Origin: a phage | Sequence record: PZ445448.1 | Reading direction: 5' to 3' (one strand) | DNA: 64,000 nucleotides | Shown here: one piece after another, positions 1 through 64,000 of the stretch | Position numbering within the stretch: the stretch's first letter is position 1 | How the letters are laid out: the number at the start of each line of letters is the position of its first letter | The notes under the pieces: generated by a model | The model's database searches: none | Seen by the model: the letters and a program-made list of their open reading frames with translations, nothing else | What the model was told of the DNA's origin: nothing | Made by a program: the position numbers and the translations under genes

Positions 1-98
1 TGTATCCAGCTCCAGACTTTATTCTTGCATTTCCTCCGTGCACGCATTTAGCGGTATCAGGTGCTGCACATTTTAAGAAAAAGCTGGCTAAGGATCCT

Positions 99-539
99 TT
101 GATCCAAATTAATGCTGTAAAGGATGCTCGGGTTGCGGAAGAGTTGGGAGAGATTTACGATTGCCCGTGGCATGTAGAGAATCCTGTAGGGGTTATGTCC
201 ACACTGTGGCGAAAACCTGATTACCGTTTTCATCCTTCGGATTATGGTGGGTATTTACCGGAGGATGATGTAAACCCCTGGTTTCCTGAATTTATAGCTC
301 CACGTGATGCCTATCCAAAAATAACTTGCGGCTGGATAGGCAATGGATTTATAATCCCGGCCACAAAACCTGTCCCGCAAATAGTTGACGCGGTTAGCGG
401 GTATTCCATGCAACACGCCAAGCTGGGTGGAAAGAGTGCAAGAACGAAGATGATCCGAAGCCTCACGCCACGTGGCTGGGCAAAAGCCGTATTCTTAGCA
501 AACGAGCCTGTAGTAAGGAGCAGAATTAATGGGAAGTAA
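99..539 (+). CDS. hypothetical protein
   Basis: 146-aa ORF ending 11 nt into primase-helicase start; no recognisable motif; may extend upstream of window. Confidence 0.35.
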   Translation: MIQINAVKDARVAEELGEIYDCPWHVENPVGVMSTLWRKPDYRFHPSDYGGYLPEDDVNPWFPEFIAPRDAYPKITCGWIGNGFIIPATKPVPQIVDAVSGYSMQHAKLGGKSARTKMIRSLTPRGWAKAVFLANEPVVRSRINGK

Positions 540-2607
540 ATTTATGGCATCTGCATACAACCGTTTCGGTGAGCCAAACCCGAAAGCAACTAAGTATAAA
601 AGTGGGGGAAGTGTGAAACGAGACTATCGTGATGAAAAAGAGGTTGAAACTGTAGAGACTGTTTTAGAAAATACTAAAATTGTCCCTGTCCCACAACAAA
701 ATATCGGTCTGATGGCTGCACAATATTTTGGTGTGCGATCAGCATTGTCACAAGAAGACGGTGTGACAGTCACTGCAACATATTTCCCATATTACGACCG
801 CTACGGAAATCTGTCCGGTTTCAAAAAGCGTGACTGGACTATTCCTAAAGAACAAAGGGGCCACTTCTCCGTTGTTGGCATCGTAAAGGCCAACTCCCAG
901 ATGTTTGGTCAAAAGCTGTGTGCATCTTCCAACAACCGTAAGCAGATTAACGTTTGTGAGGGAGAAGGTGATGTTATTGCAGCATGGCAGGCTGCATATC
1001 AGATACAAGTAAAAGGGATTCTCACCAACGCTAAAGCCCCGGCAAAGGTGAAGCAGTGGGCTAAAGAGGTCCAGGACGGGATCGACGCAGTTATCAACGG
1101 TGGTGATCTGGCAGGAAAACCCTGCCTGCCTTTTGTTGGAATTAACTGTGGATGTGCAAACGCAGTAGATACTTTTGCAAACAATGAGAAGTTTATCCGT
1201 AGCTATGGAACAGTTGTGCTGGCAATGGATAACGATGCAGCTAACGAGGTAGAGAAGCAAAAACACGTCATTAAAGGTGTTGAGGCCACGCACAATATCG
1301 CAGCATTTTTGATGGCTGATAACGTTTACCACGTAGAATACCCTGGTGAAGTAAATGACCCTGACGGGGTAAAAGATATCCGTGACATGCTGAAGGCTAA
1401 AAAGCTGGAAGATATTGTCAACATGTTCCGGCACCCTGTTAAATATGTGCCTGATGCTGTGTCGGATTTAGAAGACTTCTCTATCGAGTCTTTGCGGAAA
1501 AAGACTTCCAACGGGGTAGATATCAGCGCAGAGTTCCCAAAACTGCAAAAAATGCTAAAAGGCTTGCACAAAGGGACACTCGTAATGCTTACAGGGCCAT
1601 CAGGGGGCGGTAAAACAACTGTAGCTAAAAAACTGGAACATTGTATTGCAAGATACCTAATGGACCCGACATGCCCGAAGGCTGATGACTATGAAGAGGA
1701 TGATCGTCTATGTATGATCCATCTTGAGGAGGACCCAGAGGAAGCAATTAACTCCTTGTATGCAAACCAGTTAGGGTTTGATGTTAAAGAGTTTGTTGAA
1801 GATCCTAGCCAGTTTTTAACTGATCAAGAACACGCAGAGATTCACCAATCATGGGCAAAAGCTGGAAAAATCAAAGTGTTCAAACATTTCGGATCTATTC
1901 CGGTGGACGAGTTGATTACCAAGCTTAAGCAAATGGTTTGCCTGTACCATTGCCGTTATATTGTGCTGGATCACCTGTCCATGGTAATTTCAGGGCTTAA
2001 TGTTAAGGATGAGCGAAAAGAACTGGACATGGCTATGACTCAGCTGGCTGCGTTTTGTAAGCAGTTTAACGTGTTTATCTTGGTGATCGCTCACCTCAAA
2101 CGTACAGAGATTGTGCCTCCTAAGGACAAGGATGGTAACCCGTTACCTTTCTGGTATCCTGTGCGAAAAGAGAATTTGCGAGGATCGGCGGGGCTTGAAC
2201 AGTTGAGTTGGGTAGTCATAGGTGTCGAGGCCGAAGAAATGGTGGATCGTTCTCGTGGACGTGTCCGTCTGGTAGGTCTTAAAAACCGTCCAGCAAAAAC
2301 TCTAGGTATTGCTGACACTTTGGTTATGGACCCGCACACAGGTAAGTTCCATGATGCCAGTAATTGGTACTGGGACAAAGAAATGCAAATGTTTACAGAC
2401 GGAGAAGGTGGGGAGGTTGTTTGGAGACCTCAGGCTATGTTTGAGGATCAGGAGCATGCAGTTGTAGAAACACCTATGGGCAAGGTTGTGGCTGATAAGG
2501 TTGTAACTCCTACTGTTAAGCCTGTTGACACGCAGGAAGACCTCCAGTACGATGATCCATCCTCTGACCCGGTCCCTGGTTTTGAGGATGATGAAACGCC
2601 TTTTTAA
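529..2607 (+). CDS. DNA primase-helicase (TOPRIM + DnaB/T7 gp4-like helicase)
   Basis: TOPRIM-like CEGEGD and MDNDAANE; Walker A GPSGGGKTT; Walker B IVLDHLS; acidic C-terminus ending ...EDDETPF. Confidence 0.8.
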   Translation: MGSKFMASAYNRFGEPNPKATKYKSGGSVKRDYRDEKEVETVETVLENTKIVPVPQQNIGLMAAQYFGVRSALSQEDGVTVTATYFPYYDRYGNLSGFKKRDWTIPKEQRGHFSVVGIVKANSQMFGQKLCASSNNRKQINVCEGEGDVIAAWQAAYQIQVKGILTNAKAPAKVKQWAKEVQDGIDAVINGGDLAGKPCLPFVGINCGCANAVDTFANNEKFIRSYGTVVLAMDNDAANEVEKQKHVIKGVEATHNIAAFLMADNVYHVEYPGEVNDPDGVKDIRDMLKAKKLEDIVNMFRHPVKYVPDAVSDLEDFSIESLRKKTSNGVDISAEFPKLQKMLKGLHKGTLVMLTGPSGGGKTTVAKKLEHCIARYLMDPTCPKADDYEEDDRLCMIHLEEDPEEAINSLYANQLGFDVKEFVEDPSQFLTDQEHAEIHQSWAKAGKIKVFKHFGSIPVDELITKLKQMVCLYHCRYIVLDHLSMVISGLNVKDERKELDMAMTQLAAFCKQFNVFILVIAHLKRTEIVPPKDKDGNPLPFWYPVRKENLRGSAGLEQLSWVVIGVEAEEMVDRSRGRVRLVGLKNRPAKTLGIADTLVMDPHTGKFHDASNWYWDKEMQMFTDGEGGEVVWRPQAMFEDQEHAVVETPMGKVVADKVVTPTVKPVDTQEDLQYDDPSSDPVPGFEDDETPF

Positions 2608-2669
2608 TGTTTAACAAAGAGTGGGAGGGGTAGTACAACCGCCTCCCCTTTAAGGAGAACGTTTATACT

Positions 2670-5093
2670 ATGAGTATGTGGAATTTTGACTTTGAGGCCT
2701 CAGGTCTTCTGGACGAGGAAGATCTTTACTACCATTGTGGCCTGTTTAAAGAGTTGAATAAAAATAATTTTATGTTGTTTTTGCCTATCAATGATAGATC
2801 TCATTACAGTGAAGAGGAGGTTGAAAAAGCAAAACAATTTATGCTGGCAAAGCAAGATATCTATCCTAGCTGCTCTGTCCGTATTGCGGATTTCAGCCAG
2901 CTTGAATGGTGGTTAACCGGGAACTCCGATTGGTCACCCACATCATTAAGTTGTCACAACTGTTTTAGTTATGACTTTATCTTGATGGAGAAGCTGTCTG
3001 GTATTCATTTTGATATGTTCCGTGATCCCAAGTGTATGGGGACAATCAATAATCATCAGGTGAACCTGTTCGACACTCTGCCAATGAGTCGTATACTATG
3101 GCCCGACAGACCGTTACCTAAAGGATGCCCTGATTCTGTATACAATCCTGTTACAAAACGTATGCAGCAGGTAGGTCCTCATGGCCTAATGGCGTGGGGG
3201 TACGCTTTAGGAAACCAGAAGGTTAAAATTGATGACTGGAGAAATTTACCTCTGTGGAAGTATGTTGATCGTGTATTCGAGGACGTTATCATCCAGGAGC
3301 TGCTCTGGAAAGAGCTGGTAGCGGAATCAAAAGGTGTATTCTACGGCAAATCTGACATGCAGAACTTTATGTACGATCCAGCCAAAGAGAAGCCGAAAGG
3401 GTTCAAGAAGATTACCTGGAAGAATGCATTACGCCGAGGCATGCTGCAGCATTTCCTGATGGAGCTGCAGGCTCGACAGGGTGTGTATTTCGACATAGAT
3501 GGGGCTATTGCTTTACGTGACCGCTGCGATGCGTGGATGAAAGAGATCGCTGATCGTGTTGAACCACAACTTCCTTTAAAAGAGTTATCAATGTCTCAGC
3601 GGCCTAAGTTCCCTGAAAAGCCGTTTAACCAGGATGGGACAATCTCCAATAATGGTTGGAAATGGTTAAAAGACAAGCTTGGCTACCCTGTGGACATGAG
3701 TGCTTTAGAATTCAAAGCTCCTCCTAAGCGAGCATTTACCTCCACAGGAGATGTCAGTAAGATGGGGATAAAATGGTGTGAAGAGATGGGCTGTAAAGAC
3801 CCTGATAAGATGGCGGATTTCTTGAGGGGCTATATCAAGGGCACCTCCACACCACAACCTTTACCTAAAGAGCTAATGGATCAGGCAATAAGTGATCTAC
3901 AGCAGAAGCGAATGCCTGACTGCAAGATACCTATGAAAATCAGCAATCAGGACGATATTAAGCGATACCTGATCAGTGCTGGTTGGCTTCCGACAATGTG
4001 GAGAACTAAGGATGTAACTAAAGACAGCAAGAAGAAAGCTCTACCTGATGCAGATGTTGATGCACGAGTGTATGCATATATGGACGAGCTTTTAGAGTCA
4101 GAGTATTGTGACCTAATTATCAACTTCTGGAACAAAACTGATGCTAAGTTCCAGACAACCGTGCACAAGTTCCGAAGCTTTCCTAACTCCGAAAGGATTA
4201 AAAAGGAAGTATTCGGGAAAATACGTAGAAAAGCTAGGGCACTTATTACTTCTCCGCAACTGAAAGATACGTTTGGACACCTATGCCCGAATCTTGAAAA
4301 ATTGAACGGAGAGATGGCTAAAGATATCGTCTTGTGGTTATCATTGCGAAACCGCAGATCGGTCCTTGATCCAATCAAGGAGGATAAGGTTGATACTGGT
4401 CTTCTTAATCACCCACGTTTGAAGATTGACCATAAGCTTCCTGCTAAAAGTTCTGGATTAACAAACACTTCCCGACAGAAACATAGTATTTGTGCAAACA
4501 TGCCTAAACCATCTCCTAAAGTGGTTATGGGTAAAGAGATGCGTAGTCTGTGGGGTGTTCCTCCAGGATACTTTGAGATCGGTATTGACGGGTCCAACTT
4601 AGAGCAGCTTATCGGGGCTTGGGGTGCCTTTGAGTTCGACAACGGCCTGTATTACGATGTTGTAAGTAACGGGGACGCACACCAAAACAATGCTGAGGCA
4701 TATACAAAAGTAGCAGGTAGAGAGGTGTCTCGTAACGACGGTAAACCTATCACGTATGGGGTTATGTATGGGGCACAAAAAGATAAAGTTGCAGATATGC
4801 TGGACATCTCTCCAGAGTTGGGACAAAGGGTAATCGATGCACTCTGGGATGCCAACCCTGGTCTTAAGGGGCGTAAAGAAGATCTGGAGAAATTCTGGGA
4901 AGCAACGGGTAAGAAGTTTATCTACTCTTTTGATGGTCATGCTATCTGGACCCGATCTAAACACTCTTTACTTAATGCATACCAACAAAATGGCGGCGCA
5001 TCGTTGTGTGACTTAGTTGGGATACTCATGCACCATCAAATGGTGAAGCGTGGGTGGTACGATGAAGGTGTTCGTCGTATTATCTATTACCAT
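2670..5093 (+). CDS. DNA polymerase, family A, exon 1 (3'-5' exo + polymerase motifs, ends before motif C)
   Basis: N-terminal FDFEASGL (DnaQ-like Exo I); motif B-like KPITYGVMYGAQ; ORF stops one codon after ...RRIIYYH; SD aaggag upstream. Confidence 0.8.
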
Positions 5094-5935
5094 AAATAAC
5101 ATTGTGGCTTCGTGCAGTGATGCACGTCGAAAACCTCTTTAATTGACGGGAAGGCTAAGTTGACTTTTACACCTAAACATGGTAAAAGCTCAATATGCTA
5201 ATCCGCAGCGAAGACTAAAGGGGTGTAGTTAAAATGGCTAGATCAGTTGAGTATCACGGATATACCGTGTTTGATGATGGAACAATACCTTTATCGAAAC
5301 GTGATCATACAACAATGTTTTGTTTTGATAATGGTCGAGGTTACCTTTGCGTAACCATGTTCATCGAGGGGAAGCAGTGCACAAAAGGTGTCCACCACTT
5401 GGTTGCTGAATGCTTTGTATCAAACCCTGATCCTGAAAGGCTCACATGGGTGAACCATAAGGACGGAAACAAATACAACAATGCATACTGGAACCTTGAA
5501 TGGACCACCCCTGGTGGAAATATCAAACACGCTTATGATAATGACCTCAGAGTAAGGCCAGTCGGTGAGTATAATGCCAACGCTGTACTGACCGAGGATG
5601 AGGTAACGGAGATTTGCGAACTGTTACAAAGTGGTTTACGACAATGCGAGATTAGGGATCTTGGGTATCCTTATGAGACGGTCAGAGCCATAAAGCAAAG
5701 AAGACAGTGGAAACATATCTCTAAAAACTACACCTGGTAGTAACGTTCAGAGACTATCGAAAGCATAGCGCCAACATAAATTGGTGCGAAGAAGCGAGTA
5801 GAGTAGACCAGCAAGTGCGGTCGAAATGGGAGGTGCCTTGGTAACAAGGTAGTGAGATAGTCCGATCCATACAGGAAACTGTATGGCTGTGCACGTAATG
5901 GTGCGGGGTAGCTTAACGACCTACCTGAACTATTG
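5094..5935 (+). mobile_element. putative group I intron with HNH homing endonuclease ORF, inserted at polymerase motif C
   Basis: Exon ends in U (5093), insert ends in G (5935); GACUA and UAGUC strings in 3' part; flanking ORFs rejoin in frame as YYH|DEYQ. Confidence 0.6.
5234..5740 (+). CDS. HNH homing endonuclease
   Basis: HHLVAECF...VNHKDGNKYNNAYWNLEW HNH motif; lies inside the insert splitting the polymerase gene. Confidence 0.75.
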   Translation: MARSVEYHGYTVFDDGTIPLSKRDHTTMFCFDNGRGYLCVTMFIEGKQCTKGVHHLVAECFVSNPDPERLTWVNHKDGNKYNNAYWNLEWTTPGGNIKHAYDNDLRVRPVGEYNANAVLTEDEVTEICELLQSGLRQCEIRDLGYPYETVRAIKQRRQWKHISKNYTW

Positions 5936-6289
5936 GATGAGTACCAACTTCAAGTCCCTGACACACCGAAGTATAAGACTGTGTACACCTTCGACACAAT
6001 CGAAGAACTGGAAGCATTTAAGGCAGAGCAGGAGGCCAAACTTCATGTGTTCGACGGTCATAAGTACAAAAAGGCACGCAAGGATGAGGACGGAAACGAA
6101 GTGGTTGACAGAGACGGAAACACGGTGTACGATCCTATCCTGAACGATGACGGAAAGCTTGAACTTATCTGGAGCCCTGTGGGTGAAATGGTGGTGCATT
6201 GCTTCTGGCAAGCTTCTAAAATGATGGGCGTCCCGTTCCAGATCACGGGTGAATACCTGTGTGGTCGTAATTGGGGTGATTGTCACTAA
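5936..6289 (+). CDS. DNA polymerase, family A, exon 2 (motif C to C-terminus)
   Basis: Begins DEYQ (completing HDE motif C after splice), ends ...GRNWGDCH like T7 polymerase C-terminus; no ATG or SD of its own. Confidence 0.65.
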   Translation, partial: DEYQLQVPDTPKYKTVYTFDTIEELEAFKAEQEAKLHVFDGHKYKKARKDEDGNEVVDRDGNTVYDPILNDDGKLELIWSPVGEMVVHCFWQASKMMGVPFQITGEYLCGRNWGDCH

Positions 6290-6338
6290 TGTAAACTATC
6301 AACACATGGAAGTGTTGTTGAGCAAAGAGGAGACTTTT

Positions 6339-6623
6339 ATGGTAGTAGAACCAACAAAAACATTTACATCCATGACTATCCCTGTTATTATGCAGGTGGA
6401 GTGTGTTCAGGTATCTCAAGTGTGGCCAGGCACTAAAATCCCAACAGGGCCTGATTTCTTTCAGGTTGGGAAAGTGTACAATGTCTGGAAGGCACCAGAT
6501 TGTCACCCTTTCATTAAAGATGACCGTGGGATGCTGTGGTATCTTGGAAATGACTTGACACTGCACCTTGGGAATGCTATTATTGCAGTATTCAGACTTA
6601 ACAAGAAGGAGACCGATCAATGA
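6339..6623 (+). CDS. hypothetical protein
   Basis: ATG with SD aaagaggag 6 nt upstream; longer track ORF 6249.. overlaps polymerase exon 2. Confidence 0.4.
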   Translation: MVVEPTKTFTSMTIPVIMQVECVQVSQVWPGTKIPTGPDFFQVGKVYNVWKAPDCHPFIKDDRGMLWYLGNDLTLHLGNAIIAVFRLNKKETDQ

Positions 6624-6847
6624 CGACTTTGGTTAAAGCCACCTTTGTAGAAGAAAAGATGACAGACATGTCATTCTTTAAAGAAGGAAAGACCTACGAG
6701 GTTTATTACGATAAAGCTCGTGCAAACAAAATGATTAAAGACGAGGAAGGGGTTGACTGGTATATCTCTCACCTGGCAAACGGTGAGTATCATATCTACG
6801 GAACCACTTTGCTTGCCAAGTTTGTAGTTGTTGAAGAGGACCTATGA
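6620..6847 (+). CDS. hypothetical protein
   Basis: 75-aa ORF, ATGA start/stop overlap with upstream gene. Confidence 0.5.
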   Translation: MTTLVKATFVEEKMTDMSFFKEGKTYEVYYDKARANKMIKDEEGVDWYISHLANGEYHIYGTTLLAKFVVVEEDL

Positions 6848-7038
6848 AAGTAAAGTATCTTGCTGAAGGTATGAATAGGTATTTTACCCTTGGTGAAGAA
6901 TATTGGCCCTTTACAAACAACGGCGATGTCTACGTGAAAGATAATTTCGGCACGCCGTGGTTTCTGCACTCTAATGGGCTGGGATACTCCATTTACTGCG
7001 GTGCAGTGAACAACACAACTCTTGCAGAGTTCGTTTAG
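6844..7038 (+). CDS. hypothetical protein
   Basis: 64-aa ORF, overlapping-stop coupling. Confidence 0.45.
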   Translation: MKVKYLAEGMNRYFTLGEEYWPFTNNGDVYVKDNFGTPWFLHSNGLGYSIYCGAVNNTTLAEFV

Positions 7039-7048
7039 AGGAGGTAGG

Positions 7049-7420
7049 ATGTTAGTAAAAGGTACCCACACAGTCAAACAACGTATTGAAGTTGAGATTG
7101 ATGATTGTGAGCTGAAGCATATTTTACGGTCATGCTCCAACGTTTTGCTCCTTAGTATTCTTCAGGAGCGAGCGGAGAACGAGTTCTTAAATGCATTGGC
7201 AGGCCGTCCCGGTGACTTCTGTGTGCGTAAGCGTGGTGACAACAAGTCGTGGTTGTGGGAGATCGATGCCGACTGGGATTACCACAAAAATGAGGGTATA
7301 GATGAGCCTATTCGTGAACTGACGGACAAAGAGATTCAGATGTACAATGAAGTTTGTCATTGGGCAACACGCCAACAAATTTACCTAGACCCTGTGTGGC
7401 TGATTGAAAATAGTCGTTGA
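7049..7420 (+). CDS. hypothetical protein
   Basis: Start moved to ATG 7049 preceded by gaggaggtagg SD. Confidence 0.5.
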   Translation: MLVKGTHTVKQRIEVEIDDCELKHILRSCSNVLLLSILQERAENEFLNALAGRPGDFCVRKRGDNKSWLWEIDADWDYHKNEGIDEPIRELTDKEIQMYNEVCHWATRQQIYLDPVWLIENSR

Positions 7421-7445
7421 CAAGAAGTAAGGTTAGATGTAAGAT
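7417..7445 (+). promoter_or_regulatory. sigma70-like promoter
   Basis: TTGACA-17 bp-TAAGAT upstream of gene 7497. Confidence 0.45.
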
Positions 7446-7496
7446 ACTCCTCACAAACAGAGTATTGATTGTTAAATAATTAAGGAGACCTCTAAG

Positions 7497-7751
7497 ATGA
7501 AAATCATGTTGAAACCAGAATGCGTTGCAAACGACCGAGCTTTTAAAGATTGCACACTTGGCGCTACTTATGAAGCAGAGTTTTGTGAGAACCCTTTGGT
7601 AAAAGCCCTTTTGGAAGAAGGGGCCCCTCTATCACAAGAAGAGCTTGATGAGCTGGAAAACTCAGCACAGTGCCTTACCTTTAAAGATGATGAAGGAGAC
7701 TCTGTCTGGTGCACTGTTAACGAAGTAGTTTTTGTAAAAACTGAACATTAA
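7497..7751 (+). CDS. hypothetical protein, paralog of 7815..8075
   Basis: Shares AFKDCT and DDEGD..WCT motifs with the next gene; SD aaggaga. Confidence 0.55.
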   Translation: MKIMLKPECVANDRAFKDCTLGATYEAEFCENPLVKALLEEGAPLSQEELDELENSAQCLTFKDDEGDSVWCTVNEVVFVKTEH

Positions 7752-7754
7752 TAC

Positions 7755-7783
7755 TTGACAACAGCGATAGGACCTAATACAAT
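7755..7783 (+). promoter_or_regulatory. sigma70-like promoter
   Basis: TTGACA-17 bp-TACAAT, overlapping GGACC...GGTCC hairpin. Confidence 0.45.
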
Positions 7784-7814
7784 GGTCCTATCAAAACGAA
7801 AGGGGACCACAGCA

Positions 7815-8075
7815 ATGACCAAACAATATCAACGAATTAAAGCCAAGGTTAAGCCAGACTATCTAGAGAAGGACTCTGCTTTTCGGGACTGCACAGCTGA
7901 CAAAGTTTACACAGGGGCCGTCCTGTTGAACGATAAACTTGAAGTAGATGTGCTGGGTAAAGAGGCCGTTATCGAGGATGACAACGGTGACTGTGTTTTC
8001 TGCACCACACGAGAGCTAGAAGTCTTAGAATATTTCGGTGAAATCTTCAACTCCTTAGACGACGAGGAAGCGTGA
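7815..8075 (+). CDS. hypothetical protein, paralog of 7497..7751
   Basis: Start set at ATG after aaggggacc SD; AFRDCT and DDNGDCVFCT motifs. Confidence 0.5.
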   Translation: MTKQYQRIKAKVKPDYLEKDSAFRDCTADKVYTGAVLLNDKLEVDVLGKEAVIEDDNGDCVFCTTRELEVLEYFGEIFNSLDDEEA

Positions 8076-8464
8076 TGAAAAATATTTGGGATATCGATAT
8101 CTTTGAAGCCTCTAAGCTTGACGGTGCTGATGGAGTGATTATGGTGTCTGATGGCAAGGCAACACTAACTTCCGGAGATATCATCTATGCCTTGGACGAG
8201 CTGGCGCTTCTGAAATCTACCGGTAACACTTTGGAGGAGCGTCTTCAAGGATTCGCTTTCAAAGAAGGTACAAATACAGCCATGATGTGCACCACACGGA
8301 CAGTTCAGGTTGGTAACGGTGTCTATATGATTATTGCTGTGTGTCCTAAATTCAGCAACGTCAACAAAGATGATGCTGACGCGGTCAACGATGTGGTTGT
8401 TCTCTTCGTGGGTGACGCTATGGCAGATCTGATGAATGCAGGAGAAGCAGCAAATGAAGACTGA
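8072..8464 (+). CDS. hypothetical protein
   Basis: 130-aa ORF, ATGA overlap with upstream gene. Confidence 0.5.
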   Translation: MMKNIWDIDIFEASKLDGADGVIMVSDGKATLTSGDIIYALDELALLKSTGNTLEERLQGFAFKEGTNTAMMCTTRTVQVGNGVYMIIAVCPKFSNVNKDDADAVNDVVVLFVGDAMADLMNAGEAANED

Positions 8465-8756
8465 AAACATCACCCCAGCAGGGTTCTTAAAAGTATACCG
8501 TGAACTGCTATATACTACAGAGGACAGTGTTCTAGAGTATCCAGAATATCTTTTGCTGTATAAGTATCTGCAGGAGGCTGGTGAAAATCTGCCAGTTAGT
8601 GCAGAAGGTGGTCCAAACTGGATATACAGCGCATGGAGAAAGGTTGACATTCTCCCAGACCCAGGTAAAGATATGGTAGTTTGGCAGCTTATCAACAACA
8701 TCGGGATTCCAATCTTTGATGAAGCTGTTAAAATCTATTTTGAACTTGACGATTAA
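8454..8756 (+). CDS. hypothetical protein
   Basis: Internal ATG 8454 overlapping previous stop. Confidence 0.45.
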   Translation: MKTENITPAGFLKVYRELLYTTEDSVLEYPEYLLLYKYLQEAGENLPVSAEGGPNWIYSAWRKVDILPDPGKDMVVWQLINNIGIPIFDEAVKIYFELDD

Positions 8757-8773
8757 TATCAGGAGACCTTAAG

Positions 8774-9019
8774 ATGACTGAAGCAGTTGCTCGCGCAGGA
8801 CAGAAAGTACGTTGTGTTGAAGTAGGTTTTGGTGGCAAAGGGTGTCAAAACTTGACTCAAGGCAAGGAATATGCTGTTATCTCTGGTGGTGGCGACGAAA
8901 GTATTGTGTTCGAGGGCCACATCCTGGATGCTGAAAACTTTGAAATCTTTGACGACGATGGGGATCCGATCACCTGCCTGCTGGACGGGAATTGGGGAAC
9001 TTTCGAAGTGATTGGCTAA
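8774..9019 (+). CDS. hypothetical protein
   Basis: 81-aa ORF with SD aggagac; DDDGDPITC motif echoes 7497/7815 family. Confidence 0.5.
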   Translation: MTEAVARAGQKVRCVEVGFGGKGCQNLTQGKEYAVISGGGDESIVFEGHILDAENFEIFDDDGDPITCLLDGNWGTFEVIG

Positions 9020-9102
9020 CAAATACCTATTGTAATTTACAGAAGGGGATGCTAAAATAGTGTCTCCTTCTATGTTGTTCAAATAAAATCGGAGATTCCA
9101 TA

Positions 9103-9471
9103 ATGGAACAAATGAACGATCAAGAGTCGGTTGCGATGAACGAGCAAGAACAACCTCAAGAATTTTTCTTAGGGTTAAGTAAAGATCAAGTGTCTCTTTT
9201 GCTAGTGCTTTCTTCTTTCATGGGAAGACTTCAGGAGCTCACACAACAACCGGAGGCTGAACAATTATTTCAGGCTCTGCGTGAAGAAGAAAAATATCGT
9301 CGTTTGGACTATGCCTTAGGTTGGGTAGCTCAACAACGAGATATGCTGATGGCCCTCTCTGGGACCACAAGTTTTGCAATGGGCCTGTTGGCTCAAGTTC
9401 AGGACAAATTAATTCAAGCAGGGTTTGCACACACGGCAAACACTAACGAAGAACAAGGAGACAAAGAATGA
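9103..9471 (+). CDS. hypothetical protein
   Basis: 122-aa ORF; SD ggagattcc. Confidence 0.5.
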   Translation: MEQMNDQESVAMNEQEQPQEFFLGLSKDQVSLLLVLSSFMGRLQELTQQPEAEQLFQALREEEKYRRLDYALGWVAQQRDMLMALSGTTSFAMGLLAQVQDKLIQAGFAHTANTNEEQGDKE

Positions 9472-10694
9472 GCGTTATTCAACAATTCGCTAACCCGATG
9501 AATCCGCGTGAAACTGTTTTACTGGCTCACGGCATGATTAAACGCGTCAGCATCAAGCCTATCAAAGGTGCTGATCCTACAACAGGTATTAAAACCACTG
9601 TGTGGCAAGGTAAGAAAATTGAATCCAGCCACACCATCTCTTTACTGATTTCTGAACTGGATTCCTCTGATAACCTACTTCAAGGTGGTGAAGAAGTTTG
9701 GATCAGTATGGGCGATAAGCTGCTTAAACCGGGTCATCAAGACTCTGTCTCTGTTAAAATTGATGACAAGTGGGAAACCGTAACGCCAGGATGGATCGTA
9801 AATATCCCTTTGAAGGCAAACGAGCATAACGGTAAGACCTACTACAAAGGCTCACTGGCTAAGATGGTTAAGCTGGGTGCAGGAGAGGCTCCAGCAGCGA
9901 CTCAGCAGCAAAAACAGCAACAAGGTGCACAATCACAAGGCCAGAAGCAGAAACCTCAGCAGAATGCCAATCAGGACGTTTTACGCATCTATGGTGATGT
10001 GACTCAGATTGTTGGCAACGTGGTTACTGTAAATGATCACAAGATTGGCGAAGGTGCTATGGTTGTAACTGATGAGCAGCTTAAAGACCTGGTGGTAGGT
10101 GGTCGTGTTGCAGCCATTGTGGACAAAGACACCGGAAACATTATCAGTGGTTTCAAAGCCTACCCACCTAAGGCAGAGAACGGCACTCAAGGCCCTGGTG
10201 GCAAGCGTAAATCCTCTTACGACCCTATTGGTGTGGAGACGGGGCATAGCATCAATGCGTTGCAGATCATCCTGGATCGTGGGTTTAAGGTAGACGACCC
10301 ACTAGGCGTGGCTAAAACACTGCACGTAGTCACCATCGAGCTTAAGAAAGAGTATGCTCAAGCCACCAACCGAACTGAAGATGAAGTAGGTGCCAGTGTC
10401 GGTAATGCGGTGTTGAACGCTTGTCGCCGTATTGACAAGAAAACGAAAGTTGATGATTTTGCAGCGGCAATTACTGCAGAAGCAAAAGATGTCTTGACTA
10501 ATCTGGCTGAGCCGTTGTACGATTGGATCAAGAACGGTGCTGGGTCAACTGACCATCAAGAACCTCAGGCTGCCAAACAGGAAGCAGCTCCACAGCAAAA
10601 CACTGTAGACGCTCCTCCTGTAAATGATGGGGAAGATGACCCGATGGATCAGAATCCAGCACAGTATGACTTCTGTGATGACATACCGTTTTAA
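9468..10694 (+). CDS. putative ssDNA-binding protein with SSB-like acidic C-terminal tail
   Basis: 408 aa; Q-rich linker (QQQKQQQGAQSQGQKQKPQQ); C-terminus ...YDFCDDIPF resembling E. coli SSB tip DDDIPF. Confidence 0.45.
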   Translation: MSVIQQFANPMNPRETVLLAHGMIKRVSIKPIKGADPTTGIKTTVWQGKKIESSHTISLLISELDSSDNLLQGGEEVWISMGDKLLKPGHQDSVSVKIDDKWETVTPGWIVNIPLKANEHNGKTYYKGSLAKMVKLGAGEAPAATQQQKQQQGAQSQGQKQKPQQNANQDVLRIYGDVTQIVGNVVTVNDHKIGEGAMVVTDEQLKDLVVGGRVAAIVDKDTGNIISGFKAYPPKAENGTQGPGGKRKSSYDPIGVETGHSINALQIILDRGFKVDDPLGVAKTLHVVTIELKKEYAQATNRTEDEVGASVGNAVLNACRRIDKKTKVDDFAAAITAEAKDVLTNLAEPLYDWIKNGAGSTDHQEPQAAKQEAAPQQNTVDAPPVNDGEDDPMDQNPAQYDFCDDIPF

Positions 10695-10705
10695 CAATTA
10701 GTTAA

Positions 10706-10738
10706 CATAGCCCTGCCCGAAAGGGTGGGGCATTTTTG
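10706..10738 (+). terminator. stem-loop plus T-run after SSB-like gene
   Basis: gccctgcccgaaagggtggggc followed by atttttg. Confidence 0.4.
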
Positions 10739-10756
10739 TATAAGGAGATCTGAAAA

Positions 10757-11173
10757 ATGACATTAGAAGATATCATTGTTAAACCTGAGAACTATGACCA
10801 ATACAACCTGTCAACTCAATCTGTAGACCTTGGATGCGCCACAGTTAGTGCGTGGCTGGTTAATGGAAAAGAGCTGGACAAGTGCTTAGAAGCTCACATG
10901 TCTGTTAACAAGTTTCTGGATGAAAATACTCACTGGCTTGAGGGTGCTGGAGTATATGCTTCATGGTTGGAGAGCATGGGCTTTGACTATCAATCTGATG
11001 AAGGGTGGTGGAGCTATCTAGCTATCTGTCCAGAAACACTGCAATGCTTCATGAAATACTCTGAAGATCTTGAGTACCGGGCGGTGGTTGATAGTGCTAT
11101 TGCCCGTTATAGCCGTAAACCTTTTTCCCATGACATTAAAACTGTGGAAGAATTTGTTGAAGTTTTCTGTTGA
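10757..11173 (+). CDS. hypothetical protein
   Basis: 138-aa ORF; SD aaggagatc. Confidence 0.5.
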   Translation: MTLEDIIVKPENYDQYNLSTQSVDLGCATVSAWLVNGKELDKCLEAHMSVNKFLDENTHWLEGAGVYASWLESMGFDYQSDEGWWSYLAICPETLQCFMKYSEDLEYRAVVDSAIARYSRKPFSHDIKTVEEFVEVFC

Positions 11174-11198
11174 CACAGGTTGAAAGGTGTGCAATTAT
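11170..11198 (+). promoter_or_regulatory. sigma70-like promoter
   Basis: TTGACA-17 bp-AATTAT(AA). Confidence 0.4.
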
Positions 11199-11269
11199 AA
11201 CTTCATAAAACGGGAGGACGTGATGAACGAAGAAAACTGGGATGTATAACTAACAGGAGGCCACTGCCC

Positions 11270-11467
11270 ATGATTTATCGAATCCGTGTAAGAGAAGATG
11301 CACCAGGCTGTTACTTTGACTGGCGTGGGTGGTGGTTTCTCCACCCAATGGATGGACTCACAGATAGAATGCTGGATGCTGCCCTTTATACAGATACCGA
11401 CATAGAGTATAATCTTTATCTGAAGGATGGTATAGATAACGGCCTGTTTGAAGCAATTCCTGTGTAA
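11270..11467 (+). CDS. hypothetical protein
   Basis: 65-aa ORF; SD aggaggcc. Confidence 0.4.
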   Translation: MIYRIRVREDAPGCYFDWRGWWFLHPMDGLTDRMLDAALYTDTDIEYNLYLKDGIDNGLFEAIPV

Positions 11468-11592
11468 GAGACTGTGATAGCCATGTTTTATGATCTTCCT
11501 GTAGCACCACCTGTTGAACCTGGAGAACTAAGATGATCTATGAAATGCCAAAATTGATCCGTGACGATGCCTAAAACGCTCACACCATTATT

Positions 11593-11958
11593 ATGGGCAA
11601 ACGCATGGATATTATTTGTCATAAAGATTTCTGGGAAGGAAGTTACTTCACAGAATATTTTGGTAAACTGGACAATGGTCTGCTGATCCAGTTCTACACC
11701 GATGCGGAAAACAACATTCACTGGGAGTTCGAAACTGAAGATATCCATAAACTTTTCACCTTCCTCGGTATTAAGGTTGAGGCCAAGTTTGAAGAAGGTG
11801 AGTGCGACGATTGTGGATTCTATGAGGTAACAGATTTCTATCTCCCGAGTGGTGAGAACCTTTACTATGAGAGTCACTTCGGAAACACCAACATGCCTCA
11901 AAGCTGGGAAGAATTTTTCAGTATCGTAGAAGAGGAGCTGGCATACCGTGATTATTGA
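11593..11958 (+). CDS. hypothetical protein
   Basis: 121-aa acidic ORF. Confidence 0.45.
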   Translation: MGKRMDIICHKDFWEGSYFTEYFGKLDNGLLIQFYTDAENNIHWEFETEDIHKLFTFLGIKVEAKFEEGECDDCGFYEVTDFYLPSGENLYYESHFGNTNMPQSWEEFFSIVEEELAYRDY

Positions 11959-12406
11959 TACTGTAAAGGGAGATTTAATCTCCCTTTTTAAGAGCGGTGC
12001 TGGTCACCTAATCCACGGTTGTAACTGCTTCCACACAATGGGTAAGGGCATAGCAAAACAGATTGCCCGTGAGTTTCCTCAAGCATTGTCAGCCGACAAA
12101 GAGACCAGACACGGTTGCCTAAGTAAACTGGGTGCGTTCTCCCGATGGGAGCACTTATCTCCGAGAGGTATTGTCTACGGAATCAATCTGTATACTCAGT
12201 TCTACCCAGGGCCTAATGCTGAATATTTCTCAATCCTGAAAGGCTTTGAGCTAGTCAATGAGGTATTCGAGGGATCGACTTTACCATTCTACATCCCTAA
12301 GATCGGGTGCGGCATAGGCGGTTTGAAGTGGGAGCACGTAGAGGACGTTATTAACCTCGCCACTTTTGATATAGATATTATCGTGGTGGAGTACAAAGAG
12401 TGTTGA
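11948..12406 (+). CDS. macro-domain-like protein (ADP-ribose binding/processing)
   Basis: GDLISL...HLIHGCNCFHTMGKGIAKQIAREFP resembles macro domain VNAAN...GGGV..AI core. Confidence 0.45.
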   Translation: MIIDTVKGDLISLFKSGAGHLIHGCNCFHTMGKGIAKQIAREFPQALSADKETRHGCLSKLGAFSRWEHLSPRGIVYGINLYTQFYPGPNAEYFSILKGFELVNEVFEGSTLPFYIPKIGCGIGGLKWEHVEDVINLATFDIDIIVVEYKEC

Positions 12407-12431
12407 CAGCCGACTTTTGAGATGGTATAGT
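12403..12431 (+). promoter_or_regulatory. sigma70-like promoter
   Basis: TTGACA-17 bp-TATAGT overlapping macro gene stop. Confidence 0.5.
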
Positions 12432-12462
12432 CACCACAACGATTGAGAGAGGGAGCACCACT

Positions 12463-12663
12463 ATGGAGACTAAAATCTTAATTCTGGCTGTGATAGATAC
12501 GACCGAAGGGGCCGTGTTCGAATCTGCAGGAGGGTATTTCTACCTGCCCTACGGAAAAATAACTTCCGAACCGAGTAAAGATTCAATCCTTAAAGTGTTC
12601 CCTTGTGCTTTCTGGCTGGAGATTCTAGTAGAAGATTGCAGAGGATTGGGGAGAGAATTATGA
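12463..12663 (+). CDS. hypothetical protein
   Basis: 66-aa ORF with SD agagaggg. Confidence 0.35.
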   Translation: METKILILAVIDTTEGAVFESAGGYFYLPYGKITSEPSKDSILKVFPCAFWLEILVEDCRGLGREL

Positions 12664-12854
12664 GAAACAAGAAAGAGCTTTATTCTGGCGAGTGGATCAA
12701 CGATCAACAGGTCGGAGAGGTAACCTGCTTCCGGTGTTTTACTCGGTACAATCTTAAAACTGCACCAAAAAGTGTTCCAAAGACTGACGGTTATTACATA
12801 AAAGAACCTCATTGCCCAAAATGTAAATGCCGATTGTACTGGAGCAATCTATAA
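12660..12854 (+). CDS. small zinc-ribbon protein
   Basis: CFRC ... CPKCKC pairs; SD ggggagag before ATG 12660. Confidence 0.5.
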   Translation: MRNKKELYSGEWINDQQVGEVTCFRCFTRYNLKTAPKSVPKTDGYYIKEPHCPKCKCRLYWSNL

Positions 12855-12858
12855 GAGG

Positions 12859-12886
12859 TTGACATCTGAAAACTGCAGTGTATAGT
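12859..12886 (+). promoter_or_regulatory. sigma70-like promoter
   Basis: TTGACA-16 bp-TATAGT. Confidence 0.5.
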
Positions 12887-12917
12887 ATACGCATAAACTA
12901 ACAGAGAGCGATGTATT

Positions 12918-13109
12918 ATGGTAATTTTTAACCGGGATGGTATCATAGTTAGACAGCACCCGTTCCTTGAATACTATCAAATTGAGCAATGGTGCTACGG
13001 GGATTGCAGTCACTCCTATGGGCAAAGTTGGGGATATCGCACAGTTTTTGAATCAACAGACCTTGACAAAGTAAGACAGAAAGTTTTAGAACTTATTAAC
13101 AACAAGTGA
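12918..13109 (+). CDS. hypothetical protein
   Basis: 63-aa ORF. Confidence 0.45.
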   Translation: MVIFNRDGIIVRQHPFLEYYQIEQWCYGDCSHSYGQSWGYRTVFESTDLDKVRQKVLELINNK

Positions 13110-13118
13110 GTATGATAT

Positions 13119-13451
13119 ATGGTAACATTAGAAAGACGTAAAGCTATCGCCGCCACACTGGCAGACATCTTTTGGGATTGCAACTTAAAAGATACCAGAA
13201 ATTGTGGCGCATCTGTAGATGTATTATTCCCACGGCCCACCATTGTTGCAATGGGAAACCTGTTAAACGTAGTGTACGGAGCATGGGACAAAGAAGGTGG
13301 ATTCTATATCTGGCAACCTGACTACGGAGCCTGGAAAGAGGTAAGGGGTGCGGATGACTTTGGGCCTACAGTTGCTAAGATGGATGGCTGGGAAATTTAT
13401 GTTGGAAACGACATGAAGCTGAAAGGCGAGATTGTTTACTGGTTACCTTAA
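13119..13451 (+). CDS. hypothetical protein
   Basis: 110-aa ORF. Confidence 0.5.
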   Translation: MVTLERRKAIAATLADIFWDCNLKDTRNCGASVDVLFPRPTIVAMGNLLNVVYGAWDKEGGFYIWQPDYGAWKEVRGADDFGPTVAKMDGWEIYVGNDMKLKGEIVYWLP

Positions 13452-13471
13452 GAAAGTGCAGGAGATAAAGT

Positions 13472-13717
13472 ATGAACAAAGGGTGGACATTTGTAGACGG
13501 CGTTAAAAACATGCCTCTAGGAAAGTATATCGTAGCCATGGCTGATGAGGATGGCAATGTAGATTTCGGAGCTTGCGAGGTTGTTCTTGCAGGATCTGGT
13601 AACTATGTGAGTAAAACCGGGATAATTAACGGTCAGTTCTACTTTGATCACAACCCTGTTGTAGCGTATATGGCTATGCCAGAGTTCAAGTTCCCAAAGG
13701 AGGGTGCAGATGTTTAA
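13472..13717 (+). CDS. hypothetical protein
   Basis: 81-aa ORF; SD aggaga. Confidence 0.5.
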   Translation: MNKGWTFVDGVKNMPLGKYIVAMADEDGNVDFGACEVVLAGSGNYVSKTGIINGQFYFDHNPVVAYMAMPEFKFPKEGADV

Positions 13718-13907
13718 GCTTAAATCTGCATGGAACATCGCTGTGGGGGACGAGATCCGTATCCCAGGTGGAAAGACCATTATGAAGATATCTCGTATTG
13801 AGTACGAAGGTGACCGTGTATTCCACATCTTCGCAGAAGATGGTCGAGAAATTTATATACAGGCAGGTTCTCACATTTATATCCGTAAGAAAGGGGACGA
13901 CAAATGA
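13704..13907 (+). CDS. hypothetical protein
   Basis: 67-aa ORF; SD aaggaggg. Confidence 0.45.
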   Translation: MQMFKLKSAWNIAVGDEIRIPGGKTIMKISRIEYEGDRVFHIFAEDGREIYIQAGSHIYIRKKGDDK

Positions 13908-14233
13908 CAGAGATCATCATTTCAACTGCAGGGTATGTGTTCCTGACAATCATTGCACTGACTATTTTGGTGACAGTGTATGGGTTTGTTATCCTTCCTA
14001 TCCTTGAGACATTTAGTTTGTGTCGGTGTTGGAGAAAAGCTTACGGTCCACAACCATGGAAGGACTGGCCCCACCTGGTGCGCTTAGCGTTCTCTTATGC
14101 TTACGATCACTCCAGTAGTGCATGCATAACCGGATACCACGCCCACAACTGGAGCTGGGAAGGATTGAGGAAATGGAATGTTACAAAGACCATACCTCTA
14201 CGCATGTACAAACCTAAAAACAAAGACAGCTGA
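13904..14233 (+). CDS. membrane protein
   Basis: N-terminal hydrophobic stretch IISTAGYVFLTIIALTILVTVYGFVILPIL. Confidence 0.45.
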   Translation: MTEIIISTAGYVFLTIIALTILVTVYGFVILPILETFSLCRCWRKAYGPQPWKDWPHLVRLAFSYAYDHSSSACITGYHAHNWSWEGLRKWNVTKTIPLRMYKPKNKDS

Positions 14234-14269
14234 TACTTGAAAATTCCTGGCATATCAAGTGTAAGGGGG

Positions 14270-14730
14270 ATTTCTAAAATGGATTTCCTCCTTTTGATAT
14301 TTCACCGGGCTGGATATTTTAAAATTCTTAGAAAATCAGAAAATGGATCGAAAACTAAAATGGATTTTTCAGAGTAGGCGCGACAAGCTGAATAACTCAT
14401 CCTATCGTTTGCACCATATTCCAGGCCACCATTATAGATTTCCCACACATGCTAACCTCCCTCTACTAGAACTTCCTCCACTTGCCCTTAACCTTCTATG
14501 GTAACAATCTAACCACTATCTTGAAGTTGCGGTGCAGCTTTCCAAGTACTCGATCTACTTTTCATTTCATGGCTTGGATTTTCTGAAAATTTTTCTCGAT
14601 AAATTTCTCAGTACTCGATCTGTTTTTCGTTTTCTGAATCGGATTTTCTGGAAATCGTTCCGGATCTCGACCTGAAATTTTTGGGGACGAAATCGATTTT
14701 TCGTTTTCAGAAATGGATTTTTAAAATTTC
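14270..14730. repeat. iteron-like direct repeats in AT-rich noncoding region
   Basis: Repeated AAAATGGATTT and two ~50-bp copies AGTACTCGATCT..GGATTTTCTG(A/G)AAAT. Confidence 0.5.
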
Positions 14731-14868
14731 TATATGGGAATATTTTATGGGATACTGTTTTATAGGAAATTGTTACGGAGGGTAATTAGCATGCTAATTA
14801 AATTTATTAAATGCGAGGAGTTCTCATTTAGAATTTTGAATGATAATCATTCTCGTTTGCAGAATAAC

Positions 14869-14914
14869 GGGCAGGCCCGGTGATTGTCTCCCCCGTCACC
14901 GGTGCCTGCCGTCC
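14869..14914 (+). repeat. long palindromic hairpin; inverted-repeat copy A
   Basis: gggcaggcccggtga..tcaccggtgcctgcc; reverse complement of 14870-14894 matches 24494-24518 at 24/25. Confidence 0.6.
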
Positions 14915-15374
14915 TTTCGATAGGTATATTGTGCCACCTGGCGGGGCCGCTGTCAACACTTTTCAAAAAATTTTTCTAACCTGATGCGCTAACCGCTGCA
15001 ACCTGGCGGGGCCAGCCTGGCAGGACCTAACTGACCAGGTAGGAGAGAATGAAGGCTTGTAAACCTGGTGGGCCTATGCTATAGGACAGGTAACAATTGA
15101 AGAGGAGGTACAAAAATGAAAGGTAATGTGATCCCCTGGAAAATGTAGCTATTAATGACGCTGAGGCTATCGCCCTGGTTGAAAAGGCCATGGCGGGAGC
15201 GTTGGAACATAAAGAAGAGTACGAAAAAATGATGGTTAACCTGGTAGGGCGGCGGCAGGTGGATTCTATCATAAAAAATAATTTAAAATAATTGTTGACA
15301 ACCGGGGGAGTCCTGCTATTCTTACCCTACAAGGTGAACAACACCGCACTAACTAGTAAAGAGGATAAAAAATC

Positions 15375-15572
15375 ATGAACGCATACGGAATCAAAGTACG
15401 TCGCAACACTCGCCAGGTGGTCACCGATCAAGTGGTTTGCCTGGTGGATGTAACCATCAACAACGGGCAAGGCCTTTATAAATTTCGTCGCGGTCATAGC
15501 TATACCCTGCAACAGCTTAATCGTTGCGCCCTGACAAAAGGTCAGATCAATCACTGGTTTAATAAAAAATAA
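15375..15572 (+). CDS. hypothetical protein
   Basis: 65 aa; SD agaggataa; weak TTGACA promoter ~15295. Confidence 0.5.
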   Translation: MNAYGIKVRRNTRQVVTDQVVCLVDVTINNGQGLYKFRRGHSYTLQQLNRCALTKGQINHWFNKK

Positions 15573-15575
15573 GTA

Positions 15576-15604
15576 TTGACATACGCCCCGACACAAAATA
15601 TACT
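15576..15604 (+). promoter_or_regulatory. sigma70 promoter
   Basis: TTGACA-17 bp-TATACT. Confidence 0.6.
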
Positions 15605-15636
15605 GAAATCACAAAAGACACTAAGAGGATAAAATC

Positions 15637-16035
15637 ATGAAAACCACAACCTTTAATTTTGACAATGCCGACTTCTCTTTTTCTGATGTCAAGAACTGCC
15701 GCCGTGATCGTGGATTTTACAAGGCTTATAATCTGGTTGGCCTGGACGATGATAATAATTTGCACGAAGTAGCGGAGATCCGGTACTATGCCGCCGCCAG
15801 CGGTAACACTAACTACTGCGTTTTTTGGATACACGACAACAAGAACAATAAGTACGGTTATACTGGCGGCAAGGCGAGCGGTCACGGTTATGATAAAGCT
15901 AACGCAGCACTTGAGAGCGCATTAAATGCTATGGGGATCACTGCCAACGGCTGGATCTATGAAGAAGAGTTTTTGTCAGCACTTGCTGCCCACCTGGGGT
16001 ATAAAAAGCACATTGTGACATGCGCCCACGAATAA
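15637..16035 (+). CDS. hypothetical protein
   Basis: 132 aa; SD agaggataaaatc. Confidence 0.55.
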   Translation: MKTTTFNFDNADFSFSDVKNCRRDRGFYKAYNLVGLDDDNNLHEVAEIRYYAAASGNTNYCVFWIHDNKNNKYGYTGGKASGHGYDKANAALESALNAMGITANGWIYEEEFLSALAAHLGYKKHIVTCAHE

Positions 16036-16050
16036 AAAAAAAAAAAATTA

Positions 16051-16078
16051 TTGACACGCTGCAAAATTCAAGTAAACT
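16051..16078 (+). promoter_or_regulatory. sigma70 promoter with A-tract UP-like element and leader hairpin
   Basis: A14 run, TTGACA-16 bp-TAAACT, then hairpin ggcgggaaTGTttcccgcc (16089-16107). Confidence 0.6.
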
Positions 16079-16127
16079 ATACACAAAAGGCGGGAATGTT
16101 TCCCGCCAACACAAAGGAAAAAAGATC

Positions 16128-16523
16128 ATGAATAAGAACGTACGCCGCATCATGAACGAACTGGCAAACGATGAAAAAATTATTGATATGCATTTGGTCA
16201 ACATTTGCCGCCGTTGTGTAACATATAACAACCGCGCCGCAAAAGCGCGTGAGATGAACGCAAAAGGCACCTTAAAGCCCTTTCAGGTGGTTGTAAAATC
16301 TATAACCAGTGCAGCAGGCCAGGCGCATGACCACAACAACGGGAGCACTAATATTGATCCGTCTTACGTAATGAAACGGATCCGGACTTGCAAGAATAAA
16401 GAGCAGGTGTATAACGTCATAGATTGGCTGGACTCCCTGGGCGATGTGGTTTATAATAGGTTTTCTGCAGCTATCGAGATCCAGCTTGACAGACTGGACG
16501 GGAAAGTACTGAAAACTTACTAA
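16128..16523 (+). CDS. hypothetical protein
   Basis: Start at ATG 16128 after aaaggaaaaaagatc leader; track ORF starts upstream inside promoter. Confidence 0.55.
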   Translation: MNKNVRRIMNELANDEKIIDMHLVNICRRCVTYNNRAAKAREMNAKGTLKPFQVVVKSITSAAGQAHDHNNGSTNIDPSYVMKRIRTCKNKEQVYNVIDWLDSLGDVVYNRFSAAIEIQLDRLDGKVLKTY

Positions 16524-16524
16524 G

Positions 16525-16572
16525 TTTATTTTTAGATGGCCTTGACGCCAGGGCCATCAATAAAGTAAACTA
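16525..16572 (+). repeat. conserved ~45-bp hairpin element, copy 1
   Basis: tttatttttaGATGGCCTTGacgcCAGGGCCATCaataaagtaaact. Confidence 0.6.
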
Positions 16573-16602
16573 ATCCCAGTTAAGCTAAAAGGAGGCTTGA
16601 AG

Positions 16603-16722
16603 ATGAGCACTACACGCCAGCACACAAAGGTAACTATTATCGTTTGCATCATTGGTTATATCCTGGCGCAAATGTTGATGGGTAGCGCCAACGGTGTCGC
16701 AAAATTTTTCTTAAACTTTTAA
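16603..16722 (+). CDS. small hydrophobic peptide (39 aa)
   Basis: SD aaaggagg 7 nt before ATG; TM-like IIVCIIGYILAQMLMG; below ORF-track cutoff. Confidence 0.35.
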   Translation: MSTTRQHTKVTIIVCIIGYILAQMLMGSANGVAKFFLNF

Positions 16723-16750
16723 TTGACAAGCTAACTTAGATCGGTATACT
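16723..16750 (+). promoter_or_regulatory. sigma70 promoter with leader hairpin
   Basis: TTGACA-16 bp-TATACT; leader gggaaaacttccc. Confidence 0.6.
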
Positions 16751-16800
16751 AAACACATCAACGGGAAAACTTCCCAGAACACACAAAAGGAGAAAACACC

Positions 16801-17142
16801 ATGACCACTATGACCGCCGCAGAAAAAGCTATTCAGATCGCTGCCCTGAAAAAACAGATCGCAGACCTTGAGAATAAGATCGATAACTTTGAAATCGACG
16901 AGGACAAGTACGACGAAAACTATGATGAATGGTTAGACGAGATCTACGGCGAAATTATGATCGGAAACATTTCTTTTCTTCCGTCGCGTATCCTCAAGGA
17001 GCTAGATCCTATCGCTTACCGCTGCGGATTTAGCGACTACATCGACAGCCTGGATATTGAGGACGATGAAGAATACCAGGAATTACAGACAGAGTTGGAA
17101 GAAGCAAAAGAAGAGCTTGCGGAGCTGGAAGAAAACGAGTAA
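16801..17142 (+). CDS. highly acidic coiled-coil protein
   Basis: 113 aa, D/E-rich (DIEDDEEYQELQTELEEAKEELAELEENE). Confidence 0.55.
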   Translation: MTTMTAAEKAIQIAALKKQIADLENKIDNFEIDEDKYDENYDEWLDEIYGEIMIGNISFLPSRILKELDPIAYRCGFSDYIDSLDIEDDEEYQELQTELEEAKEELAELEENE

Positions 17143-17143
17143 G

Positions 17144-17190
17144 ATTATTTTTAGATGGCCTTGACTCCAGGGCCATCAATAAAGTAAACT
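17144..17190 (+). repeat. conserved ~45-bp hairpin element, copy 2
   Basis: Same stem GATGGCCTTG/CAGGGCCATC, loop ACTC. Confidence 0.6.
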
Positions 17191-17231
17191 TTATACTGTT
17201 AACACTGAACTAATGCATAGGAGTTAAAACC

Positions 17232-17477
17232 ATGGCAGCACTAATCACTAAATATTACGCCCCTACCAACACCAAAAGCGCCCGTATCATGGTAAAAGGC
17301 TTCGGACGTAAAAAGGTTTACACCTGGGATTATGCCTTAGACACGGAAGACAACTACACCAACGCGATGACAGATTTTATTAATGAGCTGAACACGCGGA
17401 TCTTGACAAATTATAAAATTACCGATATTGCCTATATAGGGGAAGGCGGGATCTGTTTTGTCGGTATCGTCAAATAA
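17232..17477 (+). CDS. hypothetical protein
   Basis: 81 aa; SD aggagttaaaacc. Confidence 0.5.
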   Translation: MAALITKYYAPTNTKSARIMVKGFGRKKVYTWDYALDTEDNYTNAMTDFINELNTRILTNYKITDIAYIGEGGICFVGIVK

Positions 17478-17488
17478 ACTGTTTTTTC

Positions 17489-17512
17489 GGTGGTCCTGGT
17501 AGCAGGGCCATC
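17489..17512 (+). repeat. diverged copy of hairpin element
   Basis: GGTGGTCCTG gtag CAGGGCCATC; stem kept through wobble-compatible changes. Confidence 0.45.
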
Positions 17513-17535
17513 TATAAAGATAGTTTATCAATACA

Positions 17536-17907
17536 ATGAAAGGAGAAAGTAACATGATCAGTGGGGCAAGTTTTATCATTGGCGCTATTGCTACGGCTTT
17601 AATTGTAAATAAGATCCAGGATAAAAAGGAAAGAGGAAGTACCGCCCTTGCAGAATATCCATTTTGGGCATTCAACGATAACGAAGATTATATTATAAAG
17701 TATAAAAATAAAGAAGGTGACCAAGTAACACCACGACCGATCCCGGCTTACAAAATGCAGGAAACACTATACCGCCTGGAGGCGGGTGGCGCAAAAATTG
17801 TAGACTTTTGGGGATACGACCACACAGATCAGGAAGTTATAAAGCGCCGTATCCGGGCTATTCAGGCCAATATTGAAGTTAGCAAGGGGGGAATATATGA
17901 AAATTAA
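17536..17907 (+). CDS. membrane protein
   Basis: N-terminal TM ISGASFIIGAIATALIV; SD aaaggagaaag. Confidence 0.5.
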   Translation: MKGESNMISGASFIIGAIATALIVNKIQDKKERGSTALAEYPFWAFNDNEDYIIKYKNKEGDQVTPRPIPAYKMQETLYRLEAGGAKIVDFWGYDHTDQEVIKRRIRAIQANIEVSKGGIYEN

Positions 17908-18094
17908 TTTCGAGAAAATTGTAAAGCGCCCTCATGATTCCGAAGAGCTGCCAGAACGCCGCCAGCGTAACAATAAACTGAATAAGCCAAAAAGGTTTGG
18001 GAAGATCTGGCGGAATCATTATGATCGTAAATTGCCGGGCCTACTTTTGGAACGTGAACGACAAGCGGAACGATACCGCCACAAAGACAAATAG
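17897..18094 (+). CDS. small basic protein
   Basis: Start at internal ATG after aagggggg SD; R/K-rich. Confidence 0.4.
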   Translation: MKINFEKIVKRPHDSEELPERRQRNNKLNKPKRFGKIWRNHYDRKLPGLLLERERQAERYRHKDK

Positions 18095-18099
18095 CAACC

Positions 18100-18130
18100 A
18101 ACGCCCCGCCATTGTGCGGGGCTTTTTATT
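18100..18130 (+). terminator. rho-independent terminator
   Basis: cgccccgcc attgt gcggggc followed by TTTTTATT. Confidence 0.7.
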
Positions 18131-18251
18131 TCTATCCTACGAATAGCGCCCCTGGTTGGCCCTGTAAGCGCCAAAAAGGCCCCCACCTATGCAATCGCCC
18201 CTTTAACCTGAAAACATCGCCCAGGGCCGTTTTATGGCGTTAAAAATATCA

Positions 18252-18279
18252 TTGACATCGTCAACAGGTTAGCTATACT
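18252..18279 (+). promoter_or_regulatory. sigma70 promoter
   Basis: TTGACA-16 bp-TATACT. Confidence 0.6.
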
Positions 18280-18311
18280 AACCACATCAAAGAGAGAAAG
18301 GAGTAAACGCC

Positions 18312-18572
18312 ATGCGTAAATTAAAAAATTTTGATAAAGTTGATGTTATCCTGAATAATTTTTACTACTGCAACAACAAGGCTATTTGGTGGCGTGATAG
18401 TTCCACCGATAAAGTCAAAGCGCGCTTTCTTCAGGGGCACTGGCAAGGCCGCCCAGTGATTAAAATCATGGGGCAATTGGTAGCGTTTAAAAATTGCCGC
18501 CGTGTTGATGACGTTGAGGAGATTTTAAACATTTTGCGCCACAATAATTTAAAAAATAGTGTTGACAAGTAA
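18312..18572 (+). CDS. hypothetical protein
   Basis: 86 aa; SD aaaggagtaaacgcc. Confidence 0.5.
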   Translation: MRKLKNFDKVDVILNNFYYCNNKAIWWRDSSTDKVKARFLQGHWQGRPVIKIMGQLVAFKNCRRVDDVEEILNILRHNNLKNSVDK

Positions 18573-18589
18573 ATCTCAATAAGTATAAT
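18562..18589 (+). promoter_or_regulatory. sigma70 promoter with leader hairpin
   Basis: TTGACA-16 bp-TATAAT; hairpin ggcgggaaaacttcccgcc. Confidence 0.65.
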
Positions 18590-18646
18590 TAAACACACAG
18601 GCGGGAAAACTTCCCGCCACTAACAAAGAAAACAGGAGAAAATATC

Positions 18647-19270
18647 ATGACCACCGTTAACATTACCACAGGTTACAATTTAGCTTTCGACGTGCTGACC
18701 GACGAACAAAAAGAAAAAGCCGTTGAAATGGTCCGCGAAAGAGAAGAACACAGCGGGGATAACTTTTTTGCAGAAAGTGTAATTGAAGACTATAAAGAAT
18801 ATATCTTTCCAGAGTATGGCCTTGAAGATACCGAAGTACATTGGTCCGGCTTTTGGTGCCAGGGCGACGGCGCATCAATCAGTGCGGAAAACGTGGATTT
18901 AGAAAAATTCTTGCGTAAAGTCAAGTCTCTGACTAAATTCCGCTCAATTCGTCACTTGTTCGGCACAATGCACGATGGCGAGCTATCCGCAAGTGTTGAG
19001 CGCGATCCATATAGCCGTTATAGTCACGAAAACACTGTAAGCGGGTACATCGATACTACATGGCTAGACCTGACCGCCAAACAAGAAAACAAAGTGGAAG
19101 ACCTGGAAGAACTGATCACCGAGACGGTACGGGAGCTATCCCGCAAGGTTTACGTAGACCTGGAGGAGGCCTATCTAGAACAGTTCACCGCAGAAAACCT
19201 GATCGGCCTTATCGAGGCCAATGATTGGCGGTTTGATGTCGATGAATATGGTGAGATGACTTTTTCATAA
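18647..19270 (+). CDS. hypothetical protein
   Basis: 207 aa acidic; SD aacaggagaaaatatc. Confidence 0.55.
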   Translation: MTTVNITTGYNLAFDVLTDEQKEKAVEMVREREEHSGDNFFAESVIEDYKEYIFPEYGLEDTEVHWSGFWCQGDGASISAENVDLEKFLRKVKSLTKFRSIRHLFGTMHDGELSASVERDPYSRYSHENTVSGYIDTTWLDLTAKQENKVEDLEELITETVRELSRKVYVDLEEAYLEQFTAENLIGLIEANDWRFDVDEYGEMTFS

Positions 19271-19278
19271 ATAAAGTG

Positions 19279-19306
19279 TTGCAATAACCTAAAAACCTGC
19301 TATATT
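19279..19306 (+). promoter_or_regulatory. sigma70 promoter with leader hairpin
   Basis: TTGCAA-16 bp-TATATT; hairpin gggggcaagacgtttgccccc. Confidence 0.6.
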
Positions 19307-19360
19307 AAAACTCAAGGGGGCAAGACGTTTGCCCCCACACAAAACAAAGAGGAAAACATC

Positions 19361-19741
19361 ATGAAAAACACTACTAAAGCTATTGACACTGTTATGTTTA
19401 ACCTGGTTACATTCCGTGAAGATATGAAAGATCTTCCACGTGAAACAGTGTGCGATCACATTGAAAACTATCGCAAACTAATCAAAGAGTTGCCTTTAAA
19501 ACGTGACCAGTATGCGGCTAACGCTATGCTTAACGCCATGATCAAAAAGATGATTCAGTGTGATTTAACTCTGGCCTATGATTATGCAGGTGGTCGTTTT
19601 GCAGTATACAATCAGCCCGTGCCTGGTATGAGCACCACCGAAGAATTGCACGCGTTAAATCTGAAACAAGATGTATGGGATAACATGCCCCGCGTGGTGG
19701 TGTGGGCAGAAAGCGGAAAGATTTACGGCGATAATTTTTAA
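19361..19741 (+). CDS. hypothetical protein
   Basis: 126 aa; SD agaggaaaacatc. Confidence 0.55.
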   Translation: MKNTTKAIDTVMFNLVTFREDMKDLPRETVCDHIENYRKLIKELPLKRDQYAANAMLNAMIKKMIQCDLTLAYDYAGGRFAVYNQPVPGMSTTEELHALNLKQDVWDNMPRVVVWAESGKIYGDNF

Positions 19742-19749
19742 TCAGGTAA

Positions 19750-19777
19750 CAGGCGGCATATTTGCCGCCTTATTGTT
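19750..19777 (+). terminator. rho-independent terminator
   Basis: ggcggca tatt tgccgcc then TTATTGTT. Confidence 0.55.
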
Positions 19778-19805
19778 AAACAGAACTGCAAAAGAGGTAC
19801 ATAGA

Positions 19806-20177
19806 ATGGAATTTATTATTTTGGCTGTAGTAGTTGCCTTGTTCAACGCCTGGATCGCTGGCAAGATAGGTAGATCCGCTTTTCTATGGTTTGTTATATC
19901 TATTTTCCTGGGAGTGGTTGCAACTATTGTATTGGTTATCCTTGCAATTGTTGACAAGGGCGATAATAGAAAGGGTAAAGTGTTTTCCGACCTGTATGAC
20001 GCACAAACGTTTGTCAACGCCTATTATAGTGATCTTCCAGTCTCCCTACGCTGCAGCCTGGCACAACAGGTTTTTGATGAGGCTAAAACCAGAGACCAAG
20101 CCCATGAGATATGTTTAACTGAAGCGGATCGCCTATTTGAGAGGAATAGAAAATATGTGGACCAGCCGTTTAAATAA
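19806..20177 (+). CDS. membrane protein
   Basis: Start at ATG 19806 (SD agaggtacatag); two hydrophobic segments. Confidence 0.5.
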   Translation: MEFIILAVVVALFNAWIAGKIGRSAFLWFVISIFLGVVATIVLVILAIVDKGDNRKGKVFSDLYDAQTFVNAYYSDLPVSLRCSLAQQVFDEAKTRDQAHEICLTEADRLFERNRKYVDQPFK

Positions 20178-20396
20178 CGCCACGTTAATTAATCCCTTTA
20201 GTGAAGATTTGAAGCCAGCCGCCTGGCGTGACGGATTCAATAACGAACGCTTTATTTTCAGGCCTGATCTTGAGGAATTTTATAACAATGGATCGAACAA
20301 CAGCGGAGATAATTTTTCTTGTGGTGTGCGTGGTGATAGGACTCCTGGGGGCCATTGTAAACCACGTCACTACTAACAGGAGGGAAGGGGGAGACG

Positions 20397-20516
20397 ATGA
20401 CAACCAAGGATAAGCCATGCGCTGATAAGGTGCGCCGTGTTATGGTATGGCTTGAGATTATCGCCCTTGAAATATTGTTAGGCGTAGGGATGTACTTTAT
20501 CGCTGTAAGTAACTAA
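20397..20516 (+). CDS. small hydrophobic peptide (39 aa)
   Basis: Strong SD aggagggaaggggga; TM-like VMVWLEIIALEILLGVGMYFIAV. Confidence 0.35.
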   Translation: MTTKDKPCADKVRRVMVWLEIIALEILLGVGMYFIAVSN

Positions 20517-20518
20517 GA

Positions 20519-20550
20519 GCGGCCCCCGATCATGGGGGCCTATCTTTTAA
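20519..20550 (+). terminator. rho-independent terminator
   Basis: ggcccccgatcatgggggcc then TATCTTTT. Confidence 0.6.
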
Positions 20551-20570
20551 AAAATTTTTCTTCCGGGGTG

Positions 20571-20598
20571 TTGCAATCCGGTCCGGAATGTGGATAAT
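20571..20598 (+). promoter_or_regulatory. sigma70 promoter with leader hairpin
   Basis: TTGCAA-16 bp-GATAAT; hairpin ggggagctaatcccc. Confidence 0.6.
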
Positions 20599-20654
20599 AA
20601 CAATCAACGGGGAGCTAATCCCCACCACCACAAAAACCAGAAAGGAGAAACAAA

Positions 20655-20855
20655 ATGAGCAACAATATCCGCGTTATTAACTTCAAAAAAGAAGAAAAAA
20701 TTGCCGTGCTGATTGACGGTCAAGAAATCTTCAAGGGCGACTATGAAGATCATCAAACGGCGATTAGTATCACTCGCGTGATTGGTTATCATAATTTCTA
20801 CCCCCAAGGCGCTGAGGCAGCAGTTAAACGAATCAAAGAGATTGTAGGCCTGTAA
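20655..20855 (+). CDS. hypothetical protein
   Basis: 66 aa; SD aaaggagaaacaaa. Confidence 0.55.
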   Translation: MSNNIRVINFKKEEKIAVLIDGQEIFKGDYEDHQTAISITRVIGYHNFYPQGAEAAVKRIKEIVGL

Positions 20856-20856
20856 A

Positions 20857-20905
20857 ATTTATTTTTAGATGGCCTTGACTTCAGGGCCATCGATAAAGTA
20901 AATTT
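20857..20905 (+). repeat. conserved ~45-bp hairpin element, copy 3
   Basis: Same stem GATGGCCTTG/CAGGGCCATC, loop ACTT. Confidence 0.6.
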
Positions 20906-20948
20906 AAACCCTGTTAAAATACCACGCAGTTAACAAGGAGTGATAGAC

Positions 20949-21248
20949 ATGTTTATCCAGGCTAATAATCTTTATTTCTTTGATGGTCAGATCGTAGATG
21001 GTGTGGAAGTGGAGATCACCGGGTGCCCTGGCGGTCAGGCTATGACTTTTCGGAATAATGCCTTTGATGATTCTCATATCGTTATGAGAATGGAAGTTAC
21101 GAAGCTGGACGACAAGAAAACACTTATTGACTATTCTGTGAAAGATCATCCAGACTACCGCATGATCCATGGTGATTTGTGCATTGTTGACCGTGACAAG
21201 GTGGGCGGCATTGTGATCGCTATTGTGAACGATGTTTTCTCAAACTAA
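20949..21248 (+). CDS. hypothetical protein
   Basis: ATG 20949 with SD aaggag 8 nt upstream. Confidence 0.5.
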   Translation: MFIQANNLYFFDGQIVDGVEVEITGCPGGQAMTFRNNAFDDSHIVMRMEVTKLDDKKTLIDYSVKDHPDYRMIHGDLCIVDRDKVGGIVIAIVNDVFSN

Positions 21249-21265
21249 TTTCAGCAGGCGATTTT

Positions 21266-21616
21266 ATGAAAGTCAAACTATATTACCTTAATGAGCTTAA
21301 CCCCCTTGCCCAGGTCCGCGCCCTAGCTAATACCTTGATTTGTGAGAAATCTGTATATTGTGTTGAGCTTAACGCCATGCGTGAACGTCTCAAAGGTGGT
21401 TACTTTGACATCCATGCTGCAATCAACGGCCTGAATATGGAATTTATACGCTTACGTAACAGCCGCCGGAATCTGGCAAGAATGGAACAAGATCCGGCCC
21501 ACCTTCGTAAGCTGGTTATTGAAAATCATCTGATGTTTAATGCCGAGGGTGATTATTACCATTTTCACCGCAAACGCTGGTACCGTGGCGGCAATACAGG
21601 CAAGAATGCAAAATAA
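21266..21616 (+). CDS. hypothetical protein
   Basis: 116 aa basic ORF. Confidence 0.5.
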   Translation: MKVKLYYLNELNPLAQVRALANTLICEKSVYCVELNAMRERLKGGYFDIHAAINGLNMEFIRLRNSRRNLARMEQDPAHLRKLVIENHLMFNAEGDYYHFHRKRWYRGGNTGKNAK

Positions 21617-21650
21617 GGCCCCTAGCAGGGCCTGCAGCAATATAATCACA

Positions 21651-21684
21651 TAAAGGCCATGCGGTTGCATGGCCTTTATTATTT
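21651..21684 (+). terminator. rho-independent terminator
   Basis: aaaggccatgc ggtt gcatggccttt then ATTATTTT. Confidence 0.7.
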
Positions 21685-21733
21685 TGGCGTTACAACGGCA
21701 TACGGGGCGCTTAAAAAATTTTTAAAGAAGTAC

Positions 21734-21761
21734 TTGCATCATTCCCGACAATATGGATAAT
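21734..21761 (+). promoter_or_regulatory. sigma70 promoter with leader hairpin
   Basis: TTGCAT-16 bp-GATAAT; hairpin gggggaggccccc. Confidence 0.6.
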
Positions 21762-21818
21762 AAGAGTTGTCGAGGGGGAGGCCCCCAATCGTTGACCAGA
21801 TAGATAGGAGTTAAAATC

Positions 21819-22103
21819 ATGGCTATTGTTACCGCTGGCGATGTAGTAGAAATGGAAGCAAAATACTTAAAAGCGGGTATGCACATCCTACGGAATGATC
21901 AAGAGTTATTATTAACGATGGTTGACTATAATCACGGCCAGGATTATCCAAGCATCGACTACTTTTTTGAGTATGTTGATGAAGAGTTGAAAGAGGATGA
22001 GGCCTATTGCGGTGAGTTCTGCAACTTCTTTTGTCCTGATGAGGTTGTAAAGGTTATTTATCAACCTGGCGTAGCTTTCCCGCTGCACGCTATCAATAAA
22101 TAA
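21819..22103 (+). CDS. hypothetical protein
   Basis: 94 aa acidic; SD ataggagttaaaatc. Confidence 0.55.
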   Translation: MAIVTAGDVVEMEAKYLKAGMHILRNDQELLLTMVDYNHGQDYPSIDYFFEYVDEELKEDEAYCGEFCNFFCPDEVVKVIYQPGVAFPLHAINK

Positions 22104-22158
22104 ACCTGGCGGGGCCGAAAAGGCCCCCAATTATGAAAATAAAGAGAGGCAAATCATC

Positions 22159-22392
22159 ATGATGGAACAAATTAAACGCGCCGAGGCTATTAATGGCAAC
22201 GTGATCTATTTTGTCAGCAAAAACGAAAAAGGCGTACCATATGCGGCAGTAATAGTACAACCTGACGGCGATTATTGGTTTACTGTGTACGGCGCTTATT
22301 CTTTTGGGCGTCCAGTGCATGATAAAATTTTGAAAGTAGCGAACCCTACCGGGAAGAATATCACAGCAGAAAAATTTTTTGAAAATAGTTGA
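22159..22392 (+). CDS. hypothetical protein
   Basis: 77 aa; SD aagagaggc. Confidence 0.5.
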   Translation: MMEQIKRAEAINGNVIYFVSKNEKGVPYAAVIVQPDGDYWFTVYGAYSFGRPVHDKILKVANPTGKNITAEKFFENS

Positions 22393-22416
22393 CATGACCA
22401 TATAAGACTGTAATAT
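22389..22416 (+). promoter_or_regulatory. sigma70 promoter with leader hairpin
   Basis: TTGACA-16 bp-TAATAT; hairpin gggggcaactaacccc. Confidence 0.6.
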
Positions 22417-22467
22417 ATAAATCAAAGGGGGCAACTAACCCCACCAACTACAAAGAGGATAAAAATC

Positions 22468-22647
22468 ATGGCTATTATTGCAAAGACTGAGATCGTAGGC
22501 TTAGATTCTATTCTCCTCGCATATGAGGAAGCTATAGAAATGTATGTGGTTTCCTATGGTGAGTATATCCGTGAATATAAATCTATTGATCTGGCTTTTG
22601 AATGTTATATCCGCCAGGTTAATAAAGCGTACGATGATTATCGTTAA
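22468..22647 (+). CDS. hypothetical protein (59 aa)
   Basis: SD agaggataaaaatc; below ORF-track cutoff. Confidence 0.4.
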   Translation: MAIIAKTEIVGLDSILLAYEEAIEMYVVSYGEYIREYKSIDLAFECYIRQVNKAYDDYR

Positions 22648-22653
22648 AATAGT

Positions 22654-22682
22654 TTGACAACAGCCATCTTACAAAGCATAAT
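22654..22682 (+). promoter_or_regulatory. sigma70 promoter with leader hairpin
   Basis: TTGACA-17 bp-CATAAT; hairpin ggcggtggaatggtccgcc. Confidence 0.6.
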
Positions 22683-22734
22683 ACATAAGGCGGTGGAATG
22701 GTCCGCCACCTGGAACAAAGAAGAGGTAAACACC

Positions 22735-22980
22735 ATGAAAAGCAATAAAGGTTATAACGGTTACAAAAACAAAACTCATTGGAATGTAAGCCTTTGGATT
22801 AATAACGATGAGTCATTGTACCGGTTGGCCCAAGGCTTTATTAACGCCAATGCTAATCGTAATGATGCGGCGCGGGATATGATGCTTTTTCTGGAGCTAA
22901 CCGGACAAGATAAGACCCCGGACGGCTTCAAGTACAGCACTACGGCGATCCGTGCCGCGATGGTTGGAATGAAACACTAA
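22735..22980 (+). CDS. hypothetical protein
   Basis: Start at ATG 22735 after agaggtaaacacc leader. Confidence 0.5.
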   Translation: MKSNKGYNGYKNKTHWNVSLWINNDESLYRLAQGFINANANRNDAARDMMLFLELTGQDKTPDGFKYSTTAIRAAMVGMKH

Positions 22981-23057
22981 AAGCACATAGCTGCCTTACC
23001 CTGGGGCTGTGGTAGCGGCCCCATGAATAAGGTTACTAACAGAAGAGAATAAACACC

Positions 23058-23162
23058 ATGAAACAGAAATTAATCGATGCAGTGATCTTGGTTATTGCCC
23101 TGGGTATTGGCCTGATTGCAACCATGTCTAATATGATCTTGTCTTCCAACGGTATCGGGTGA
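23058..23162 (+). CDS. small hydrophobic peptide (34 aa)
   Basis: SD agaagagaataaacacc; TM-like AVILVIALGIGLIATM. Confidence 0.35.
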   Translation: MKQKLIDAVILVIALGIGLIATMSNMILSSNGIG

Positions 23163-23171
23163 GGTTGGCAA

Positions 23172-23387
23172 ATGATCACTAACAAAACAGGCAAAACGGA
23201 ATTTTTACGCAACTTACAGATCGGCAAGCCTGAGATCTGGTACTGCACTAAAACACCACGTGACGAAATGAAAGACTTCACCGCCACGCTGCAACGGGTA
23301 AAGATATCTATCACGCAGAAAAAGGCCTTACTAGTGGTGGAAGGGGAGATCCCCCAAACCGTTGTTATAGTTGAGCGTACAGCATAG
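23172..23387 (+). CDS. hypothetical protein
   Basis: 71-aa ORF. Confidence 0.45.
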   Translation: MITNKTGKTEFLRNLQIGKPEIWYCTKTPRDEMKDFTATLQRVKISITQKKALLVVEGEIPQTVVIVERTA

Positions 23388-23478
23388 TTTAATTTATACA
23401 GATACCTGAAAATTAACCAACAAAGCATAAACAGGCGGTTACCGCCGCCTTAAACGTAGCAGAAAGAGGATAGACACA

Positions 23479-23763
23479 ATGAAAAAGATGATCGCAGTGG
23501 TTACCCTGGTTGTTGGACTTAATGCGCCTGTAATGGCTAAAGAGCTGGCAAAAGAGGTTAATCTAACGGATATTCATGCCGTCAATCAAATCGGGGTTAC
23601 TTATCGCTTATGCCTTGCCGCTAAAACTTTTAAGGACGGCACAACAGAGTACTACGGATTCGAGGGTATCCGGTGCGGTGAGCTTGCTCGCGACCTTAAG
23701 GAAGATCCAGACCTGGAGGATCTGCCCATAACCGTGAACGGAAAAACTTACGTGAACCGTTAA
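23479..23763 (+). CDS. secreted/periplasmic protein
   Basis: Signal-peptide-like MKKMIAVVTLVVGLNAPVMA; SD agaggatagacaca. Confidence 0.55.
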   Translation: MKKMIAVVTLVVGLNAPVMAKELAKEVNLTDIHAVNQIGVTYRLCLAAKTFKDGTTEYYGFEGIRCGELARDLKEDPDLEDLPITVNGKTYVNR

Positions 23764-23765
23764 CC

Positions 23766-23900
23766 ATGAGAAAGATAATTATTACCATGGGGATCGTGGC
23801 GGCAATGTTGGCGATCTTTCCCTTTATGGTTAGGTATGTGCTGATTAATGTTGTCCTGGTAGTCAGCGATCTGGTGTTATATATTAACTCATTGTTTTAG
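23766..23900 (+). CDS. small hydrophobic peptide (44 aa)
   Basis: ATG overlaps upstream stop; TM-like ITMGIVAAMLAIFPFMVRYVLINVVLVV. Confidence 0.3.
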   Translation: MRKIIITMGIVAAMLAIFPFMVRYVLINVVLVVSDLVLYINSLF

Positions 23901-23908
23901 GCGCGATA

Positions 23909-24100
23909 ATGACAGCGGAAGAAGTTAAAAAAGTACTGGCGGTACTGCGTTATCATAATCATTGCAAGGTGAAGAATGATCCTGATTATCTTGATTCATC
24001 CCTTGAAGAGGATACACTACAAGCCATAAGCAACATGCAAGAATTGCTTAAGCGTATGACAGAGAAAAACCGACCGGACTACATAGGGGGTAAAATATGA
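23909..24100 (+). CDS. hypothetical protein
   Basis: 63-aa ORF. Confidence 0.45.
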   Translation: MTAEEVKKVLAVLRYHNHCKVKNDPDYLDSSLEEDTLQAISNMQELLKRMTEKNRPDYIGGKI

Positions 24101-24408
24101 TCGCTATTACGCCAACCGTTTTAGATTGGTATCGGCAACGCATAGCGCCTCCGCTGGCTATCTTCAAAGATGCGGAAGCAAAACAACGCCGGATCTCAAT
24201 ACATGAGATCATCAACCTTAACGCTGGAGGCACACCATACCGCCCAGGACCTGGCCGTGAGATGGACAATACATTGGCGATCCTGAAGATACGCCGTAAA
24301 CGGTCCTCCCTTACGCTGGATTCATTACACACAATGCAGTCCCCGTTCCAGGTGACTGGGAAACGGATCGCCAGGTCCTGGACAAAGGCCAATGACCGGA
24401 CCGTATAA
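24097..24408 (+). CDS. hypothetical basic protein
   Basis: 103 aa, R/K-rich, ATGA overlap with upstream gene. Confidence 0.45.
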   Translation: MIAITPTVLDWYRQRIAPPLAIFKDAEAKQRRISIHEIINLNAGGTPYRPGPGREMDNTLAILKIRRKRSSLTLDSLHTMQSPFQVTGKRIARSWTKANDRTV

Positions 24409-24493
24409 ATAAAAAGTGTTTTGGTACTGATTTTGGGGTTGACTTGTTCGGCCCCTTTTGCTATTCTTATTAAACGGGCGGCACTTGGGAACA

Positions 24494-24518
24494 GGGGGAG
24501 ACAATCACCAGGCCTGCC
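24494..24518 (+). repeat. inverted-repeat copy B
   Basis: gggggagacaatcaccaggcctgcc = reverse complement of 14870-14894 with one mismatch. Confidence 0.6.
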
Positions 24519-24543
24519 TGTCATATAAGAACTATAAAAACCG

Positions 24544-24572
24544 TTGACATCTGCCAGGGGGTGGGGTAACAT
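24544..24572 (+). promoter_or_regulatory. sigma70 promoter with leader hairpin
   Basis: TTGACA-17 bp-TAACAT; hairpin ggggcaaaggtgccc. Confidence 0.55.
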
Positions 24573-24626
24573 TTATCTTGAAGGGGCAAAGGTGCCCACA
24601 CAACAACCAGAAGAGAGGAAAACACT

Positions 24627-24899
24627 ATGTCAAGCTGGATTAATCAAGAAGTCGAATCACGTTTTAATGCTATTTGGGATCTCATCGAAAAAGAAGACGG
24701 CACATCAAGCCCCTACCTCAACAATTTGGAATTCCATTTTGTGGAAGCGATGAACGCAGAACATGATCACGAAGGTGGTGCGGACGAGTTCGCTAAAGGG
24801 TATGGCTTCAACAATGCCAACGAAATGATCGAGGCGGTTGTACTCCAGGCTGAGGAAGATTATCAATTAAAAACGCTTGAATTCTGCCGCCGTAAGTAA
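24627..24899 (+). CDS. hypothetical protein
   Basis: 90 aa acidic; SD agagaggaaaacact. Confidence 0.55.
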   Translation: MSSWINQEVESRFNAIWDLIEKEDGTSSPYLNNLEFHFVEAMNAEHDHEGGADEFAKGYGFNNANEMIEAVVLQAEEDYQLKTLEFCRRK

Positions 24900-24959
24900 T
24901 AAGATAATGACACGGGCCGGGAGGCCCACTAATCAGAACCACACAAAGAGGTAAACATC

Positions 24960-25223
24960 ATGAAACGTCTTGATCAGCTTAAACTAGTTCAGTACATGGC
25001 CTACAAAGTTCTTGAAGTCCAAAAAGGTAGCAAAAAAGAGGTTTGCGAGAAAGCATATAAGATCTTTACCCGTAAAAAAGATGATTGGATGTTACGCCAG
25101 ACCAAAAAAGCCGATATCCTGGGATACCTGGAAGAAGAGATCCGACTTGAAGAACAAGAAGAGATCCGCCGTAGTGAGGCAGATTATCAGGCAGCTTGGG
25201 AAAACTGGATGAGCAACAAATAA
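24960..25223 (+). CDS. hypothetical protein
   Basis: 87 aa; SD agaggtaaacatc. Confidence 0.5.
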   Translation: MKRLDQLKLVQYMAYKVLEVQKGSKKEVCEKAYKIFTRKKDDWMLRQTKKADILGYLEEEIRLEEQEEIRRSEADYQAAWENWMSNK

Positions 25224-25289
25224 TACAACAAGTTACATGGTCAGGGGCAATAAAGCCCCTTGATCACATAAAAATTATGCTATCCCTGG

Positions 25290-25318
25290 TTGACAGGGAT
25301 CGGCAGTTTTGCTATATT
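25290..25318 (+). promoter_or_regulatory. sigma70 promoter
   Basis: TTGACA-17 bp-TATATT. Confidence 0.6.
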
Positions 25319-25367
25319 CTTTTTTGAAGGGAAGTTGTAAGAAAATTAACTAAGAGGTAAAAACACC

Positions 25368-25787
25368 ATGAACATTAAATCTAATAATCCGGCATATAGC
25401 TTTGATAACGCTTTTTGTCACGGTCCGGCGGCGAAAGGATTCGAAATCGATGGTAAACTAATTATTGTCAATGTTGACGGGGAAGAGGTTGCAGTATATC
25501 CGGTGGCAGACGTAAAAAGCCGTTTACAATGCCGCATGGATGTTACCGCCTATCAGCTTGATCCGGTCCGCATAGTTGCCCTGGTCCTGGAAGAAGAAAT
25601 TAAAGCCATGCACCATAGCAACAGATTTATTGGTGACGCGCAGGATAATATGAAAGTATGCCGCCATAAAGTTAATGAAGTGCTTAAAGAGTACGGCTAT
25701 AAAGATCTTATGATCAAACGTGAGGAAAAATTCCGCTACCGTAACGACCTGGCAAATCGGATTTTTGAAATATACGAATCATTATAA
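25368..25787 (+). CDS. hypothetical protein
   Basis: 139 aa; SD agaggtaaaaacacc. Confidence 0.55.
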   Translation: MNIKSNNPAYSFDNAFCHGPAAKGFEIDGKLIIVNVDGEEVAVYPVADVKSRLQCRMDVTAYQLDPVRIVALVLEEEIKAMHHSNRFIGDAQDNMKVCRHKVNEVLKEYGYKDLMIKREEKFRYRNDLANRIFEIYESL

Positions 25788-25810
25788 TTTTTTAACTGAA
25801 TTATCAAGGG

Positions 25811-25836
25811 GCTTAGGCCCCTTTCTTTTTGTCTGC
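25811..25836 (+). terminator. rho-independent terminator ending plus-strand block
   Basis: aggggc tta gcccct then TTCTTTTT. Confidence 0.65.
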
Positions 25837-25839
25837 TCT

Positions 25840-28310
25840 TCCTCCTACCACAAACGGCCCAGCCTGGCAAGTGGAATAATTGACTAGCCATCAATCCCAC
25901 ACACTGTACAAATATACATGGAAAATAACTATTGCATAATTTTTCATTGTGTGGTAGCAGGTCCATTTTTACCCGTTTTCTCTCTCAAAATTGCACGTAA
26001 TGCCGCTATTGCACAAAATTTAACCTGATGCACATCTTCAATATCTTGTCAACAACTAAAAATCTTTATAAGTCATACACTTACACACTCACAAAAGCGT
26101 GTTCTACGTGAAAAATCGAGTATAACTATAGCCGCCAGATCTCAGAATTTACGTACGCTCACCATTCTATAGTCTGCTAAGTATTTATTCCAACCATGGA
26201 ATAACGGAATAGTCAATACCTGCATAAAATAATTATTCGTGTAAACTGCATAACATAAATCAGCTCAGGTGTCAACATTTTTCGTAAACAGTCCGAAATT
26301 GTCACGGTGAGTTATCATAAACAGAGAAATATTTAGTCGTCTAATGTTTACTGTACATTACTATACTGACTGGAATCATTAGATGACTAAGAGAAAGATA
26401 AGAAATAATTAACAATACAATTATTTTATCTGTAACAATAAGGCAACTATGCAAACGAATGGCATGGCGCGACGGAGTCGCGACATAATATAAAAGCAGT
26501 AACCATCACCCCCGTGATAGTTTGTCTGCAAACTATTAATCAGATCATAGTTGCCTTGTATTTAGTTAATCATGACATAACAAGCAAGGCAACTATAGAT
26601 CTTCTAATAGTTGCCCTGCTTTTATATTATGTCATAGAAACACCCGAAGGGGTGACCAAAGGTCACCTGGCATGGCCAGTGAAAGATTATTAACTTGTTA
26701 ATTGTTAACTTGCTAATTGTTTTCATGCAAACGAATGTCATGGCTTATCCTATCTGTGTAAACAGTCAAGGTGTAAACTATCCAGGCGTAAACAATCTAT
26801 ACGTGAACAGTGAAACATGAAATAATAACAGTCGTTATTGTGTCGAAAGTGTATAAGGTGTCATAGTATGTCAGACAAGTTTTTCTCCTCTTTGTCAAGT
26901 GCTGCATGAAAAATTTACAAGCTTGTATGGTAGCATTTTTGCTGCCCTGTTTACATTCAGTTGTGTATGTATAACCCTTGTTGTGTGGGCGTTTAGACGT
27001 CTAGACGGTTGGAAGTCCGCAGGTTAATATCTAATCTATTGGCTGCTAACTATATCCCACACAAATAGTAAGAAATATAATTGTTATGTGCGTAAACAGT
27101 AACTCATGTTATCAATCCCTGTATGTATCGCCAGTGGTGCGCATAATGGGTATTATGTTAAATTGCCCGTAATGATAACTATTCTCACAATGATAGGTAT
27201 TCTCATTCACTCCCACAAGATAGGTTGCAAATGTTGTGCCACTGTGTGAACGGCCTCACCTATTAATTTGCCTCACTGCCTCGATATTTGAGAATTGTTA
27301 TAAGAATGAGAAGTATTCCCATTTCGTCCGCCTGGCAGCACTCCAGTCGCTACCGCTCATGACAGGGCAGAACTAGACCCTCTTCAGATATTTCTGGCTG
27401 ACTCTTCAGGCCTGTGTGGGAAAAGCCAACCTCTCCGGCGGCGGGGAGGGGTTTGTCAGGAAAATTGCAGGTCAATTAAAAAATTTACGTGGTATATGAA
27501 GCGCTCTTCAGGTAAGGCATGTATTATGGGATGAAACCCTCTTCAGGCAATGATATTTGTGGGTGTGATATTTGCTGGAAAGCCAGATATGACGGGACTC
27601 CCGGCGGGGCAGGGGTAGTACAGACAGGGGAAATATGGAGGATGTAGTTGGGGGAGTTGATCAAACAGGTAGAGTATGGAATATGTTACAAGTATGTTAA
27701 ATATGGAGGGTGGATATCTGTAGGATTTATGTGTAAAATCAAAGACTTAAGTGGTGTTGTGGTATTTTCTATAAATAATTCAAGTTTAATAGGTAATATT
27801 TGTCTCTATCCGCTTTGTGTGGTAAACAAATTCAGATGGTGTTGGTTTACAAGTGTATACATAATATACAAATTAAAGATACAAGAAACCCCCCTCCCCC
27901 TTCGGCTACCATTCACCTTTTCCTCTGACTGGTACTTAAACACTTATTCAGACTCTTCAGGTTATCACCCATATATCATATGGCAGTGACTGGTGTCCTC
28001 CGGCCCCTCTTTCGTCACCCGTCCGCTTCGCCATGCTAATGCCATAGCCAATGGTTCGGTTGTTCACCCTGTTCACTCAGGTGTATCTCCATACCCCTTC
28101 AAACCGAAGAGAACAGAAAACCCGAATTACTCGGTAAAAGAAAAGAGAAGAACTTAATTTTATCAGGATAGGCAAGAATGTCAAGGCATGACTGCTCACT
28201 AAACAAGCAAACAGTCATGTGTGGGAGGTAAGTGATTGTGGTGGTAGGAAATTTAGTTGAAAGATGTGTTATAGGTGCTCCCAGCACTTTAGCCGGGTAG
28301 CTAATTGTGT
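25840..28310. repeat. 2.5-kb repeat-rich noncoding convergent intergenic region
   Basis: No convincing ORF; GGCAACTAT/ATAGTTGCC inverted repeats, GGTGACCaaaGGTCACC palindrome, GTAAAC clusters, CTCTTCAGG x5-6, G-rich motifs. Confidence 0.6.
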
Positions 28311-28311
28311 G

Positions 28312-28527
28312 TCAGTCCAGTGGTTCATCACCTACTTCACTGAAATCAATGTTCATGGTCTCCTCCCAACCATCAATCTCAGCACCAGAGTAGAGATCTT
28401 TAGGACTTACTCCCAAAGCATCAGCAACAGAGTCCATATTTAACACCTCTGGCAGGTATGATTTATCGAATTCAAGGTAAATCAGGCCACGAGTATTGTC
28501 AGCTCCACCAAATATTTCTATCTTCAT
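28312..28527 (-). CDS. hypothetical acidic protein
   Basis: 71-aa ORF, first gene of minus block. Confidence 0.45.
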   Translation of the reverse strand: MKIEIFGGADNTRGLIYLEFDKSYLPEVLNMDSVADALGVSPKDLYSGAEIDGWEETMNIDFSEVGDEPLD

Positions 28528-28648
28528 GAAATCTCCTCTGGAAATGAGAGTGTGAACAGGGTTTTATACGTTCCGATGCACAGGAATTATGCACGTTTTC
28601 CTCTTCAGGCCATGCTTTAGCATGAGGAACCTGTGTGGGCTCGGTGCT

Positions 28649-29062
28649 TCATAGTCTACCACCCCTGAACTCTTCGTGCTCAGGCATAATAGAGAACCAG
28701 ATATCTACGATGTCTTCCCACGTTAGGTCATCAGCCTCAGGATCTACCTGGAGCAAAGATGGAGAATCTTCAGAATCGAAGTTTTCCTCTTGCACTGGCT
28801 CAGTCAAGGGACATATAGTCACTCCTTTGGATGTCTCTTCAGATGCATGCGTGTTTATCATGTTCCACCCGTGAGTATTCCGGCAACAGCCGCTATGGAC
28901 GTAATGATCATCAGAATAACCACCAAAACCTCTGACAATGTTTTCATTGTGTATCCCATATTCTCCAAACGATGTGTGGATACTATCACTGGAGCGGCAA
29001 TGTGTCAACAGAAACGCCGCGAGGGTTTGGTTAAAATCCGAGCGTATGGTGATTTGGGTCAA
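28649..29062 (-). CDS. hypothetical protein (start uncertain)
   Basis: Acidic C-terminal half; minus promoter TTGACA..TAGTAT near 28960-28995 suggests internal start ~28861. Confidence 0.3.
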   Translation of the reverse strand: MTQITIRSDFNQTLAAFLLTHCRSSDSIHTSFGEYGIHNENIVRGFGGYSDDHYVHSGCCRNTHGWNMINTHASEETSKGVTICPLTEPVQEENFDSEDSPSLLQVDPEADDLTWEDIVDIWFSIMPEHEEFRGGRL

Positions 29063-29221
29063 AACGGACGTGCGTTCTCGCTACGCTCGAAATATAGAGT
29101 TGTTTGTAGGAAGCTCTTAAACGCTCTGTAACGAGATTATCTGTCCAAGGTATGCAATCGTGCACCAGATAAAGAAAAGGACGCCACAGAGCGTCCTAGG
29201 TGTCTTAAATTTGATATTTTG

Positions 29222-29533
29222 TTATACCCATGAGGGTTTATCAAGGTTGGAGTAGCTGAAAGGTGTCAAAAGGTGATTGTCAAAATCTCTCAAACTATCC
29301 AGATCTTTCTCCTCGTCCTGACACCATCTGTGCCTACATTTATTGTTGTAGTGCATAGAATGCATAGCGTTCTGCAACTTAACAGGTACAAGTGATTCAG
29401 GAGTAGATAGTATTGTTGGGTATGCCAGAACCACCTCAAACAGTGGAAACACATCGAAACTAAAGTCTACCTCTGCAGAGGTTGATGGCATGTAAGAGTA
29501 TTTAGCCGCCTTTGTAGACATAATCCACCTCAC
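29222..29533 (-). CDS. hypothetical protein
   Basis: 103-aa ORF, stop/start overlap with neighbour. Confidence 0.45.
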   Translation of the reverse strand: MRWIMSTKAAKYSYMPSTSAEVDFSFDVFPLFEVVLAYPTILSTPESLVPVKLQNAMHSMHYNNKCRHRWCQDEEKDLDSLRDFDNHLLTPFSYSNLDKPSWV

Positions 29534-29856
29534 ACAGGTTTGATAATACCTTTACCGAATAATTCTTCGTATCTAATCTTATCCGGATCCCACTCCTGGA
29601 TAATTTCGAAGACAATATCCAACCCAGGGATAATCACTTCTCCAGTGTCAAGTTTGGCAAGAACAAAACCAGAAGGCTGAATGGTTTCCCAGTTGCGCCG
29701 ATTGGAATAGAAGACCTCGAAAATATCGCCGACCTTTATCTGTTGATCAAGATGTTCAAGATTCTCTTTCATATAGACGCAGCGGATTTTTCGTGCAGGC
29801 CATAGACCACCTGCATCACGTTCATTTAGCTCTTTTACAGTAATCGGTATACCCAT
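29530..29856 (-). CDS. hypothetical protein
   Basis: 108-aa ORF. Confidence 0.5.
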   Translation of the reverse strand: MGIPITVKELNERDAGGLWPARKIRCVYMKENLEHLDQQIKVGDIFEVFYSNRRNWETIQPSGFVLAKLDTGEVIIPGLDIVFEIIQEWDPDKIRYEELFGKGIIKPV

Positions 29857-29911
29857 CTCAAATCTCCTTCATAGATAGTAAAAAGAGGGGCCCAAGCCCC
29901 CCTCTTTGTCA

Positions 29912-30217
29912 TTATTCTACAGAGCGTTTGAACAGAATGTCTGCCTCAGACATGTGCTCAACCTCTTCTTCGATTTTAGCGCGACGTTTTTCAGCCTCAT
30001 AGCGAATATCGAACTCGGTAGCCACCAGAGATTTGATGAATTTAGGAGAATACAGGTGATCCTGCTTCTCAACGAGAATGATATCCTTAATGGCATCTTT
30101 CAGATCTTTAATCTGAAGTTGGAGTTCTACCAGTTCTTCGATTGTTTTGCGAAGGCGATCACGCTCTGCAGTGTCAGAAGGAAGAGAGGTGAACAGTTCA
30201 ACTTTAGATTTAGCCAT
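29912..30217 (-). CDS. hypothetical coiled-coil protein
   Basis: 101 aa, charged heptad-like sequence. Confidence 0.5.
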   Translation of the reverse strand: MAKSKVELFTSLPSDTAERDRLRKTIEELVELQLQIKDLKDAIKDIILVEKQDHLYSPKFIKSLVATEFDIRYEAEKRRAKIEEEVEHMSEADILFKRSVE

Positions 30218-30245
30218 AGTAAGAGTCTCCTTATGTTGTTTTAAA

Positions 30246-30563
30246 TTAACGTTCTACAAAAATACCGTTCAGTTCAATAACCAGGAATTTCTGGTCTTCA
30301 CTATCGTCTCGTGCCAGCACCTCACAGACGTATCGGTCATCCCCATCATCATCGCAGTCAAATACAAGACTGAGGACTTTATCATGGTAAACCTTCGCAA
30401 CTACCGCCTCGTAAGTATTGCCGATTGTGAATCCAAGATAATCTCCGATGCATTTGACAACAACATGGTCTCCAGCATTTAAGTCAATCTTCGTCATTAC
30501 TGCGCTCCTTGGGTAATAATACTGTATGTAAAACTTTAACCAGAGATGTGAATAACGCCCCAA
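30246..30563 (-). CDS. hypothetical protein
   Basis: 105-aa ORF. Confidence 0.45.
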   Translation of the reverse strand: MGRYSHLWLKFYIQYYYPRSAVMTKIDLNAGDHVVVKCIGDYLGFTIGNTYEAVVAKVYHDKVLSLVFDCDDDGDDRYVCEVLARDDSEDQKFLVIELNGIFVER

Positions 30564-30652
30564 AACACACCGATAGCGCTAAAACAGACAAGGCCATCAT
30601 TAAAGCTTCAGTAAAATCAGTCATTCCTCACCTCTTGTTAGTCACTATACTA

Positions 30653-30916
30653 TCATTTATCCTTGTCGTCAAGAACTTTTTTAAATCTTTCAGGGATATC
30701 TCCCGTTCTTAGATAGTTCATGACCTCGCAAGGTTCCCACTTGAATTTCTTACAGAGCAGGGCGGCTGAGATTGTTTCATTGCGAAAAGAAAGGATATTA
30801 ATATCCCACTCTGAGAACCCCAACTTCCGAAGGGTAGCTACAGAAATCCTCACCGCAACCCAGCAGCAAAAACATGCAACAAACGCCACTGCTACAACCC
30901 ACATCAGGATGTTCAT
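30653..30916 (-). CDS. membrane protein
   Basis: N-terminal TM ILMWVVAVAFVACFCCWVAV. Confidence 0.45.
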   Translation of the reverse strand: MNILMWVVAVAFVACFCCWVAVRISVATLRKLGFSEWDINILSFRNETISAALLCKKFKWEPCEVMNYLRTGDIPERFKKVLDDKDK

Positions 30917-31005
30917 ATAAGCACCTTACTGAAATACAAGACACAGTGTTAAGGTTACTGACCAGCAAATAATTAACAGTGCCGTTGCAACCTTGGCAAG
31001 ATTTA

Positions 31006-31293
31006 TCATAGTGCCTCTAAGATTTCATATCCTTCGGGTCGGAATACAAGCCACTCCGTGGCTCCGTTTGGTCGATACGCTTTATACAGAACAACCTGGT
31101 CTCGGCACATGCACATGGCTACATAGTTTTCATCCACACCTGCAGCCTGCATTGCATCTTCTTCTCCGGCAACTGCTTTGCTTACAACTTCCTTGGTAGG
31201 CAGGTGTGCGATCAGCTCGTCACCATCATTAATTCCAAAATGGCTGAGTTCGCCGTTGGTATCTTTAATCTTAATCTTAACCAGATCTTTCAT
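31006..31293 (-). CDS. small acidic protein, MKxK paralog family
   Basis: 95 aa; tandem member of diverged family. Confidence 0.5.
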   Translation of the reverse strand: MKDLVKIKIKDTNGELSHFGINDGDELIAHLPTKEVVSKAVAGEEDAMQAAGVDENYVAMCMCRDQVVLYKAYRPNGATEWLVFRPEGYEILEAL

Positions 31294-31622
31294 TAGTCTT
31301 CCCCCAGGTTCAAAGGTCCTAAGATTTCATATGCCAGATTAGAAGTTACAAGAGGGTCTTCTGCGTCTTTAGTATTATACCACCCGTGAATAACCAGAGT
31401 CCCACTTTGTTTCATGTCCAACTGGAACTCTTCTGCCGTTTCCTCATCCAGCTCCAAGATTTCCATAAGGTATTTGATGTTAGGGAGGTATGCAGCTGTT
31501 ACAGTCCCCTCTACCAGACCTTCAGGCCAACCTACATCTGGATGACAAGTAGGAACCAGATTGGTCAGCTTAATGGTGTACGCTTTTTCTGCACGAGCCT
31601 TCAGTAACGGGTCAATCTTCAT
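31293..31622 (-). CDS. small acidic protein, paralog family
   Basis: 109 aa; shares start/stop nucleotide with neighbours. Confidence 0.5.
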   Translation of the reverse strand: MKIDPLLKARAEKAYTIKLTNLVPTCHPDVGWPEGLVEGTVTAAYLPNIKYLMEILELDEETAEEFQLDMKQSGTLVIHGWYNTKDAEDPLVTSNLAYEILGPLNLGED

Positions 31623-31972
31623 TATTCGTCCTCCTCTTCGGTACCTGCTTCCAGTAATAAGTTAAGAATATCTTCTGCACAAGGCTCATAGAACTCTTGG
31701 CCTTCATTATCGATGATTTTGTAGTCATCTCCGCGAATAATCAGAGGATCACTCTCAAAATTATCGAGACCTTTAACAACGACAACACGATCGATTGCCA
31801 TCATTGTAAGAACTTTATCGACATCTTCCTCTGCTACACCATACTGCAGCAGAATGTCTTTGGTAGGAGGAACAGCATCCACCACAACACCGTTACCAAA
31901 ACCTTCCGGTAAGTTAGCTAAAATATCTTCCGGAACCACACTAACATCAAAACCAGTAATTTCTACTTTCAT
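31622..31972 (-). CDS. small acidic protein, paralog family
   Basis: 116 aa; MKVEITG start, acidic tail. Confidence 0.5.
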   Translation of the reverse strand: MKVEITGFDVSVVPEDILANLPEGFGNGVVVDAVPPTKDILLQYGVAEEDVDKVLTMMAIDRVVVVKGLDNFESDPLIIRGDDYKIIDNEGQEFYEPCAEDILNLLLEAGTEEEDE

Positions 31973-32233
31973 TTACAGCACCTCTTCGTCAACTACTTCA
32001 TAAAAATGGCCTGGGATTGCAATAGCGTTCTCACCTTCACCTACAAACACAGTTCCGTCAAGAATCAACATCATAAGAGTTTCTGGAATATCCTCTTCCT
32101 GAACGTTGCCAAAACCTTTAATCAGCTCGTAGGTTGGAAGATTTACCTCTAAGATGTCACCATCTTTAGAGCGGAAATCAACACCATCCTGAATCTCTGC
32201 CATTTCAAGGTTTTTCAGTTTAATCTTCATCAA
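31973..32233 (-). CDS. small acidic protein, paralog family
   Basis: 86 aa; MMKIKLKNL...VVDEEVL; minus promoter TTGACA..AATAAT ~32262-32291. Confidence 0.5.
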   Translation of the reverse strand: MMKIKLKNLEMAEIQDGVDFRSKDGDILEVNLPTYELIKGFGNVQEEDIPETLMMLILDGTVFVGEGENAIAIPGHFYEVVDEEVL

Positions 32234-32309
32234 TCAGTCTCCCGTCTTGTTAAGATGAAGGTATTATTTCACACAGGGTTGGCGTTGTCAACACCTGTGT
32301 GCAAGAAAA

Positions 32310-32705
32310 TTACTGAAACAGTGCGGATAAATTACCTTCTGGTGGGAACTTATCTGCCAAAAACGGTGTTAGCACAGTAGCCTTCTGAAGATCTGGGGTC
32401 CACTCGTTGTTCAGAACATCCCAGTAGTACGCAATGTTGCTGTGTGGGTGCCGCATTACGAACTTTTTCCCTTCGTAGTCATCTGAAACCTCTACAGAAG
32501 AAATAACAACAGAATCTTCAAGGGTTTCTTCATAGAAAGATCCACCTTCAAATTTCCAACGAGATGCAAGAGCTCCTGCCTTGAACGCTGCAGATAACGG
32601 ACTGTCTGCAAGAACATACATTTCTTGCACTCTGTCGCTGCGATCTTTGCTTCTTACGTTGTATACAGTATCTGAGCTATACTCAACACGGTATAGGCTT
32701 ACCAT
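32310..32705 (-). CDS. hypothetical protein, paralog of 34512..34910
   Basis: Shared HP.S....YW......WTP motif. Confidence 0.5.
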   Translation of the reverse strand: MVSLYRVEYSSDTVYNVRSKDRSDRVQEMYVLADSPLSAAFKAGALASRWKFEGGSFYEETLEDSVVISSVEVSDDYEGKKFVMRHPHSNIAYYWDVLNNEWTPDLQKATVLTPFLADKFPPEGNLSALFQ

Positions 32706-33064
32706 TACCGCACCTCCTCAATAACTTCCACATCTGAGCCCACCACAAATGCAAAAGGACAGGTTTCATGAAAGACATCCGGATCGCCGCCAAGCTTGCT
32801 AACAATCTCTCCACCACTAATAAACACAAGCTCACCGATATTCATCAGATTGCTGAAATAGTACCCATAATGATTAAAGAATGCAGCAGGGTCAGGTAGA
32901 CTAGTAGCCTCAAGCACTACATCAGTTGAGGTTACTTTCTTATCATAACCTCTCGCCTTTTGAGATGCAAGATCTGCAGAATCCTCAGGCGACCGGAGAT
33001 GCACAGGAATTGTTTCACCAATAAAGCGTACTTTCATATTATCACCCAACAACCATAGCTTCAA
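32705..33064 (-). CDS. small acidic protein, paralog family
   Basis: 119 aa; ...DVEVIEEVR ending. Confidence 0.45.
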   Translation of the reverse strand: MKLWLLGDNMKVRFIGETIPVHLRSPEDSADLASQKARGYDKKVTSTDVVLEATSLPDPAAFFNHYGYYFSNLMNIGELVFISGGEIVSKLGGDPDVFHETCPFAFVVGSDVEVIEEVR

Positions 33065-33305
33065 AAGGGGTCATGAACGAATAAACGGCATCATCATCTG
33101 CTTCAGGGAATGCTCCCAAAGACTTCATGTCTGAGCCCTTGACAAATACAAGGTTTTGATCAAAAGCTTCTTGAGGATCAATCCGATACATATTTCGTAG
33201 AATATCGCCTACCTCCTCATCAAGAGGTGAGTATGCTGTGCACGTTTTTCCGATCAAGCTTTGAGAATCAGGGTATCCACCTGAAGTTTTAAAATAAACA
33301 ATCAT
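33042..33305 (-). CDS. hypothetical protein
   Basis: 87-aa ORF. Confidence 0.45.
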   Translation of the reverse strand: MIVYFKTSGGYPDSQSLIGKTCTAYSPLDEEVGDILRNMYRIDPQEAFDQNLVFVKGSDMKSLGAFPEADDDAVYSFMTPFEAMVVG

Positions 33306-33396
33306 ATAGTATCACCTCTGGTAAGAGATTGGGATTCCTTTCCCACAAATAATTACAAACCTTCCTTATCGAGGAAGTATGCTAATCCAAGCAGGA

Positions 33397-33666
33397 TTAT
33401 TCCTCTACAATCTCATACACATCCGGAGTTACAATCAACTCTTCTCCGTTACCCGGTGCAACAAACACCACCATGCCTTCAGGTGTGTGCTTTTTAGCCA
33501 TCTCGATAACATCTTCTCGCAGAGCTGGCTCCATCAGATCAAAACCTTCACCCAGGGCATCACGAACCACCTTCATATAGTCAACTGGTTGTGCTTCGAC
33601 AATCATACCTTCAACCAGTCCACAGTTTTTGTCTGCCAGCTCAGTTTTGAATAATTTAATTTTCAT
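33397..33666 (-). CDS. small acidic protein, paralog family
   Basis: 89 aa; MKIKLFK...YEIVEE. Confidence 0.5.
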   Translation of the reverse strand: MKIKLFKTELADKNCGLVEGMIVEAQPVDYMKVVRDALGEGFDLMEPALREDVIEMAKKHTPEGMVVFVAPGNGEELIVTPDVYEIVEE

Positions 33667-33803
33667 TTAGAGGTCTCCTCAATTATTTGATATTAATAGC
33701 CGTAACCTAACACATTAACTACAACTGCGATTGCAAACATAATTTCAAAGCATGCAATCTCTACATTTGGAACTAATTTCTTGATCACACCCATTGTAGC
33801 ACC

Positions 33804-34121
33804 TCATTCTCTAAAGTCAATCTTTACTTTGCCTTTCCCCTTACCTTTCTTTCCACCGCATTTAGCCAGTTGACGTGCTGCAACATCTACCATACGGTCA
33901 GTTGCCTCGTAAGCATCACTGCCTTTAGCTTTGGCAATAACTTCTTTTCCAGAATTGTCAAAAATGAACGCCATAACTTCCTGGTGATCATTTTCAACTT
34001 TTACACTCACACGTGCATAGTTGGCAGAGGGATGCAAACGCTCCAGCTTAGACATTTTGTGGGAAATGAAAGACACCATACCTTCAGTGATTTCTACGTT
34101 GCCAGTGATTTCAATTTGCAT
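33804..34121 (-). CDS. ribosome hibernation promoting factor (HPF/RaiA)-like protein
   Basis: MQIEITGNVEITEGM...KLERL...VKVE...ARQLAK parallels E. coli HPF MQLNITGNNVEITEAL...KLEQY...LKVE...ARQLTK; minus promoter ~34168-34196. Confidence 0.7.
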   Translation of the reverse strand: MQIEITGNVEITEGMVSFISHKMSKLERLHPSANYARVSVKVENDHQEVMAFIFDNSGKEVIAKAKGSDAYEATDRMVDVAARQLAKCGGKKGKGKGKVKIDFRE

Positions 34122-34203
34122 AACGTGTTCCTTTTAAAGAAGAGGGAACCAAACCCTCTTTGAAAACAATGATACTAAATCTGAAGCGTTGTGTCAACAG
34201 TTT

Positions 34204-34494
34204 TTACAGATTGTTGTCGATAGTTTTTAAAATATCCACAGCAAGATCTGCCATTTTTCGAACATACTCTGCAAACTCAACAGGATCCTTGATCAAAGAA
34301 TTCACAGGGTCGTACCCTAGAGCGTTCAAAATGGCTGCAGCATCTACAACCTTCTCATCATTTGCGAAGATCTCTCCATCAAACTTGTAGGTCCATTTTG
34401 AGTCAATCTTGGCAGGGAATGATTGGTCAACGCTTGTTACACCATCCTTTTTAAACGCTCCGGTGTTATCAGTGTCTAGAACTAAATCCATCAT
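34204..34494 (-). CDS. hypothetical protein
   Basis: 96-aa ORF. Confidence 0.5.
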   Translation of the reverse strand: MMDLVLDTDNTGAFKKDGVTSVDQSFPAKIDSKWTYKFDGEIFANDEKVVDAAAILNALGYDPVNSLIKDPVEFAEYVRKMADLAVDILKTIDNNL

Positions 34495-34511
34495 GTTAGT
34501 ACCTCACCGTT

Positions 34512-34910
34512 TCAGTTTAGCTTTTCTTCAACAACCCCATAGCTCGGGACAGAGTCAAGAGCTTTCTGGTTTAAAAGTGGTGTAGCAGAATCTGCAAACG
34601 GTGTCCAAGTTTTTGTTCTGGCATTCCAGTAATGCTTCACTCTGGAATCTGGATGCACTATAACAAAAACTTTTTCACTTGTCAACACATTAATTTCTTC
34701 TACACCCTTGCTGATAATTTCTCCGTCATAGCCACCAGTCTGGTATCCTTCGTACCAGGTTCTTGCATATGCATAGCCAGCCTGCCAGCATGCAGCCTCC
34801 TCCGAGGTGGAGACTACGTAGAAGTCTTTCTCAAATTCTGGGATACGCCCTTGCTTTACGCTCCAAGCTCCGCGAATTTTCATTGTAACTTTGAACAGTT
34901 TATTTTTCAC
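34512..34910 (-). CDS. hypothetical protein, paralog of 32310..32705
   Basis: VIVHPDSRVKHYWNARTKTWTP matches VMRHPHSNIAYYWDVLNNEWTP. Confidence 0.5.
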   Translation of the reverse strand: MKNKLFKVTMKIRGAWSVKQGRIPEFEKDFYVVSTSEEAACWQAGYAYARTWYEGYQTGGYDGEIISKGVEEINVLTSEKVFVIVHPDSRVKHYWNARTKTWTPFADSATPLLNQKALDSVPSYGVVEEKLN

Positions 34911-34922
34911 AACGGTTACCCA

Positions 34923-35177
34923 TCACAGCTCTACAATCTCTGCATCTGACCCTGCCCCAAAGGCATAATAGGATTCTTCCCCGAAATAATATTCCGGTGC
35001 ACCAGCAGCGATCAGGTCTGATCCCAAGATAAACACCACGTTGTGGCCTACATAACTGTGATGTTGCCGCACAGGATCATCCCACGGCAACCCTTCAAAG
35101 TATACCGCAGGAACGACCTTTCCCTTCAGGAAGGATTGTCCCAAGTAGACGTTAGAATCAAGAATTTTAACCTTCAT
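34923..35177 (-). CDS. small acidic protein, paralog family
   Basis: MKVKILDSNVYLGQ...DLIAAGAPEYYF...AEIVEL. Confidence 0.5.
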   Translation of the reverse strand: MKVKILDSNVYLGQSFLKGKVVPAVYFEGLPWDDPVRQHHSYVGHNVVFILGSDLIAAGAPEYYFGEESYYAFGAGSDAEIVEL

Positions 35178-35394
35178 TCTCGTCCTCCACTATCTCTACA
35201 TCCTCACCAAGGGCAAAGTTGTAGGTCCACTGGCTGTCAAAGCAGTCCTGAGATGCACCAGCGGAAATAAGATCTGCACCTTTTATTTTTAAAAGGTCAG
35301 GATAATCTTCGTTAGGGATAGCGGTAAACACTTTCCCCACTAAGGGCTCCTGACCAATATAGAAGCTTGAATCTAAAACTTTAACTTTCATCAA
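35167..35394 (-). CDS. small acidic protein, paralog family
   Basis: MKVKVLDSSFYIGQ...DLISAGASQDCF...VEIVEDE. Confidence 0.5.
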   Translation of the reverse strand: MMKVKVLDSSFYIGQEPLVGKVFTAIPNEDYPDLLKIKGADLISAGASQDCFDSQWTYNFALGEDVEIVEDENEG

Positions 35395-35678
35395 CGGTCT
35401 CCCTCAGGCGGTTGTGGGACGTAAACACTGTTACGAATATCGTCAGCAGTGTAGTAATAAGTGGTTCCAACCCTATCTCGGGCTGCAATGTACTCTGCTA
35501 TACCAATAAGTGCCATTGATTTGGTGGCGTATCTTCCCCACTCGTTAGCTCCCCAGTAGAATTTAGACCAGTAGGGAATAATACCGAACAAATATACCTT
35601 TTGACGAACTTCCCAGTAAGTGCCTTTTCCGACAAGTTTAAACTCTACTTCACTACTGTTAATCTTTTTCATTATCAA
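35391..35678 (-). CDS. hypothetical protein
   Basis: 95-aa ORF, W/Y-rich. Confidence 0.45.
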   Translation of the reverse strand: MIMKKINSSEVEFKLVGKGTYWEVRQKVYLFGIIPYWSKFYWGANEWGRYATKSMALIGIAEYIAARDRVGTTYYYTADDIRNSVYVPQPPEGDR

Positions 35679-35971
35679 TCTCCCTCTACCGTGGTCGGAT
35701 TGTCAGTAAGAAATTGAGCATTGGCTGGAGGCACGCCTGACATTTTCCACACAACCATAAGTTTGTAACCAGGAACTCTATTAAGTGCAGATCGAGTAGA
35801 GTTTGTGCACGTATACTTTCGCTTTCCAAACCCGTTCTCCATCATAATCCAGTACCCAGTATCTTTGTCACCAGGTATCGGTAGACCACCTTCATCAACC
35901 CACTGAATGGACCACGGCACGATGGCTACAGCTTTATATTTAAACTTTTTAAACCACTCAAAAAGTTTCAT
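35675..35971 (-). CDS. hypothetical protein
   Basis: 98-aa ORF. Confidence 0.45.
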   Translation of the reverse strand: MKLFEWFKKFKYKAVAIVPWSIQWVDEGGLPIPGDKDTGYWIMMENGFGKRKYTCTNSTRSALNRVPGYKLMVVWKMSGVPPANAQFLTDNPTTVEGD

Positions 35972-36066
35972 AATTCAGCCTCGCATAGACATAATCACTA
36001 TAAACAGGCAAACAATGAATCCGAATGCCACGCCACCCATAAACGTTAATATTGATGCAATCATAG

Positions 36067-36252
36067 TCAATCAGCCTCGCTTGGCAACTCTTCTACCTTA
36101 ACATGCCGAAAAGTGTTACCGTAATGGTTGATCCATGACATCAGCTCGCTTTCTTGCTCTTCCTCTGGGATGAACTCTCGAATGCTGACAAGTTTTAAGA
36201 AAACCCAATCACAATCTGCACCCATTCTACCAGACAGGCAATAGTGCTTCAT
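36067..36252 (-). CDS. hypothetical protein
   Basis: Start moved to ATG after ggtggggg SD to avoid overlap with 36269..36463. Confidence 0.35.
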   Translation of the reverse strand: MKHYCLSGRMGADCDWVFLKLVSIREFIPEEEQESELMSWINHYGNTFRHVKVEELPSEAD

Positions 36253-36268
36253 AAAACCCCCACCTGGT

Positions 36269-36463
36269 TTAGAATATTGCTTCTTCCATTGCACCTGAGA
36301 GCAACAAAGAGGTGATCTGGCTAACATTCATCTCAGACTCTACTTCCTCCCCTTTGAAAGGTTCGCGGCAGAATAGGACTGTTTCAGGACTTTTACTTCG
36401 AACAATATAATACAAATCATTCAATGTGTTGTAGTAATAAGTGTTAAAACGTAAGTTTTTCAT
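36269..36463 (-). CDS. hypothetical protein
   Basis: 64-aa ORF. Confidence 0.4.
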   Translation of the reverse strand: MKNLRFNTYYYNTLNDLYYIVRSKSPETVLFCREPFKGEEVESEMNVSQITSLLLSGAMEEAIF

Positions 36464-36747
36464 TTTCTAGTCCCCTTCTTAGATTTTTGTGTAGAAACGC
36501 TTTCTGCAATACGAGACAAACGTTCTTCTGAAGCCTTGCCTATTCCAGGTTTTTTGAGTGGGTTATCTTTATGACCACAATCCAATTGGATATTGGATAC
36601 CTCTCCAACCTTGTAAGTCAATTCTAGCAAAAGGTTGTCGTCCTTGTCAAATGTTCTTACGATAAATTTTTTATCGTTCTCCTGAACTTCGTATCGGGTA
36701 CCCGCAGTATACAGCATGGTGCCATCCGCATAGGATATCCAGATCAT
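36460..36747 (-). CDS. hypothetical protein
   Basis: 95-aa ORF. Confidence 0.45.
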   Translation of the reverse strand: MIWISYADGTMLYTAGTRYEVQENDKKFIVRTFDKDDNLLLELTYKVGEVSNIQLDCGHKDNPLKKPGIGKASEERLSRIAESVSTQKSKKGTRK

Positions 36748-37091
36748 TGAACCTCCTTCTGCTGCAACAGCATTAACTCTTTGTTGGAGATTTTTACTGC
36801 TGTTTTTATTGTTCCATCTTCACGAAACCACGACCAGAACTCTACAGTGTCCCCACTGTCAAGCAAAGCATACCCGTGGTAGAAGTCTTTGTCCTTAGAC
36901 AGTTTCTCATCTATGTCTGCATCGACACATTCGTGATCCATAGCATTTTGCCTGAATGCATCGGTTATACCAATGCACGCCTTGCTCTCAAGACTGGTAT
37001 ATCCGATATCTTTTAATTCAGTTTCCCAAGTCCAGTACCCTATAAAAGCTAAAACAGCTACCCACATTAATAACGTTTTAATCTTTGGCAT
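36744..37091 (-). CDS. membrane-anchored protein
   Basis: N-terminal TM LLMWVAVLAFIGYWTW. Confidence 0.45.
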   Translation of the reverse strand: MPKIKTLLMWVAVLAFIGYWTWETELKDIGYTSLESKACIGITDAFRQNAMDHECVDADIDEKLSKDKDFYHGYALLDSGDTVEFWSWFREDGTIKTAVKISNKELMLLQQKEVQ

Positions 37092-37153
37092 TCTCTCTAC
37101 CTCTTTCTTAGTTTATTTCACTATGGCACATCCTTTGTGCCATATCTCAACCA

Positions 37154-37615
37154 CTACTTAAATAGTAGTCCAAAATAGTGCAAAATTAACAGAAGTTGAA
37201 CTACACCTAGTGCAACGGCGAGTATGTTAATCTTAGAATCGAAAAACTTCTTAACTTTTACTCTAAAAGGTTCCTTAATGTCCTTTACGATCCTATTTAT
37301 AGATGATTTCATATCCCTGATTACCATCCTAAACATTAGAGACGGATCTTCCTTCTCTGTAATAGAATCGAAAACATACTCTCTTCGGTCATAAGGACCT
37401 CCAGATCTGCGTATTAACCTCTCCACAGAGACCTCGTACGACACACCTGTAACGTAATCATCTATGATAAGTAGTGACGGGTCTTTATCGTCCAAGGGTA
37501 TTAAAGTTATCTTTCCAGATTTTGTTAAAATTTCCCCTTTTTCAAGCAAGGTGTACCAATGCTCTCTGCCAAGACTGTTGAGGCACGTTTTTACATATTT
37601 AACAAACATCGTCAC
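37154..37615 (-). CDS. tail-anchored membrane protein
   Basis: C-terminal TM ILAVALGVVQLLLILHYFGLLF. Confidence 0.45.
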   Translation of the reverse strand: MTMFVKYVKTCLNSLGREHWYTLLEKGEILTKSGKITLIPLDDKDPSLLIIDDYVTGVSYEVSVERLIRRSGGPYDRREYVFDSITEKEDPSLMFRMVIRDMKSSINRIVKDIKEPFRVKVKKFFDSKINILAVALGVVQLLLILHYFGLLFK

Positions 37616-37797
37616 CCCTCATCGCACGTCTGATATAACCACTCTATAAAATCTTGATACCATTCGCCCTCTGAGCGCTCCGTAGGCCAATAATCTTCAC
37701 CCTCTCGTGCATTAAAATCTGAGTATTCAACTTTCCACTCCTTTACCAGCTCGTGGAGAAGGTTTTCAGCCTGCTCTAAAGATTTATTTTTTACCAT
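37612..37797 (-). CDS. hypothetical acidic protein
   Basis: Start at ATG (MVKNKS) after aaaaaggagacagca SD; track ORF uses upstream TTG. Confidence 0.4.
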   Translation of the reverse strand: MVKNKSLEQAENLLHELVKEWKVEYSDFNAREGEDYWPTERSEGEWYQDFIEWLYQTCDEG

Positions 37798-37891
37798 TGC
37801 TGTCTCCTTTTTCAAGATAGTTATACATCAGAACTGCACCACCTAAGATGGCTACCAGTAACAATACCCCAGATAGCATCTCAATAAACAT
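37784..37891 (-). CDS. small hydrophobic peptide (35 aa)
   Basis: MFIEMLSGVLLLVAILGGAVLMY; below track cutoff; overlaps neighbours. Confidence 0.25.
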   Translation of the reverse strand: MFIEMLSGVLLLVAILGGAVLMYNYLEKGDSNGKK

Positions 37892-38016
37892 GGCTTGAAA
37901 CACTGGAAGGCCTCCCTAAATTAACGCACCATTTTAAATACATGCTCTTTTCCCATAAAGGTGCCTGGCTAAGATCTGCGTAGAACGCAATCTCTTTAAG
38001 AACAGTATAAACAGTT

Positions 38017-38253
38017 TTAGGTGCGGTCTCCATCCCTACCCTCCTTTTTCTCCTTACGGATATTCTTGTAGTAATCAACCAAGCACATTATCACGATGAA
38101 GATAACAACAGGCCAAAAAGGTGCAGCAGTGATGATGGTGATAAAATCATCAAACTTCACCCTTCGTCTGGACACGATGCATACACCTGTCAAGAATACC
38201 GCTGTTATAACGGACATTACCAGGTAACCTATTAGCACAACATTTATACTCAT
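38017..38253 (-). CDS. two-TM membrane protein (holin-like topology)
   Basis: Two hydrophobic segments then charged tail KNIRKEKKEGRDGDRT; not adjacent to the endolysin. Confidence 0.4.
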   Translation of the reverse strand: MSINVVLIGYLVMSVITAVFLTGVCIVSRRRVKFDDFITIITAAPFWPVVIFIVIMCLVDYYKNIRKEKKEGRDGDRT

Positions 38254-38283
38254 TGGTCCTCCCTTTGTAGGTTAAATTGTATA

Positions 38284-38817
38284 CTACAAATGGTCGCTGA
38301 GGGTGTCAAGAAAATTATCCCGTTCTTTCTCAGAGTTTTCATGTGTGTAGCTGAAAAACATATCGAGAATAACCTTATTGATATATTCCAGCTCCTCTGT
38401 GTTCAGATGCTTAGCAGGATCTACAATGACATCCCAAATATCATACAGACCGCACTCATGATACCCATAACGCCACTCAATTGTCAAGCTGAGCGGCAAA
38501 TCTTTACCTTCACAAACAACCTTCCATCTACATATGTTGGTATCTGGTCGTACCTGTGCACGGTACACCTGCACAAAATCCAATTTGAATTTGAGGTACT
38601 CGTCATACAATTTAAGCACAAAGCTCTCGATTTGTGGAGACACTTTTGCAGCAAACTGTGCGTATTTGTACTTGCACTGGATGATCTTTCTGCGTTTTGC
38701 AGTTAAATTTTTTGCCGCCAGTTGTTCTTCAGTGTATCTCCACCTACGATCAACAAACGCAACAGGGTCTTTGTCCCCATAGAGGTCTTCCCAGTTAATC
38801 AGAAGCATACCTGTCAC
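38284..38817 (-). CDS. hypothetical protein
   Basis: 177-aa ORF. Confidence 0.5.
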   Translation of the reverse strand: MTGMLLINWEDLYGDKDPVAFVDRRWRYTEEQLAAKNLTAKRRKIIQCKYKYAQFAAKVSPQIESFVLKLYDEYLKFKLDFVQVYRAQVRPDTNICRWKVVCEGKDLPLSLTIEWRYGYHECGLYDIWDVIVDPAKHLNTEELEYINKVILDMFFSYTHENSEKERDNFLDTLSDHL

Positions 38818-39047
38818 TCCTCCACAACTTCAAGGCCTTTACCGCCTCGCTCTGGCAGATTACTTAAAGATAGGTAATACATATAATCAGGAGAGATCCT
38901 GCCAGACTCTGCACCTGCAGCTAGTAAATCCTTCCCTTTAACCAGGACAACATTCTCGTTTGCAGATAGCCGTTTTGCTTCCACAATTTTACCAACACAG
39001 TCAACCAAGGAAGGGTACCCTAAATCTGTAAGAAATTTAACTTTCAT
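38814..39047 (-). CDS. small acidic protein, paralog family
   Basis: MKVKFLTDLGY...DLLAAGAES...LEVVEE. Confidence 0.5.
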   Translation of the reverse strand: MKVKFLTDLGYPSLVDCVGKIVEAKRLSANENVVLVKGKDLLAAGAESGRISPDYMYYLSLSNLPERGGKGLEVVEE

Positions 39048-39084
39048 GCTACCTCCTACCTACCGTCCCTGGTAAGATAAATTA

Positions 39085-39483
39085 TTACTGAACAGAGCGC
39101 GGTGCTGGGAAGGATAACTCTTCTAAAGAGAAGATTTCATTTCCTACCACCCAAGTTGCTGGGTCATCTGGATCAACAGGTTGGATAATCATTACCTCAT
39201 CCGCCTCGCACACACGTTTCCCACCCATAGTAGCGTCAGCCACTAACATACGCGGCTCTTCAGAAATGCACAGGTAGCCACCTCGGCCCACTGTTCCTTC
39301 CACGGGATCCTGCCCTTTGACCACAATGAATACCTTCTCTCCTGTGGAGATATTACTTTTCACACTAACAGTTTGACCAACTTTAGATGTACCGATCTTG
39401 GTGGCTTCAAACATTAAATCCCGAATTACTGTTGCATAGTTGCCGGACACTTTCTTACCTTCTTTAGTAATCTCAATCTTCAT
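39085..39483 (-). CDS. hypothetical protein
   Basis: 132 aa; MKIEIT start. Confidence 0.5.
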   Translation of the reverse strand: MKIEITKEGKKVSGNYATVIRDLMFEATKIGTSKVGQTVSVKSNISTGEKVFIVVKGQDPVEGTVGRGGYLCISEEPRMLVADATMGGKRVCEADEVMIIQPVDPDDPATWVVGNEIFSLEELSFPAPRSVQ

Positions 39484-39755
39484 AATCTAGGCTCCTTAAA
39501 TGAATCTATGTAATCAATTAAATCCCAAGCATCGCGATGGGCTGTCAGAGGGTATACTTCTCCGAGAGGGATCATAGCAATAAGTCTATCAAAAACCCAG
39601 TCTGGACGCAACATTTTATGGTGATATTCCCACTCACCTTCCACAGATTTTTTCTGAGTGATCAGGATCTCTGTGTAGTGTTTCGCCTGTCTTGAGTAGA
39701 TTGAAAATGACTTGTACATAAATGACCCCCTCTTGTTGAAAACAACAATACACAA
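39480..39755 (-). CDS. hypothetical protein
   Basis: 91-aa ORF. Confidence 0.45.
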   Translation of the reverse strand: MCIVVFNKRGSFMYKSFSIYSRQAKHYTEILITQKKSVEGEWEYHHKMLRPDWVFDRLIAMIPLGEVYPLTAHRDAWDLIDYIDSFKEPRL

Positions 39756-40040
39756 CTACCAGGTTACTGTCAAGTAGGCAACCGTATTATTTTTCTCTGG
39801 GGAGATGCCAACAACATCTACCTGCAGACCTCCTGCTCTTAAATCTCCAACAATGTGCGGGAAGTAATCTGAGAGATGCGAGGGTAGATTTATCGAAAAT
39901 CCGCACCCCAGAAAGCCTGCTAACGCTTTATTTTGTATCTCCCCTACAATCGCATCATAAATGGAGTTAAGCTCGTCAGGGAGCGTTACAGGGCGTTTTA
40001 GCGCTAGCTGGTGTAATTTGTCCTTAGCACTCATTTTCAT
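39756..40040 (-). CDS. hypothetical protein
   Basis: Start likely internal Met (MKMSAKDK) just after MTase stop. Confidence 0.4.
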   Translation of the reverse strand: MKMSAKDKLHQLALKRPVTLPDELNSIYDAIVGEIQNKALAGFLGCGFSINLPSHLSDYFPHIVGDLRAGGLQVDVVGISPEKNNTVAYLTVTW

Positions 40041-40570
40041 TTCAGGTCTACCTCTGGGGGTGCCAACCACATAAACGGCGGCAAGTCTAAACGGTTTTTC
40101 TTATCCCACACAAAATATGCATATGCTTGCCCGTCAGTTCTGCCGTTTGATTGAAATGATGGACGCTTAGATATTGTGATCACAGTAGTAGGTGCATTAT
40201 CAAGCCACCATTCAAATCTGGCTTTGCTTTCCAGAAAATTAAGACGCAAAAGCATAATAACTACGTCAGCATCTTTCAACGCCTTGTCTACAAACTCACG
40301 AGCCAGGCTGTATGGTGGGTTGGTGATAATACAGTCAACATGGTTGTATTCTGTATTCAGATAGTCAACACCTTCTTGTATTTCTCCCCATGCAGATCCT
40401 AACGGCATACGGGAGTAGAACACACCTGAGGCACTATTCCTGCAAGGCTCTAAGTAGGTCCAGTCTTCTGGGAACGGAATAAGGTCATACAGCCCTTCTG
40501 CACACCACTCCGGTGTCACATACTCATCGTAGGCGTTACGTTGTTCATCAGGTTTTCTAGCACAAGTCAT
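40037..40570 (-). CDS. DNA N6-adenine methyltransferase (phage Dam-like)
   Basis: Catalytic ITNPPYS motif; 177 aa. Confidence 0.6.
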   Translation of the reverse strand: MTCARKPDEQRNAYDEYVTPEWCAEGLYDLIPFPEDWTYLEPCRNSASGVFYSRMPLGSAWGEIQEGVDYLNTEYNHVDCIITNPPYSLAREFVDKALKDADVVIMLLRLNFLESKARFEWWLDNAPTTVITISKRPSFQSNGRTDGQAYAYFVWDKKNRLDLPPFMWLAPPEVDLK

Positions 40571-40621
40571 GCAAATCTCCAGATCATAAAAGCCCTCCGA
40601 AGAGGGCTTTAGAATTAATGT

Positions 40622-41671
40622 TTAAGCTTCTTCGACAATTCCTGCACCCAGGATTTTTTCATTGAGCTCTTTTGCTGTTTTAATAATATTGTCCACCAGA
40701 CGCTTGCGAGTCTTATCTTTCACCTTAACCTCTTCACCGCCGTTCAGAGTAGTCTTCAATTGAGACAGAATATCCTGAAGTTCAACGACAGAGAATCTCT
40801 GCAGATCTTCTGAAGTAATCTCACTCAGGGCAATTCTGACGGTCTCGCCACTTTCCATCTGCAGATTCAGGAACACAGTGTGAACATCACCTTTCGAACC
40901 ACCCGCTTTTGCAGATTCAACAGCATGAACTAACTCATCTAAAGATGTGCACTGGTGAATCTCCGGAAGACCTGCTTCACCTAACACGCCTTCTTCATCA
41001 CCTTTTGCCAGAAGCTTTTTCGGTTTTTGTCCGTTCTGGATGCGTTGTATGTTGCCTTCATCCAGAATAATAGCTCCAGTGCGTGCTGCCAGCTCTTCTC
41101 CGTCCAACCACACTTCGCCACCAGCTGTGATGGATGCGATCTCATCTTCTGTCAGCACCCCACCGTAGTATTTTTCGATCAGGCGTTCAAAACGTTTTTT
41201 CCAGTAGCTGACCTGAGTATTCATGTTCACACCGTTACCATAAGTGCCACCTTGATAGTAGTGGAACATAAACTCTGTGTCCGGAGCCACAGTACGTTCT
41301 TTACAACCAAGCCATAAGATTGTTCCAGCAGAGCAGCACATCCCTTCAGCATGTGCAACAACGCTTGCCTGAGACTCTCGGAATGCCTGCAGATAAGCCA
41401 TTGCAATGTTCACGCAACCCCCAGGGCTATTGATGATCACCCGAATGCTTTCTTCCGGCTGAGCCATACGGATCGTCTGCAGACGAGACATATGATCTTG
41501 TAAGTCTTCCAAATCGTCGATATAAAGAACGTGGTCAACAACAGGTGTTGGGTAGCTGTATGTTTCCATGATACCGCCCGGCATACCAAACATTTTATTA
41601 CTCATAGGTTCGAAACCGTTCTGTTTTTCTTTCATGCCGTGTACCATGGTTCTGCGAGGTGTTAAATTCAT
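40622..41671 (-). CDS. ClpP/S14-family serine protease
   Basis: VIINSPGGCV...CCSAGT...MFH core matching ClpP INSPGG/Ser/His arrangement. Confidence 0.65.
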   Translation of the reverse strand: MNLTPRRTMVHGMKEKQNGFEPMSNKMFGMPGGIMETYSYPTPVVDHVLYIDDLEDLQDHMSRLQTIRMAQPEESIRVIINSPGGCVNIAMAYLQAFRESQASVVAHAEGMCCSAGTILWLGCKERTVAPDTEFMFHYYQGGTYGNGVNMNTQVSYWKKRFERLIEKYYGGVLTEDEIASITAGGEVWLDGEELAARTGAIILDEGNIQRIQNGQKPKKLLAKGDEEGVLGEAGLPEIHQCTSLDELVHAVESAKAGGSKGDVHTVFLNLQMESGETVRIALSEITSEDLQRFSVVELQDILSQLKTTLNGGEEVKVKDKTRKRLVDNIIKTAKELNEKILGAGIVEEA

Positions 41672-41731
41672 GAGAAATCCTTAATATTGGAAGTTGAAAG
41701 CTATTTATTTAAACCTGATTCACATTTACCT

Positions 41732-42043
41732 TTATTTAGCAATCACTATGGAATACTTACGATTGTCAGAAGCATCACAACTCAATGATTGCCAGTCTAC
41801 CACATACCACGTATCATTGTCAACAATTACTTTATCGCCTGTTCTGTAGCAGGTACTGCTTTCAATAATCCGAGACTCGATAAAGAATCTGTGTCGGCGC
41901 TCACGTAGCAACGCTAAGTTGATTATATTACCACCACTGTCCTTGATCCACACATTCTTGGATCCTTTATTTGCCAAAATTGTCTCGCCGTTGTAGACAA
42001 ACAGGCAGTATATTTTATTCAGTTTCTCTTGTATTGTAGCCAT
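41732..42043 (-). CDS. hypothetical protein
   Basis: 103 aa; minus promoter TTGACA-17-TATTAT at ~42072-42100. Confidence 0.45.
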   Translation of the reverse strand: MATIQEKLNKIYCLFVYNGETILANKGSKNVWIKDSGGNIINLALLRERRHRFFIESRIIESSTCYRTGDKVIVDNDTWYVVDWQSLSCDASDNRKYSIVIAK

Positions 42044-42144
42044 ACTGTCCTTCTCTCTGTTTTGTCCGATAATAATATCTAAAGCTTACCTATTTGTCAA
42101 CAACTGTTTTAGATATTTAAGGGTGGAATAACCACCCTTCTGTA

Positions 42145-42933
42145 TTACTCGGAAACAGGGGTCCAAATATGATTTGCACGATCCTCAATAAGATTGAGTG
42201 CGATCTGACGACCCAACCCGGAACGAACGACATCGTCTGGACTATCAAAGCTGATCATTCCAACCTCAGGATCTGGATGACGAGTAAAGAAATCCGTCAC
42301 CCATGCAAGGCCAGATTTACCAGGGATGTCACGTTGGCTATTATCACCCATAATTACAAGGGTGGCCTGATCAGAGATCCTTGTGATAATTGACAACATT
42401 TCTTCAGGGTTAGTTTGCTGTGCCTCGTCAATCAGGACAAAGCATCGCTCATCGAAACTACGACCACGAATGCTTTCAACTTCACAAATCTCGATACGAC
42501 TGTTCTGACCGTCTCCCAGCATTGCGGCAAAAGCACCTTTGCCAACACGACGACAAATCGTGTCCATCATGCTTCGAAGATAGGGCCACAGTTTCTGCAT
42601 TGCATTTCCGGGTTTAAATCCTGAAGTCTTTCCTGTCTGGACGTAAGGACGTGCAACAATGATCTTATCAATCTCGTTCTTACGCAGAAGATCACCTGCA
42701 TATGCAGATGCCATAAATGTCTTACCGGATCCAAACACACCGTTTACAATAATAATCTTACGTGACCCTAGATAATCAAGATACTTTTGCTGCTTCTTAT
42801 TCATTGGTCGGAGAGCTGGAGCGGTGTGCTCTCTTTCGTCAGCAAATTTCTCAGCAGCCTTACGCAGGCGATCAGATTTGCGAGCCTCTCTAGCTTCATC
42901 ACGCATGCGTTTTGTTTCTTTAGCTCGACCCAT
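42145..42933 (-). CDS. phoH: PhoH-like ATPase
   Basis: P-loop GVFGSGKTFMA; VLIDEAQQ; MGDNSQRDIPG. Confidence 0.8.
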   Translation of the reverse strand: MGRAKETKRMRDEAREARKSDRLRKAAEKFADEREHTAPALRPMNKKQQKYLDYLGSRKIIIVNGVFGSGKTFMASAYAGDLLRKNEIDKIIVARPYVQTGKTSGFKPGNAMQKLWPYLRSMMDTICRRVGKGAFAAMLGDGQNSRIEICEVESIRGRSFDERCFVLIDEAQQTNPEEMLSIITRISDQATLVIMGDNSQRDIPGKSGLAWVTDFFTRHPDPEVGMISFDSPDDVVRSGLGRQIALNLIEDRANHIWTPVSE

Positions 42934-42971
42934 GTTGGGACTCCTTTCAGATTGAGATGTGCCAAGTACTT

Positions 42972-43322
42972 TTACTGCAACAGTTTTTCAATAGCCGCTT
43001 CCATGCTGCTTGCAACAGCCTGAACTCGGATATTCATCTCTTCTTGGTGGATCAGCTCCTTAAGCTCTTTAATGGTAAATTCTTTAGAGAAACCTTCCAC
43101 CATAATCTTGTGCAAAGATTCTTGCGTGTCTACTTGCAAGAACTTTTCCAGTTTGTTGGCAGAGGCTTCTAAATCAGCCCGAATACGAGGGTCATCTGTG
43201 CGATTCAGCATTAGGCGTAAGCCATCAAGATTAGTAGAAATAGCATCTGCATGTTGAGTAACTAACCGTGGCAAAATGATGTCTACAAACTTATTAGCCA
43301 AATCGATACGTTCTTGTGTCAC
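42972..43322 (-). CDS. hypothetical protein
   Basis: 116-aa helical ORF (GTG start in track). Confidence 0.45.
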   Translation of the reverse strand: MTQERIDLANKFVDIILPRLVTQHADAISTNLDGLRLMLNRTDDPRIRADLEASANKLEKFLQVDTQESLHKIMVEGFSKEFTIKELKELIHQEEMNIRVQAVASSMEAAIEKLLQ

Positions 43323-43432
43323 TGTTGCACCCCCTCTTCATCTTCATGATGTTTCTTTTCACGCTTGTGTTTTTTCTTAAGCTCAAGCGCAATCTCTTTC
43401 TTGTACGCCTTCTTCAAGGCTTTTTTAGCCAT
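43319..43432 (-). CDS. small lysine-rich protein (37 aa)
   Basis: MAKKALKKAYKKEIALELKKKHKREKK...; SD gaggagg; promoter TTGACA..GTATAAT ~43453-43482. Confidence 0.3.
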   Translation of the reverse strand: MAKKALKKAYKKEIALELKKKHKREKKHHEDEEGVQQ

Positions 43433-43496
43433 TTGGCACCTCCTCTGCTTTCATTTTACGATAATTATACCTATCTAAACAAAGCTTTGTCAACAA

Positions 43497-43970
43497 CTAG
43501 TCTACCTGAACCCAACCGCCTGATACTTTTTTAAACATTCTTTGGTTATCACTGCCTCGGAACGGTTTCTTGGTTGGTAAATCTTTTACATACTTACCGT
43601 CAATGATGATATCAGCCAGTTTAAGAACATCACTAGAGATATGGTCAAATGTGAACCCAGTATATACAAGAATAGTTTTCTTGTCACCAAATTTTTCCTT
43701 AATTTTCTCCATCAGGCTAATAATATCTGGCTCATTATAGTATGCTAAGGGTTCTCCACCCAGCAGAGAGATACCGCACACAGACGGGTTATCTAAATCT
43801 GACAAGATTTTTTGCAAGTCTTCTTCAGTGAACTCCCTCCCCTTATCTTTTGACCAAAATGCCTGATTAAAGCAACCAGGGCAAGCGTGTGGGCACCCAG
43901 ATACCCACAAGGCAGTTCTAATACCTGGCCCTTCGGTGTAAGATATTTCTGTGTATCCGACAATGTTCAT
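43497..43970 (-). CDS. nrdG: anaerobic ribonucleotide reductase activating protein
   Basis: GPGIRTALWVSGCPHACPGCFN radical-SAM cluster motif as in T4 NrdG; 157 aa. Confidence 0.85.
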   Translation of the reverse strand: MNIVGYTEISYTEGPGIRTALWVSGCPHACPGCFNQAFWSKDKGREFTEEDLQKILSDLDNPSVCGISLLGGEPLAYYNEPDIISLMEKIKEKFGDKKTILVYTGFTFDHISSDVLKLADIIIDGKYVKDLPTKKPFRGSDNQRMFKKVSGGWVQVD

Positions 43971-44083
43971 AGATACTCCGCATCACATTTAGGGCAATGC
44001 CAAATAAAATCGTCTAGTGCCTTGCACCAACGAAGATTGCAACTACATCCGCACTTGCAAATTTTATAAATACCTGATGACAT
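43967..44083 (-). CDS. small Cys-rich zinc-ribbon peptide (38 aa)
   Basis: MSSGIYKICKCGCSCNLRWCKALDDFIWHCPKCDAEYL; stop overlaps nrdG start. Confidence 0.3.
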   Translation of the reverse strand: MSSGIYKICKCGCSCNLRWCKALDDFIWHCPKCDAEYL

Positions 44084-44146
44084 ACTGCACCTCCTAGCTC
44101 ACTGTGTGTCAATAATATGCCACATCCTTGTGGCTTTTGTCAAGAA

Positions 44147-45409
44147 TCAGCAACCACAACTTCCGTAGTGCTTAACTCGCTCGATAACTTCCGCTTGCTT
44201 ACCTTTATTGTAAGGACGGGAGTTAGGACTGGAAAGATATCCAGACACTCTTCGGATCACTGAGATATATTGTTCATCGTGGCATCCGCACGCAGGGCAG
44301 CAGAACCCTTTAGCTGTTGCACTGAACTCACCAGAGAAACCACACTTGAGACATTTATCCACAGGTTGGTTAATACCAAAATACATAATGTGTTTATACC
44401 CGAAGTCAACAAGAGCCTCTAAAGCATCCAAGTTGTTTTTCAGGTTAGGTGTCTCTACGTATCCGATGTTGCCACCAGAGGAGATCATAGCAAAACCTTC
44501 CTCATACTCCCACTTATCAAAAGGAGAGCTATTTATCCATACTGGCTGATGGAAACTGTTGGTGAGATATTCATGCTCGTGCTTCAACACTTCCGGATAT
44601 TCACGATCCAGACAGGTTGCAGCTTTATAGCATAGACTCTCAGAAGGAGTGCCGTACAAGCTAAACGCTAGTCTACTTTCCTTCTTGTATCGCTCACAAG
44701 CATCTCTCATGTGCTGAAGGATTCCAAGAGCTAAAGCCTTGTCACCCTCTCTACCCAAAATCTGACAGGTTTCATACACACCAATATACCCAATACTGAT
44801 GGAAGCGTACCCGTCATAGAAGAGTTTATCAATACTCTCTTCAGGATCCAGGCGAGCAAGAGCTCCTTCACACCACATGATTGGGTTCTGCCCTGCCTTT
44901 GTTCCTTTTAGACGGTTAACCCTTACAAGGTGAGCCTCGTATGCAAGATCCAAGTATTCGTCAAGAACTGCAAAGAAATCAACACCTTCCGTCTTAGCTT
45001 TTGCCGCAATCATTGGTAGGTTAAGGCTAACAACGCCTAAGTTAAATCTGCCAAGATATTTCTCCTCGCCTGTTTCCAAGTCACTGTATTTGCTAAGAAA
45101 ACTCCGGCAACCCATGCTCGTTACTTTGCCATCTGTCGAGCCTGTCACTTTTCTATTTAGTGGTACAGATACGAAGTCAGGGTAGATACGTTCTGCACAG
45201 CATTCCAGAGCTAATCGTTTCAAATCATAGTTAGGATCCTCAGGGTTCATGTTGACACCCTCTTCTAGGAAGAACAGCACTTTAGGGAACACAGGTGTGA
45301 TCCGTTCTTCACCAAGACCCATTTTGTGGACTTTCAAGTAATTTTTGGTAATCATTCTACCAAAGACCGAGGTATCCAGTCCTAAACTTAATGTGATAAA
45401 AGGGGTTTG
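44147..45409 (-). CDS. nrdD: anaerobic ribonucleoside-triphosphate reductase, exon 2
   Basis: C-terminal CCPACGC zinc site and glycyl-radical RVSGYL; frame open upstream of track Met to Q codon at 45409. Confidence 0.8.
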   Translation of the reverse strand, partial: QTPFITLSLGLDTSVFGRMITKNYLKVHKMGLGEERITPVFPKVLFFLEEGVNMNPEDPNYDLKRLALECCAERIYPDFVSVPLNRKVTGSTDGKVTSMGCRSFLSKYSDLETGEEKYLGRFNLGVVSLNLPMIAAKAKTEGVDFFAVLDEYLDLAYEAHLVRVNRLKGTKAGQNPIMWCEGALARLDPEESIDKLFYDGYASISIGYIGVYETCQILGREGDKALALGILQHMRDACERYKKESRLAFSLYGTPSESLCYKAATCLDREYPEVLKHEHEYLTNSFHQPVWINSSPFDKWEYEEGFAMISSGGNIGYVETPNLKNNLDALEALVDFGYKHIMYFGINQPVDKCLKCGFSGEFSATAKGFCCPACGCHDEQYISVIRRVSGYLSSPNSRPYNKGKQAEVIERVKHYGSCGC

Positions 45410-45666
45410 CGGTCCCCACCCTTATGTTTCCACAAGGCCAGACTATCTCTTGCCTGAAATCACACCGTGTGATTCTTAATCAGACCCCTGCGTTTCGGAA
45501 TCTTCCATAATCCCTACACCAAAAGGTTAGTCGTTACAACCGCCTCACTCCTTGTGAAGCTAGTCACGGGATTGGCATAGCTTTCGCCTTAGCGTTCCCC
45601 GTTAGCCAGCGATCAGCTGACCCCTCATACTAAGGTTAGCAGAGTTTTAAAACGGCCAGTTTGTTA
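45410..45666 (-). mobile_element. ORF-less group I intron in nrdD
   Basis: Exon 1 ends in U, intron ends in G; ACGGGGAAC...CAAUCCCGUG and GACUA/UAGUC core strings; splice gives ...LTSVNG|QTPF... Confidence 0.75.
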
Positions 45667-46527
45667 ACCGTTTACCGAGGTTAGTGTGTTGATCTGATAA
45701 AGCAACGTCTGCATGCTGTCAAACACGTCTTTATCTGTCATTTGCATTGCAACAGTCTCAGCATCTGGCAACCAATGTTCCTGGCAAAATTTAAGGTTCT
45801 TCTCATAAGTCGCCTCAGCATACTGTGCCAAATAATGGTCAATATGGCTCATAGTCTGACCCCCATATTGAGCACTAGCTACTGCACTAGAGATTTGGCT
45901 AAGGATTGTTGTTGCAACCCCTATTGACTTCGGCTTACTGACATGGGCGTTACCAATGTTGAATCCGTTTTCCAACATATCTGGATAATTTACCAAACAA
46001 CAGTTTGTTAACGGACTGATCAAGTAGTCAAGATCATGCACATGGATGAAGCCTTTATTGTGCTCTTCTGAAACACGGTCTGGCAGGATCTGTGTTGATG
46101 CAAGGTGTTTGCTAAGGATGCCTGCAAGCAGGTCACGATGAGTGTGTACATGATTGGTAGGCTTATTTGCGTTTTCTTTTGTAAATTCATCACAAGTTCG
46201 ATCCAAGAAGCCACTAATATCTGCAAGCAGTTTTCCACCTGCCTCTCTGTTATTATCTCTTGTCTGTCTATACTGGATGTATTCTCTGGCTGCACATTTT
46301 AAACCCATATCCATAAGAGCATCTTCAACAAGGATATGGATATTTTTTACAGAGATCGTGCACTGGTCGGTTGGTAGATTGTTAGCAACAACTTCATTAA
46401 CCGCGCAGGCGATCCGGTAAGCTTCTTCTTCAGTATGTCCAGACTCAAGTAAGGCGGACTCTGCCGCCTTGATCACCTTAATTCCGTTATAGAACTCTTC
46501 TCTACCGTCCCGTTTTACAACTTTCAC
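45667..46527 (-). CDS. nrdD: anaerobic ribonucleoside-triphosphate reductase, exon 1
   Basis: N-terminal ATP-cone-like MKVVKRDGREEFYNGIKV; ORF stop lies 1 codon past proposed 5' splice site. Confidence 0.8.
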
Positions 46528-46802
46528 TTTTTCTCTCCAAAACCATTCTTAACAAAAGAGATGAAATCGTCGGCACCGCCTATATGGACACTGTCAAGAT
46601 CGCTTTCTAAGAAGATCTGCGGCAACGTTCTGGGGACAATTGGACTGCACTTCTCAATAAGCTCTTCTTTTGTGTAGCCCTCGCCAAGTGTCTTATATAC
46701 AAAAGGCAGACCTTTGCTGATTGCAAATTCTTTTGCTCTGACACAATGTGGGCAGTTATCCTTACCGTAAATGATGATGAAAAAAGATTTTTCGCAGCTC
46801 AT
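46524..46802 (-). CDS. glutaredoxin
   Basis: IIIYGKDNCPHCVRAKE ... RTLPQIF ... HIGGADD. Confidence 0.75.
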   Translation of the reverse strand: MSCEKSFFIIIYGKDNCPHCVRAKEFAISKGLPFVYKTLGEGYTKEELIEKCSPIVPRTLPQIFLESDLDSVHIGGADDFISFVKNGFGEKK

Positions 46803-46805
46803 ATA

Positions 46806-47894
46806 TTAAAACTCCCAAATTTCTTCTTCAGCGTCGTTAACAGTTGTGTTGACGCGGTAGTCAGTGTTCGACATTTCTTGGTTCGCCGTCTGTTGTAATG
46901 AAGGTTTCATCCACACCTGCATAAACGGTAGCGGGTCCTTTGTTGGCGGCACAAAGTCTTTGTCGATGTCGTAGTAATCATAAATCGGTGAGCAGTTATA
47001 GTCAACCCACTCTTTAAGCAACGGTGAGTTAAGACCTATAATCGCTCTTCCTTCGCTGAAAATATAGTCACTCCAACCGTACTCTTTGGTTCGTACTTCA
47101 TCAAGAATCTCTTTTAACTCCCCCTTTATCTCAAGGAAGCTTTTCTCCCATGCGGGATCATTAAGCAAGATATCAATGATGGCAAAATCACCTTTCGAAT
47201 GTAGCATTTCGTCAAGCATGATTTTTTGAACAAGCTGCGCCACCTGAACAAAGATACCCTGTTCAGCTACTGCGAAAGTGCATGCAAAACTTGCAATAAA
47301 CTCAATACTTTCCAGAGCTAAAAGCGCAAAAAGCGCTCTAAGAATGCATTTCCGCACAATATCTTCTTCAACACTAGAAGGATCCAGGCGGTATTTTGCA
47401 CCAATAACCTCAAGCTCTTGCATGTATTTGACAATAACGCCGGATCTGCTCAGAACGTTTTGGTTTTCCTGAATCTCTTCTATAATCTCACGGGCATTGG
47501 GGAGGCATTGTCTAACAATCTCTGAGTAAGTTAGTGCGTGAAGAACTTCAATCTCTGACTGTTTCATCAATAGAGTGAAAAGCTCACTATTAGTGATGAA
47601 TGGTGAAAAGAGGCAGATGATCGATCTTGCCGCAACGCTATCAGCCTCCCATTGCCACATCAAGGTCTGCACCATCACGTCATAAGTTGACTTTGAGCAT
47701 GTTACAAAATCTGAAATAGATTGCGACAAATCCACTTCATCCTCTGCCCAATCTTGCTCTTTTTGTTTTTTGTATAGTTCAAACAGTTGTGGATATTTTT
47801 TGTTGATAGAGTCGTACATACCCATTTGCTGTCCCAGAAACAGCGGATAGTCACCAGTTTTATGAGCGGTGTTCTCAGCATTAAATACAGCCAT
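46806..47894 (-). CDS. nrdB: ribonucleotide reductase class Ia beta subunit
   Basis: Paired E..H ligand motifs (EIEVLHALTYSE, LDEMLHSKGD); acidic C-terminus ...EEEIWEF. Confidence 0.75.
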   Translation of the reverse strand: MAVFNAENTAHKTGDYPLFLGQQMGMYDSINKKYPQLFELYKKQKEQDWAEDEVDLSQSISDFVTCSKSTYDVMVQTLMWQWEADSVAARSIICLFSPFITNSELFTLLMKQSEIEVLHALTYSEIVRQCLPNAREIIEEIQENQNVLSRSGVIVKYMQELEVIGAKYRLDPSSVEEDIVRKCILRALFALLALESIEFIASFACTFAVAEQGIFVQVAQLVQKIMLDEMLHSKGDFAIIDILLNDPAWEKSFLEIKGELKEILDEVRTKEYGWSDYIFSEGRAIIGLNSPLLKEWVDYNCSPIYDYYDIDKDFVPPTKDPLPFMQVWMKPSLQQTANQEMSNTDYRVNTTVNDAEEEIWEF

Positions 47895-47933
47895 TATTCT
47901 ACCTCTAAAATGGGGCCGGAAGCCCCTTTAAAA

Positions 47934-50249
47934 TTATAGTGCACAGCTTTCGCAATACGGATCTTCAACTGAACTATCTGCAATCAAAGGATAGTTCTTT
48001 CTGGTTTCATCTTCAGCCTGTTTCTTGGCATGAAGTTCCTCTGCCAAGGAGTCACCAGCACCAACCCTAGAGTTTAAATAATACCATGTCTTCATCCCGA
48101 ATTTAGTGGCACGGATAAGGTACCCTAACTGCTCCTTCATTGAAATTTTACCATCTTTCAACTTGGTGTAGTCTATGTATAAATCCGCGCTGATTGCCTG
48201 ACCTGTGAATTTTTGAATCACGGCATACATATCGATCATGTCGTTAGTATCAACGTCCCAAGCCGAAGTGTAATACTCTTTCAACTCATCATAGTCAGGA
48301 ACGATAAACAGCACCTGCCCTTGTGGCGACTTTTTAAAGATAATGTGCTCACGGACAGGATAAACCCCGTTAGTGGTGTTTGTTGCCAGCGAAGAGCTTT
48401 CATTAGGCATATATGCTTCAAGAACGCTATTACGTAGCCCACCATTTTCAACGATTTCTTTACGTAACCCTTCCCAATCCTGTTTAAGAGAAGGATCTTT
48501 CACCACGCTATCGACCTCTTTGTTATAGGTGTCGATTGGTAACCAACCTTCTGGATATTTTGTTTTATGCATCCACTCGCAGACACCACGCTCTTTTGCC
48601 AACCGTAAACTTGCCTTATGCAAGCTGTAGCTGTGAAGTTCTGCAAGATCGTGAACGAGCTGTTTACTTTCAGGAGATCCGTAAGTAACCTTGTGGCTGG
48701 CAATAAAATGTGCAACATTGGTAAGGCCAACCCCGATGGATCTGCGTTTTTTAACTGTGCTTTCCATATTTTCATACGGATATGTCATGATTTCCATAAC
48801 ATTGTCAATCATAAGCACCGTATAGTATGCAACATCCTCATACTCCTCTGGAGTAACCCTCCCAGCTACAAGAGATGACAGGAAGCACAATGCAACCTCT
48901 CCATCATCAGCATCGTACTTGAAGATATTACGCATATCTGAATAGCCTTTTGTCGGGAGGGCTATTTCTGCACACAGGTTACTTGAATAGATCACATCTT
49001 TAAAAGGTGTATGTCTATTCATCTCATCTGTCCAGTATACATACAGCCTTCCCACCTCAGTACGCTGCGTGATCAGTTCAACAGCAAGATCTCTGGCCCG
49101 GATCCATGTTTTAGGAATACTGTCATCTTTAGCAATACGATCAACCTCTGCATCAAACTCCTCCATAGACATGGTGAAGATACCCTCATGCAGTTGAGGC
49201 GCGTGCTTATAAGAAACAAGCATCCAATCCAAATTCTTAGCCACACGGTTGATAAACGACCTATTAATACCGATGGAGTAGTCCATGGTGTTGATTCTTT
49301 TTGAAGCAACAGTCATAGGGTTTCTCAAACGGATTAGCTCATCAATCTGCGGGTCCAGTGCAAGGAATGATACTGTTGCAGAACCGCCACGTGATTGTTG
49401 TCTGTTCTCCTTAACACCAGCATCAATACCTCGATAATATGGAATCTTACCCATATGTTTAATAGTGTTACCACGAACACCATCGCCTGCAGATCTTGAG
49501 GATAAATAGTAGCCGATACCTGCCTGGTTAACCGTCATTGTGTACGCAACTTCACGTGCCACGCCAATAGATTTTGCTGTATCGTCAGCTTTTATTACAC
49601 AACAAGATGCATACCCTGTCTTACCTGTGCGCAGCCCGTTTAAGTACGGTGTCGGGGCATTGATTTTTAAGTCGGACAGATAAGTGTATAATTTTACAAC
49701 ATCGTTGATACGACGTTCTTTCGGCATATTCTTCATGACAGCCATTGCTATCCCCATAAACATCATCTGGGGAGATTCAAACAAGGTGTCTTTAAGAGTA
49801 TCCTTGATCCCGTATTTGTCGCGAAACTGTTTAAGGACTGCATAGCCATAACCGAGATCTTTACTGTGGTCAATAACAGCGTCTAAAGTGTTTAGCTCGG
49901 TAAAGCTATAACCCATATCCTCCCAATACCCTTTCTCAACCATGGTATTGTAAAATGATGGTAAGGAAGGGATCTTTGTAAACCCTCCAAAAGCCTCTTT
50001 ATAAATCTGACCAATAAGAACACGACCAGCCATACGGGAATGTGCTTCGTCTTTACGGCTAACACATGAGTCTATGATAGCTTGGTTAACTTCTTTGGTT
50101 GTACATCCATCATACAGTCGTTTGTATGCATCCAGTGCAATGTGTGACCAATTGCCGTTACCGTCGTCACCGAAAATAGCTGCCTTATTTAAACGTTCTG
50201 GATCGAATGCCACTTCACATCCGTTGCTTTTAATTACCTTGGTGATCAA
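47934..50249 (-). CDS. nrdA: ribonucleotide reductase class Ia alpha subunit
   Basis: ATP cone at N-terminus; SSNLCAEI active-site loop; C-terminal CESCAL. Confidence 0.85.
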   Translation of the reverse strand: MITKVIKSNGCEVAFDPERLNKAAIFGDDGNGNWSHIALDAYKRLYDGCTTKEVNQAIIDSCVSRKDEAHSRMAGRVLIGQIYKEAFGGFTKIPSLPSFYNTMVEKGYWEDMGYSFTELNTLDAVIDHSKDLGYGYAVLKQFRDKYGIKDTLKDTLFESPQMMFMGIAMAVMKNMPKERRINDVVKLYTYLSDLKINAPTPYLNGLRTGKTGYASCCVIKADDTAKSIGVAREVAYTMTVNQAGIGYYLSSRSAGDGVRGNTIKHMGKIPYYRGIDAGVKENRQQSRGGSATVSFLALDPQIDELIRLRNPMTVASKRINTMDYSIGINRSFINRVAKNLDWMLVSYKHAPQLHEGIFTMSMEEFDAEVDRIAKDDSIPKTWIRARDLAVELITQRTEVGRLYVYWTDEMNRHTPFKDVIYSSNLCAEIALPTKGYSDMRNIFKYDADDGEVALCFLSSLVAGRVTPEEYEDVAYYTVLMIDNVMEIMTYPYENMESTVKKRRSIGVGLTNVAHFIASHKVTYGSPESKQLVHDLAELHSYSLHKASLRLAKERGVCEWMHKTKYPEGWLPIDTYNKEVDSVVKDPSLKQDWEGLRKEIVENGGLRNSVLEAYMPNESSSLATNTTNGVYPVREHIIFKKSPQGQVLFIVPDYDELKEYYTSAWDVDTNDMIDMYAVIQKFTGQAISADLYIDYTKLKDGKISMKEQLGYLIRATKFGMKTWYYLNSRVGAGDSLAEELHAKKQAEDETRKNYPLIADSSVEDPYCESCAL

Positions 50250-50554
50250 TTTGCTTCCTCCACTTCACTAACGTATTTATCAAGGCAGGTATCAGTATCT
50301 TGCTGGATAAAAGTATCCTCTTCTACAGAGATATTTATAATTTTACCTGTATACTCGTCATAATAGACATCATCATACATTTTAATATCGTTTGTCAGGC
50401 CATTGAACCAAAGCCAACCAACATACTCTGCCCGACTTGCAAAACCAAGATCCTTCCACTTGGAGTTATGACTCATCTTCACCACCTTAGCTTTCAATAC
50501 CGAATAATTTTTCCAGGCGATGCAGATCTTCAAAATTGAAAGGTTCATCAACAA
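50246..50554 (-). CDS. hypothetical protein
   Basis: 102-aa ORF; start may be internal. Confidence 0.4.
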   Translation of the reverse strand: MLMNLSILKICIAWKNYSVLKAKVVKMSHNSKWKDLGFASRAEYVGWLWFNGLTNDIKMYDDVYYDEYTGKIINISVEEDTFIQQDTDTCLDKYVSEVEEAN

Positions 50555-50948
50555 TATGAATATCTTCAGCCTTTTCAGATTGTTTTGTATACTTTCTTAC
50601 ATTAACACGATCCTCTACAGGGATATCATACGGGAGATCTTGAACAAGCATTGCCTCACCAGGTGCTTTATCTACATCTAAAATATCTACACCGTTATAC
50701 ATTTGTGGGTATCTAAAGTCTGCACGCATGACACCAGCAAATACATCTGCCTTTCGATAATGTGTTGGCTTATTTTTGCATCGAACGTTTTTTCCACGAA
50801 GAACATCAATACTTTTTAAATCAAACCCTACGGCAAAGAGTGCAGCTCGGAGACCGTTTCGTGTGCGAACGTTAAACCCGGGGACGGTAGATAGAAAATC
50901 TAAAGTAACTGAAATAAATGTCTTTTTAGGAATCATAACATTACTCAT
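50487..50948 (-). CDS. hypothetical protein
   Basis: Start moved to MSNVMIPKK (SD ggagac) because promoter TTGACT-17-TATAAT (~50989-51017) abuts track start. Confidence 0.4.
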   Translation of the reverse strand: MSNVMIPKKTFISVTLDFLSTVPGFNVRTRNGLRAALFAVGFDLKSIDVLRGKNVRCKNKPTHYRKADVFAGVMRADFRYPQMYNGVDILDVDKAPGEAMLVQDLPYDIPVEDRVNVRKYTKQSEKAEDIHIVDEPFNFEDLHRLEKLFGIES

Positions 50949-51046
50949 ATCTGTCTCCATTTCTGGCTCACCAACAAAGTGAGCCATTATTATAGATTAT
51001 CTAATACTATTAGTCAACACAAAAGTTACCTATCGCTGTGATAGGA

Positions 51047-52030
51047 TTAACCTTTCACGAAGTGGTTATTAAGCAGTTGTCTGTGCTGAACCCACCCACA
51101 AAAGTTGGCAGACCAGAATTTACCATCACGGTCTTGATGGGTTACACCTTCCTGCCAAGTACTGATGTCTTGTGTGATTTCACATGAAGACAGGTAGTAG
51201 TTTAAACGTTCCATTGCATTATCGTGATCCATAGGTGTTGCCTGGTGCTCGTAAGGGCTTGCATGAATACGATCCCCACCAATCAATTTTTTAGCAACAC
51301 TATCTGCCTTTTCAAACGTGCTGTCAATATTTCGATAAGATACTTGTGCACAGCAACTAGCACTGATAGACAGAGCTTCTTTAGTATCGAGAATGCAAAG
51401 CTTTCCTTCTGTGTCACGTACAGCGTAGTTAAACTCTCCGTCCAAATAAACGTGCTCTACATATGGGGTGTGCCATTGACCCGGTTTAAGGATTTCAGGA
51501 GTGCTATTCTCAAGAGCCTCCCACATACAATTAGCTAACATCTGAATCGTAGGATCCGCATCGTGCCAGCAACGGAGGTGGAAAAAATTATTCCACTCGG
51601 TGCTTGTTACAACTGTTTTCATGCGCTGGAACGGCTCCACTAAGCGGTTACATACTTGCTTATGGTAACCAGCAAGGGCGAACTTCTCTGCATGCCAAGC
51701 GGCGTTTTTTGCAGCTTCTTTCCAAAACTCTTCAGGAGTTAGCTCCATGTCAGTGTACTCTACACGGATCTTTTGATCGTGTTCCCCACCATCTTCCATT
51801 CCTCGCTTATTTACACCGAAGCGAACTGGCATTGCCGGATTCTCCACAATCTGTTGCAGCATCTTTCCGACAGGCACTGCACGGGAAGACATGGCGTTTC
51901 GGCTGAACACTCGGTGCGTCATAAGCTCTGAGTGAATAATTCGAGGATACTCTAGCTCAAAAGTGGTGATGCGCTTACCTTTCTCGGAAATGCTGTCAGC
52001 AATGATCTTTGCAGTGCACAGTTTTAGCAT
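51047..52030 (-). CDS. putative flavin-dependent thymidylate synthase (ThyX-like)
   Basis: THRVFSRNAMSSR resembles ThyX RHR..S....S.R signature; nucleotide-metabolism context. Confidence 0.4.
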   Translation of the reverse strand: MLKLCTAKIIADSISEKGKRITTFELEYPRIIHSELMTHRVFSRNAMSSRAVPVGKMLQQIVENPAMPVRFGVNKRGMEDGGEHDQKIRVEYTDMELTPEEFWKEAAKNAAWHAEKFALAGYHKQVCNRLVEPFQRMKTVVTSTEWNNFFHLRCWHDADPTIQMLANCMWEALENSTPEILKPGQWHTPYVEHVYLDGEFNYAVRDTEGKLCILDTKEALSISASCCAQVSYRNIDSTFEKADSVAKKLIGGDRIHASPYEHQATPMDHDNAMERLNYYLSSCEITQDISTWQEGVTHQDRDGKFWSANFCGWVQHRQLLNNHFVKG

Positions 52031-52230
52031 TATTTAGCTCTCCTTGTTTTAATTTTGGAAATTTCGTCTGGGTTTATGTTGGCCTTAAATGCAAGGTATC
52101 TGTTGAACATATCGGAGCACATGTCTTGGGTGATCCTGGAGGCATACACCAGCTTACCTCCCAGATCATACACCTCTAGCCAGTCACCGTATCTGACTAC
52201 AGGATCGCCACCTTTAGAACATCTGCCCAT
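52030..52230 (-). CDS. hypothetical protein
   Basis: 66-aa ORF. Confidence 0.4.
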   Translation of the reverse strand: MGRCSKGGDPVVRYGDWLEVYDLGGKLVYASRITQDMCSDMFNRYLAFKANINPDEISKIKTRRAK

Positions 52231-52231
52231 T

Positions 52232-52825
52232 TCAAATACCTTCTAAAAACTTTCCTATTTTATACCAGCTATTAGCGGTATAGTCAACACTGACCTTTAA
52301 CTCCTCAAATTGCTCATAAGGCGTATCTTTTAGGATTTTAATAACTTCAGGGCGTGAAGCGAATTGGTTCAGGTATTCATGCCTGTCGTCAATTATAACA
52401 TCTACAGCCACATTTCCCTTGAAATGCGTGGCGTAGAAGCCGTGACCCTGGGTGTGATCGTCCAGATCCATAAAATCACTAGTCCAACGCTTTAAGAACC
52501 TTGATTTAGATGCAAGGTGACCTTTCTTGCATACCGAGATAAATGCAAGCTTGTGACCACGAGCCACCAAATCTTTCATAACCTCAATAGCCCCCTCTTC
52601 AGGCTTAAGAAAGTCGTAGAGGAACGGGTCACTCCAGAAATCAAAAGGCCCTATGATGTTTTCTTTGGGGCGATCAGGCCAATACTTTGACAGATCGTAA
52701 TACATTAACCCATTAGAAGGTTTAGTGACTGTCTTACTGGCTGGACCATATAAACGCTCCAACCACTCCCACCATGCTGTTCCTGAATCTACCAGTGTCA
52801 AATCTACATCAATACCGATTAACAT
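52232..52825 (-). CDS. HAD-superfamily phosphatase (possible nucleotidase)
   Basis: N-terminal IGIDVDLTLVD (DxDxT motif I). Confidence 0.4.
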   Translation of the reverse strand: MLIGIDVDLTLVDSGTAWWEWLERLYGPASKTVTKPSNGLMYYDLSKYWPDRPKENIIGPFDFWSDPFLYDFLKPEEGAIEVMKDLVARGHKLAFISVCKKGHLASKSRFLKRWTSDFMDLDDHTQGHGFYATHFKGNVAVDVIIDDRHEYLNQFASRPEVIKILKDTPYEQFEELKVSVDYTANSWYKIGKFLEGI

Positions 52826-53436
52826 TCTTCTTGGGCCTCTTTAGCATCAATATACTTGCACACAATCTCCGATGCACATTCCCAAGGTGCACCTTCAGGG
52901 TTTACAACATCGAACTCAATTCCTTTTATTCCGTTCTTTTCCAGACTTAGATAGGTTCTGGAATCATTTCCCCAGTCATATCCGACACGGTGAATACGGA
53001 ACAACAACAGATCTCCACCTGTGCTGTACGCGTACTCGCTAAGGCATGCCAGCTCCTCTTTGAATCCACCATCGGAGTAAACAACAACCCCTTTACCTTT
53101 AGGGAAATCTTTCTTCAAAGATGCGACTGCGGCTTTACCGAAAGCATCTTCACCAAAGATAGGTTTAATCAGATTTTCACTACAATGGATCATCCATTCT
53201 CGCGGAGAAACATGCTTGCCGTCTATCATTAAGAAAGGGCAAGGCTCTTCTTTGTAGTGGCGGTCATAAAGTGCATTCCAGAGTTGAGGAGTTACACCAG
53301 CTGCCTTAATTGCCACACTGAAGAGCATCTCCTTAACCTCACGGTGGTGTGAGTTAGGAATAGCTTCCAACAAGAGATCTGCAATGTGATCCTTACCACT
53401 GCTGGGTGGGGCGTTAAGAACAATAATATCCATCAA
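52819..53436 (-). CDS. deoxynucleoside monophosphate kinase
   Basis: IIVLNAPPSSGKDHIADLL resembles T4 gp1 LIFLSGVKRSGKDTTADFI. Confidence 0.55.
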   Translation of the reverse strand: MMDIIVLNAPPSSGKDHIADLLLEAIPNSHHREVKEMLFSVAIKAAGVTPQLWNALYDRHYKEEPCPFLMIDGKHVSPREWMIHCSENLIKPIFGEDAFGKAAVASLKKDFPKGKGVVVYSDGGFKEELACLSEYAYSTGGDLLLFRIHRVGYDWGNDSRTYLSLEKNGIKGIEFDVVNPEGAPWECASEIVCKYIDAKEAQEEC

Positions 53437-53636
53437 AAACCTCCGTGGTATTCTTCAACTGCATCAATAATACTTTTACACTTATCTACCAGCTCGTTAG
53501 CCACTACAGCATCGTCTTCCCAAACAGCTTCCTCGATCTGATCAAGCAATGATCGCATCTTACCCATCATTTCTGGGATAAAGTCTTCTGAAAAGCTGTC
53601 TGGAATTGTTAACTTTAGTGTCATTGCGTTCTCCAA
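53433..53636 (-). CDS. hypothetical acidic protein
   Basis: 67-aa ORF. Confidence 0.4.
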   Translation of the reverse strand: MENAMTLKLTIPDSFSEDFIPEMMGKMRSLLDQIEEAVWEDDAVVANELVDKCKSIIDAVEEYHGGF

Positions 53637-53651
53637 TCATACTATGCGTTA

Positions 53652-54110
53652 TTAGAAGTTTGTTTTTACACGTCCCTTTTCATCAACCTCGTTGTTGGCT
53701 AGAAGCGTTACAAAGTCTGTGAAACGGACATGAAGAACTCTTTTCTTATCAAGGTATCCTAAAGCCACCCCTGAGAAATTTAGCATCAAAGGGGCTAAAG
53801 AAGCTCTGGCACTGAAATGCTGTTGTTCTACCCTTCCAACACCCTTAGTGTAGGATGGGTTAAGATTGTAAGTTCTGAATCCCAGTTTTGTTGGAGCTTT
53901 AGAATTAAAAACAACTTTATAGCGTTTCTTACTCAACTTATGCTCCAGGATAAGCATTCCCTTATCACCCTTGATAAGTTGAAAATCTGTAAAGTGCTCT
54001 TTTAATACGAAAGGTAATGCCAGTCCCATCGCCTGCCCCCTTTGTACCGCTGTCTCACCAAAAGCTTTTGCATCAGTAAGTTCTTTGGTCAAGTCTATGC
54101 TTTTGATCAT
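53652..54110 (-). CDS. hypothetical protein
   Basis: 152-aa ORF. Confidence 0.45.
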   Translation of the reverse strand: MIKSIDLTKELTDAKAFGETAVQRGQAMGLALPFVLKEHFTDFQLIKGDKGMLILEHKLSKKRYKVVFNSKAPTKLGFRTYNLNPSYTKGVGRVEQQHFSARASLAPLMLNFSGVALGYLDKKRVLHVRFTDFVTLLANNEVDEKGRVKTNF

Positions 54111-54891
54111 ACCTAGTCTCCAAAATGTATTGTAGTTCTTTCTTACCTATACTCTTCATTCCGGCAGTCTTACCTGCTTCTTCTTGAAAAGAAGAATAGC
54201 ATTCAGCAAACACTCTGTCAACACCGTCAACTAAAGATTTTATGAAATATGTTGATTCTTCAGATTTTGGGTCATCCTCCCCCAATACTTTTCCAGCATT
54301 ATACCCAACACGTCTTACACAGAAGTCGTAGTCATCTGGAGTGCTAAAAGAAAATAACTTATTCTCCCCAATCTCTACAGGATCCCTGTTGCACGCCTTT
54401 TTCTCCCAAATTTGGAAAACACACGGCACGTCATAAGGTTTGCCATTAAGTAGAAACGAGTTCTTAGGGCACCTTTCACTGTAGACAAGGTGCATCGACA
54501 TGTCCAGTTTGTTTGCAAAAAATATTTTTTCAAATGTCCGTGGCAAGATGAAGGCTATAGCCCCTCCAAGCTCTAGCAATGATGCACAATGGTTGAAGAA
54601 TTTGCAAGCTAAAGATGAATTCTTGCCAAATGGTGGGTTACCTATGAAGACATCTGCCTTGGGATGAACCTCCAAGAAGTTTGCCTGAATGCACGGTGTT
54701 GGTCCTTCAAATTCAGGATCTGGTACTAAATCGTACGACAGTATCTCTGAAAATAGTTTTGAAAAAGAACCCCTTCCAGCAGAAGGCTCAACGTATGCAC
54801 AATTCCCATACTTATCTTTTACTTTACCAACAAGATATTCTGCATACTCAGGGTTTGTGTAATATTTGTCGTTGGACTCTTTCTTACTCAA
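54073..54891 (-). CDS. DNA N6-adenine methyltransferase (gamma-class-like)
   Basis: YYTNPEYAEYLV, VEPSAGRGSF (AdoMet site), FIGNPPFGKN (motif IV). Confidence 0.55.
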   Translation of the reverse strand: MSKKESNDKYYTNPEYAEYLVGKVKDKYGNCAYVEPSAGRGSFSKLFSEILSYDLVPDPEFEGPTPCIQANFLEVHPKADVFIGNPPFGKNSSLACKFFNHCASLLELGGAIAFILPRTFEKIFFANKLDMSMHLVYSERCPKNSFLLNGKPYDVPCVFQIWEKKACNRDPVEIGENKLFSFSTPDDYDFCVRRVGYNAGKVLGEDDPKSEESTYFIKSLVDGVDRVFAECYSSFQEEAGKTAGMKSIGKKELQYILETRYDQKHRLDQRTY

Positions 54892-54937
54892 AGTGCCTCC
54901 AAAAGGAAAAGGGAGGCTTGCGCCTCCCTATACTTGA

Positions 54938-55921
54938 TTAGATTATCTGAATCAGGGTGTTTTTCATTTCTTCTCTGGTACGGATGTTGTTACGGTCACG
55001 AACAACAGATCCACAACCTTCGCAGCGATATGTTTTAAATGCACTCAGTTGAGTATACGCCAAAGCTTCTTCCTCGTGAAGGTGTTCTCCACCACAGCGT
55101 GGGCAACGAACCTTTGGCTCCTCGTCCTGGTAGTACAATGACATGTTTGGGTGCTGCTTAGCAAACGGGCGAGCCAGCAAATACAGTCCTTCCAGAGACA
55201 GGATATCACCAACATTATACTCCCGCATCTGTTTAAATGCCTCAAGATCGCCATGGACACACTTGATCCACATTTCAAATGTGTGATCAATCAGTTTCTG
55301 TCTGGCCAGTTGGAAGTATTTGCATGCATACTCCAAAGTGTTTGCATTCAAACGGAATGCCTTCTTGATCATTTTAAGGGTGTCAACCTCTTTGTAGGGG
55401 CTTGTTGGAGGCAACCCGTGAAATGCAAATCGTTGGTTGGCCCACCCGCAGTCAAAACCTGAATTGTGGGCTACTGCGACATCGCATTTATCCAGATAAT
55501 ACCACAAATCCTGAATCAATTCGAGATCATTGTGAATATCCTCATCCCACATTTTGTAATCGGGAAGAGCGCAGTCAACCACACTAGGGCTGTCTAACCA
55601 CTTACCTGCGAAAGTTAGCATATAAGGCATAACTTCAATACCACAGGTTTGAATGTTGGTCTTATAGTGCCCAAAGAACCAGCCGTTTGTTGGGGATGTC
55701 TCTGTATCATACACCCAAACTTTAGCGCCTTTGTGCTCTTCAAGGAAGCGCTCCGTTGCTTCTCCTACAATCTCTGACATATTCTCTTGTGCACGTTTAA
55801 GCTGTAGTCGGATCCAGCTCTCACGTGACTCACGGCCTAAAAATTCACGAGCAATTTGTCTATTAGTGTATCCCTGTTGCTTTAGTGTTAAAATTTGCTC
55901 AAGAGTTAACTTTGTCATCAT
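54938..55921 (-). CDS. DEDDh-type 3'-5' exonuclease with HTH N-terminus and C-terminal zinc ribbon
   Basis: VYDTET (Exo I), AHNSGFD (Exo II), H..D (Exo III); CPRCGG...CEGCGS. Confidence 0.5.
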   Translation of the reverse strand: MMTKLTLEQILTLKQQGYTNRQIAREFLGRESRESWIRLQLKRAQENMSEIVGEATERFLEEHKGAKVWVYDTETSPTNGWFFGHYKTNIQTCGIEVMPYMLTFAGKWLDSPSVVDCALPDYKMWDEDIHNDLELIQDLWYYLDKCDVAVAHNSGFDCGWANQRFAFHGLPPTSPYKEVDTLKMIKKAFRLNANTLEYACKYFQLARQKLIDHTFEMWIKCVHGDLEAFKQMREYNVGDILSLEGLYLLARPFAKQHPNMSLYYQDEEPKVRCPRCGGEHLHEEEALAYTQLSAFKTYRCEGCGSVVRDRNNIRTREEMKNTLIQII

Positions 55922-55933
55922 CGTTAAGATTCC

Positions 55934-56155
55934 TTAGTAAAACTGAAGAATGTCTTTTAAAGCGAAGTCACGATATTCGCCCTTGTCTACATCGAAGGCA
56001 CGCATCAACCACTGCTCTTCTTTATGATACTCTGTAGAGCCAAACCATAAATTAGGCTCAGTAACGCAGCGATCTGCAACAACACCTTTCCAGTTACGGT
56101 ATTTCATCCTGATCAGGACTGAGTCGCAAGGATTGAATACCTTTTTCATCCCCAT
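55934..56155 (-). CDS. hypothetical protein
   Basis: 73-aa ORF. Confidence 0.4.
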   Translation of the reverse strand: MGMKKVFNPCDSVLIRMKYRNWKGVVADRCVTEPNLWFGSTEYHKEEQWLMRAFDVDKGEYRDFALKDILQFY

Positions 56156-56699
56156 AGAAATCTCTCTCCTCAGTTTTCTTTATAAACTCTTGCATGTAGA
56201 ACTCAATAGCCTCATGCTTGGTGCACTCCGGATCAATGACAAGATTGAGATCTGATTCTGCTCGTGCAATAATCGTAGCTTTAGAGCATCTCCTCAAGAA
56301 CTTTGTCATATCATCTCTGTAGTTTTTGTGGAGCGGGAAGTCGCTGTAGTCTTTCTCCAAATAGTCAGCCATCCGGCGCAACGCCTCTGATAAACTGCAA
56401 TCTGTATACTCGTTACAGTATTTCATCCAGTATTTAAGCACATACCCCTCAAAGGTATTAGTGCATTGAGACAAAACACCCCTGCAACGACCAGTCAGAT
56501 GATCATGATCTAAACAAGGCTTACGAAGTGGCTCGCACAAGATCGGATCAAGACCATCCTGCTCCTCTGACAATTCTTTTCGAAAGTTGGCTATGTCCTT
56601 AGAATCTTTTAACCACCCGTTATGAACTGGGGCTTTGACAGCTTTCTTTCTTATTTTACGCTTTGCGATAATCCCTCCAGATGAGCCCTGCCTATCCAA
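56094..56699 (-). CDS. endonuclease VII-like junction-resolving nuclease
   Basis: CLDHDHLTGRCRGVLSQCTNTFEG matches T4 endo VII H.DHDH..G..RGLLC..CN..EG. Confidence 0.55.
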   Translation of the reverse strand: MDRQGSSGGIIAKRKIRKKAVKAPVHNGWLKDSKDIANFRKELSEEQDGLDPILCEPLRKPCLDHDHLTGRCRGVLSQCTNTFEGYVLKYWMKYCNEYTDCSLSEALRRMADYLEKDYSDFPLHKNYRDDMTKFLRRCSKATIIARAESDLNLVIDPECTKHEAIEFYMQEFIKKTEERDFYGDEKGIQSLRLSPDQDEIP

Positions 56700-57280
56700 T
56701 AAGCATCTGCGAGATCGGCCTTACCTTGTACCAAATTGATCCCGTCTAGGAACCCAGGTTCAGATACTTCGCAGGCCTTAACCATCAACTTTTTATCCAT
56801 TGTAACAGGTTTCTTCACAGTATGCTCTTTACCTGTCTTTTTGTCAAGCTTTTTCTTCTCCTCAAAAGCAAGTTCTTCAGGAAGATGACTACGAGCAAAC
56901 TTTTTGGCAGTTGTTGGTGTCACTGTGTGGACCTTAAACAGGCCGTCATTTTCACAATCAGCTAAGGCATCCCAAAGCATAATTTCAAGACCGTAAAACA
57001 ACCCAGCCAGTTCACGTGTGGCATCCCCGCGTGATCCAAAGGAAAGCCCTTCCATAACCACGGTGTCAACGTGATGCGTGTGGATATAATATCTGACCTG
57101 TTTGCAGATCCAGTCAATACGCTCAGCAGCTGTTGCAAAAGAAACCGTCCCTGGTTTCTTCTCTTTTGCAGATGAGCTTTGAGTTCGTAACACAACCTTA
57201 TGAACAGGCTTTCCATCGTCCCATACAACGCAAGCTGTGTGTGTCAACGACTGGTCTATGGATAATAGACGCTCTCTCAT
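56651..57280 (-). CDS. RuvC-like Holliday junction resolvase
   Basis: LSIDQSLTHTACVVW, VVMEGLSFGS, GKADLADAYWIGRAH resemble RuvC catalytic motifs. Confidence 0.5.
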   Translation of the reverse strand: MRERLLSIDQSLTHTACVVWDDGKPVHKVVLRTQSSSAKEKKPGTVSFATAAERIDWICKQVRYYIHTHHVDTVVMEGLSFGSRGDATRELAGLFYGLEIMLWDALADCENDGLFKVHTVTPTTAKKFARSHLPEELAFEEKKKLDKKTGKEHTVKKPVTMDKKLMVKACEVSEPGFLDGINLVQGKADLADAYWIGRAHLEGLSQSVK

Positions 57281-57612
57281 GCTTCCTCATCCTCCTCTCC
57301 TTCATCAGGAGCATAAGCCTTATCTTTGAACAAGACGAGAGAGCAAAGCTTAACATCTGTTTCCACACTGGTGAACATGCATAACCGCTCGCCCTCAATC
57401 AACTCACAATCCTCTTTTAAAACAGCAGACCATACACGGTCATCTGCGTAATCATCTGTGTACAGGATGTATGAAATAGTGTCATCTTCATACAACCGCC
57501 ACATACCTGTGGCAACAATAAATGTATTTTTTGTTTTAATGGTCCCTGTTGTATGATCATCCTCAAAAACAGCTTCCATAATTGCACTATCTACAGAATT
57601 TTTAGTCATCAA
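57277..57612 (-). CDS. hypothetical acidic protein
   Basis: 111-aa ORF. Confidence 0.45.
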   Translation of the reverse strand: MMTKNSVDSAIMEAVFEDDHTTGTIKTKNTFIVATGMWRLYEDDTISYILYTDDYADDRVWSAVLKEDCELIEGERLCMFTSVETDVKLCSLVLFKDKAYAPDEGEEDEEA

Positions 57613-58748
57613 ATTGCTCCAACATTTCTAAGAACGTTAACAAGTTTTGTTTGATCATTGAATGTTCGCTTCATATACAAACAGTCAAAAATTATACTCA
57701 TCCATTGACCTACGGAAATTCTACGATCAATACCATTGAAGTCAGTATACTTAACAACACCTTTCGGGAACCACTTCTTGTACTGATCAATAATAGCCAT
57801 CCACATCTCCTTTGGAGTGCTGCACTGAGACAGTAGGTAGAATGCTGAGGCATCTCCGAACTTACCCTTACCGATAAGTCCCTGATACGGCTTGATGTTG
57901 TCAGCAGAGTCACCACACAGCATTTGGTATCCGAAGAACAGCATTCCGTAACCACCAACCTCTCCATTAGGCTTCATGAAGATGTTCCCCATACCGTTAT
58001 CGATCAGCATAGGGGTTTCTCTTACAAAATCTCCCTTATCGTTTCGCATGGGATCGAACACAAGCCCCGGTAGTGTTCTTTGGTCCTTATCAATAGAGAT
58101 AATAAACTTGTTGAACTTACCTGTTTTTTGGTAGTGGTTCCAACCTTCAAATTGCTGGATAGCTAACCAGTCGTCAGCCTCGATACCGTTGATCACTTGA
58201 GCATTATACTGCTTTTGGAGATACTGTCTTGCATCTCCAAGCAGCAGTGGTCGAAGAGTATTGTTACGGTTGGCTTTATATCTTTCCGGCATGGGAAGAT
58301 CTAGTCTGAAATTACCTGTGCCTCCAAGTACCCCCACGCACCGATCTTCCGGAATACCGAGATAATTAAGGACTGCATTAGCTTTACACTTAATTGTGTG
58401 CAAGCAGTTCTCTACAGGATCAGGGGTTTGGATATCTAAGACATCGAAATCTTCTCGTGTCCACGGAATAAACTCCTTGCCAGCCTTTTTACATGCAGCT
58501 TCACGGTTGGTATTCTCAGCTTTTAACCAACCACCAACGGTGTTCTTCTGCCGCCCCCAGAACTCTGTTCGTGTTTTAAACATCTTCTTACGTCCGGAGG
58601 CTTTGTGTGTTACCTCAATTGTCCTTTTTTCACAACTTGCTGCAGCTTGATATGCAACCTGATCGAAGTCATAATAAACTATAGCGTCAGGTTCAAGAAG
58701 ATCAGCCAGACAATCTATGGACTCAATAAGTGGATATTCTCTACTCAA
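57609..58748 (-). CDS. 5'-3' exonuclease / flap endonuclease (FEN family)
   Basis: GIEADDWLA and LCGDSADNIKPYQGLIGKGKFG motifs as in Pol I 5'-nuclease, T5 D15, T4 RNase H. Confidence 0.7.
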   Translation of the reverse strand: MSREYPLIESIDCLADLLEPDAIVYYDFDQVAYQAAASCEKRTIEVTHKASGRKKMFKTRTEFWGRQKNTVGGWLKAENTNREAACKKAGKEFIPWTREDFDVLDIQTPDPVENCLHTIKCKANAVLNYLGIPEDRCVGVLGGTGNFRLDLPMPERYKANRNNTLRPLLLGDARQYLQKQYNAQVINGIEADDWLAIQQFEGWNHYQKTGKFNKFIISIDKDQRTLPGLVFDPMRNDKGDFVRETPMLIDNGMGNIFMKPNGEVGGYGMLFFGYQMLCGDSADNIKPYQGLIGKGKFGDASAFYLLSQCSTPKEMWMAIIDQYKKWFPKGVVKYTDFNGIDRRISVGQWMSIIFDCLYMKRTFNDQTKLVNVLRNVGAI

Positions 58749-59049
58749 AGACCCTCCTGTTAGTTATTCTGCAAGATGGTTGGATGCTGTAATGGAAGGC
58801 ATCATCACTCTCTGCAATAAGTGACTCAACATCCCAATACTTTTCAAAAAGGAACGGATTAGACCCCCAGTGGTGGGTTATTTTCATCAAGGAGTCTGGT
58901 ATCATATAACCACAGATCTTAATTACATCGCCAGGTTGAATTGTGTTTTCATGAAGGTTGCTTGCCTTCTTCAGAATCATACCTTTATGATTCTCGTTTG
59001 CATACAACTGGACAATATCTTTATCTTCAACAATAAAAATTTTAAGCAT
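58741..59049 (-). CDS. hypothetical protein
   Basis: 102 aa; minus promoter TTGACA-18-TATTAT ~59083-59112. Confidence 0.45.
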   Translation of the reverse strand: MLKIFIVEDKDIVQLYANENHKGMILKKASNLHENTIQPGDVIKICGYMIPDSLMKITHHWGSNPFLFEKYWDVESLIAESDDAFHYSIQPSCRITNRRVFE

Positions 59050-59108
59050 ATCTAGTTCTCCTAGTTTATAGATATCTTACCGATAATATCAGATTAATAA
59101 CACTTTTG

Positions 59109-59402
59109 TCAAGACTTTTTAGTCTTTCTTGGAGAGCTTTTTGTTGATCTTTTCCTTTTGTGGTAGATTCCAAGTGCAGCGTTTTCTTGGGCGCACGTTT
59201 TAACAGTTCTCAGACAAGAACTTTCAGCTTTAGGCAGGTTTAACTCCCACCAACCAAGCCAGTAAAGTTCTGATTCAGACAACTGCTCAGATTCAGCCTT
59301 CCGATACAAGGCTTGCATACCTCTGATGATATCGTCCAGAGGTGTATCGAATACAAAAGCTGTCTTATCGAATTTCTCTTTTACAGGTTTCTTATCCATC
59401 AA
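59109..59402 (-). CDS. hypothetical protein
   Basis: 97-aa ORF, basic C-terminus. Confidence 0.4.
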   Translation of the reverse strand: MMDKKPVKEKFDKTAFVFDTPLDDIIRGMQALYRKAESEQLSESELYWLGWWELNLPKAESSCLRTVKTCAQENAALGIYHKRKRSTKSSPRKTKKS

Positions 59403-59856
59403 GGTAACCCTCTATCCACGAAAAGTCAGTCTTCCACTCTGGAACTTTACTAAGCTCACGCCACTCTGCAAAGCAGTCTCGGTAATACTCCTCTGCCATA
59501 CCTTTGGTGATCTTATTCACCTTAGCCAACTGATTAACTGCCTGAGCATACTTTCCACGAATATTTGCTAACCCAGGATGCACCGATGTGTGACAATCTG
59601 GGCACAACGCTATCAGTCCGACAAGCCGGATCACTCCCTCTTCGAAAGTGTAAAGTTCATGACACTCCACTGGGTGTTTGCTGCCTTTACCGCCGCACAC
59701 CTCACAGGTGTAGTTGGCTTCTCTATAGCACTTCTTGCGGATCTTATCCCACTCACTCTTCTTTACAGCGTTTCGGAGGTTATTATACCAAGCTGTTTCT
59801 GGGATCAGTTGCACAATAAGCCTGCGTTCAGACTTCATTAAACGTCCGTCTTCCAC
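59392..59856 (-). CDS. zinc-binding HNH-like protein
   Basis: CEVCGG...HPVECHE...CPDCHTSVH Cys/His pattern. Confidence 0.35.
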   Translation of the reverse strand: MEDGRLMKSERRLIVQLIPETAWYNNLRNAVKKSEWDKIRKKCYREANYTCEVCGGKGSKHPVECHELYTFEEGVIRLVGLIALCPDCHTSVHPGLANIRGKYAQAVNQLAKVNKITKGMAEEYYRDCFAEWRELSKVPEWKTDFSWIEGYLDG

Positions 59857-59865
59857 GTATCCTCC

Positions 59866-60072
59866 TCATTCAAAGAAATGGGTACGAGGGCAGGAACCTG
59901 CCTCTCCTTGTTTCACAAGTTCGTAGAGCTCACCTTGGCTTGTCTCATAAAGGCAAATACGTTTACCATTGTCCCGATATACATCGACAAGATACGCTGT
60001 TTCACCTGCAAACACTACACCACAGGCCAGACATGCTGCCATGAACAAAATTGCCAACAGAAAATCTTTCAT
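59866..60072 (-). CDS. small secreted/lipoprotein (possible spanin-like lysis accessory)
   Basis: Signal-like MKDFLLAILFMAACLACG; immediately downstream of endolysin. Confidence 0.35.
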   Translation of the reverse strand: MKDFLLAILFMAACLACGVVFAGETAYLVDVYRDNGKRICLYETSQGELYELVKQGEAGSCPRTHFFE

Positions 60073-60135
60073 GGTTAAACCCTCCTAAACATTTTATGAG
60101 GCAACAATACCACGTCCGTGTGGTTATGTCAATGA

Positions 60136-60606
60136 TCAATCAAGGACAACACCGCCTGCCTTTTTAAACACCTCGATCAACTTCTCAATCTTCTGTTCAT
60201 GCTGACCATATCCAGCACCAGGTAACGAAGCCCAGCGGGAACGGCATTTATGGATAGCCTCGTGGATACGCCCTTCGTCAATGTCGGCGAGAGCCTTGCA
60301 CTCACGGATCAGTTGCAACGCAATCTTGTCCTGACTGGCAGGGCCAAAATCTGGCAATCCTAACTGTTCCATGTAGTGTTTAGCAAACTTCTCCAAAACC
60401 TGGTAACGCCCAGCAGCGGAGGAGGTAAGTTTAGCATTTAGCTTAACGTACACACCTGGATGCTTGCTGTAATCGCTAAACAGCTTGCCACCAACTATGA
60501 CATCATAGCCCCGATCCTTGGTGGGTTGTCTACCATTATCTGTGCCTTCTGAATATGCGATCATATCCAAGAAAGCTTTTCGTTGAACATTTTTATCAAG
60601 TTTCAT
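60136..60606 (-). CDS. endolysin, lambda R-like lytic transglycosylase
   Basis: NVQRKAFLDMIAYSEGTDNGRQPTKDRGYDVIVGG...WASLPGAGYGQHEQK nearly collinear with lambda R. Confidence 0.9.
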   Translation of the reverse strand: MKLDKNVQRKAFLDMIAYSEGTDNGRQPTKDRGYDVIVGGKLFSDYSKHPGVYVKLNAKLTSSAAGRYQVLEKFAKHYMEQLGLPDFGPASQDKIALQLIRECKALADIDEGRIHEAIHKCRSRWASLPGAGYGQHEQKIEKLIEVFKKAGGVVLD

Positions 60607-60730
60607 TTTTCATACTCTCCAGTTTACTCATAACTAACCAGATCAACAACACTACACAGTGTGGTTATGTAGGTGCCAATTGAAAAACCATCATTCGATT
60701 GGCTACCGTTACCTACTAAACCTTCCTACA

Positions 60731-62014
60731 TCATTCCAGAACCTCCCAAGTGTCTGGGTCAACATTTCGGACGCAGATACCGACAGGGAATTGGTAGTTG
60801 TTGTCTTCTGTCCTTGATTGATATTTGAAGGTGACAAACTTGCCGATCATTTCCTGCATCCTGTCATAGCTACGCTCCTCGTGCGTGCCTTTCATCTTCA
60901 TTTTAACAATAACACCTTCCTTGTCAACACAGATAAGAACACCTTCATCATTCTTATCTTTCTCAACGTCAATAACTTTCACCTCTGCGTCGTTGAACTT
61001 TTTCCATTTCAATGCTTCAGATGTTCGCTGACCGTACTCGTATTTACCGCAGAAATTACGCATGATAGTACCTTCATATCCTTCGGACATGAATATACCA
61101 ACAGATTCTTCGCAATGATCAACTGTGTACGCAAGCTCTGCGTCAACAACCTTGATATGGTCAAGCATCAGAGTGGTAACGGTATCCTCTGCATCCATAA
61201 GATCCTTGCAGCGTCCAGACTCTGTTTCTGGATCCCACCACACCTTGTCGCTAGGAATATCAAAAATGTGATACTCCAGATCGTAGCTACAGTACCCACC
61301 GTAACGCAAATCATCACGAACAGGCTCAACATCGACAGGAATATCTACCTTGTTGAAGTTTTTGTATGTTGATAAGCCTGCCTTAATTGCTGCATGACGG
61401 CGTTTTTTATCTGCCTCATAGTCTTTATCGATCTCGGCCTGAATCTCTTCCTGTGTGCGCCACCGTTTAGCAAGAGACACTATTTTCTGCAAAGGAAGAC
61501 CATGAATGTATAGTTCCCCATCAAGTTGTTTAATCCCAGTGGTAGAATGGAAAGAACGAAGTTGCTCTAAAAGCTTTCCTTGAATAGGGTAGGACTTATT
61601 ACCACGGGAAATAAATTTAGGCTCACCATTTTGGAAAACAACAAGCAGACGAAGGCCATCTAACTTACGCAAGATCCAGCAAGGTAATTTAAGTGCCTTG
61701 CCACGCTTCAGGTAGTCATGCACCAGCATGGGTAAAAGATCAACACCCTGCTCGCAATCTTCCATGTTTTCAACATACCCCAGACGGACTTGTTTTTCCC
61801 ACTTGCTGATAGCCTCAAGCTCGGCCTGTTGCTCAGCTGTAGTCTCGTTGGCACGACCTACGTTCTTAGGTGTGCATACCGTCTCTTTGTACTGCAGTTT
61901 ACCATCAAGCTTGCCAAACTCTACGATAACCTTATCACCATCCGTGAATACTTTCCACTGTTGGTAGCTGCCATCTTTATTCAGTGCGTACAGTGTTGTT
62001 TTGATCTGATGCAT
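60731..62014 (-). CDS. ATP-dependent DNA ligase
   Basis: Adenylation motif KLDGLR (KxDGxR); 427 aa. Confidence 0.7.
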   Translation of the reverse strand: MHQIKTTLYALNKDGSYQQWKVFTDGDKVIVEFGKLDGKLQYKETVCTPKNVGRANETTAEQQAELEAISKWEKQVRLGYVENMEDCEQGVDLLPMLVHDYLKRGKALKLPCWILRKLDGLRLLVVFQNGEPKFISRGNKSYPIQGKLLEQLRSFHSTTGIKQLDGELYIHGLPLQKIVSLAKRWRTQEEIQAEIDKDYEADKKRRHAAIKAGLSTYKNFNKVDIPVDVEPVRDDLRYGGYCSYDLEYHIFDIPSDKVWWDPETESGRCKDLMDAEDTVTTLMLDHIKVVDAELAYTVDHCEESVGIFMSEGYEGTIMRNFCGKYEYGQRTSEALKWKKFNDAEVKVIDVEKDKNDEGVLICVDKEGVIVKMKMKGTHEERSYDRMQEMIGKFVTFKYQSRTEDNNYQFPVGICVRNVDPDTWEVLE

Positions 62015-62283
62015 TACTCGGCCTCTTCCTTAAAAATTTTAAACATCTCTTCTTTACTCATTACCAACCAGTCTCCCATAAAGTCAACTAGCCAATCTCC
62101 CTGGTACAAGACAAGGTTACCAAAAGGCTCGACAAGCTCACACATGCGACGAAGATCTCTGGTCCGAACAGGTGACGATGTAAACACACCTGTATCAATC
62201 CACCGTTGCAGATCAGATACTGATGAAGAGCTTCCGTCAAACTGATGTGCTTCTACAGGTTTAGCAAGATTAAATAACGGCAT
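62014..62283 (-). CDS. hypothetical protein
   Basis: 89-aa ORF, stop/start overlap. Confidence 0.45.
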   Translation of the reverse strand: MPLFNLAKPVEAHQFDGSSSSVSDLQRWIDTGVFTSSPVRTRDLRRMCELVEPFGNLVLYQGDWLVDFMGDWLVMSKEEMFKIFKEEAE

Positions 62284-62578
62284 TGCAGTCCTCCTTCTGT
62301 AGTAGGTCTTTTATAGGATAAACAAGTAAGTGTGGGTCGTAATAACGTATAGTCCTATTCTGCCACACTATGAACTTTATTACAACCAAATTTACAATAT
62401 CTTTATCACCATGTAGCCCAACACACACATTTGTCCATATTTTGTGGTTGAAGACCTTGCTATCGATGTAGATTTTAGTGTCAAACTTATCCTCCATTCT
62501 ACCAATAAGTTTGATCAGCTCCTTCATCTGGTCGCCAAACACAGCATCTTTTTCAAGATCTCTGGAATGCTTGTACAT
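62270..62578 (-). CDS. hypothetical protein
   Basis: 102-aa ORF. Confidence 0.45.
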   Translation of the reverse strand: MYKHSRDLEKDAVFGDQMKELIKLIGRMEDKFDTKIYIDSKVFNHKIWTNVCVGLHGDKDIVNLVVIKFIVWQNRTIRYYDPHLLVYPIKDLLQKEDCNAVI

Positions 62579-62640
62579 AACTGACTACCTCACTGCATAC
62601 TTTCCATAGTAAGTAAAGCCGGGTAATCCCGGCTATGTTG

Positions 62641-63354
62641 TTAAATATACTCTGTTACATCCTTGAAGCTCGAAGGCTTCATAATCTTACCTTTACTGTC
62701 AAGGAATATAATAACTTTATTGCCGTTGTAGAACTCCTCTTTAGCAACGAAACCTTCGTAGCGACCACCAAAACGACGCTCAAGATCTTTAATCTCCAAC
62801 TCGATGAGTTGTTCAGCAGGCATATCTGCACTGGCACCGTGTGAATGCCGTAGATGGTTGATCCGTGCAAACTTACTGTCATTAGATTTTAGAACCTTCC
62901 GCATCATCCCACACACATCCCCGCTAAGCTGGAACAGCAAAGCTGTTGATAACTCCGCTAGTCGGTAAGCTGACGCTCTTTGCTTGGATGTGTTTTTCGC
63001 AGCGATCAGTGTATCATAGAACTCACCGATCTTGAACTTAAGACCTCGCGGATTATCAAACAGGTTTGACCACTTTTCGTGGTTATCATTAACAAGATAA
63101 GCTGCATAACTTGTGACAACGTGAAGATCGCAGGCCTCTTTTAGCAGGTGATCTCCACCATCACCTTTCTCCAGCTCTTCCAAAACCTCATTGAACTCTT
63201 CCTCAATGAAGCTAAGCTGTAATTCGAATGGTGTGTATGATTTTTTCACTTTAGCTGCCACACGGTTCCAGTTTTCCACCCAGTTGGCAGACCAAAGGTA
63301 GTTTTCAGGCTGGGACAGTTTTTCCAGGTTGTCGATCAGTTTAGTATTCAGCAT
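62641..63354 (-). CDS. MazG-like nucleotide pyrophosphohydrolase
   Basis: EEEFNEVLEELEKGD...LLKEACDLHVV resembles MazG E..E....E...DLL core. Confidence 0.4.
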   Translation of the reverse strand: MLNTKLIDNLEKLSQPENYLWSANWVENWNRVAAKVKKSYTPFELQLSFIEEEFNEVLEELEKGDGGDHLLKEACDLHVVTSYAAYLVNDNHEKWSNLFDNPRGLKFKIGEFYDTLIAAKNTSKQRASAYRLAELSTALLFQLSGDVCGMMRKVLKSNDSKFARINHLRHSHGASADMPAEQLIELEIKDLERRFGGRYEGFVAKEEFYNGNKVIIFLDSKGKIMKPSSFKDVTEYI

Positions 63355-63367
63355 TAAAGGTCTCCTT

Positions 63368-64000
63368 TTAAAGTTCCATAAAGTTTTCTACAGTTTCAAT
63401 AAATGCTTTATCAGAGAAAGCGTCAACAGCACCGTTAAACCATACAGGGATCCCGCGATCCTCATATTGATAAAGGTCGCTACGTGAAATGCCACTTCCA
63501 TCTGCACTCTGCGAATCATACTTGTTTACAATCAGCAGTTTTGTGCCTTTACAAGTAGCAGGAAACAATTCCCAGTTAAAATTAATAACTGTGTTAGAAC
63601 AACCTACCAGGATCACCATATCATTGCTTGTGAGAGATGTCAACAGGTCATACATGTCTGTATACTTAGGAGCAACCTCACCGAAGAACACTACATTGGG
63701 CTTAACCCAGGTATACTTGCCTGTATCTACCTCCGTGTATCCGATATTTTTAATTACATCATTACCTTCAGCATCTTCGTAGGTGATTTCAGGCAAATAC
63801 CCGTGGACATGTAAAATATCTTCATGTTTTACACCAGCACGCTCCAGCAAATCATCTACATTGGTAGTAAGGTTGATCACACGACCAGACCAGCGGGAAT
63901 ACCACTCAGCGATCCGAAGATGTGCAAGGTTAGGATCAACACTGCCCAGAGCTACACGACGTGCATTGTAAAAGTCATGCACCTTATAGTAGTTCTTGGC
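63368..64000 (-). CDS. Sir2-family protein (5' end beyond window)
   Basis: LTTNVDDLLERAG, HVHG, PNVVFFGE, VILVGCS match sirtuin motifs; reading frame stays open to window edge. Confidence 0.55.
   Translation of the reverse strand, partial: AKNYYKVHDFYNARRVALGSVDPNLAHLRIAEWYSRWSGRVINLTTNVDDLLERAGVKHEDILHVHGYLPEITYEDAEGNDVIKNIGYTEVDTGKYTWVKPNVVFFGEVAPKYTDMYDLLTSLTSNDMVILVGCSNTVINFNWELFPATCKGTKLLIVNKYDSQSADGSGISRSDLYQYEDRGIPVWFNGAVDAFSDKAFIETVENFMEL

What the first reader, a model, noticed from the sequence alone, without database searches (positions are those of the whole stretch)
16603..23900. Several tiny hydrophobic peptide genes missed by the ORF track
Seen: ORFs of 34-44 codons with good SD sequences and single predicted TM helices at 16603-16722, 20397-20516, 23058-23162, 23766-23900 (and 37784-37891 on minus). 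They are slotted between cassette genes. Inference: small membrane proteins.
Basis: partly seen in the sequence, partly recalled or inferred. Interest (0 to 1): 0.45.

Follow-up and report, generated by a model that had tools for sequence, protein, structure and literature searches.

The report
Known tiny membrane-peptide genes of rV5-like phage
The five short hydrophobic reading frames are real, conserved genes for 34-44-residue membrane peptides of an rV5-like E. coli phage. They were already annotated and called "membrane protein, 1 TMD" in the 2013 rV5 genome paper, so the finding is correct but ordinary, and their function is still unknown.

Summary
The window is a Vequintavirus, an rV5-like lytic E. 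coli myophage, 98% identical to phages MaxTheCat and 12A_SA_NWU. All five ORFs exist where stated. Each has a 19-residue window with mean Kyte-Doolittle hydropathy of 2.1-2.6. Such ORFs appear in at most 0.33% of shuffles of the same intergenic gaps.

The ORFs are intact, at fixed length, in every relative that keeps the region. In-frame pN/pS is 0.18-0.53. s2, s3 and s4 also survive at 62-76% nucleotide identity in more distant phages.

- s4 has no Shine-Dalgarno (SD) site; it starts 2 nt after the stop of a signal-peptide protein gene.
- The SD of s3 is weak.
- s5 most likely starts at GTG 37903, not ATG 37891.

None of this is new. The five are rV5 ORFs 193, 181, 173, 170 and 131, listed as "membrane protein, 1 TMD" in Kropinski et al. 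2013 Table S3, and each is a full-length PHROG of unknown function. Many GenBank records do omit them.

The most likely role is inferred, not shown: dispensable inner-membrane micro-proteins that bind larger membrane proteins. s1-s4 lie in a region of sigma-70-type promoter-like sites.

Verdict: observation largely confirmed, interpretation supported, already known, low interest.

The parts
16603..16722 (+). s1: gene for a 39-aa peptide, MSTTRQHTKVTIIVCIIGYILAQMLMGSANGVAKFFLNF. It is rV5 ORF193/gp188 and phrog_16391. Basic N-terminus, hydrophobic residues 10-28.
   Evidence: SD AAGGAGG. PHROG E = 1.8e-31, full length. Intact in 11 relatives, pN/pS 0.18. tblastn finds it in 112 phage records, all rV5-like. 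In the large protein collection there are 11 clusters, all of 39 aa. rV5 Table S3 lists it as 'membrane protein, 1 TMD'.
20397..20516 (+). s2: gene for a 39-aa peptide, MTTKDKPCADKVRRVMVWLEIIALEILLGVGMYFIAVSN. It is rV5 ORF181/gp176 and phrog_13629. Charged N-terminus, then a helix that holds two glutamates.
   Evidence: PHROG E = 7.6e-32. Residues 17-37 are invariant in 13 genomes, although 5 of those codons vary synonymously. pN/pS is 0.30. 118 phage records hold it. A 63%-identical homologue lies in an unrelated gene neighbourhood on a 132-kb contig, with both Glu kept.
23058..23162 (+). s3: gene for a 34-aa peptide, MKQKLIDAVILVIALGIGLIATMSNMILSSNGIG. It is rV5 ORF173/gp168 (annotated there as 46 aa from an upstream start) and phrog_14631.
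   Evidence: PHROG E = 8.1e-23. 34-codon homologues sit unannotated in phAPEC8 (L013 2443-2547) and the Justusliebigvirus PATM (L020 586-690). Both keep the tail ATM(S/A)NMILSS(N/H)GIG. pN/pS is 0.35-0.53 at 62-65% nucleotide identity.
23766..23900 (+). s4: gene for a 44-aa peptide, MRKIIITMGIVAAMLAIFPFMVRYVLINVVLVVSDLVLYINSLF. It is rV5 ORF170/gp165 and phrog_16005. No SD; translationally coupled to the upstream gene.
   Evidence: PHROG E = 1.5e-26. The TAACCATG junction is kept in phAPEC8 and IMG/VR contigs, with pN/pS 0.34-0.53. phAPEC8 gp248 is the same gene, annotated 7 codons too short. It is absent from isim, Murica and L028. AF2 predicts one helix, residues 2-43, pLDDT 95.6.
37784..37903 (-). 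s5: gene for a 39-aa peptide, (V/M)FQAMFIEMLSGVLLLVAILGGAVLMYNYLEKGDSNGKK. It is rV5 ORF131/gp126 and phrog_15251. The likely start is the GTG at 37903; the charged tail is C-terminal.
   Evidence: GGGAGG lies 7 nt before the GTG. It matches rV5 ORF131 at 119 of 120 nt. PHROG E = 6.6e-31 over positions 1-39 of 39. 116 phage records hold it. Table S3 lists '1 TMD'.
16521..16571 (+). 51-nt repeat unit upstream of s1: a hairpin, GATGGCC...GGCCATC, with TTGACG in its loop, followed by TAAACT. It is a sigma-70-type promoter-like site. Further copies lie at 17140, 17475 and 20854.
   Evidence: Repeat family D1. Promoter-like match 16542-16571, 9 of 12.
16723..16750 (+). Promoter-like site (TTGACA, 16 nt, TATACT) that begins at the base after the s1 stop codon. 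rV5 annotates the equivalent site as promoter P192.
   Evidence: 11 of 12 match. rV5 regulatory feature P192.
20521..20540 (+). Intrinsic-terminator-like hairpin with a T-run, 5 nt after the s2 stop codon.
   Evidence: 8-bp stem with 7 G-C pairs, then TATCTTTT. Annotated as a terminator in Murica and HdK5.
23172..23387 (+). 71-aa gene, 9 nt downstream of s3. Its SD (GAGG) overlaps the s3 stop codon. It is the conserved neighbour of s3.
   Evidence: tblastn finds it in 262 phage records across Vequintavirinae and Stephanstirmvirinae. s3 or an s3-like small hydrophobic ORF lies just upstream in Vequintavirus, Phapecoctavirus, Justusliebigvirus and LTH01, but not in Certrevirus or Seunavirus.
23479..23763 (+). 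94-aa gene with an N-terminal signal-peptide-like sequence (MKKMIAVVTLVVGLNAPVMA) and two Cys. It lies upstream of s4 and is coupled to it.
   Evidence: phrog_9845, function unknown. 172 phage records hold it. The AF2 model is good for residues 21-94 but has no Foldseek PDB match at E <= 0.001. The pairing with s4 is frequent but not obligate.
38017..38253 (-). 78-aa protein with two hydrophobic segments (rV5 ORF129, 'putative holin'), two genes upstream of s5.
   Evidence: phrog_10061, function unknown.

Best explanation
The five ORFs are genuine protein-coding genes of an rV5-like (Vequintavirus) lytic coliphage, and they are already annotated. Each encodes a 34-44-residue peptide that is little more than one membrane-spanning helix with a short polar end.

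s1-s4 lie in the plus-strand block of tiny genes, which is rich in E. coli sigma-70-type promoter-like sites and hairpin elements. They are therefore probably made by host RNA polymerase soon after infection. s5 lies in the minus-strand block that also holds nucleotide-metabolism genes and a putative holin.

The peptides most likely insert into the inner membrane. They most likely act as dispensable accessory micro-proteins that bind specific larger membrane or periplasmic proteins of the host or phage through helix-helix and tail contacts. Plausible outcomes are remodelling of envelope functions, blocking superinfection, or blunting membrane-bound defence.

How firm each step is:
- Shown here: the frames exist, are hydrophobic beyond chance, and are conserved as coding sequence.
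- Inferred: membrane insertion, early timing, and action by protein binding.
- Unknown: the targets.

My sub-confidences are about 0.9 for real genes, 0.85 for membrane-located, and 0.3-0.4 for the binding mechanism.
For: Identity of the window: 98.3% to rV5-like phages over 8.5 kb.

Prior annotation: rV5 gp188, gp176, gp168, gp165 and gp126 and 'membrane protein, 1 TMD' in PMC3606486 Table S3. Each has a full-length PHROG match, E from 1e-23 to 1e-32.

Beyond chance: hydrophobic ORFs appear in at most 0.33% of gap shuffles.

Coding signal:
- Codon-usage log-odds in frame are 0.28-0.42 bits per codon for s1, s2, s3 and s5. Long genes give 0.36 +/- 0.19 and off-frame reads give -0.52.
- There are no frameshifts or stops in any relative.
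- In-frame pN/pS is 0.18, 0.30, 0.38 and 0.53, and is lowest in the ORF frame for s1-s3.
- Amino-acid changes in the helices are conservative, such as I/V, G/S and M/L/I.

Sequence-specific constraint, which argues for partner binding rather than bulk hydrophobicity:
- The s2 helix, with E20 and E25, is invariant in 13 genomes despite 5 synonymous-only codons. It is kept at 63% identity in a distant phage.
- The s3 C-terminal tail is kept across two subfamilies (4 synonymous against 2 non-synonymous codon differences). Its helix has changed at 15 of 20 codons and stays hydrophobic.

Expression context: promoter-like sites flank s1, a terminator-like hairpin follows s2, and s3 and s4 are tightly coupled to neighbouring genes.

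Dispensability: s4 is lost in isim, Murica and L028, and the s1 region is replaced in typing phage 4.

Precedent: the small early membrane protein Gp11 of phage PhiNM1 binds MurG and DivIC (PMC11237401).
Against: - None of these peptides has Ribo-seq, proteomic, localisation or genetic data in the papers I found. The rV5 mass spectrometry covered virions only.
- For s4 the pN/pS of 0.53 is no better than one alternative frame, and its codon score is marginal at 0.05. Its case rests on ORF preservation at 72-79% nucleotide identity.
- No homology to any characterised small membrane regulator, toxin or exclusion protein was found.
- No partner protein is identified. The two neighbour pairings are separable.
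- Early timing is inferred only from consensus promoter matches.
Confidence: 0.6

Rival explanations
1. The peptides are membrane-damaging agents rather than specific binders. They would resemble type I toxins, viroporins or (anti)holins: they oligomerise, depolarise or permeabilise the inner membrane, and so help host shut-off, superinfection exclusion by loss of proton-motive force, or lysis timing. s5 in particular could belong to the lysis machinery.
For: - Their size and hydrophobicity match the Hok, TisB and Ibs class of toxins and single-TMD holins (own knowledge).
- s2 carries two glutamates inside its helix, a feature compatible with an ion path in an oligomer.
- s5 lies two genes downstream of the 2-TMD 'putative holin', among other membrane proteins.
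Against: - No match to any toxin, holin or small-protein model in NCBIfam at E <= 10 or in Pfam.
- s1-s4 are not in a lysis cassette. They sit in the region of sigma-70-type promoter-like sites, in sense orientation within operons, and I saw no antisense-RNA arrangement.
- The strict residue-level conservation of the s2 helix and the s3 tail exceeds what pore formers usually need. This last point is an inference.
- The holin assignment of ORF129 itself rests only on its two TMDs.
Confidence: 0.2
2. s4 together with the upstream 94-aa secreted protein, and perhaps s3 with the 71-aa protein, form dedicated two-gene envelope modules. One example would be a superinfection-exclusion pair analogous in logic to T4 Imm and Sp, in which the peptide anchors or assists the larger partner.
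For: - The TAACCATG stop-start junction between the 94-aa gene and s4 is kept in Vequintavirus, Phapecoctavirus and IMG/VR contigs.
- The 94-aa protein has a signal-peptide-like N-terminus and two conserved Cys.
- s3 always sits 9-10 nt upstream of the 71-aa gene. In LTH01 an unrelated small hydrophobic ORF fills the same slot.
Against: - The pairs are separable. The 94-aa gene occurs without s4 (isim, Murica, L028), and s4 occurs with a truncated 94-aa gene (L027).
- The 71-aa gene occurs without s3 in Certrevirus and Seunavirus.
- The AF2 model of the 94-aa protein has no Foldseek match in the PDB at E <= 0.001, and no PHROG, Pfam or PDB sequence link to an exclusion protein was found.
Confidence: 0.15
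3. The ORFs are not functional proteins. They would be chance frames in U-rich intergenic DNA, or short upstream frames whose translation matters only for expression of the next gene.
For: - An ORF of this length alone is not rare in the gaps: 8-39% of shuffles.
- s3 and s4 are coupled to downstream or upstream genes.
- s4 has a marginal codon score and pN/pS.
- Several annotation pipelines skip these ORFs.
Against: - Hydrophobic ORFs are at most 0.33% of shuffles.
- Frames of fixed length are kept in more than 100 genomes and at 62-76% nucleotide identity across subfamilies.
- Substitutions are synonymous-biased in the ORF frame only for s1-s3.
- s2 moved as a single gene into a different neighbourhood and kept its frame.
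Confidence: 0.05

Closest known systems
rV5 ORF193/gp188, ORF181/gp176, ORF173/gp168, ORF170/gp165 and ORF131/gp126 (Kropinski et al. 2013, PMC3606486, Table S3), and PHROGs 16391, 13629, 14631, 16005 and 15251
   Same: These are the same genes. They are syntenic, 82-100% identical in protein, of the same lengths, and already labelled 'membrane protein, 1 TMD'.
   Different: Nothing of substance. rV5 annotates s3 from a start 12 codons further upstream. The better SD in rV5 itself lies before the 34-codon start.
Small single-helix regulators of bacterial membrane proteins, such as E. coli AcrZ, MgrB, MgtS, PmrR, KdpF and CydX (own knowledge)
   Same: They have fewer than 50 residues and a single transmembrane helix. 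They work by binding a larger membrane protein. The residue-specific conservation of the helix seen in s2 is typical of that mode.
   Different: There is no sequence relationship (NCBIfam gives no hit at E <= 10). The s-peptides are phage-encoded and restricted to rV5-like phages and their neighbours. No partner is known.
Phage early small membrane proteins that target host machinery, such as Gp11 of S. aureus phage PhiNM1 (PMC11237401)
   Same: An early phage gene product that is a small membrane protein and acts by binding host membrane-associated proteins (MurG and DivIC).
   Different: Different host and phage, with no homology detected. No growth-inhibition data exist for the rV5 peptides.
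T4 superinfection-exclusion proteins Imm and Sp (Spackle; PMC7677548)
   Same: Early-expressed phage proteins located in the inner membrane or periplasm. The 94-aa secreted protein plus s4 resembles this pair in layout only.
   Different: By my own recollection Imm and Sp are about 83 and 97 aa and are not adjacent genes. No sequence match was found, and the AF2 model of the 94-aa protein has no significant Foldseek match in the PDB.
Type I toxins (Hok, TisB, Ibs, Ldr, ShoB) and single-TMD holins or antiholins (own knowledge)
   Same: Size, hydrophobic helix and a short charged end. s5 lies near a putative holin.
   Different: No model match. No antisense RNA arrangement was seen. s1-s4 lie among sigma-70-type promoter-like sites rather than in a lysis cassette.
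Pfam DUF7396 (PF24129), for s4 only
   Same: A full-length alignment (residues 2-43 to profile positions 3-44 of 46), seen in 9 of 14 family members.
   Different: The score of 16 bits is below the gathering threshold of 27 bits, and the best E-value is 0.004. The family itself has no known function.

Membership tests
Orthologues of rV5 small 'membrane protein, 1 TMD' ORFs 193, 181, 173, 170 and 131 | Sequence identity and the same position between the same neighbouring genes in rV5 | tested here: met
   Alignments to L003 and L026. Table S3 of PMC3606486.
PHROGs 16391, 13629, 14631, 16005 and 15251 | A significant full-length match to the family profile | tested here: met
   E = 1.8e-31, 7.6e-32, 8.1e-23, 1.5e-26 and 6.6e-31, each covering the whole profile.
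Integral (bitopic) membrane proteins | A hydrophobic stretch of about 19 residues able to span the bilayer | tested here: met
   19-residue Kyte-Doolittle means of 2.08-2.56. TMHMM and Phobius calls by the rV5 authors. AF2 predicts a helix for s4.
Integral (bitopic) membrane proteins | Demonstrated membrane localisation and topology | not testable with these tools
   Needs fractionation or reporter fusions. No such data were found in the papers searched.
Pfam DUF7396 (s4) | A score at or above the Pfam gathering threshold | tested here: not met
   16.1 bits against a cut-off of 27. 9 of 14 members give weak hits, best E = 0.0042.
Type I toxins and named bacterial small membrane proteins (NCBIfam models) | A match to a curated family model | tested here: not met
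   No family at E <= 10 for any of 8 peptides.
Holins and antiholins | Location in a lysis cassette with the endolysin or spanins, and a role in lysis timing | tested here: inconclusive
   s1-s4 lie among sigma-70-type promoter-like sites, far from the rV5 lysin gp89. s5 is two genes from a 'putative holin' whose own assignment is unproven. Lysis timing cannot be tested here.
   The window is a lytic Vequintavirus genome. The repeats between genes are hairpins that carry promoter-like hexamers, not attC sites. I ran no dedicated integrase search.
T4 Imm/Sp-type superinfection exclusion | Homology to Imm or Sp, or demonstrated exclusion | tested here: not met
   No PHROG, Pfam or PDB sequence link. 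The 94-aa model has no Foldseek PDB match at E <= 0.001. Exclusion activity itself cannot be tested here.

The most novel reading that the evidence does not exclude
At least one of the peptides is a sequence-specific transmembrane-helix inhibitor of a defined host inner-membrane machine or of a membrane-anchored anti-phage effector. The best candidates are s2, whose helix carries two buried glutamates and is invariant, and s3, whose tail is conserved across subfamilies. Either would define a new family of phage 'membrane micro-inhibitors'.
Probability: 0.3. Interest if true: 0.5.

Novelty: already known. Interest (0 to 1): 0.15.

Why it matters
As a discovery it matters little. The genes have been in the rV5 RefSeq record, and in a published table with the same 'membrane protein' reading, for over a decade.

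Two practical points come out of the work.
- Annotation of these peptides is patchy. s4 is annotated in 2 of 10 relatives examined. s3 is unannotated in the phAPEC8 RefSeq record and in a Justusliebigvirus. phAPEC8 gp248 (the s4 homologue) is started 7 codons too late.
- s2 and s3 show residue-level constraint that makes them reasonable first targets for anyone screening small phage proteins for host membrane targets.

Micro-proteins of this kind are a poorly understood share of phage accessory genes.

Tried and rejected
- Integron or cassette reading: rejected. The window is a lytic rV5-like phage, and the repeats between genes are hairpins that carry promoter-like hexamers.
- Non-coding RNA reading: no Rfam family and no tRNA anywhere in the window.
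- Known small-protein, toxin or holin families: Pfam and NCBIfam gave nothing above threshold.
- Function through neighbours: the 94-aa, 71-aa, 63-aa, 103-aa, 73-aa, 113-aa, 133-aa and 152-aa neighbours have no informative Pfam or PHROG hit. The only match above a Pfam cut-off is DUF7249, for the 81-aa gene.
- Structure of the 94-aa partner: the AF2 model has mean pLDDT 79, with the mature part at 84-94. Foldseek against the PDB gave no match at E <= 0.001, and the profile search of PDB sequences gave only noise.
- AF2 of s4: one 42-residue helix. This does not decide between a single span and a hairpin.
- IMG/VR scans with the two anchor proteins returned only 3 loci each.
- The large protein collection found only rV5-like and phAPEC8-like phage homologues for s1 and s4. 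s2, s3 and s5 are too short for that tool.
- Literature: no transcriptome, Ribo-seq or functional study of these genes was found. The O177 phage 'proteomics' paper uses only in-silico tools and reports no mass spectrometry. The PhageMaP essentiality paper covers T7 and Bas63 only. By my own knowledge Bas63 is not a Vequintavirus, and the paper gives no data on these genes.
- DUF7396 and DUF3096: nothing useful in the literature.

Full report
**What the window is.** An 8.5-kb stretch around the finding (16000-24500) matches 302 phage records. The best matches are 98.3% identical over the full length: Escherichia phages vB_EcoM_12A_SA_NWU, MaxTheCat and 366V_SA_NWU. All are Vequintavirus, the rV5-like lytic myophages. 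Only one plasmid record matches, and at 137.6 kb it is the size of an rV5-like genome. The region from about 15 to 26 kb is a plus-strand run of very small genes. It is rich in sigma-70-type promoter-like sites (43 found against 26.2 +/- 5.9 in shuffles) and terminator-like hairpins (29 against 12.3 +/- 3.6). The rV5 paper describes this part of the genome as '88 mainly small ORFs' and proposes host-type promoters throughout (PMC3606486).

**Checking the observation.** All five ORFs are present.
- The best 19-residue Kyte-Doolittle means are 2.08, 2.15, 2.55, 2.56 and 2.34.
- In 3000 shuffles of each intergenic gap, an ORF of at least 34 codons appeared in 8-39% of cases. One with such a hydrophobic stretch appeared in only 0.03-0.33%.

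The SD claim is only partly right.
- s1 (AAGGAGG) and s2 (GGGGGAG) have clear sites.
- s3 has only AGAAGAGAA in this window. Its homologues in rV5 (AAGAGGA) and phAPEC8 (TGAGGGT) are better.
- s4 has none. It starts 2 nt after the stop of the upstream gene, in a TAACCATG junction.
- For s5, GGGAGG is spaced for the GTG at 37903, which is the start annotated in rV5.

**Are they genes?** I fetched the homologous region from 12 Vequintavirus genomes that are 88-100% identical in DNA around the ORFs.
- Wherever the region is present, each ORF is intact and of unchanged length. There is no frameshift or internal stop in any full-length copy; the V18 copy of s4 is cut off 5 nt short by the end of the fetched stretch.
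- Pairwise pN/pS in the ORF frame is 0.18 (s1), 0.30 (s2), 0.38 (s3) and 0.53 (s4). For s1-s3 the other two frames give 0.76 or more, or show no synonymous differences at all. For s4 one alternative frame is equally low.
- Amino-acid replacements inside the helices are conservative, such as I/V, G/S and M/L/I/F.
- Codon-usage log-odds, trained on 28 long genes of the window, are 0.28, 0.37, 0.40 and 0.42 bits per codon for s1, s2, s3 and s5. The first 40 codons of long genes give 0.36 +/- 0.19, and off-frame reads give -0.52. s4 scores 0.05.
- tblastn finds s1, s2 and s5 in 112, 118 and 116 phage records, always at 80% coverage or more. The lower counts for s3 and s4 (31 and 43) are limited by E-values, because even 100% matches score only 6e-3 and 2e-6.

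**Deeper conservation.**
- s3 has a 34-codon homologue, MLEKIFTVAVVGLALSVGVVATMANMILSSHGIG, in Phapecoctavirus phAPEC8 and in the Justusliebigvirus PATM. It is unannotated in both and lies 10 nt upstream of the conserved 71-aa gene. Nucleotide identity is 62-65% and pN/pS is 0.35-0.53. The last 14 codons differ by 4 synonymous and 2 non-synonymous codons. The first 20 differ at 15 codons non-synonymously and stay hydrophobic.
- s4 is present in phAPEC8, where gp248 is annotated 7 codons short. The full 44-codon frame and the TAACCATG junction are kept. pN/pS is 0.34-0.53 at 72-79% identity.
- s2 has a 63%-identical, 40-aa relative on a 132-kb Logan contig, in a neighbourhood that shares no adjacent gene with this window. 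It keeps VW-EIIALE--LG-GMYFIAV, including both glutamates. pN/pS for the helix is 0.28.
- s1 was found only in rV5-like contigs: 11 protein clusters, all of 39 aa.

**Already known.** rV5 (NC_011041) annotates all five as gp188, gp176, gp168, gp165 and gp126. Table S3 of Kropinski et al. 2013 lists ORF193 (39 aa), ORF181 (39 aa), ORF173 (46 aa), ORF170 (44 aa) and ORF131 (39 aa) each as 'membrane protein, 1 TMD', based on TMHMM and Phobius (PMC3606486). MaxTheCat annotates s1-s4 as bas57_0104, 0114, 0122 and 0125. Each peptide matches a PHROG of unknown function over its full length. Annotation is nevertheless uneven. Among the fetched relatives, s1 is annotated in 6 of 11, s3 in 10 of 12 and s4 in 2 of 10. 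Many tblastn matches have no feature under them.

**Context of each peptide.**
- s1 follows a 51-nt repeat: a hairpin with TTGACG in its loop, then TAAACT. Its stop codon abuts a TTGACA-16-TATACT site, which rV5 annotates as promoter P192.
- s2 is the last frame before a strong terminator-like hairpin.
- s3 is followed after 9 nt by the 71-aa gene, whose SD overlaps the s3 stop codon.
- s4 is coupled to a 94-aa gene with a signal-peptide-like N-terminus.
- s5 overlaps both of its neighbours. It lies two genes after the 2-TMD 'putative holin' and before two further single-TMD proteins.

**Are the pairings obligate?** No.
- isim, Murica and a Logan contig (L028) have the 94-aa gene without s4.
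- Another contig (L027) has s4 next to a truncated 94-aa gene.
- Certrevirus and Seunavirus have the 71-aa gene without s3.
- LTH01 has an unrelated small hydrophobic ORF in the s3 slot.

**Search for function.**
- Pfam and NCBIfam give nothing above threshold. s4 shows a sub-threshold, full-length similarity to DUF7396: 16 bits against a 27-bit cut-off, seen in 9 of 14 members.
- AF2 models s4 as a single helix, residues 2-43, with pLDDT 95.6.
- The mature part of the 94-aa partner models confidently, but no Foldseek hit in the PDB reaches E <= 0.001. There is also no PDB sequence hit.
- No paper in the library reports expression or function for these genes.

**Most likely mechanism (inference).** These are dispensable micro-proteins that insert into the inner membrane. 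For s1-s4 the surrounding sigma-70-type promoter-like sites suggest early expression. I think they most likely act by binding larger membrane or periplasmic proteins. The reason is the residue-level conservation of the s2 helix (two buried Glu, and a G-x-G motif) and of the s3 tail, which exceeds what bulk hydrophobicity requires. Precedents exist in bacterial small membrane regulators (own knowledge) and in PhiNM1 Gp11 (PMC11237401).

The rivals are:
- non-specific membrane damage or a lysis role, most plausible for s5;
- dedicated two-gene exclusion modules;
- non-functional or purely regulatory frames, which the conservation data make unlikely.

**Verdict.** The interpretation as small membrane proteins is supported. 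The finding is already known and ordinary for a large lytic phage. The function is unknown and would need experiments.

Noticed in passing
window 33693-33794 (-), 30484-30624 (-), 35975-36064 (-), 30926-31009 (-): There are four more small hydrophobic ORFs, with SD-like sites where I looked (33, 29 and 27 aa), that the finding does not list. The 33-aa ORF is rV5 ORF145 (phrog_15151) and sits next to the RaiA-like gene. The 46-aa ORF appears to be rV5 ORF156 by size and position. A 29-aa ORF (MIASILTFMGGVAFGFIVCLFIVIMSMRG) is intact but unannotated in rV5. A 27-aa ORF (MINLAKVATALLIICWSVTLTLCLVFQ) has no PHROG. The window therefore holds at least nine such peptides.
   Followed up: partly
window 16521-16571, 17140-17190, 17475-17525, 20854-20904: A 51-nt repeat occurs between small genes: a hairpin with a TTGAC -35-like hexamer in its loop, followed by a TAAACT -10-like hexamer. 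It resembles in layout the promoter/stem-loop 'PeSL' motifs proposed to mediate modular gene shuffling in T4-type phages (PMC2839356, PMC4122927). Gene-content differences between relatives fall in this region.
   Followed up: partly
L013 (phAPEC8 NC_020079) 2443-2547 and 4160-4294; L020 (PATM) 586-690: There are annotation gaps in reference genomes of another subfamily. The s3 homologue is unannotated in phAPEC8 and PATM. phAPEC8 gp248 (the s4 homologue) is annotated from an internal ATG, 7 codons short.
   Followed up: yes
L029 (Logan SRR24653869 contig, 132 kb) 1785-1904 and 2636-2713: In the distant phage that carries the s2 homologue, a 39-aa Lambda_Kil-family (PF06301) gene lies about 600 nt upstream. 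An uncalled 25-aa hydrophobic ORF (MRERIEGFLMLLWFIFILVAYYLIAG) with an AAGGAG site follows the s2 homologue directly.
   Followed up: partly
window 43967-44083 (-): A 38-aa Cys-rich ORF (MSSGIYKICKCGCSCNLRWCKALDDFIWHCPKCDAEYL) has a strong SD (AGGAGG). It matches phrog_20137, which is labelled 'ribonucleotide reductase', at full length. It looks like a small zinc-ribbon-like protein.
   Followed up: partly
window about 25900-27650 and 14240-15300: Two stretches have no convincing ORFs. The first has the lowest G+C in the window (0.36 for 26-27 kb) and lies where gene strand and cumulative GC skew switch. It probably corresponds to the ORF-free region that the rV5 paper notes at 104013-106618. 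It holds short 15-18-nt tandem repeats. The second holds 65-74-nt spaced direct repeats at 14536-14721.
   Followed up: partly
phage records MG0656xx (for example MG065674, MG065682): About 17-22 GenBank records named 'Campylobacter phage', with host Campylobacter jejuni, carry DNA at least 93% identical to this E. coli rV5-like region and hold all five peptides. They are probably mislabelled or contaminant assemblies.
   Followed up: no
window 23868-23900 (C-terminus of s4): s4 occurs with two alternative C-terminal ends...SDLVLYINSLF and ...SDLLETVGT(L/W)F. Both occur within Vequintavirus, and the second is shared with Phapecoctavirus. Residue 23 is R in Vequintavirus and E in Phapecoctavirus. 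This suggests recombination inside a 44-codon gene.
   Followed up: no

Follow-up and report, generated by a model that had tools for sequence, protein, structure and literature searches.

The gene-free 2.5-kb stretch at 25840-28310 of the window (the whole 64-kb stretch of DNA that was analysed) is likely the terminal region of a Vequintavirus chromosome, in the form of a T7-type concatemer junction. The window comes from a Vequintavirus, an rV5-like myovirus of E. coli. The T7-type reading is based on boundaries that are invariant in about 15 relatives, on the repeat arrays that flank them, and on the alignment to Klebsiella phage KPP-1. An earlier note on this DNA had suggested a packaging or terminase-binding region here and a comparison with related genomes. 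In that comparison the physical ends of relatives fall inside the stretch and their 459-bp direct terminal repeat (DTR) maps to 26874-27332, which agrees with the suggestion. The note's choice of a pac or cos site stands only in part, as a fixed-end DTR junction fits, a cos site does not, and a headful pac site probably does not. Coordinates of all features are collected in Table 1.

Table 1. Features located in and around the gene-free stretch, with positions in the window.
Feature	Position	Strand	Basis
Intrinsic-terminator-like hairpin and T-run	25806..25823	+	7 pairs, 5 GC, then TCTTTTTG
Conserved island 1, TGTCAACAACTAAAAATCTTTATAA ... GAAAAATCGAGTATAACTATAG	26026..26135		alignment to divergent relative
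Nested inverted-repeat element, cruciform/hairpin-capable	26433..26636		fold z-scores
Triple-hairpin element, copy 1	26623..26699	+	covariance model R1, 82 bits
Hypervariable short-repeat arrays outside DTR	26686..26873	+	alignment of relatives
Direct terminal repeat (DTR), 459 bp	26874..27332		mapped from HdK5 and Gotham record ends
Two 17-18-nt tandem units in DTR, AATGATAACTATTCTCA / AATGATAGGTATTCTCA	27171..27205	+	repeat search
Candidate terminase recognition-plus-cleavage module	27283..27337	+	four-way gap-free alignment
Hypervariable indel-rich array outside other DTR boundary, GGCAGCACTCCWGT-type units	27333..27400	+	alignment of relatives
Five same-strand CTCTTCAG(G) sites	27380..27961	+	motif search
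Conserved island 2 (unit 2), non-coding	27531..27631		alignment to divergent contigs
Predicted conserved sigma-70-type promoter, TTGACA-16-TGaTAAAAT	28184->28157, element 28040..28184	-	11/12 matches, extended -10
Triple-hairpin element, copy 2, degenerate	28776..28851	-	model R1, 61 bits

Gene context and coding status

The last plus-strand gene stops at 25787, and its block is closed by a hairpin that the Alma and Murica records label a terminator. The nearest gene of the opposing block lies at 28312-28527 on the minus strand. In a 16-genome alignment, substitutions displayed no 3-base periodicity across 25830-28310, and the flanking genes, which served as control, were periodic (p about 7e-5 and 2e-6). 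A codon test of 180-nt windows and candidate ORFs yielded only two marginal uncorrected values, with controls at p about 1e-5. These gene ends and the absent codon periodicity bear out the claim that the blocks converge without a credible ORF. The same stretch carries no annotation in the curated BASEL record DrSchubert or in the rV5 record. Eight flanking proteins had no match in Pfam, and PHROGs placed them in families of unknown function except for one 'transcriptional regulator' family, matched by a 101-aa protein at 29915-30217(-). No tRNA or tmRNA genes were found in the window by ARAGORN.

A 42-aa ORF at 27519-27647 was considered and rejected, as its p value of 0.05 is marginal and a 1-nt indel puts a stop in frame in the divergent relative, judged by eye. 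The alternative 22-aa frame lacks synonymous bias. In the one frame that a divergent relative shares, the changes favour no codon position, again by eye.

Direct terminal repeat and its boundaries

In relatives the virion DNA is linear, and the GenBank records of HdK5 and Gotham each have one exact 459-bp sequence repeated at their two ends, bordered in the window by ...TATGTCA|GACAAGTTTTTCTCC and ...CGTCCGCC|TGGCAGC. Korf et al. 2019 give a terminal redundancy of 458 bp for EdH4/HdK5. The records of EdH4, ECP2303 and EcoIv14a_Aya end at point 26874, and those of bov10K2, bov22_2 and, judged from gene offset, bov25_3 begin at point 27332, so that eight records share the two end points. The ends of the phage in the window were transferred from these relatives, which are 89-95% identical over the junction. 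The same sequence at both physical ends is thus a property seen in relatives only; sequence-specific conserved ends were also found, and two PhageTerm reports disagree with them. A circular or concatemeric map such as the window contains one DTR copy between the two gene blocks, both of which read toward the physical ends in relatives.

Identity among relatives is 0.90-0.96 within the DTR, and the sequence just outside its unchanged boundaries is the most indel-rich in the region. The arrays on the left side consist of ATTGTTAACTTG units, GTRAACA units with a 15-bp period and TGTCA units, in strain-dependent copy number; identity to the window falls to 0.51-0.68 there, with 21-29% gaps. Conservation returns about 5 nt before the boundary 26873|26874. 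Past the cut at 27332|27333, conservation extends for about 12 nt, after which 13 of 15 relatives carry insertions that reach 66 nt. Within the DTR, a third copy of the tandem unit is present at 27305-27321. These units make 7-1-7 inverted half-sites, TGATAAn-n-nTTCTCA, and similar motifs (AATGAGAAT / TGATAA..TTATCA) occur in KPP-1 and in a family of plasmids described below.

Conserved cut sites and a candidate terminase module

KPP-1, a Mydovirus, has a reported 514-bp DTR of 'T7 type', derived from twofold coverage and PhageTerm (PMC9862379). Both of its DTR ends align with both Vequintavirus ends and the DTRs are homologous. The boundary composed of GATATTT, 43 nt and CYGYC|TRRYA aligns without gaps with the reported KPP-1 DTR start, and this fixed distance is common to the window, the divergent relative, KPP-1 and the plasmids. 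The surroundings of the KPP-1 DTR are likewise gene-poor, with convergent blocks on either side. The predicted cut sites are conserved across genera.

A four-way alignment of the window, the divergent relative, plasmid pE275a_13 and KPP-1 reveals a candidate module composed of the 24-mer GATATTTGAGAATTGTTATAAGAA, 23 non-conserved nt and GCC|TGGCA; the cut would fall at 27332|27333. We infer that terminase may bind to this module at 27283-27337; the terminase gene itself lies outside the 64-kb window. In the mechanism proposed here, the terminase would recognise the 24-mer at its fixed spacing from GCC|TGGCA just inside one DTR end, cut there, and that end would be packaged first. The run would stop one repeat-length on, where a further sequence-specific cut would fall at 26873|26874. 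Under this two-cut scheme the single DTR per junction must be duplicated, as in T7-type packaging. The T7 model likewise requires duplication of the repeat, and a hairpin intermediate was seen during infection (PMC4281155). The flank arrays, the nested inverted repeat, the oriented CTCTTCAGG sites and the promoter might be auxiliary cis elements, or might insulate the DTR from transcription; these roles are suggested by analogy.

Repeat families and structured elements

The earlier note had described several repeat families packed into this stretch, and we located them item by item and found them enriched compared with the rest of the 64-kb window by a post-hoc binomial test. By this test, 10 of 28 copies of GT[AG]AACA (p = 5e-8), 5 of 12 copies of CTCTTCAG (p = 6e-5; 11 on the plus and 1 on the minus strand) and 4 of 6 copies of GGCAACTAT (p = 3e-5) fall in the region. 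GGCAACTAT is found at 26442 and 26588 on the plus strand and as reverse complement at 26547-26555 and 26607-26615. A perfect 18-nt inverted repeat occupies 26482-26499 / 26616-26633, the palindrome GGTGACCaaaGGTCACC lies at 26651-26667, and the GTRAAC tandem array with its 15-bp unit spans 26756-26810. Direct repeats had been placed at 26449 and 26716; the first position of the 20-nt repeat is correct (26449-26468), and the second copy is actually at 26725-26744. G-rich strings are present at about 27432-27452 and 27600-27622, together with a C-tract at 27889-27900.

The nested inverted-repeat element has 18-nt perfect outer arms and two inverted pairs of GGCAACTAT sites, four in all. Its inner hairpins are followed by T-runs on both strands and are given as terminators in the Alma and Murica records. 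Folding gives z-scores of -8.3 for RNA of either strand and -9.7 for DNA. The element shows 96-98% identity among relatives and lies about 240 bp outside one DTR end. In KPP-1, a nested inverted repeat whose perfect arms measure 21 nt (z = -11.3) lies 309 bp outside the corresponding DTR end; the two elements have the same architecture without sequence similarity.

The core of triple-hairpin copy 1 (26637-26681) reads CACCC-GAA-GGGTG, GGTGACC-AAA-GGTCACC and CTGGC-ATG-GCCAG, then TGAAAG. Five pairs are changed on both sides, and the observed covariation score was reached by 0 of 500 shuffles. Copy 1 is patchy among relatives, being deleted in HdK5, Gotham, naswa and others, and is 88% identical to a plasmid copy. 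Model R1 detects just two copies in the window. Copy 2 opens with CTGAAGAG in inverted orientation relative to copy 1. Relatives have a 70-aa CDS annotated there, and its 5' part, which copy 2 overlaps, lacks codon periodicity (11, 11, 11). Two further ideas were discarded. The CTCTTCAGG sites mark a triple-hairpin boundary only at the 28835 site, and CTGAAGAG is not a hammerhead-ribozyme core (CUGANGA), as GAAA and the helix context are absent by reading of the sequence.

Conserved islands, oriented sites and promoter

Island 1 is 72% identical to the divergent relative IMGVR 3300045988_159287 and is among only three stretches that can be aligned with it. A motif recurring five to six times between 27377 and 27950 had been claimed; CTCTTCAG was found five times (27380, 27402, 27504, 27539 and 27953), four of these being CTCTTCAGG, with further copies at 28601 and 28835. 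Two paralogous units, 27402-27455 and 27539-27625, each contain CTCTTCAGG, TGTGGG, GAAAGCCA and a G-rich hairpin-like string. Divergent relatives without alignable flanks retain the CTCTTCAG(G) motif at matching relative positions, and in all of them one site lies 103-109 nt before a TGTTCAC pair. CTCTTCAGG was rejected as a promoter element, as the sites have no consistent -10 at a fixed spacing. Island 2 contains CCCTCTTCAGG, GATATTTG twice at 15-nt start-to-start spacing, GGGACTCC and ACAGGGGA, and is 77-79% identical in three divergent contigs. Its differences to the divergent relative are even over codon positions (by eye), and the periodicity test on close relatives is only marginal.

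A minus-strand promoter had been noticed near 28960-28995, and it was placed at 29008->28980 with 10/12 matches; a better one is found nearer, at 28184->28157. Downstream of this predicted promoter, which aims at the DTR, come a CU-rich leader, a first hairpin (28134-28122), another stem-loop and a GTGAACA pair. Divergent relatives have TTGCAA-17-TGcTATAAT as the promoter, and in their first hairpin CCAGAA/TTCTGG replaces CCGA/TCGG. Rfam 15 gave no match in the whole window at gathering thresholds and none at E <= 1 in 25700-28700. The evidence on a structured ncRNA locus is mixed, with a conserved promoter with stem-loops and a covarying triple-hairpin on one side and the lack of Rfam matches on the other. 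The promoter-linked and triple-hairpin elements, as predicted from sequence, may act as RNA or as DNA.

Alternative explanations

If the phage filled its heads from a pac site here (headful packaging), its chromosomes would be circularly permuted, and the 459-bp 'repeat' of some records would be a convention of assembly or annotation. PhageTerm reported the rV5-like phages bov10K2, bov11CS3, bov22_2 and bov25_3 as 'circular permutated' (PMC8407724) and the rV5-like BpE1AUH as 'headful (PAC)' (PMC13211470), and most GenBank records of the genus begin at arbitrary points, as this mechanism would allow. A headful pac site entails one imprecise cut and heterogeneous ends, but two sharp conserved boundaries were found, and conservation shifts abruptly at both. 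Short DTRs are, moreover, often missed by transposase-based libraries and default PhageTerm runs. The same two exact end points are also present in records from several independent sources, the separately reported KPP-1 ends are homologous to those of Vequintavirus, and read depth is doubled over the KPP-1 repeat (PMC9862379). We therefore regard headful packaging as improbable here. Even less credible is that the region consists of decayed or mis-annotated coding DNA, with remnants of small genes and functionless repeats. Many small ORFs are annotated here in some records (13 hypothetical proteins in Mangalyan and 14 in PMBT16), but codon periodicity is absent although clear in neighbouring small genes. 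Moreover, identity among relatives (90-98%) is equal to or above that of the flanking genes, and motifs are kept in relatives whose surroundings no longer align.

The claim that the region is or contains a replication origin was not upheld, and we consider it unlikely. An initiator would act on the GTRAACA iterons and the nested inverted repeat, with melting of AT-rich DNA and activation by the promoter. The window's lowest G+C (0.36) at 26-27 kb, the strongly enriched GTRAACA units with their 15-bp period, the very high hairpin potential of the inverted repeat and the conserved promoter close by are all in line with this. However, the cumulative GC skew reaches its maximum, not its minimum, in the region and looks terminus-like rather than origin-like, though phage skew also tracks transcription. 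Conservation within the region is lowest in the iteron array, whose copy number is hypervariable, and the flanking genes are all of unknown function with no initiator-like gene among them. Relatives possess a more typical origin-like region about 3 kb past the right end of the window and some 40 kb away from the DTR, where an AT-rich stretch is followed by four 21-bp palindromic iterons. A 61-nt element adjoins these iterons, and in the plasmids it lies about 240 bp from their own iterons. Somewhat less remote, but still doubtful, is that the region is chiefly an ncRNA locus, in which transcripts from 28184->28157 and read-through of both blocks fold into functional RNAs. Candidates would be the CU-rich leader with its stem-loops, the CTCTTCAGG/G-rich units and the triple-hairpin element. 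In favour of this, the promoter retains its hexamers and their spacing despite a diverged spacer sequence, the downstream hairpin covaries, the triple-hairpin has the five two-sided changes, and islands 2 and 3 are conserved yet non-coding. On the other hand, Rfam is silent even at E <= 1, the predicted 111-nt transcript folds like shuffles (z = -1.7), and no transcript data for the region were found. The structure at 26430-26670 folds equally on both strands and as DNA, as is expected of DNA inverted repeats, and helices first proposed from the repeat list cross and thus cannot all form together. Scans of IMG/VR returned three loci with the 139-aa flanking protein and five with the DNA pattern; covariation tests near the promoter are therefore limited to two effective lineages.

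Relation to known systems

The junction proposed here resembles that of T7 in a short DTR with fixed sequence-specific ends, present in one copy per junction and needing duplication. It further shares short-repeat arrays directly outside both boundaries, a large hairpin-capable inverted repeat near one end, and a promoter about 0.8 kb away that is aimed at the DTR. In T7, short-repeat arrays flank the repeat, the phiOR promoter of this analogy points to the right end, and a hairpin intermediate arises as concatemers are processed; Dunn & Studier 1983 and the Chung & Hinkle 1990 papers reportedly describe the arrays and phiOR. Unlike T7, this phage is a 137-kb myovirus without sequence similarity to it, its DTR is about three times longer than the 160-bp repeat of T7, and its two gene blocks read toward the ends, in contrast to the uniform left-to-right direction of the T7 genes. 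Its promoter, too, differs in being of host sigma-70 type rather than a phage-polymerase promoter. The candidate module is bipartite like lambda cos, with a recognition block (cosB there, the 24-mer here) at a fixed distance from the conserved cut site (the nicking site cosN there, GCC|TGGCA here), the block being on the packaged side. It differs in the 459-bp direct repeat compared to 12-nt cohesive ends, and the terminase site is a candidate.

The DTR and the non-coding box of rV5-like phages are already published. The 'non-coding' box in the rV5 genome map of Kropinski et al. 2013 is the same locus in a close relative. The accessible parts of Kropinski 2013 and Korf 2019 do not place the DTR inside this box, and contain neither the boundary sequences nor the flank arrays, inverted repeat and islands. 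The present analysis adds the precise placement of the DTR, the conservation of cut sites across genera and the bipartite candidate terminase site. Together these are of use for orienting and annotating the many Vequintavirus records with arbitrary starts and for engineering these therapy-relevant phages, and they may help to settle conflicting PhageTerm calls.

Plasmids sharing the signals

Circular E. coli plasmids of about 13.5-13.7 kb (pE275a_13 and relatives) share the cut-site module and the triple-hairpin element. Capsid, tape-measure, neck and baseplate proteins are encoded on them, as is a lambda-O-like initiator; neither a terminase nor a portal was detected. In each of three plasmids compared, 23 bases of the 24-mer are retained, along with the exact 23-nt spacing and, at the cut site, the octamer GCCTGGCA. 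A signal kept on plasmids without detectable terminase fits a cis signal that would be read by the terminase of a helper. The plasmids were found to lack a homolog of the left DTR boundary, where the second cut is proposed, and the two-cut scheme is thus not mirrored in them. Beyond three short modules, local alignment of plasmid non-coding DNA to the DTR did not exceed shuffled controls.

Tentatively, the plasmids could be satellites of Vequintavirus that use the helper's terminase, having copied the trans-recognised 24-mer and cut site, the triple-hairpin and TTGCCTGAAGAGG. No paper on satellites of rV5-like phages was found in the literature. Should the plasmids indeed exploit these signals, they would form a new satellite type for a very common coliphage group, and the region would contain the first packaging signal of this widespread group that experiments can approach. 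Satellite P4 shares the cos site of its helper P2. The likeness lies in a small replicon without detectable terminase that carries the candidate packaging signal of a large phage in otherwise unrelated sequence. The difference is that the elements of about 13.5 kb, known from sequence, are free circular plasmids with their own capsid, tape measure and baseplate genes.

A non-coding region shared by rV5-like phages

The gene-free stretch of 2.5 kb at 25840-28310 of the window is matched by 121 phage records with 80-99% identity (88-96% among the full-length matches listed), and the matching records with a taxonomy line belong to Vequintavirus, the rV5-like E. coli myoviruses of ~137 kb. A grey 'non-coding' box is drawn at the same place on the rV5 map, between two convergent transcription units; a change in GC skew was noted there and no function was given (PMC3606486). 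The same 2.5 kb carry no annotated genes in the rV5 record or in DrSchubert, a curated record of BASEL. Nineteen records with 88-93% identity to E. coli vequintaviruses across the region are named as Campylobacter phages (MG0656xx; e.g. 'Campylobacter phage C9', UNVERIFIED), and are probably mislabelled or derived from contaminating coliphages.

Comparison with related genomes, as proposed in the earlier note, was performed with an alignment of 16 genomes over 25700-28600. Identity among relatives is 90-98% in the region, at least that of the flanking genes. There is zero three-base periodicity of substitutions across 25830-28310, while two flanking small genes score p ~7e-5 and 2e-6 in the same alignment; the region is thus truly non-coding, in line with the lack of any credible ORF noted before. 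Beyond it on the minus strand, 28564-28662 and 28770-28861 are annotated as CDSs in relatives (an ORF of 32 aa, and the 5' part of one of 70 aa) but lack codon periodicity, which in that neighbourhood was found only at 28650-28739 (p = 1.6e-4). Non-coding terminal sequence probably continues in patches past 28310, and some small-CDS annotations in relatives at 28564-28861 (minus strand) may be spurious.

Every repeat family listed in the earlier note was located, with small coordinate corrections. The 20-nt direct repeat is indeed present twice, with the second copy starting at 26725 and not at 26716, and the motif counted there five to six times between 27377 and 27950, CTCTTCAG, occurs five times in 27380-27953, four of these as CTCTTCAGG. 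Motif content was set against that of the remaining 61.5 kb of the window, with p-values calculated post hoc. Ten of 28 window copies of GT[AG]AACA fall inside the region (p = 5e-8), as do 5 of 12 copies of CTCTTCAG (p = 6e-5; 11 of the 12 on one strand) and 4 of 6 copies of GGCAACTAT. The exact T4 late-promoter consensus TATAAATA is also found inside the region at 27770-27777 (plus strand) and is not enriched (p = 0.18); a similar motif was reported upstream of late genes in rV5 (PMC3606486).

Probable genome ends and the direct terminal repeat

We consider the region to be, with high probability, the concatemer junction of a Vequintavirus bearing its direct terminal repeat (DTR), and the packaging or terminase-binding role proposed earlier is supported. 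In a spread listing of matches, several records begin or finish inside the region, and they share just two end points: HdK5, EdH4, ECP2303, Gotham and EcoIv14a_Aya end at 26874, and bov10K2 and bov22_2 start at 27332. The Gotham record has a 459-bp repeat_region annotated at each end, and a check of HdK5 and Gotham showed an exact direct repeat of 459 bp at the two ends of either record, placed on 26874-27332. Since the DTR maps between convergent blocks, transcription of both adjoining gene blocks runs toward the physical ends of the linear virion map.

The conservation profile displays two troughs placed exactly outside the two DTR boundaries, one at 26650-26850 (identity to the window 0.51-0.68, gaps 21-29%) and the other at 27350-27400 and 27450-27500. 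They consist of short-unit arrays with strain-dependent copy number, GTRAACA 15-mers and TGTCA units on one side and GGCAGCACTCCWGT-type units on the other, and invariant sequence returns within ~5-12 nt of each cut. By analogy the junction mechanism may be T7-like, and roles of the sub-elements are given as proposals only.

Features of the terminal region in window coordinates (a slash marks a cut)
Feature	Position	Strand	Description
Nested inverted repeat	26433-26636		18-nt perfect outer arms, four GGCAACTAT sites
Triple-hairpin element, copy 1	26623-26699	+	
Left DTR boundary	26873/26874		...TATGTCA/GACAAGTTTTTCTCC
Inverted half-sites (7-1-7)	27171-27205, 27305-27321		TGATAAn-n-nTTaTCA
Right DTR boundary	27332/27333		...CGTCCGCC/TGGCAGC
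Island 1	26026-26135		
Island 2	27531-27631		
Island 3	28028-28168	-	predicted sigma-70-type promoter, aimed at the DTR ~0.8 kb away
Triple-hairpin element, copy 2	28776-28851	-	degenerate

For the Klebsiella phage KPP-1, a Mydovirus of the same subfamily, doubled read depth and PhageTerm were reported to indicate a 514-bp DTR of 'T7 type' (PMC9862379). This DTR likewise lies between convergent blocks, in a stretch poor in genes, and aligns with the Vequintavirus repeat at both ends, the starts being GACGGAC and GGCGGAC and the ends CTTGACAAGGAGAGAGAATTGTGTT and CTTGACAAAGAGGAGAAAAACTTGTC. When the window, a divergent metagenomic relative, KPP-1 and a plasmid are aligned together, the core has no gaps; in it GATATTT is fixed 50 nt before the cut and CYGYC/TRRYA is found at the cut. 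Because two separately reported sets of ends from different genera hit homologous nucleotides, we regard this comparison as strong evidence for real, sequence-specific ends. The terminal repeat (given as 458-bp terminal redundancy for EdH4/HdK5 by Korf et al. 2019) and the non-coding box were both published previously.

Headful packaging would agree with PhageTerm results describing four bovine rV5-like phages as 'circular permutated' (PMC8407724) and one cocktail phage as 'headful (PAC)' (PMC13211470). Three of those bovine records start at 27332 in later versions. We give more weight to the shared end points and the conservation than to these conflicting reports, which leave headful packaging improbable but still in play. 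A replication origin inside the region, another proposal of the earlier note, is also unlikely, because a better candidate exists in relatives, where an AT-rich stretch is followed by four 21-bp palindromic repeats GTGTCCGTATCACGGACAG ~40 kb from the DTR and ~3 kb past the right end of the window (intergenic in phage naam, MN850630.1, 1720-1925). Cumulative GC skew has its maximum at 27-28 kb of the window, which is the pattern of converging forks, with the same sign also expected from transcription orientation. No initiator-like gene was found among the genes neighbouring the region, and the iteron-like array is its least conserved part. A 61-nt element ~280 bp away (1501-1561 in naam) has matches in 119 Vequintavirus records, where it adjoins this origin-like region.

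Inverted repeat and triple-hairpin element

The nested inverted repeat within the probable concatemer junction folds far below shuffles, with z = -8.3 and -8.3 as RNA of each strand and -9.7 as DNA, and this equal strength points to DNA symmetry rather than strand-specific RNA. KPP-1 has the same architecture in unrelated sequence (perfect arms of 21 nt, z = -11.3), at a distance of 309 bp outward from the same DTR end versus 241 bp in the window. T7 concatemer processing passes through a hairpin intermediate (PMC4281155), to which this inverted repeat may be likened by analogy only; its inner hairpins, with T-runs following on either strand, could just as well act as bidirectional terminators that shield the DTR.

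The triple-hairpin element of 45 nt has TGAA(A/G)AG-like sequence at either flank. Close relatives differ in copy 1, which some have and several lack, and a divergent relative possesses up to four copies (10038-10113, 11025-11095, 11522-11596, 12476-12548), two of them nearly tandem. In the covariance model of the element, 5 of 13 pairs have changes in both partners, and the observed covariation was reached by 0 of 500 shuffles.

Plasmids sharing the terminal modules

Searching complete E. coli genomes revealed the triple-hairpin element on three circular 'plasmids' of 13.6-13.7 kb (NZ_CP035869.1, pE275a_13; CP134895.1; NZ_CP020521.1), with 86-88% identity and a compensatory change in hairpin 2; their modules match 26634-26685 and 27283-27337 of the window. 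Five members of the family are found in PLSDB, one being a 39.6-kb trimer. The plasmids encode a major capsid protein, neck and baseplate proteins, two HTH proteins, a 706-aa tape measure whose best-covering matches are Vequintavirus tape measures (~26% identity), and a lambda-O-like initiator adjoining five 20-bp iterons. Among the proteins scanned, neither a terminase nor a portal was detected.

The non-coding region of the plasmids, 2.2 kb long, has the 24-mer GATATTTGAGAATTGTTAGAAGAA, 23/24 identical to 27283-27306, followed by exactly 23 unrelated nt and then GCCTGGCA; in all three plasmids read, both the spacing and the octamer equal those of the phage cut site. Given the 24-mer as anchor, the chance of the octamer at that exact spacing is ~1.5e-5. 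This conservation makes 27283-27337 the most likely candidate for a terminase recognition-and-cleavage module, and suggests that packaging begins at the 27332 end; a counterpart of the left DTR boundary was looked for on the plasmids and none was found. They also carry TTGCCTGAAGAGG, ten TGTGTGGG sites, and the 61-nt element ~240 bp from their own iterons, with 85-87% identity to the phage version and compensatory changes CCGAC/GTCGG versus CTGCC/GGCAG (judged by eye). In the simplest interpretation, the plasmids may be satellites or a miniature relative using helper-encoded factors, terminase included. No paper on the plasmid-phage link was found in the searchable literature, and the family is the part of this work deserving follow-up.

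Conserved islands and candidate binding sites

Only the three islands still align in divergent relatives (one metagenome), the other non-coding sequence being unalignable. The putative promoter of island 3 reads TTGACA-16-TGaTAAAAT in the window, against TTGCAA-17-TGcTATAAT in the divergent relatives. Next come a CU-rich leader and a hairpin (CCGA/TCGG in the window, CCAGAA/TTCTGG in those relatives), then another stem-loop and a GTGAACA pair that does not vary; conservation and covariation here represent only two effective lineages. The predicted transcript folds with ordinary stability (z = -1.7 versus shuffles).

Both the strand and the relative placement of the CTCTTCAG sites are conserved in the divergent group, which suggests a candidate protein-binding motif; one site lies 103-109 nt before a TGTTCAC pair in all divergent relatives. 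The 7-1-7 half-sites in or near the terminal repeats also occur in KPP-1 (4742-4757, 4800-4815, 4944-4959; e.g. TGATAAG-G-ATTATCA) and in plasmid NZ_CP035869.1 (7393-7412). They resemble the E. coli Fur box, which could be a coincidence or mark a host-factor site.

The terminal region is adjoined by a 139-aa gene (25368-25787, plus strand; PHROG 12277) that HdK5, Gotham, Alma and SYGMH1 lack. Its product is 89% identical to a Phapecoctavirus (phAPEC8-like) protein, located there ~0.1-1.7 kb from the record ends in several records, and the gene looks like an accessory one swapped between the terminal regions of the two phage groups.

Follow-up and report, generated by a model that had tools for sequence, protein, structure and literature searches.

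Does a run of small, tightly packed hypothetical genes in a coliphage genome represent one lineage-specific expansion of host-interaction or anti-defence genes, as the original prediction had it, or something older and more varied? The window analysed here, a stretch of 64,000 nucleotides (PZ445448.1), belongs to a Vequintavirus, an rV5-like coliphage, and shows 99% identity to phages nomine and RudolfGeigy. The minus-strand genes of the array are present as predicted, correspond to CDSs annotated as 'hypothetical protein' in RudolfGeigy/Bas52, and are as densely packed as had been claimed: at most junctions the gap measures -11 to +5 nt. We conclude with high confidence that twelve of these small Vequintavirus genes, all on the minus strand, fall into three old paralog families, A, B and C; the products of families A and B are stand-alone proteins of 74-116 aa and those of family C are of about 131 aa. 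Two genes inside the interval belong to none of the families: one at 33804..34121 on the minus strand, encoding a short HPF/YfiA-type ribosome hibernation factor (phrog_8990; its PF02482 match, E 1.8e-12, passes the curated cut-off), and an unrelated gene at 34204..34494. The accessory block around the array encodes, besides this hibernation factor, a Dam-like methylase and a ClpP-like protease, and the genes examined of the 29-46 kb block included no lysis gene.

A single family of 8-10 genes was not borne out, since similarity is significant only inside A, inside B and inside C. The central G.DL(I/L)AAGA segment that had been read across the array is present in 34923, 35167, 38814 and 32705, and also in 33042, but is missing from 33397, 31973 and 31622. 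Family A consists of the five genes with this G-x-D-L-I-A-A-G-A motif. BLASTP among 32 local ORFs linked 34923 to 35167 (E 7e-15, 41% identity), 35167 to 38814 (E 2e-6) and 32705 to 35167 (E 8e-5), and leave-one-out HMMs run against all 389 ORFs of the window recovered every member at E <= 1e-5, with real scores reached by none of 2000 shuffles. The gene at 38814..39047 (77 aa; phrog_5009 E 8e-36, leave-one-out HMM E 6e-6) shares 66% identity with the one A gene that the distant lineage L003 has and 43% with the homolog in the mEp021-like phage MagusPhagus, and it is probably the conserved, ancestral type. The minimal form of the domain is found at 35167..35391 (74 aa from the annotated ATG; phrog_5009 E 1e-36), and its protein served as query for the family A structure model. 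The gene at 34923..35177 (84 aa; phrog_5009 E 4e-32) overlaps its upstream gene by 11 nt and carries, by alignment, a 14-residue insertion at the junction of strands 2 and 3. An insertion of about 20 residues lies at the same junction in 33042..33305 (87 aa; leave-one-out HMM E 4e-6, weak phrog_5009 match E 1e-4); a BFVD match from Shigella phage CM1, A0A5B9MW73 (87 aa, TM 0.80), is probably its ortholog, judging by length and by the close kinship of CM1 to Bas58. The last member, 32705..33037 (110 aa from the annotated ATG; leave-one-out HMM E 1e-5, broad family A profile E 1e-9), has two insertions and a degenerate motif, GGEIVSKLGG.

Family B comprises five genes that lack the motif, four of which were recovered by leave-one-out HMMs at E 9e-6 to 9e-4. 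The first, at 33397..33666 (89 aa; E 9e-4), is separated from the other four by an A-A-C block, and its L003 ortholog, 56% identical, also matches 31973 (E 6e-6) and 31006 (E 1e-5). The remaining four form an operon that opens with 31973..32230 (85 aa), the query for the second, family B structure model, and continues with 31622..31972 (116 aa; E 3e-4; L003 ortholog 40% identical), which bears an acidic C-terminal extension of about 27 residues and a net charge of -22. The next gene, 31293..31622 (109 aa), is the most divergent member, absent from L003 and represented in lineage L019 by an ortholog of 47% identity; with the five-sequence profile it was marginal (E 0.5, a score reached by 7 of 2000 shuffles), whereas an ortholog-enriched profile recovered it at E 6.6e-5 (hhalign P 9e-5). 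The operon ends with 31006..31293 (95 aa; E 9e-6), the L003 ortholog of which is 38% identical.

Family C is the pair 34512 and 32310, whose common HP.S....YW......WTP motif had been recognised correctly: the two proteins match by BLASTP at E 7e-10, both belong to phrog_7379, and H86, P87, S89, W95 and W102 are invariant in four sequences. The former, 34512..34910, encodes 132 aa from a GTG start and matches phrog_7379 at E 5e-74 over residues 2-132; the Bas52 annotation, which starts 9 codons downstream, is probably too short. The latter, 32310..32705 (131 aa; E 2e-66), shares 1 nt of its start codon with the stop codon of 32705. The gene order A-A-C occurs twice in the array.

In existing resources these proteins are full-length members of PHROGs (E 1e-32 to 1e-76), namely 5009, 13367, 8603, 7345 and related for A, 12794, 12457, 12155, 12359 and 11868 for B and 7379 for C, all labelled 'unknown function'. 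Each B gene and two A genes are placed there in separate families, and neither the paralogy nor the common fold is recorded. The A, B and C genes scanned against Pfam had no match at E <= 1, and NCBIfam gave none near a cut-off; among 61 diverse family A relatives, 59 of which match phrog_5009, no SH3-clan Pfam family was found.

Are A and B themselves related? Profile-profile comparison did not join them: hhalign gave a probability of 0.7%, the same value for the insertion-bearing A subgroup against B, and 5.3% (P 0.007, strands 1-2 only) with enlarged profiles, that of A built from 70 sequences and that of B extended to a similar degree. The AlphaFold models of A and B (pLDDT 92 and 87), on the other hand, are both five-stranded SH3-like barrels, which structure comparison of these predicted models recognises as belonging to the SH3-like small beta-barrel class; canonical SH3, KOW and PsaE small beta-barrels count among the closest known systems. 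In both models the MKVK end forms strand 1 and the EIVEE end strand 5, and the differences lie mainly in the strand 2-3 insert and in the helix following strand 3. The insertions of 34923, 33042 and 32705 coincide in position with the helical insert of family B. As for the shared ends that had been noted, MK[VI]K[ILF] and acidic [IV][IV][ED] termini are indeed common to A and B, and it is the central segment that is not; among the 132 genes of the window the N-terminal motif occurs in eight, the C-terminal one in six and both in five, all of them A or B members. The acidic character also described is found in nine of the ten A and B genes (pI 4.05-4.7), although it is only partly distinctive, most neighbours being acidic as well. 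The acidic C-terminus is, moreover, partly confounded, because the codons of its terminal EE (GAGGAG, GGAGG) serve as ribosome-binding sites of the downstream genes at five junctions. Kinship of A and B is suggested by the predicted models and the terminal motifs, with sequence similarity below significance. Given that leave-one-out profiles (for 31293, the enriched profile) recover every member with scores that shuffles do not reach and that lie far above composition, that the similarity spans the full length beyond the ends alone, that 33397 and 34923 keep an acidic end where no downstream ribosome-binding site overlaps, and that the models are confident, we reject for membership within A, B and C the notion that there is no real family, only composition, chance or a Shine-Dalgarno by-product at gene ends, for which the five junctions and the non-significant A-B sequence link might speak and which we regard as exceedingly improbable; this rejection does not extend to a common ancestry of A and B.

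The copies are old. Paralogs are only 23-49% identical, and lineage L019 holds collinear 1:1 orthologs of all five A genes, all five B genes and one C gene at 29-74% amino-acid identity, as against 67-85% for neighbouring enzymes; even the more distant L003 retains collinear 1:1 orthologs of four B, one A and one C gene. Compared with L002, dN/dS is 0.04-0.16 for eleven genes, and for 31006, where dS is saturated, constraint was judged from 86% amino-acid identity; all twelve genes are under purifying selection. The array arose by tandem duplication before the known Vequintavirus-like lineages split, possibly also by duplication of a whole A-A-C segment, and it is not a fast-turnover locus, its old duplicates having each been retained, although in some isolates copies are lost, fused into chimeras or truncated. 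Since the copies are ancient and individually conserved, they are probably functionally distinct.

The proposal of a lineage-specific expansion is partly right. Vequintavirus-like genomes were the only ones in which families B and C were found, and five A copies occur only in the Vequintavirus-like lineages examined, other phages whose loci were inspected carrying one or two. Family A itself is spread over many phages and prophages that are unrelated, with 81 clusters (at 50% identity) in a global library. Among these clusters are proteins in which the domain is repeated in tandem, two or three times, and one in which it is fused to DUF3310. The genomic context varies: in mEp021-like temperate phages the homolog has its place in a variable block that is flanked by the Q antiterminator and holin genes, and in a 42.5-kb phage homologs lie in the replication module, between the primase-polymerase and AAA_24/DUF669 genes.

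Promoter-like sites suggest how the array may be expressed. On the minus strand, a sigma-70-like site at 32263..32291 (TTGACA, 17 nt spacer, AATAAT, preceded by TG; 11 of 12 consensus positions) sits in the 79-nt gap upstream of the B operon, and another at 34169..34197 (TTGACA, 17 nt spacer, TATCAT; 11 of 12 positions, conserved in L002) sits in the gap upstream of the hibernation-factor gene, dividing the interval into separate transcription units. Thirteen minus-strand sites, several of which fall in intergenic gaps, match at least 10 of 12 consensus positions, as against a single plus-strand site. The array genes form translationally coupled runs behind sigma-70-type promoters that are putative, as judged from consensus matches. 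However, rV5 has consensus E. coli promoters throughout its genome (PMC3606486), and such sites are therefore no proof of early timing. No Vequintavirus transcriptome was found in the literature searched. In large lytic phages such as T4, T5 and SPO1, small early or host-takeover genes that are not essential lie clustered downstream of promoters of the host type, and the array resembles these clusters in its many packed genes of 60-130 aa, its putative sigma-70-type promoters, the probable individual dispensability of its genes and its mostly uncharacterised content. It differs from them in that ten of its genes have one predicted fold and that old tandem duplications are kept as 1:1 orthologs.

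What, then, might these proteins do? The array proteins have no sequence or fold match to any protein of known function. We tentatively favour the reading that the A and B proteins are small, soluble protein-binding modules of an early or middle accessory block. The conserved barrel would act as a scaffold, with the variable strand 2-3 insertion and the loop after the helix providing a specificity surface, and different paralogs may bind different host or phage proteins early or midway through infection and so adjust host physiology. The multi-domain proteins and the 81 clusters of family A indicate that the scaffold is reused in modular fashion, and the acidic pI favours protein rather than nucleic-acid partners. 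Against this, SH3-like barrels may also bind nucleic acids, peptidoglycan or nothing. Each A or B protein would be individually dispensable on the laboratory host; Bas59, a natural deletion mutant without the region corresponding to window positions 34598-38411 (35167, 34923 and most of 34512), still grows on K-12.

Alternatively, and in our view less plausibly, the proteins could be accessory factors of the phage's own processes, that is, adaptors or chaperones of replication, transcription or lysis proteins, as proposed for DUF7244, a stand-alone SH3 protein encoded beside the lysis cassette of T1-like Drexlerviridae and thus a published precedent in phages of Gram-negative hosts (PMC13164509). 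DUF7244 is a small stand-alone SH3-clan protein, T1-like phage proteins (pSf-1, SRT8, NBD2) turn up as weak structural matches of the family A model, and the mEp021-like homologs, the only ones near a holin, are also situated just upstream of it, directly before the lysis cassette. The homologs in the replication module, the strong purifying selection and the long-term retention fit this explanation as well. However, none of the twelve genes or the 61 relatives matches DUF7244 or any other SH3 family in Pfam, the Vequintavirus genes lie in multi-copy arrays far from lysis genes, two A genes and one C gene are lost in Bas59 without obvious plating defect, and the context varies by phage, so no single phage process is implied.

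That the array is an anti-defence arsenal, in which every paralog would inhibit its own bacterial immune system and the copies would have duplicated and diverged in step with an arms race, we also consider doubtful. Small acidic proteins behind host-type promoters, in an accessory block with a methylase nearby, would suit such a role, as would the loss, fusion or truncation of copies, the position of the mEp021-like homolog at a classic accessory-gene site and the faster divergence of orthologs relative to neighbouring enzymes in L019. However, stable 1:1 orthologs with dN/dS <=0.16 are unlike the presence/absence turnover typical of anti-defence loci, and none of the solved or annotated anti-defence proteins was matched. 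Bas59 shows the plating pattern of Bas58, a close relative that keeps the genes, on a panel of six restriction systems and five of abortive infection, and Vequintavirinae are reported to be exceptionally susceptible to restriction-modification systems (PMC8594841); both observations point weakly against this role.

Quite improbable, finally, is that the proteins are either DNA mimics or nucleic-acid-binding barrels (KOW, Sm or Tudor type) that target transcription, translation or host enzymes which bind DNA: the adjoining ribosome hibernation factor gene and a strong negative charge that fits DNA mimicry would agree with it, but a pI of 4.05-4.7 speaks against direct nucleic-acid binding, and the known DNA mimics are mostly elongated helical proteins.

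A broader, speculative reading, which we think rather unlikely as it stands, is that A and B together represent one phage-wide, uncurated superfamily of stand-alone SH3-like proteins (MKVKLL...GxELIxxGA...EVVEE), a diversifiable binder scaffold multiplied as tandem genes (10 in Vequintavirus) or tandem domains (up to 3 in P0100), with each copy having its own host target, in some cases an immune protein. If that were true, the A-A-C order that recurs in the array would mark a functional cassette of three genes.

Few coliphages are isolated as frequently as those of the rV5 type, which are also candidate agents of therapy and biocontrol, yet small 'hypothetical' genes make up about one third of their genomes. 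Twelve such genes here resolve into three old families, ten of the genes having a single predicted fold, and family A spans many unrelated phages and prophages without a Pfam family. For partner screens and deletion studies, the twelve genes make a small set of targets that can be tested. In conclusion, our results correct the picture of a fast-evolving arsenal: the copies are ancient and individually conserved.

An all-against-all BLASTP comparison among 32 local proteins sorted the similarities into three groups, all encoded on the minus strand and named here by the lower coordinate of each gene: family A (38814, 35167, 34923, 33042, and 32705), family B (33397, 31973, 31622, 31293, and 31006), and family C (34512 and 32310). 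E-values within family A were 7e-15 for 34923-35167, 2e-6 for 35167-38814, 8e-5 for 32705-35167, and 2e-3 for 33042-38814; within family B, they were 8e-4 for 31622-31973, 4e-3 for 31006-31622, and 2e-2 for 31293-31622, and the pair 32310-34512 of family C gave 7e-10. When leave-one-out profiles were searched against all 389 window ORFs, every A member was recovered at E ≤1e-5, with none of 2000 shuffles matching the real score, and the E-values of four B members lay between 9e-6 and 9e-4; the top non-member ORF reached E 0.06. The fifth B member, 31293, was marginal in this search (E 0.5) and was recovered at E 6.6e-5 (next ORF E 0.56; hhalign P 9e-5) by an enriched B profile to which orthologs from other lineages were added and from which 31293 and its own orthologs were left out. 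Neither small nor broad profiles found further A or B members among the 389 ORFs (best non-member E ~0.06). The original prediction of one array of paralogs thus holds in that the similarity is real, both by BLASTP and by leave-one-out profiles, but there are three families and not one, and the G.DL(I/L)AAGA centre ascribed to all the listed genes is confined to the five A genes, being missing from 33397, 31973, and 31622.

Families A and B cannot be joined by sequence alone, since profile-profile comparisons were not significant: the probability was 0.7% with small profiles, 5.3% (P 0.007, strands 1-2 only) with enlarged profiles (70 sequences for family A and a B set extended to a similar degree), and 0.7% when the A subgroup with insertions was compared with B. 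As nothing significant emerged in local, global, or low-threshold modes with any profile set, we do not claim homology. The two families do have both termini in common. An N-terminal MK[VI][KRE][ILFV] occurs in 8 of ~132 window genes and an acidic [IV][IV][ED] near the C-terminus in 6 of 132, while both motifs together are found in five genes, each an A or B member. Alignments of paralogs and homologs served as input for structure models. The model of family A (35167, 22 sequences; pLDDT 92.4, pTM 0.80) has strands at residues 2-5, 21-23, 33-37, 56-61, and 65-69 and a short helix, 38-43, that bears the DLIAAGA motif; that of family B (31973, 18 sequences; pLDDT 86.6, pTM 0.73) has strands at residues 2-5, 26-28, 61-63, 70-72, and 77-79, and two helices (34-38 and 45-57) separate its second strand from the third. 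From these strand positions, the terminal motifs common to A and B are predicted to form the first and fifth strands of an SH3-like barrel. The insertions of 34923, 33042, and 32705 fall at the position of the family B helical insert. A and B may plausibly share an ancestor. The shared acidic end is partly confounded, because acidic codons serve as the ribosome-binding site of the next gene: at five junctions (32705, 31972, 31622, 35177, and 38808), GAGGAG/GGAGG codons of the acidic C-terminus are the next gene's Shine-Dalgarno sequence, and such dual coding may constrain the protein ends. For family C, no sequence relative with a solved structure was found. Matches to LRAT, HTH_16, RluB, PA5033, and designed Kelch-like proteins were weak, far below curated cut-offs, and were judged to be noise.

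Escherichia phage nomine matches the 4.4-kb interval at 99.3% identity and RudolfGeigy (Bas52) at 99.2%. Of the 120 matching phage records, essentially all Vequintavirus (rV5-like myoviruses of ~136 kb), 116 cover 80% or more of the interval. The matching records include 18 (MG0656xx) that are named 'Campylobacter phage' with the host Campylobacter jejuni, two listed ones at 98% identity over 100% of the query; these host labels look doubtful. The Bas52 annotation gives 'hypothetical protein' for all genes of the interval other than one ribosome hibernation factor. The GC skew flips near 28 kb, and 29-64 kb is coded entirely on the minus strand. Along the direction of transcription, the A gene 38814 is followed by about 10 other genes, A genes 35167 and 34923, C gene 34512, gene 34204, the hibernation factor gene (33804), B gene 33397, A genes 33042 and 32705, C gene 32310, and B genes 31973, 31622, 31293, and 31006. 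The hibernation factor, of the short HPF/YfiA type (33804-34121, minus strand; PF02482, E 1.8e-12), sits mid-array, and its gene has its own sigma-70-like promoter, conserved in the related lineage L002. The gene at 38284-38817 (minus strand), annotated 'putative glycosidase', has no Pfam match and is just 50% identical between the window and L002, with neighbours at 84-97%, reflecting either unusually fast evolution or replacement. For gene 34512, the Bas52 annotation takes an internal ATG start, giving 123 aa, and a GTG at 34910 gives 132 aa (34883-34910); the longer form seems more likely because its N-terminus aligns with paralog 32310, with the ortholog in lineage L003, and with the full phrog_7379 profile.

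Sites matching the sigma-70 consensus at 10 or more of 12 positions number 13 on the minus strand against 1 on the plus strand in 28-42 kb. Several have a perfect TTGACA and lie within the few intergenic gaps, among them minus-strand sites at 34197-34169, ahead of the hibernation factor gene, at 32291-32263, ahead of the B operon, and at 33820-33793. For rV5, the genome paper (PMC3606486) likewise reports consensus E. coli promoters along the whole genome, and a distinct T4-late-like motif that precedes structural genes. Within runs, most junctions overlap or leave 0-5 nt between genes. Because of these promoter-like sites and coupled junctions, we infer early or middle expression by the host polymerase; no Vequintavirus transcriptome was found in the literature. 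At the strand switch lies an AT-rich (GC 0.39), annotation-free stretch (25800-28300, especially 26433-26633), termed 'non-coding' in the rV5 paper. Within this stretch, ATAGTTGCC(Y)TG or its complement occurs five times or more, in direct as well as inverted orientation, and there is a perfect 18-nt inverted repeat (26482-26499 and 26616-26633). These repeats look iteron-like and may mark an origin or regulatory site. Scans for tRNAs and Rfam families gave no match in this stretch or the array region.

The copies have diverged widely, with paralog identities of 23-49% within A and 24-35% within B, and two further lineages carry collinear orthologs. One, the 128-kb metagenomic contig L019, carries a 1:1 ortholog for each of the five A genes (74, 65, 42, 57, and 54% identity) and each of the five B genes (60, 49, 29, 47, and 46%), together with an ortholog of the C gene 32310 (40%) and none of 34512. 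The other, comprising IMG/VR contigs L003-L006 (118-141 kb, without a cultured relative), keeps a sole A gene of the 38814 type (66%), a C gene of the 34512 type (38%), and four B genes (56, 30, 40, and 38%). Judging from these collinear orthologs, the B array, at least one A gene, and at least one C gene are older than the splits from these lineages. Each has a lineage-specific insertion next to or inside the array: a PF27050 (Phage_P22_Y8K6) gene that separates the C gene from the first B gene in L019 (11092-11388), and, ~1.3 kb downstream of the last B gene of L003, a 370-aa ORF (17955-19067) that by eye reads like a TnpB-type transposase of IS200/IS605. Against L002, a lineage ~85% identical, dN/dS was 0.04-0.16 in 11 of 12 genes, the top values (0.13-0.16) belonging to 31293, 31622, and 31973; for 31006, dS was saturated.

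Rearrangement was also evident. Bas59 (EduardKellenberger) is naturally deleted for 34598-38411 of the window (3.8 kb), with ~15 bp common to both ends at the junction. Across that junction (12622-12636 of locus L007), the 5' portion of 38284 is joined with the 3' portion of 34512 in an ORF still annotated 'putative glycosidase'. In two cluster representatives, P0005 and P0007, an N-terminal half from 35167 continues in frame into a C-terminal half from 34923, indicating unequal recombination between adjacent paralogs, and in another lineage (locus L018, 8141-8275) the 34923 ortholog is shortened to 44 codons. The order A-A-C is present twice in the array, which suggests segmental duplication. 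This is a candidate only, because the positional pairs (31 and 29% identity) are marginally above the cross pairs (28 and 27%) and the closest pair is the adjacent 35167 and 34923 (49%).

A word-index search with a single protein yielded close orthologs only, and wider homologs required profiles. When 1.84 billion representative proteins were scanned in full with HMMER, the family A profile matched 81 clusters at E ≤1e-3. Most of these proteins stand alone, are 63-90 aa long, and share the consensus MKVKLLxxGGYxG...GxELIxxGA...YxF...ExExVE. Two or three domain copies per chain occur in P0100, P0102, P0122, P0131, and P0167, and P0135 fuses the domain to DUF3310. Of 61 family A members, 59 match phrog_5009, and members also match nine further PHROGs, all of 'unknown function'; none matches an SH3-clan Pfam family, and each Pfam family was matched by one member at most (best E 0.033). 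Foldseek against BFVD matched only uncharacterised phage proteins (RB49, Merlin, CS01, pSf-1, VpV262, and others). Homologs of family A lie between the Q antiterminator and holin genes in mEp021-like temperate coliphages and prophages, and are also known from phages of Proteus, Pantoea, Klebsiella, and Aeromonas; a 42.5-kb phage has two, one adjoining replication genes and a second on the other strand. Families B and C were seen only on contigs of Vequintavirus size. In P0094, a 98-aa protein on a 657-nt contig, an unrelated N-terminal segment (with a listed PF24132 match) precedes the C-terminal half of 31293, owing either to a genuine swap of domains or to chimeric assembly.

No match to anything of known function was found for A, B, or C. 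The literature yielded no work on these genes: the rV5 genome paper makes no mention of paralogs or duplication, and we found no literature on mEp021 gene 40. Our preferred reading, which we hold tentatively, is that the A and B proteins are soluble protein-binding modules, in which variable loops would sit on a conserved barrel and the partner would differ from one paralog to the next. The anti-defence role envisaged in the original prediction would fit the location in an accessory block, the small size and acidity of the proteins, the fact that they are sometimes lost, and the accessory-gene site at which the temperate-phage homolog lies. The only experimental data found, from the BASEL study (PMC8594841), are mildly against it. 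That study describes Vequintavirinae as exceptionally susceptible to restriction-modification systems, and in its raw data the deletion mutant Bas59 and its close relative Bas58, which keeps the deleted genes, share one plating pattern: ~0.1-0.8 on EcoKI, ~1e-4 on EcoRI, no plaques on EcoRV, EcoCFT_II, and Fun/Z, ~1 on EcoCFT_I, RexAB, PifA, Old, and Tin, and strong restriction by EcoPI (Bas58 no plaques, Bas59 ≤1e-3) (PMC8594841). Because the panel is small and the two phages differ elsewhere too, this likeness only lowers the probability of an anti-defence role; we regard the role as unlikely. Help with phage-internal processes likewise seems a doubtful explanation. Nucleic-acid binding or DNA mimicry is very improbable because of the pI values of 4.05-4.7.

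The new details are the predicted fold and the old age of the copies. Phages are already known to carry multigene families of small accessory proteins, and we consider this case a tidy instance of that phenomenon and not a novel type of system.
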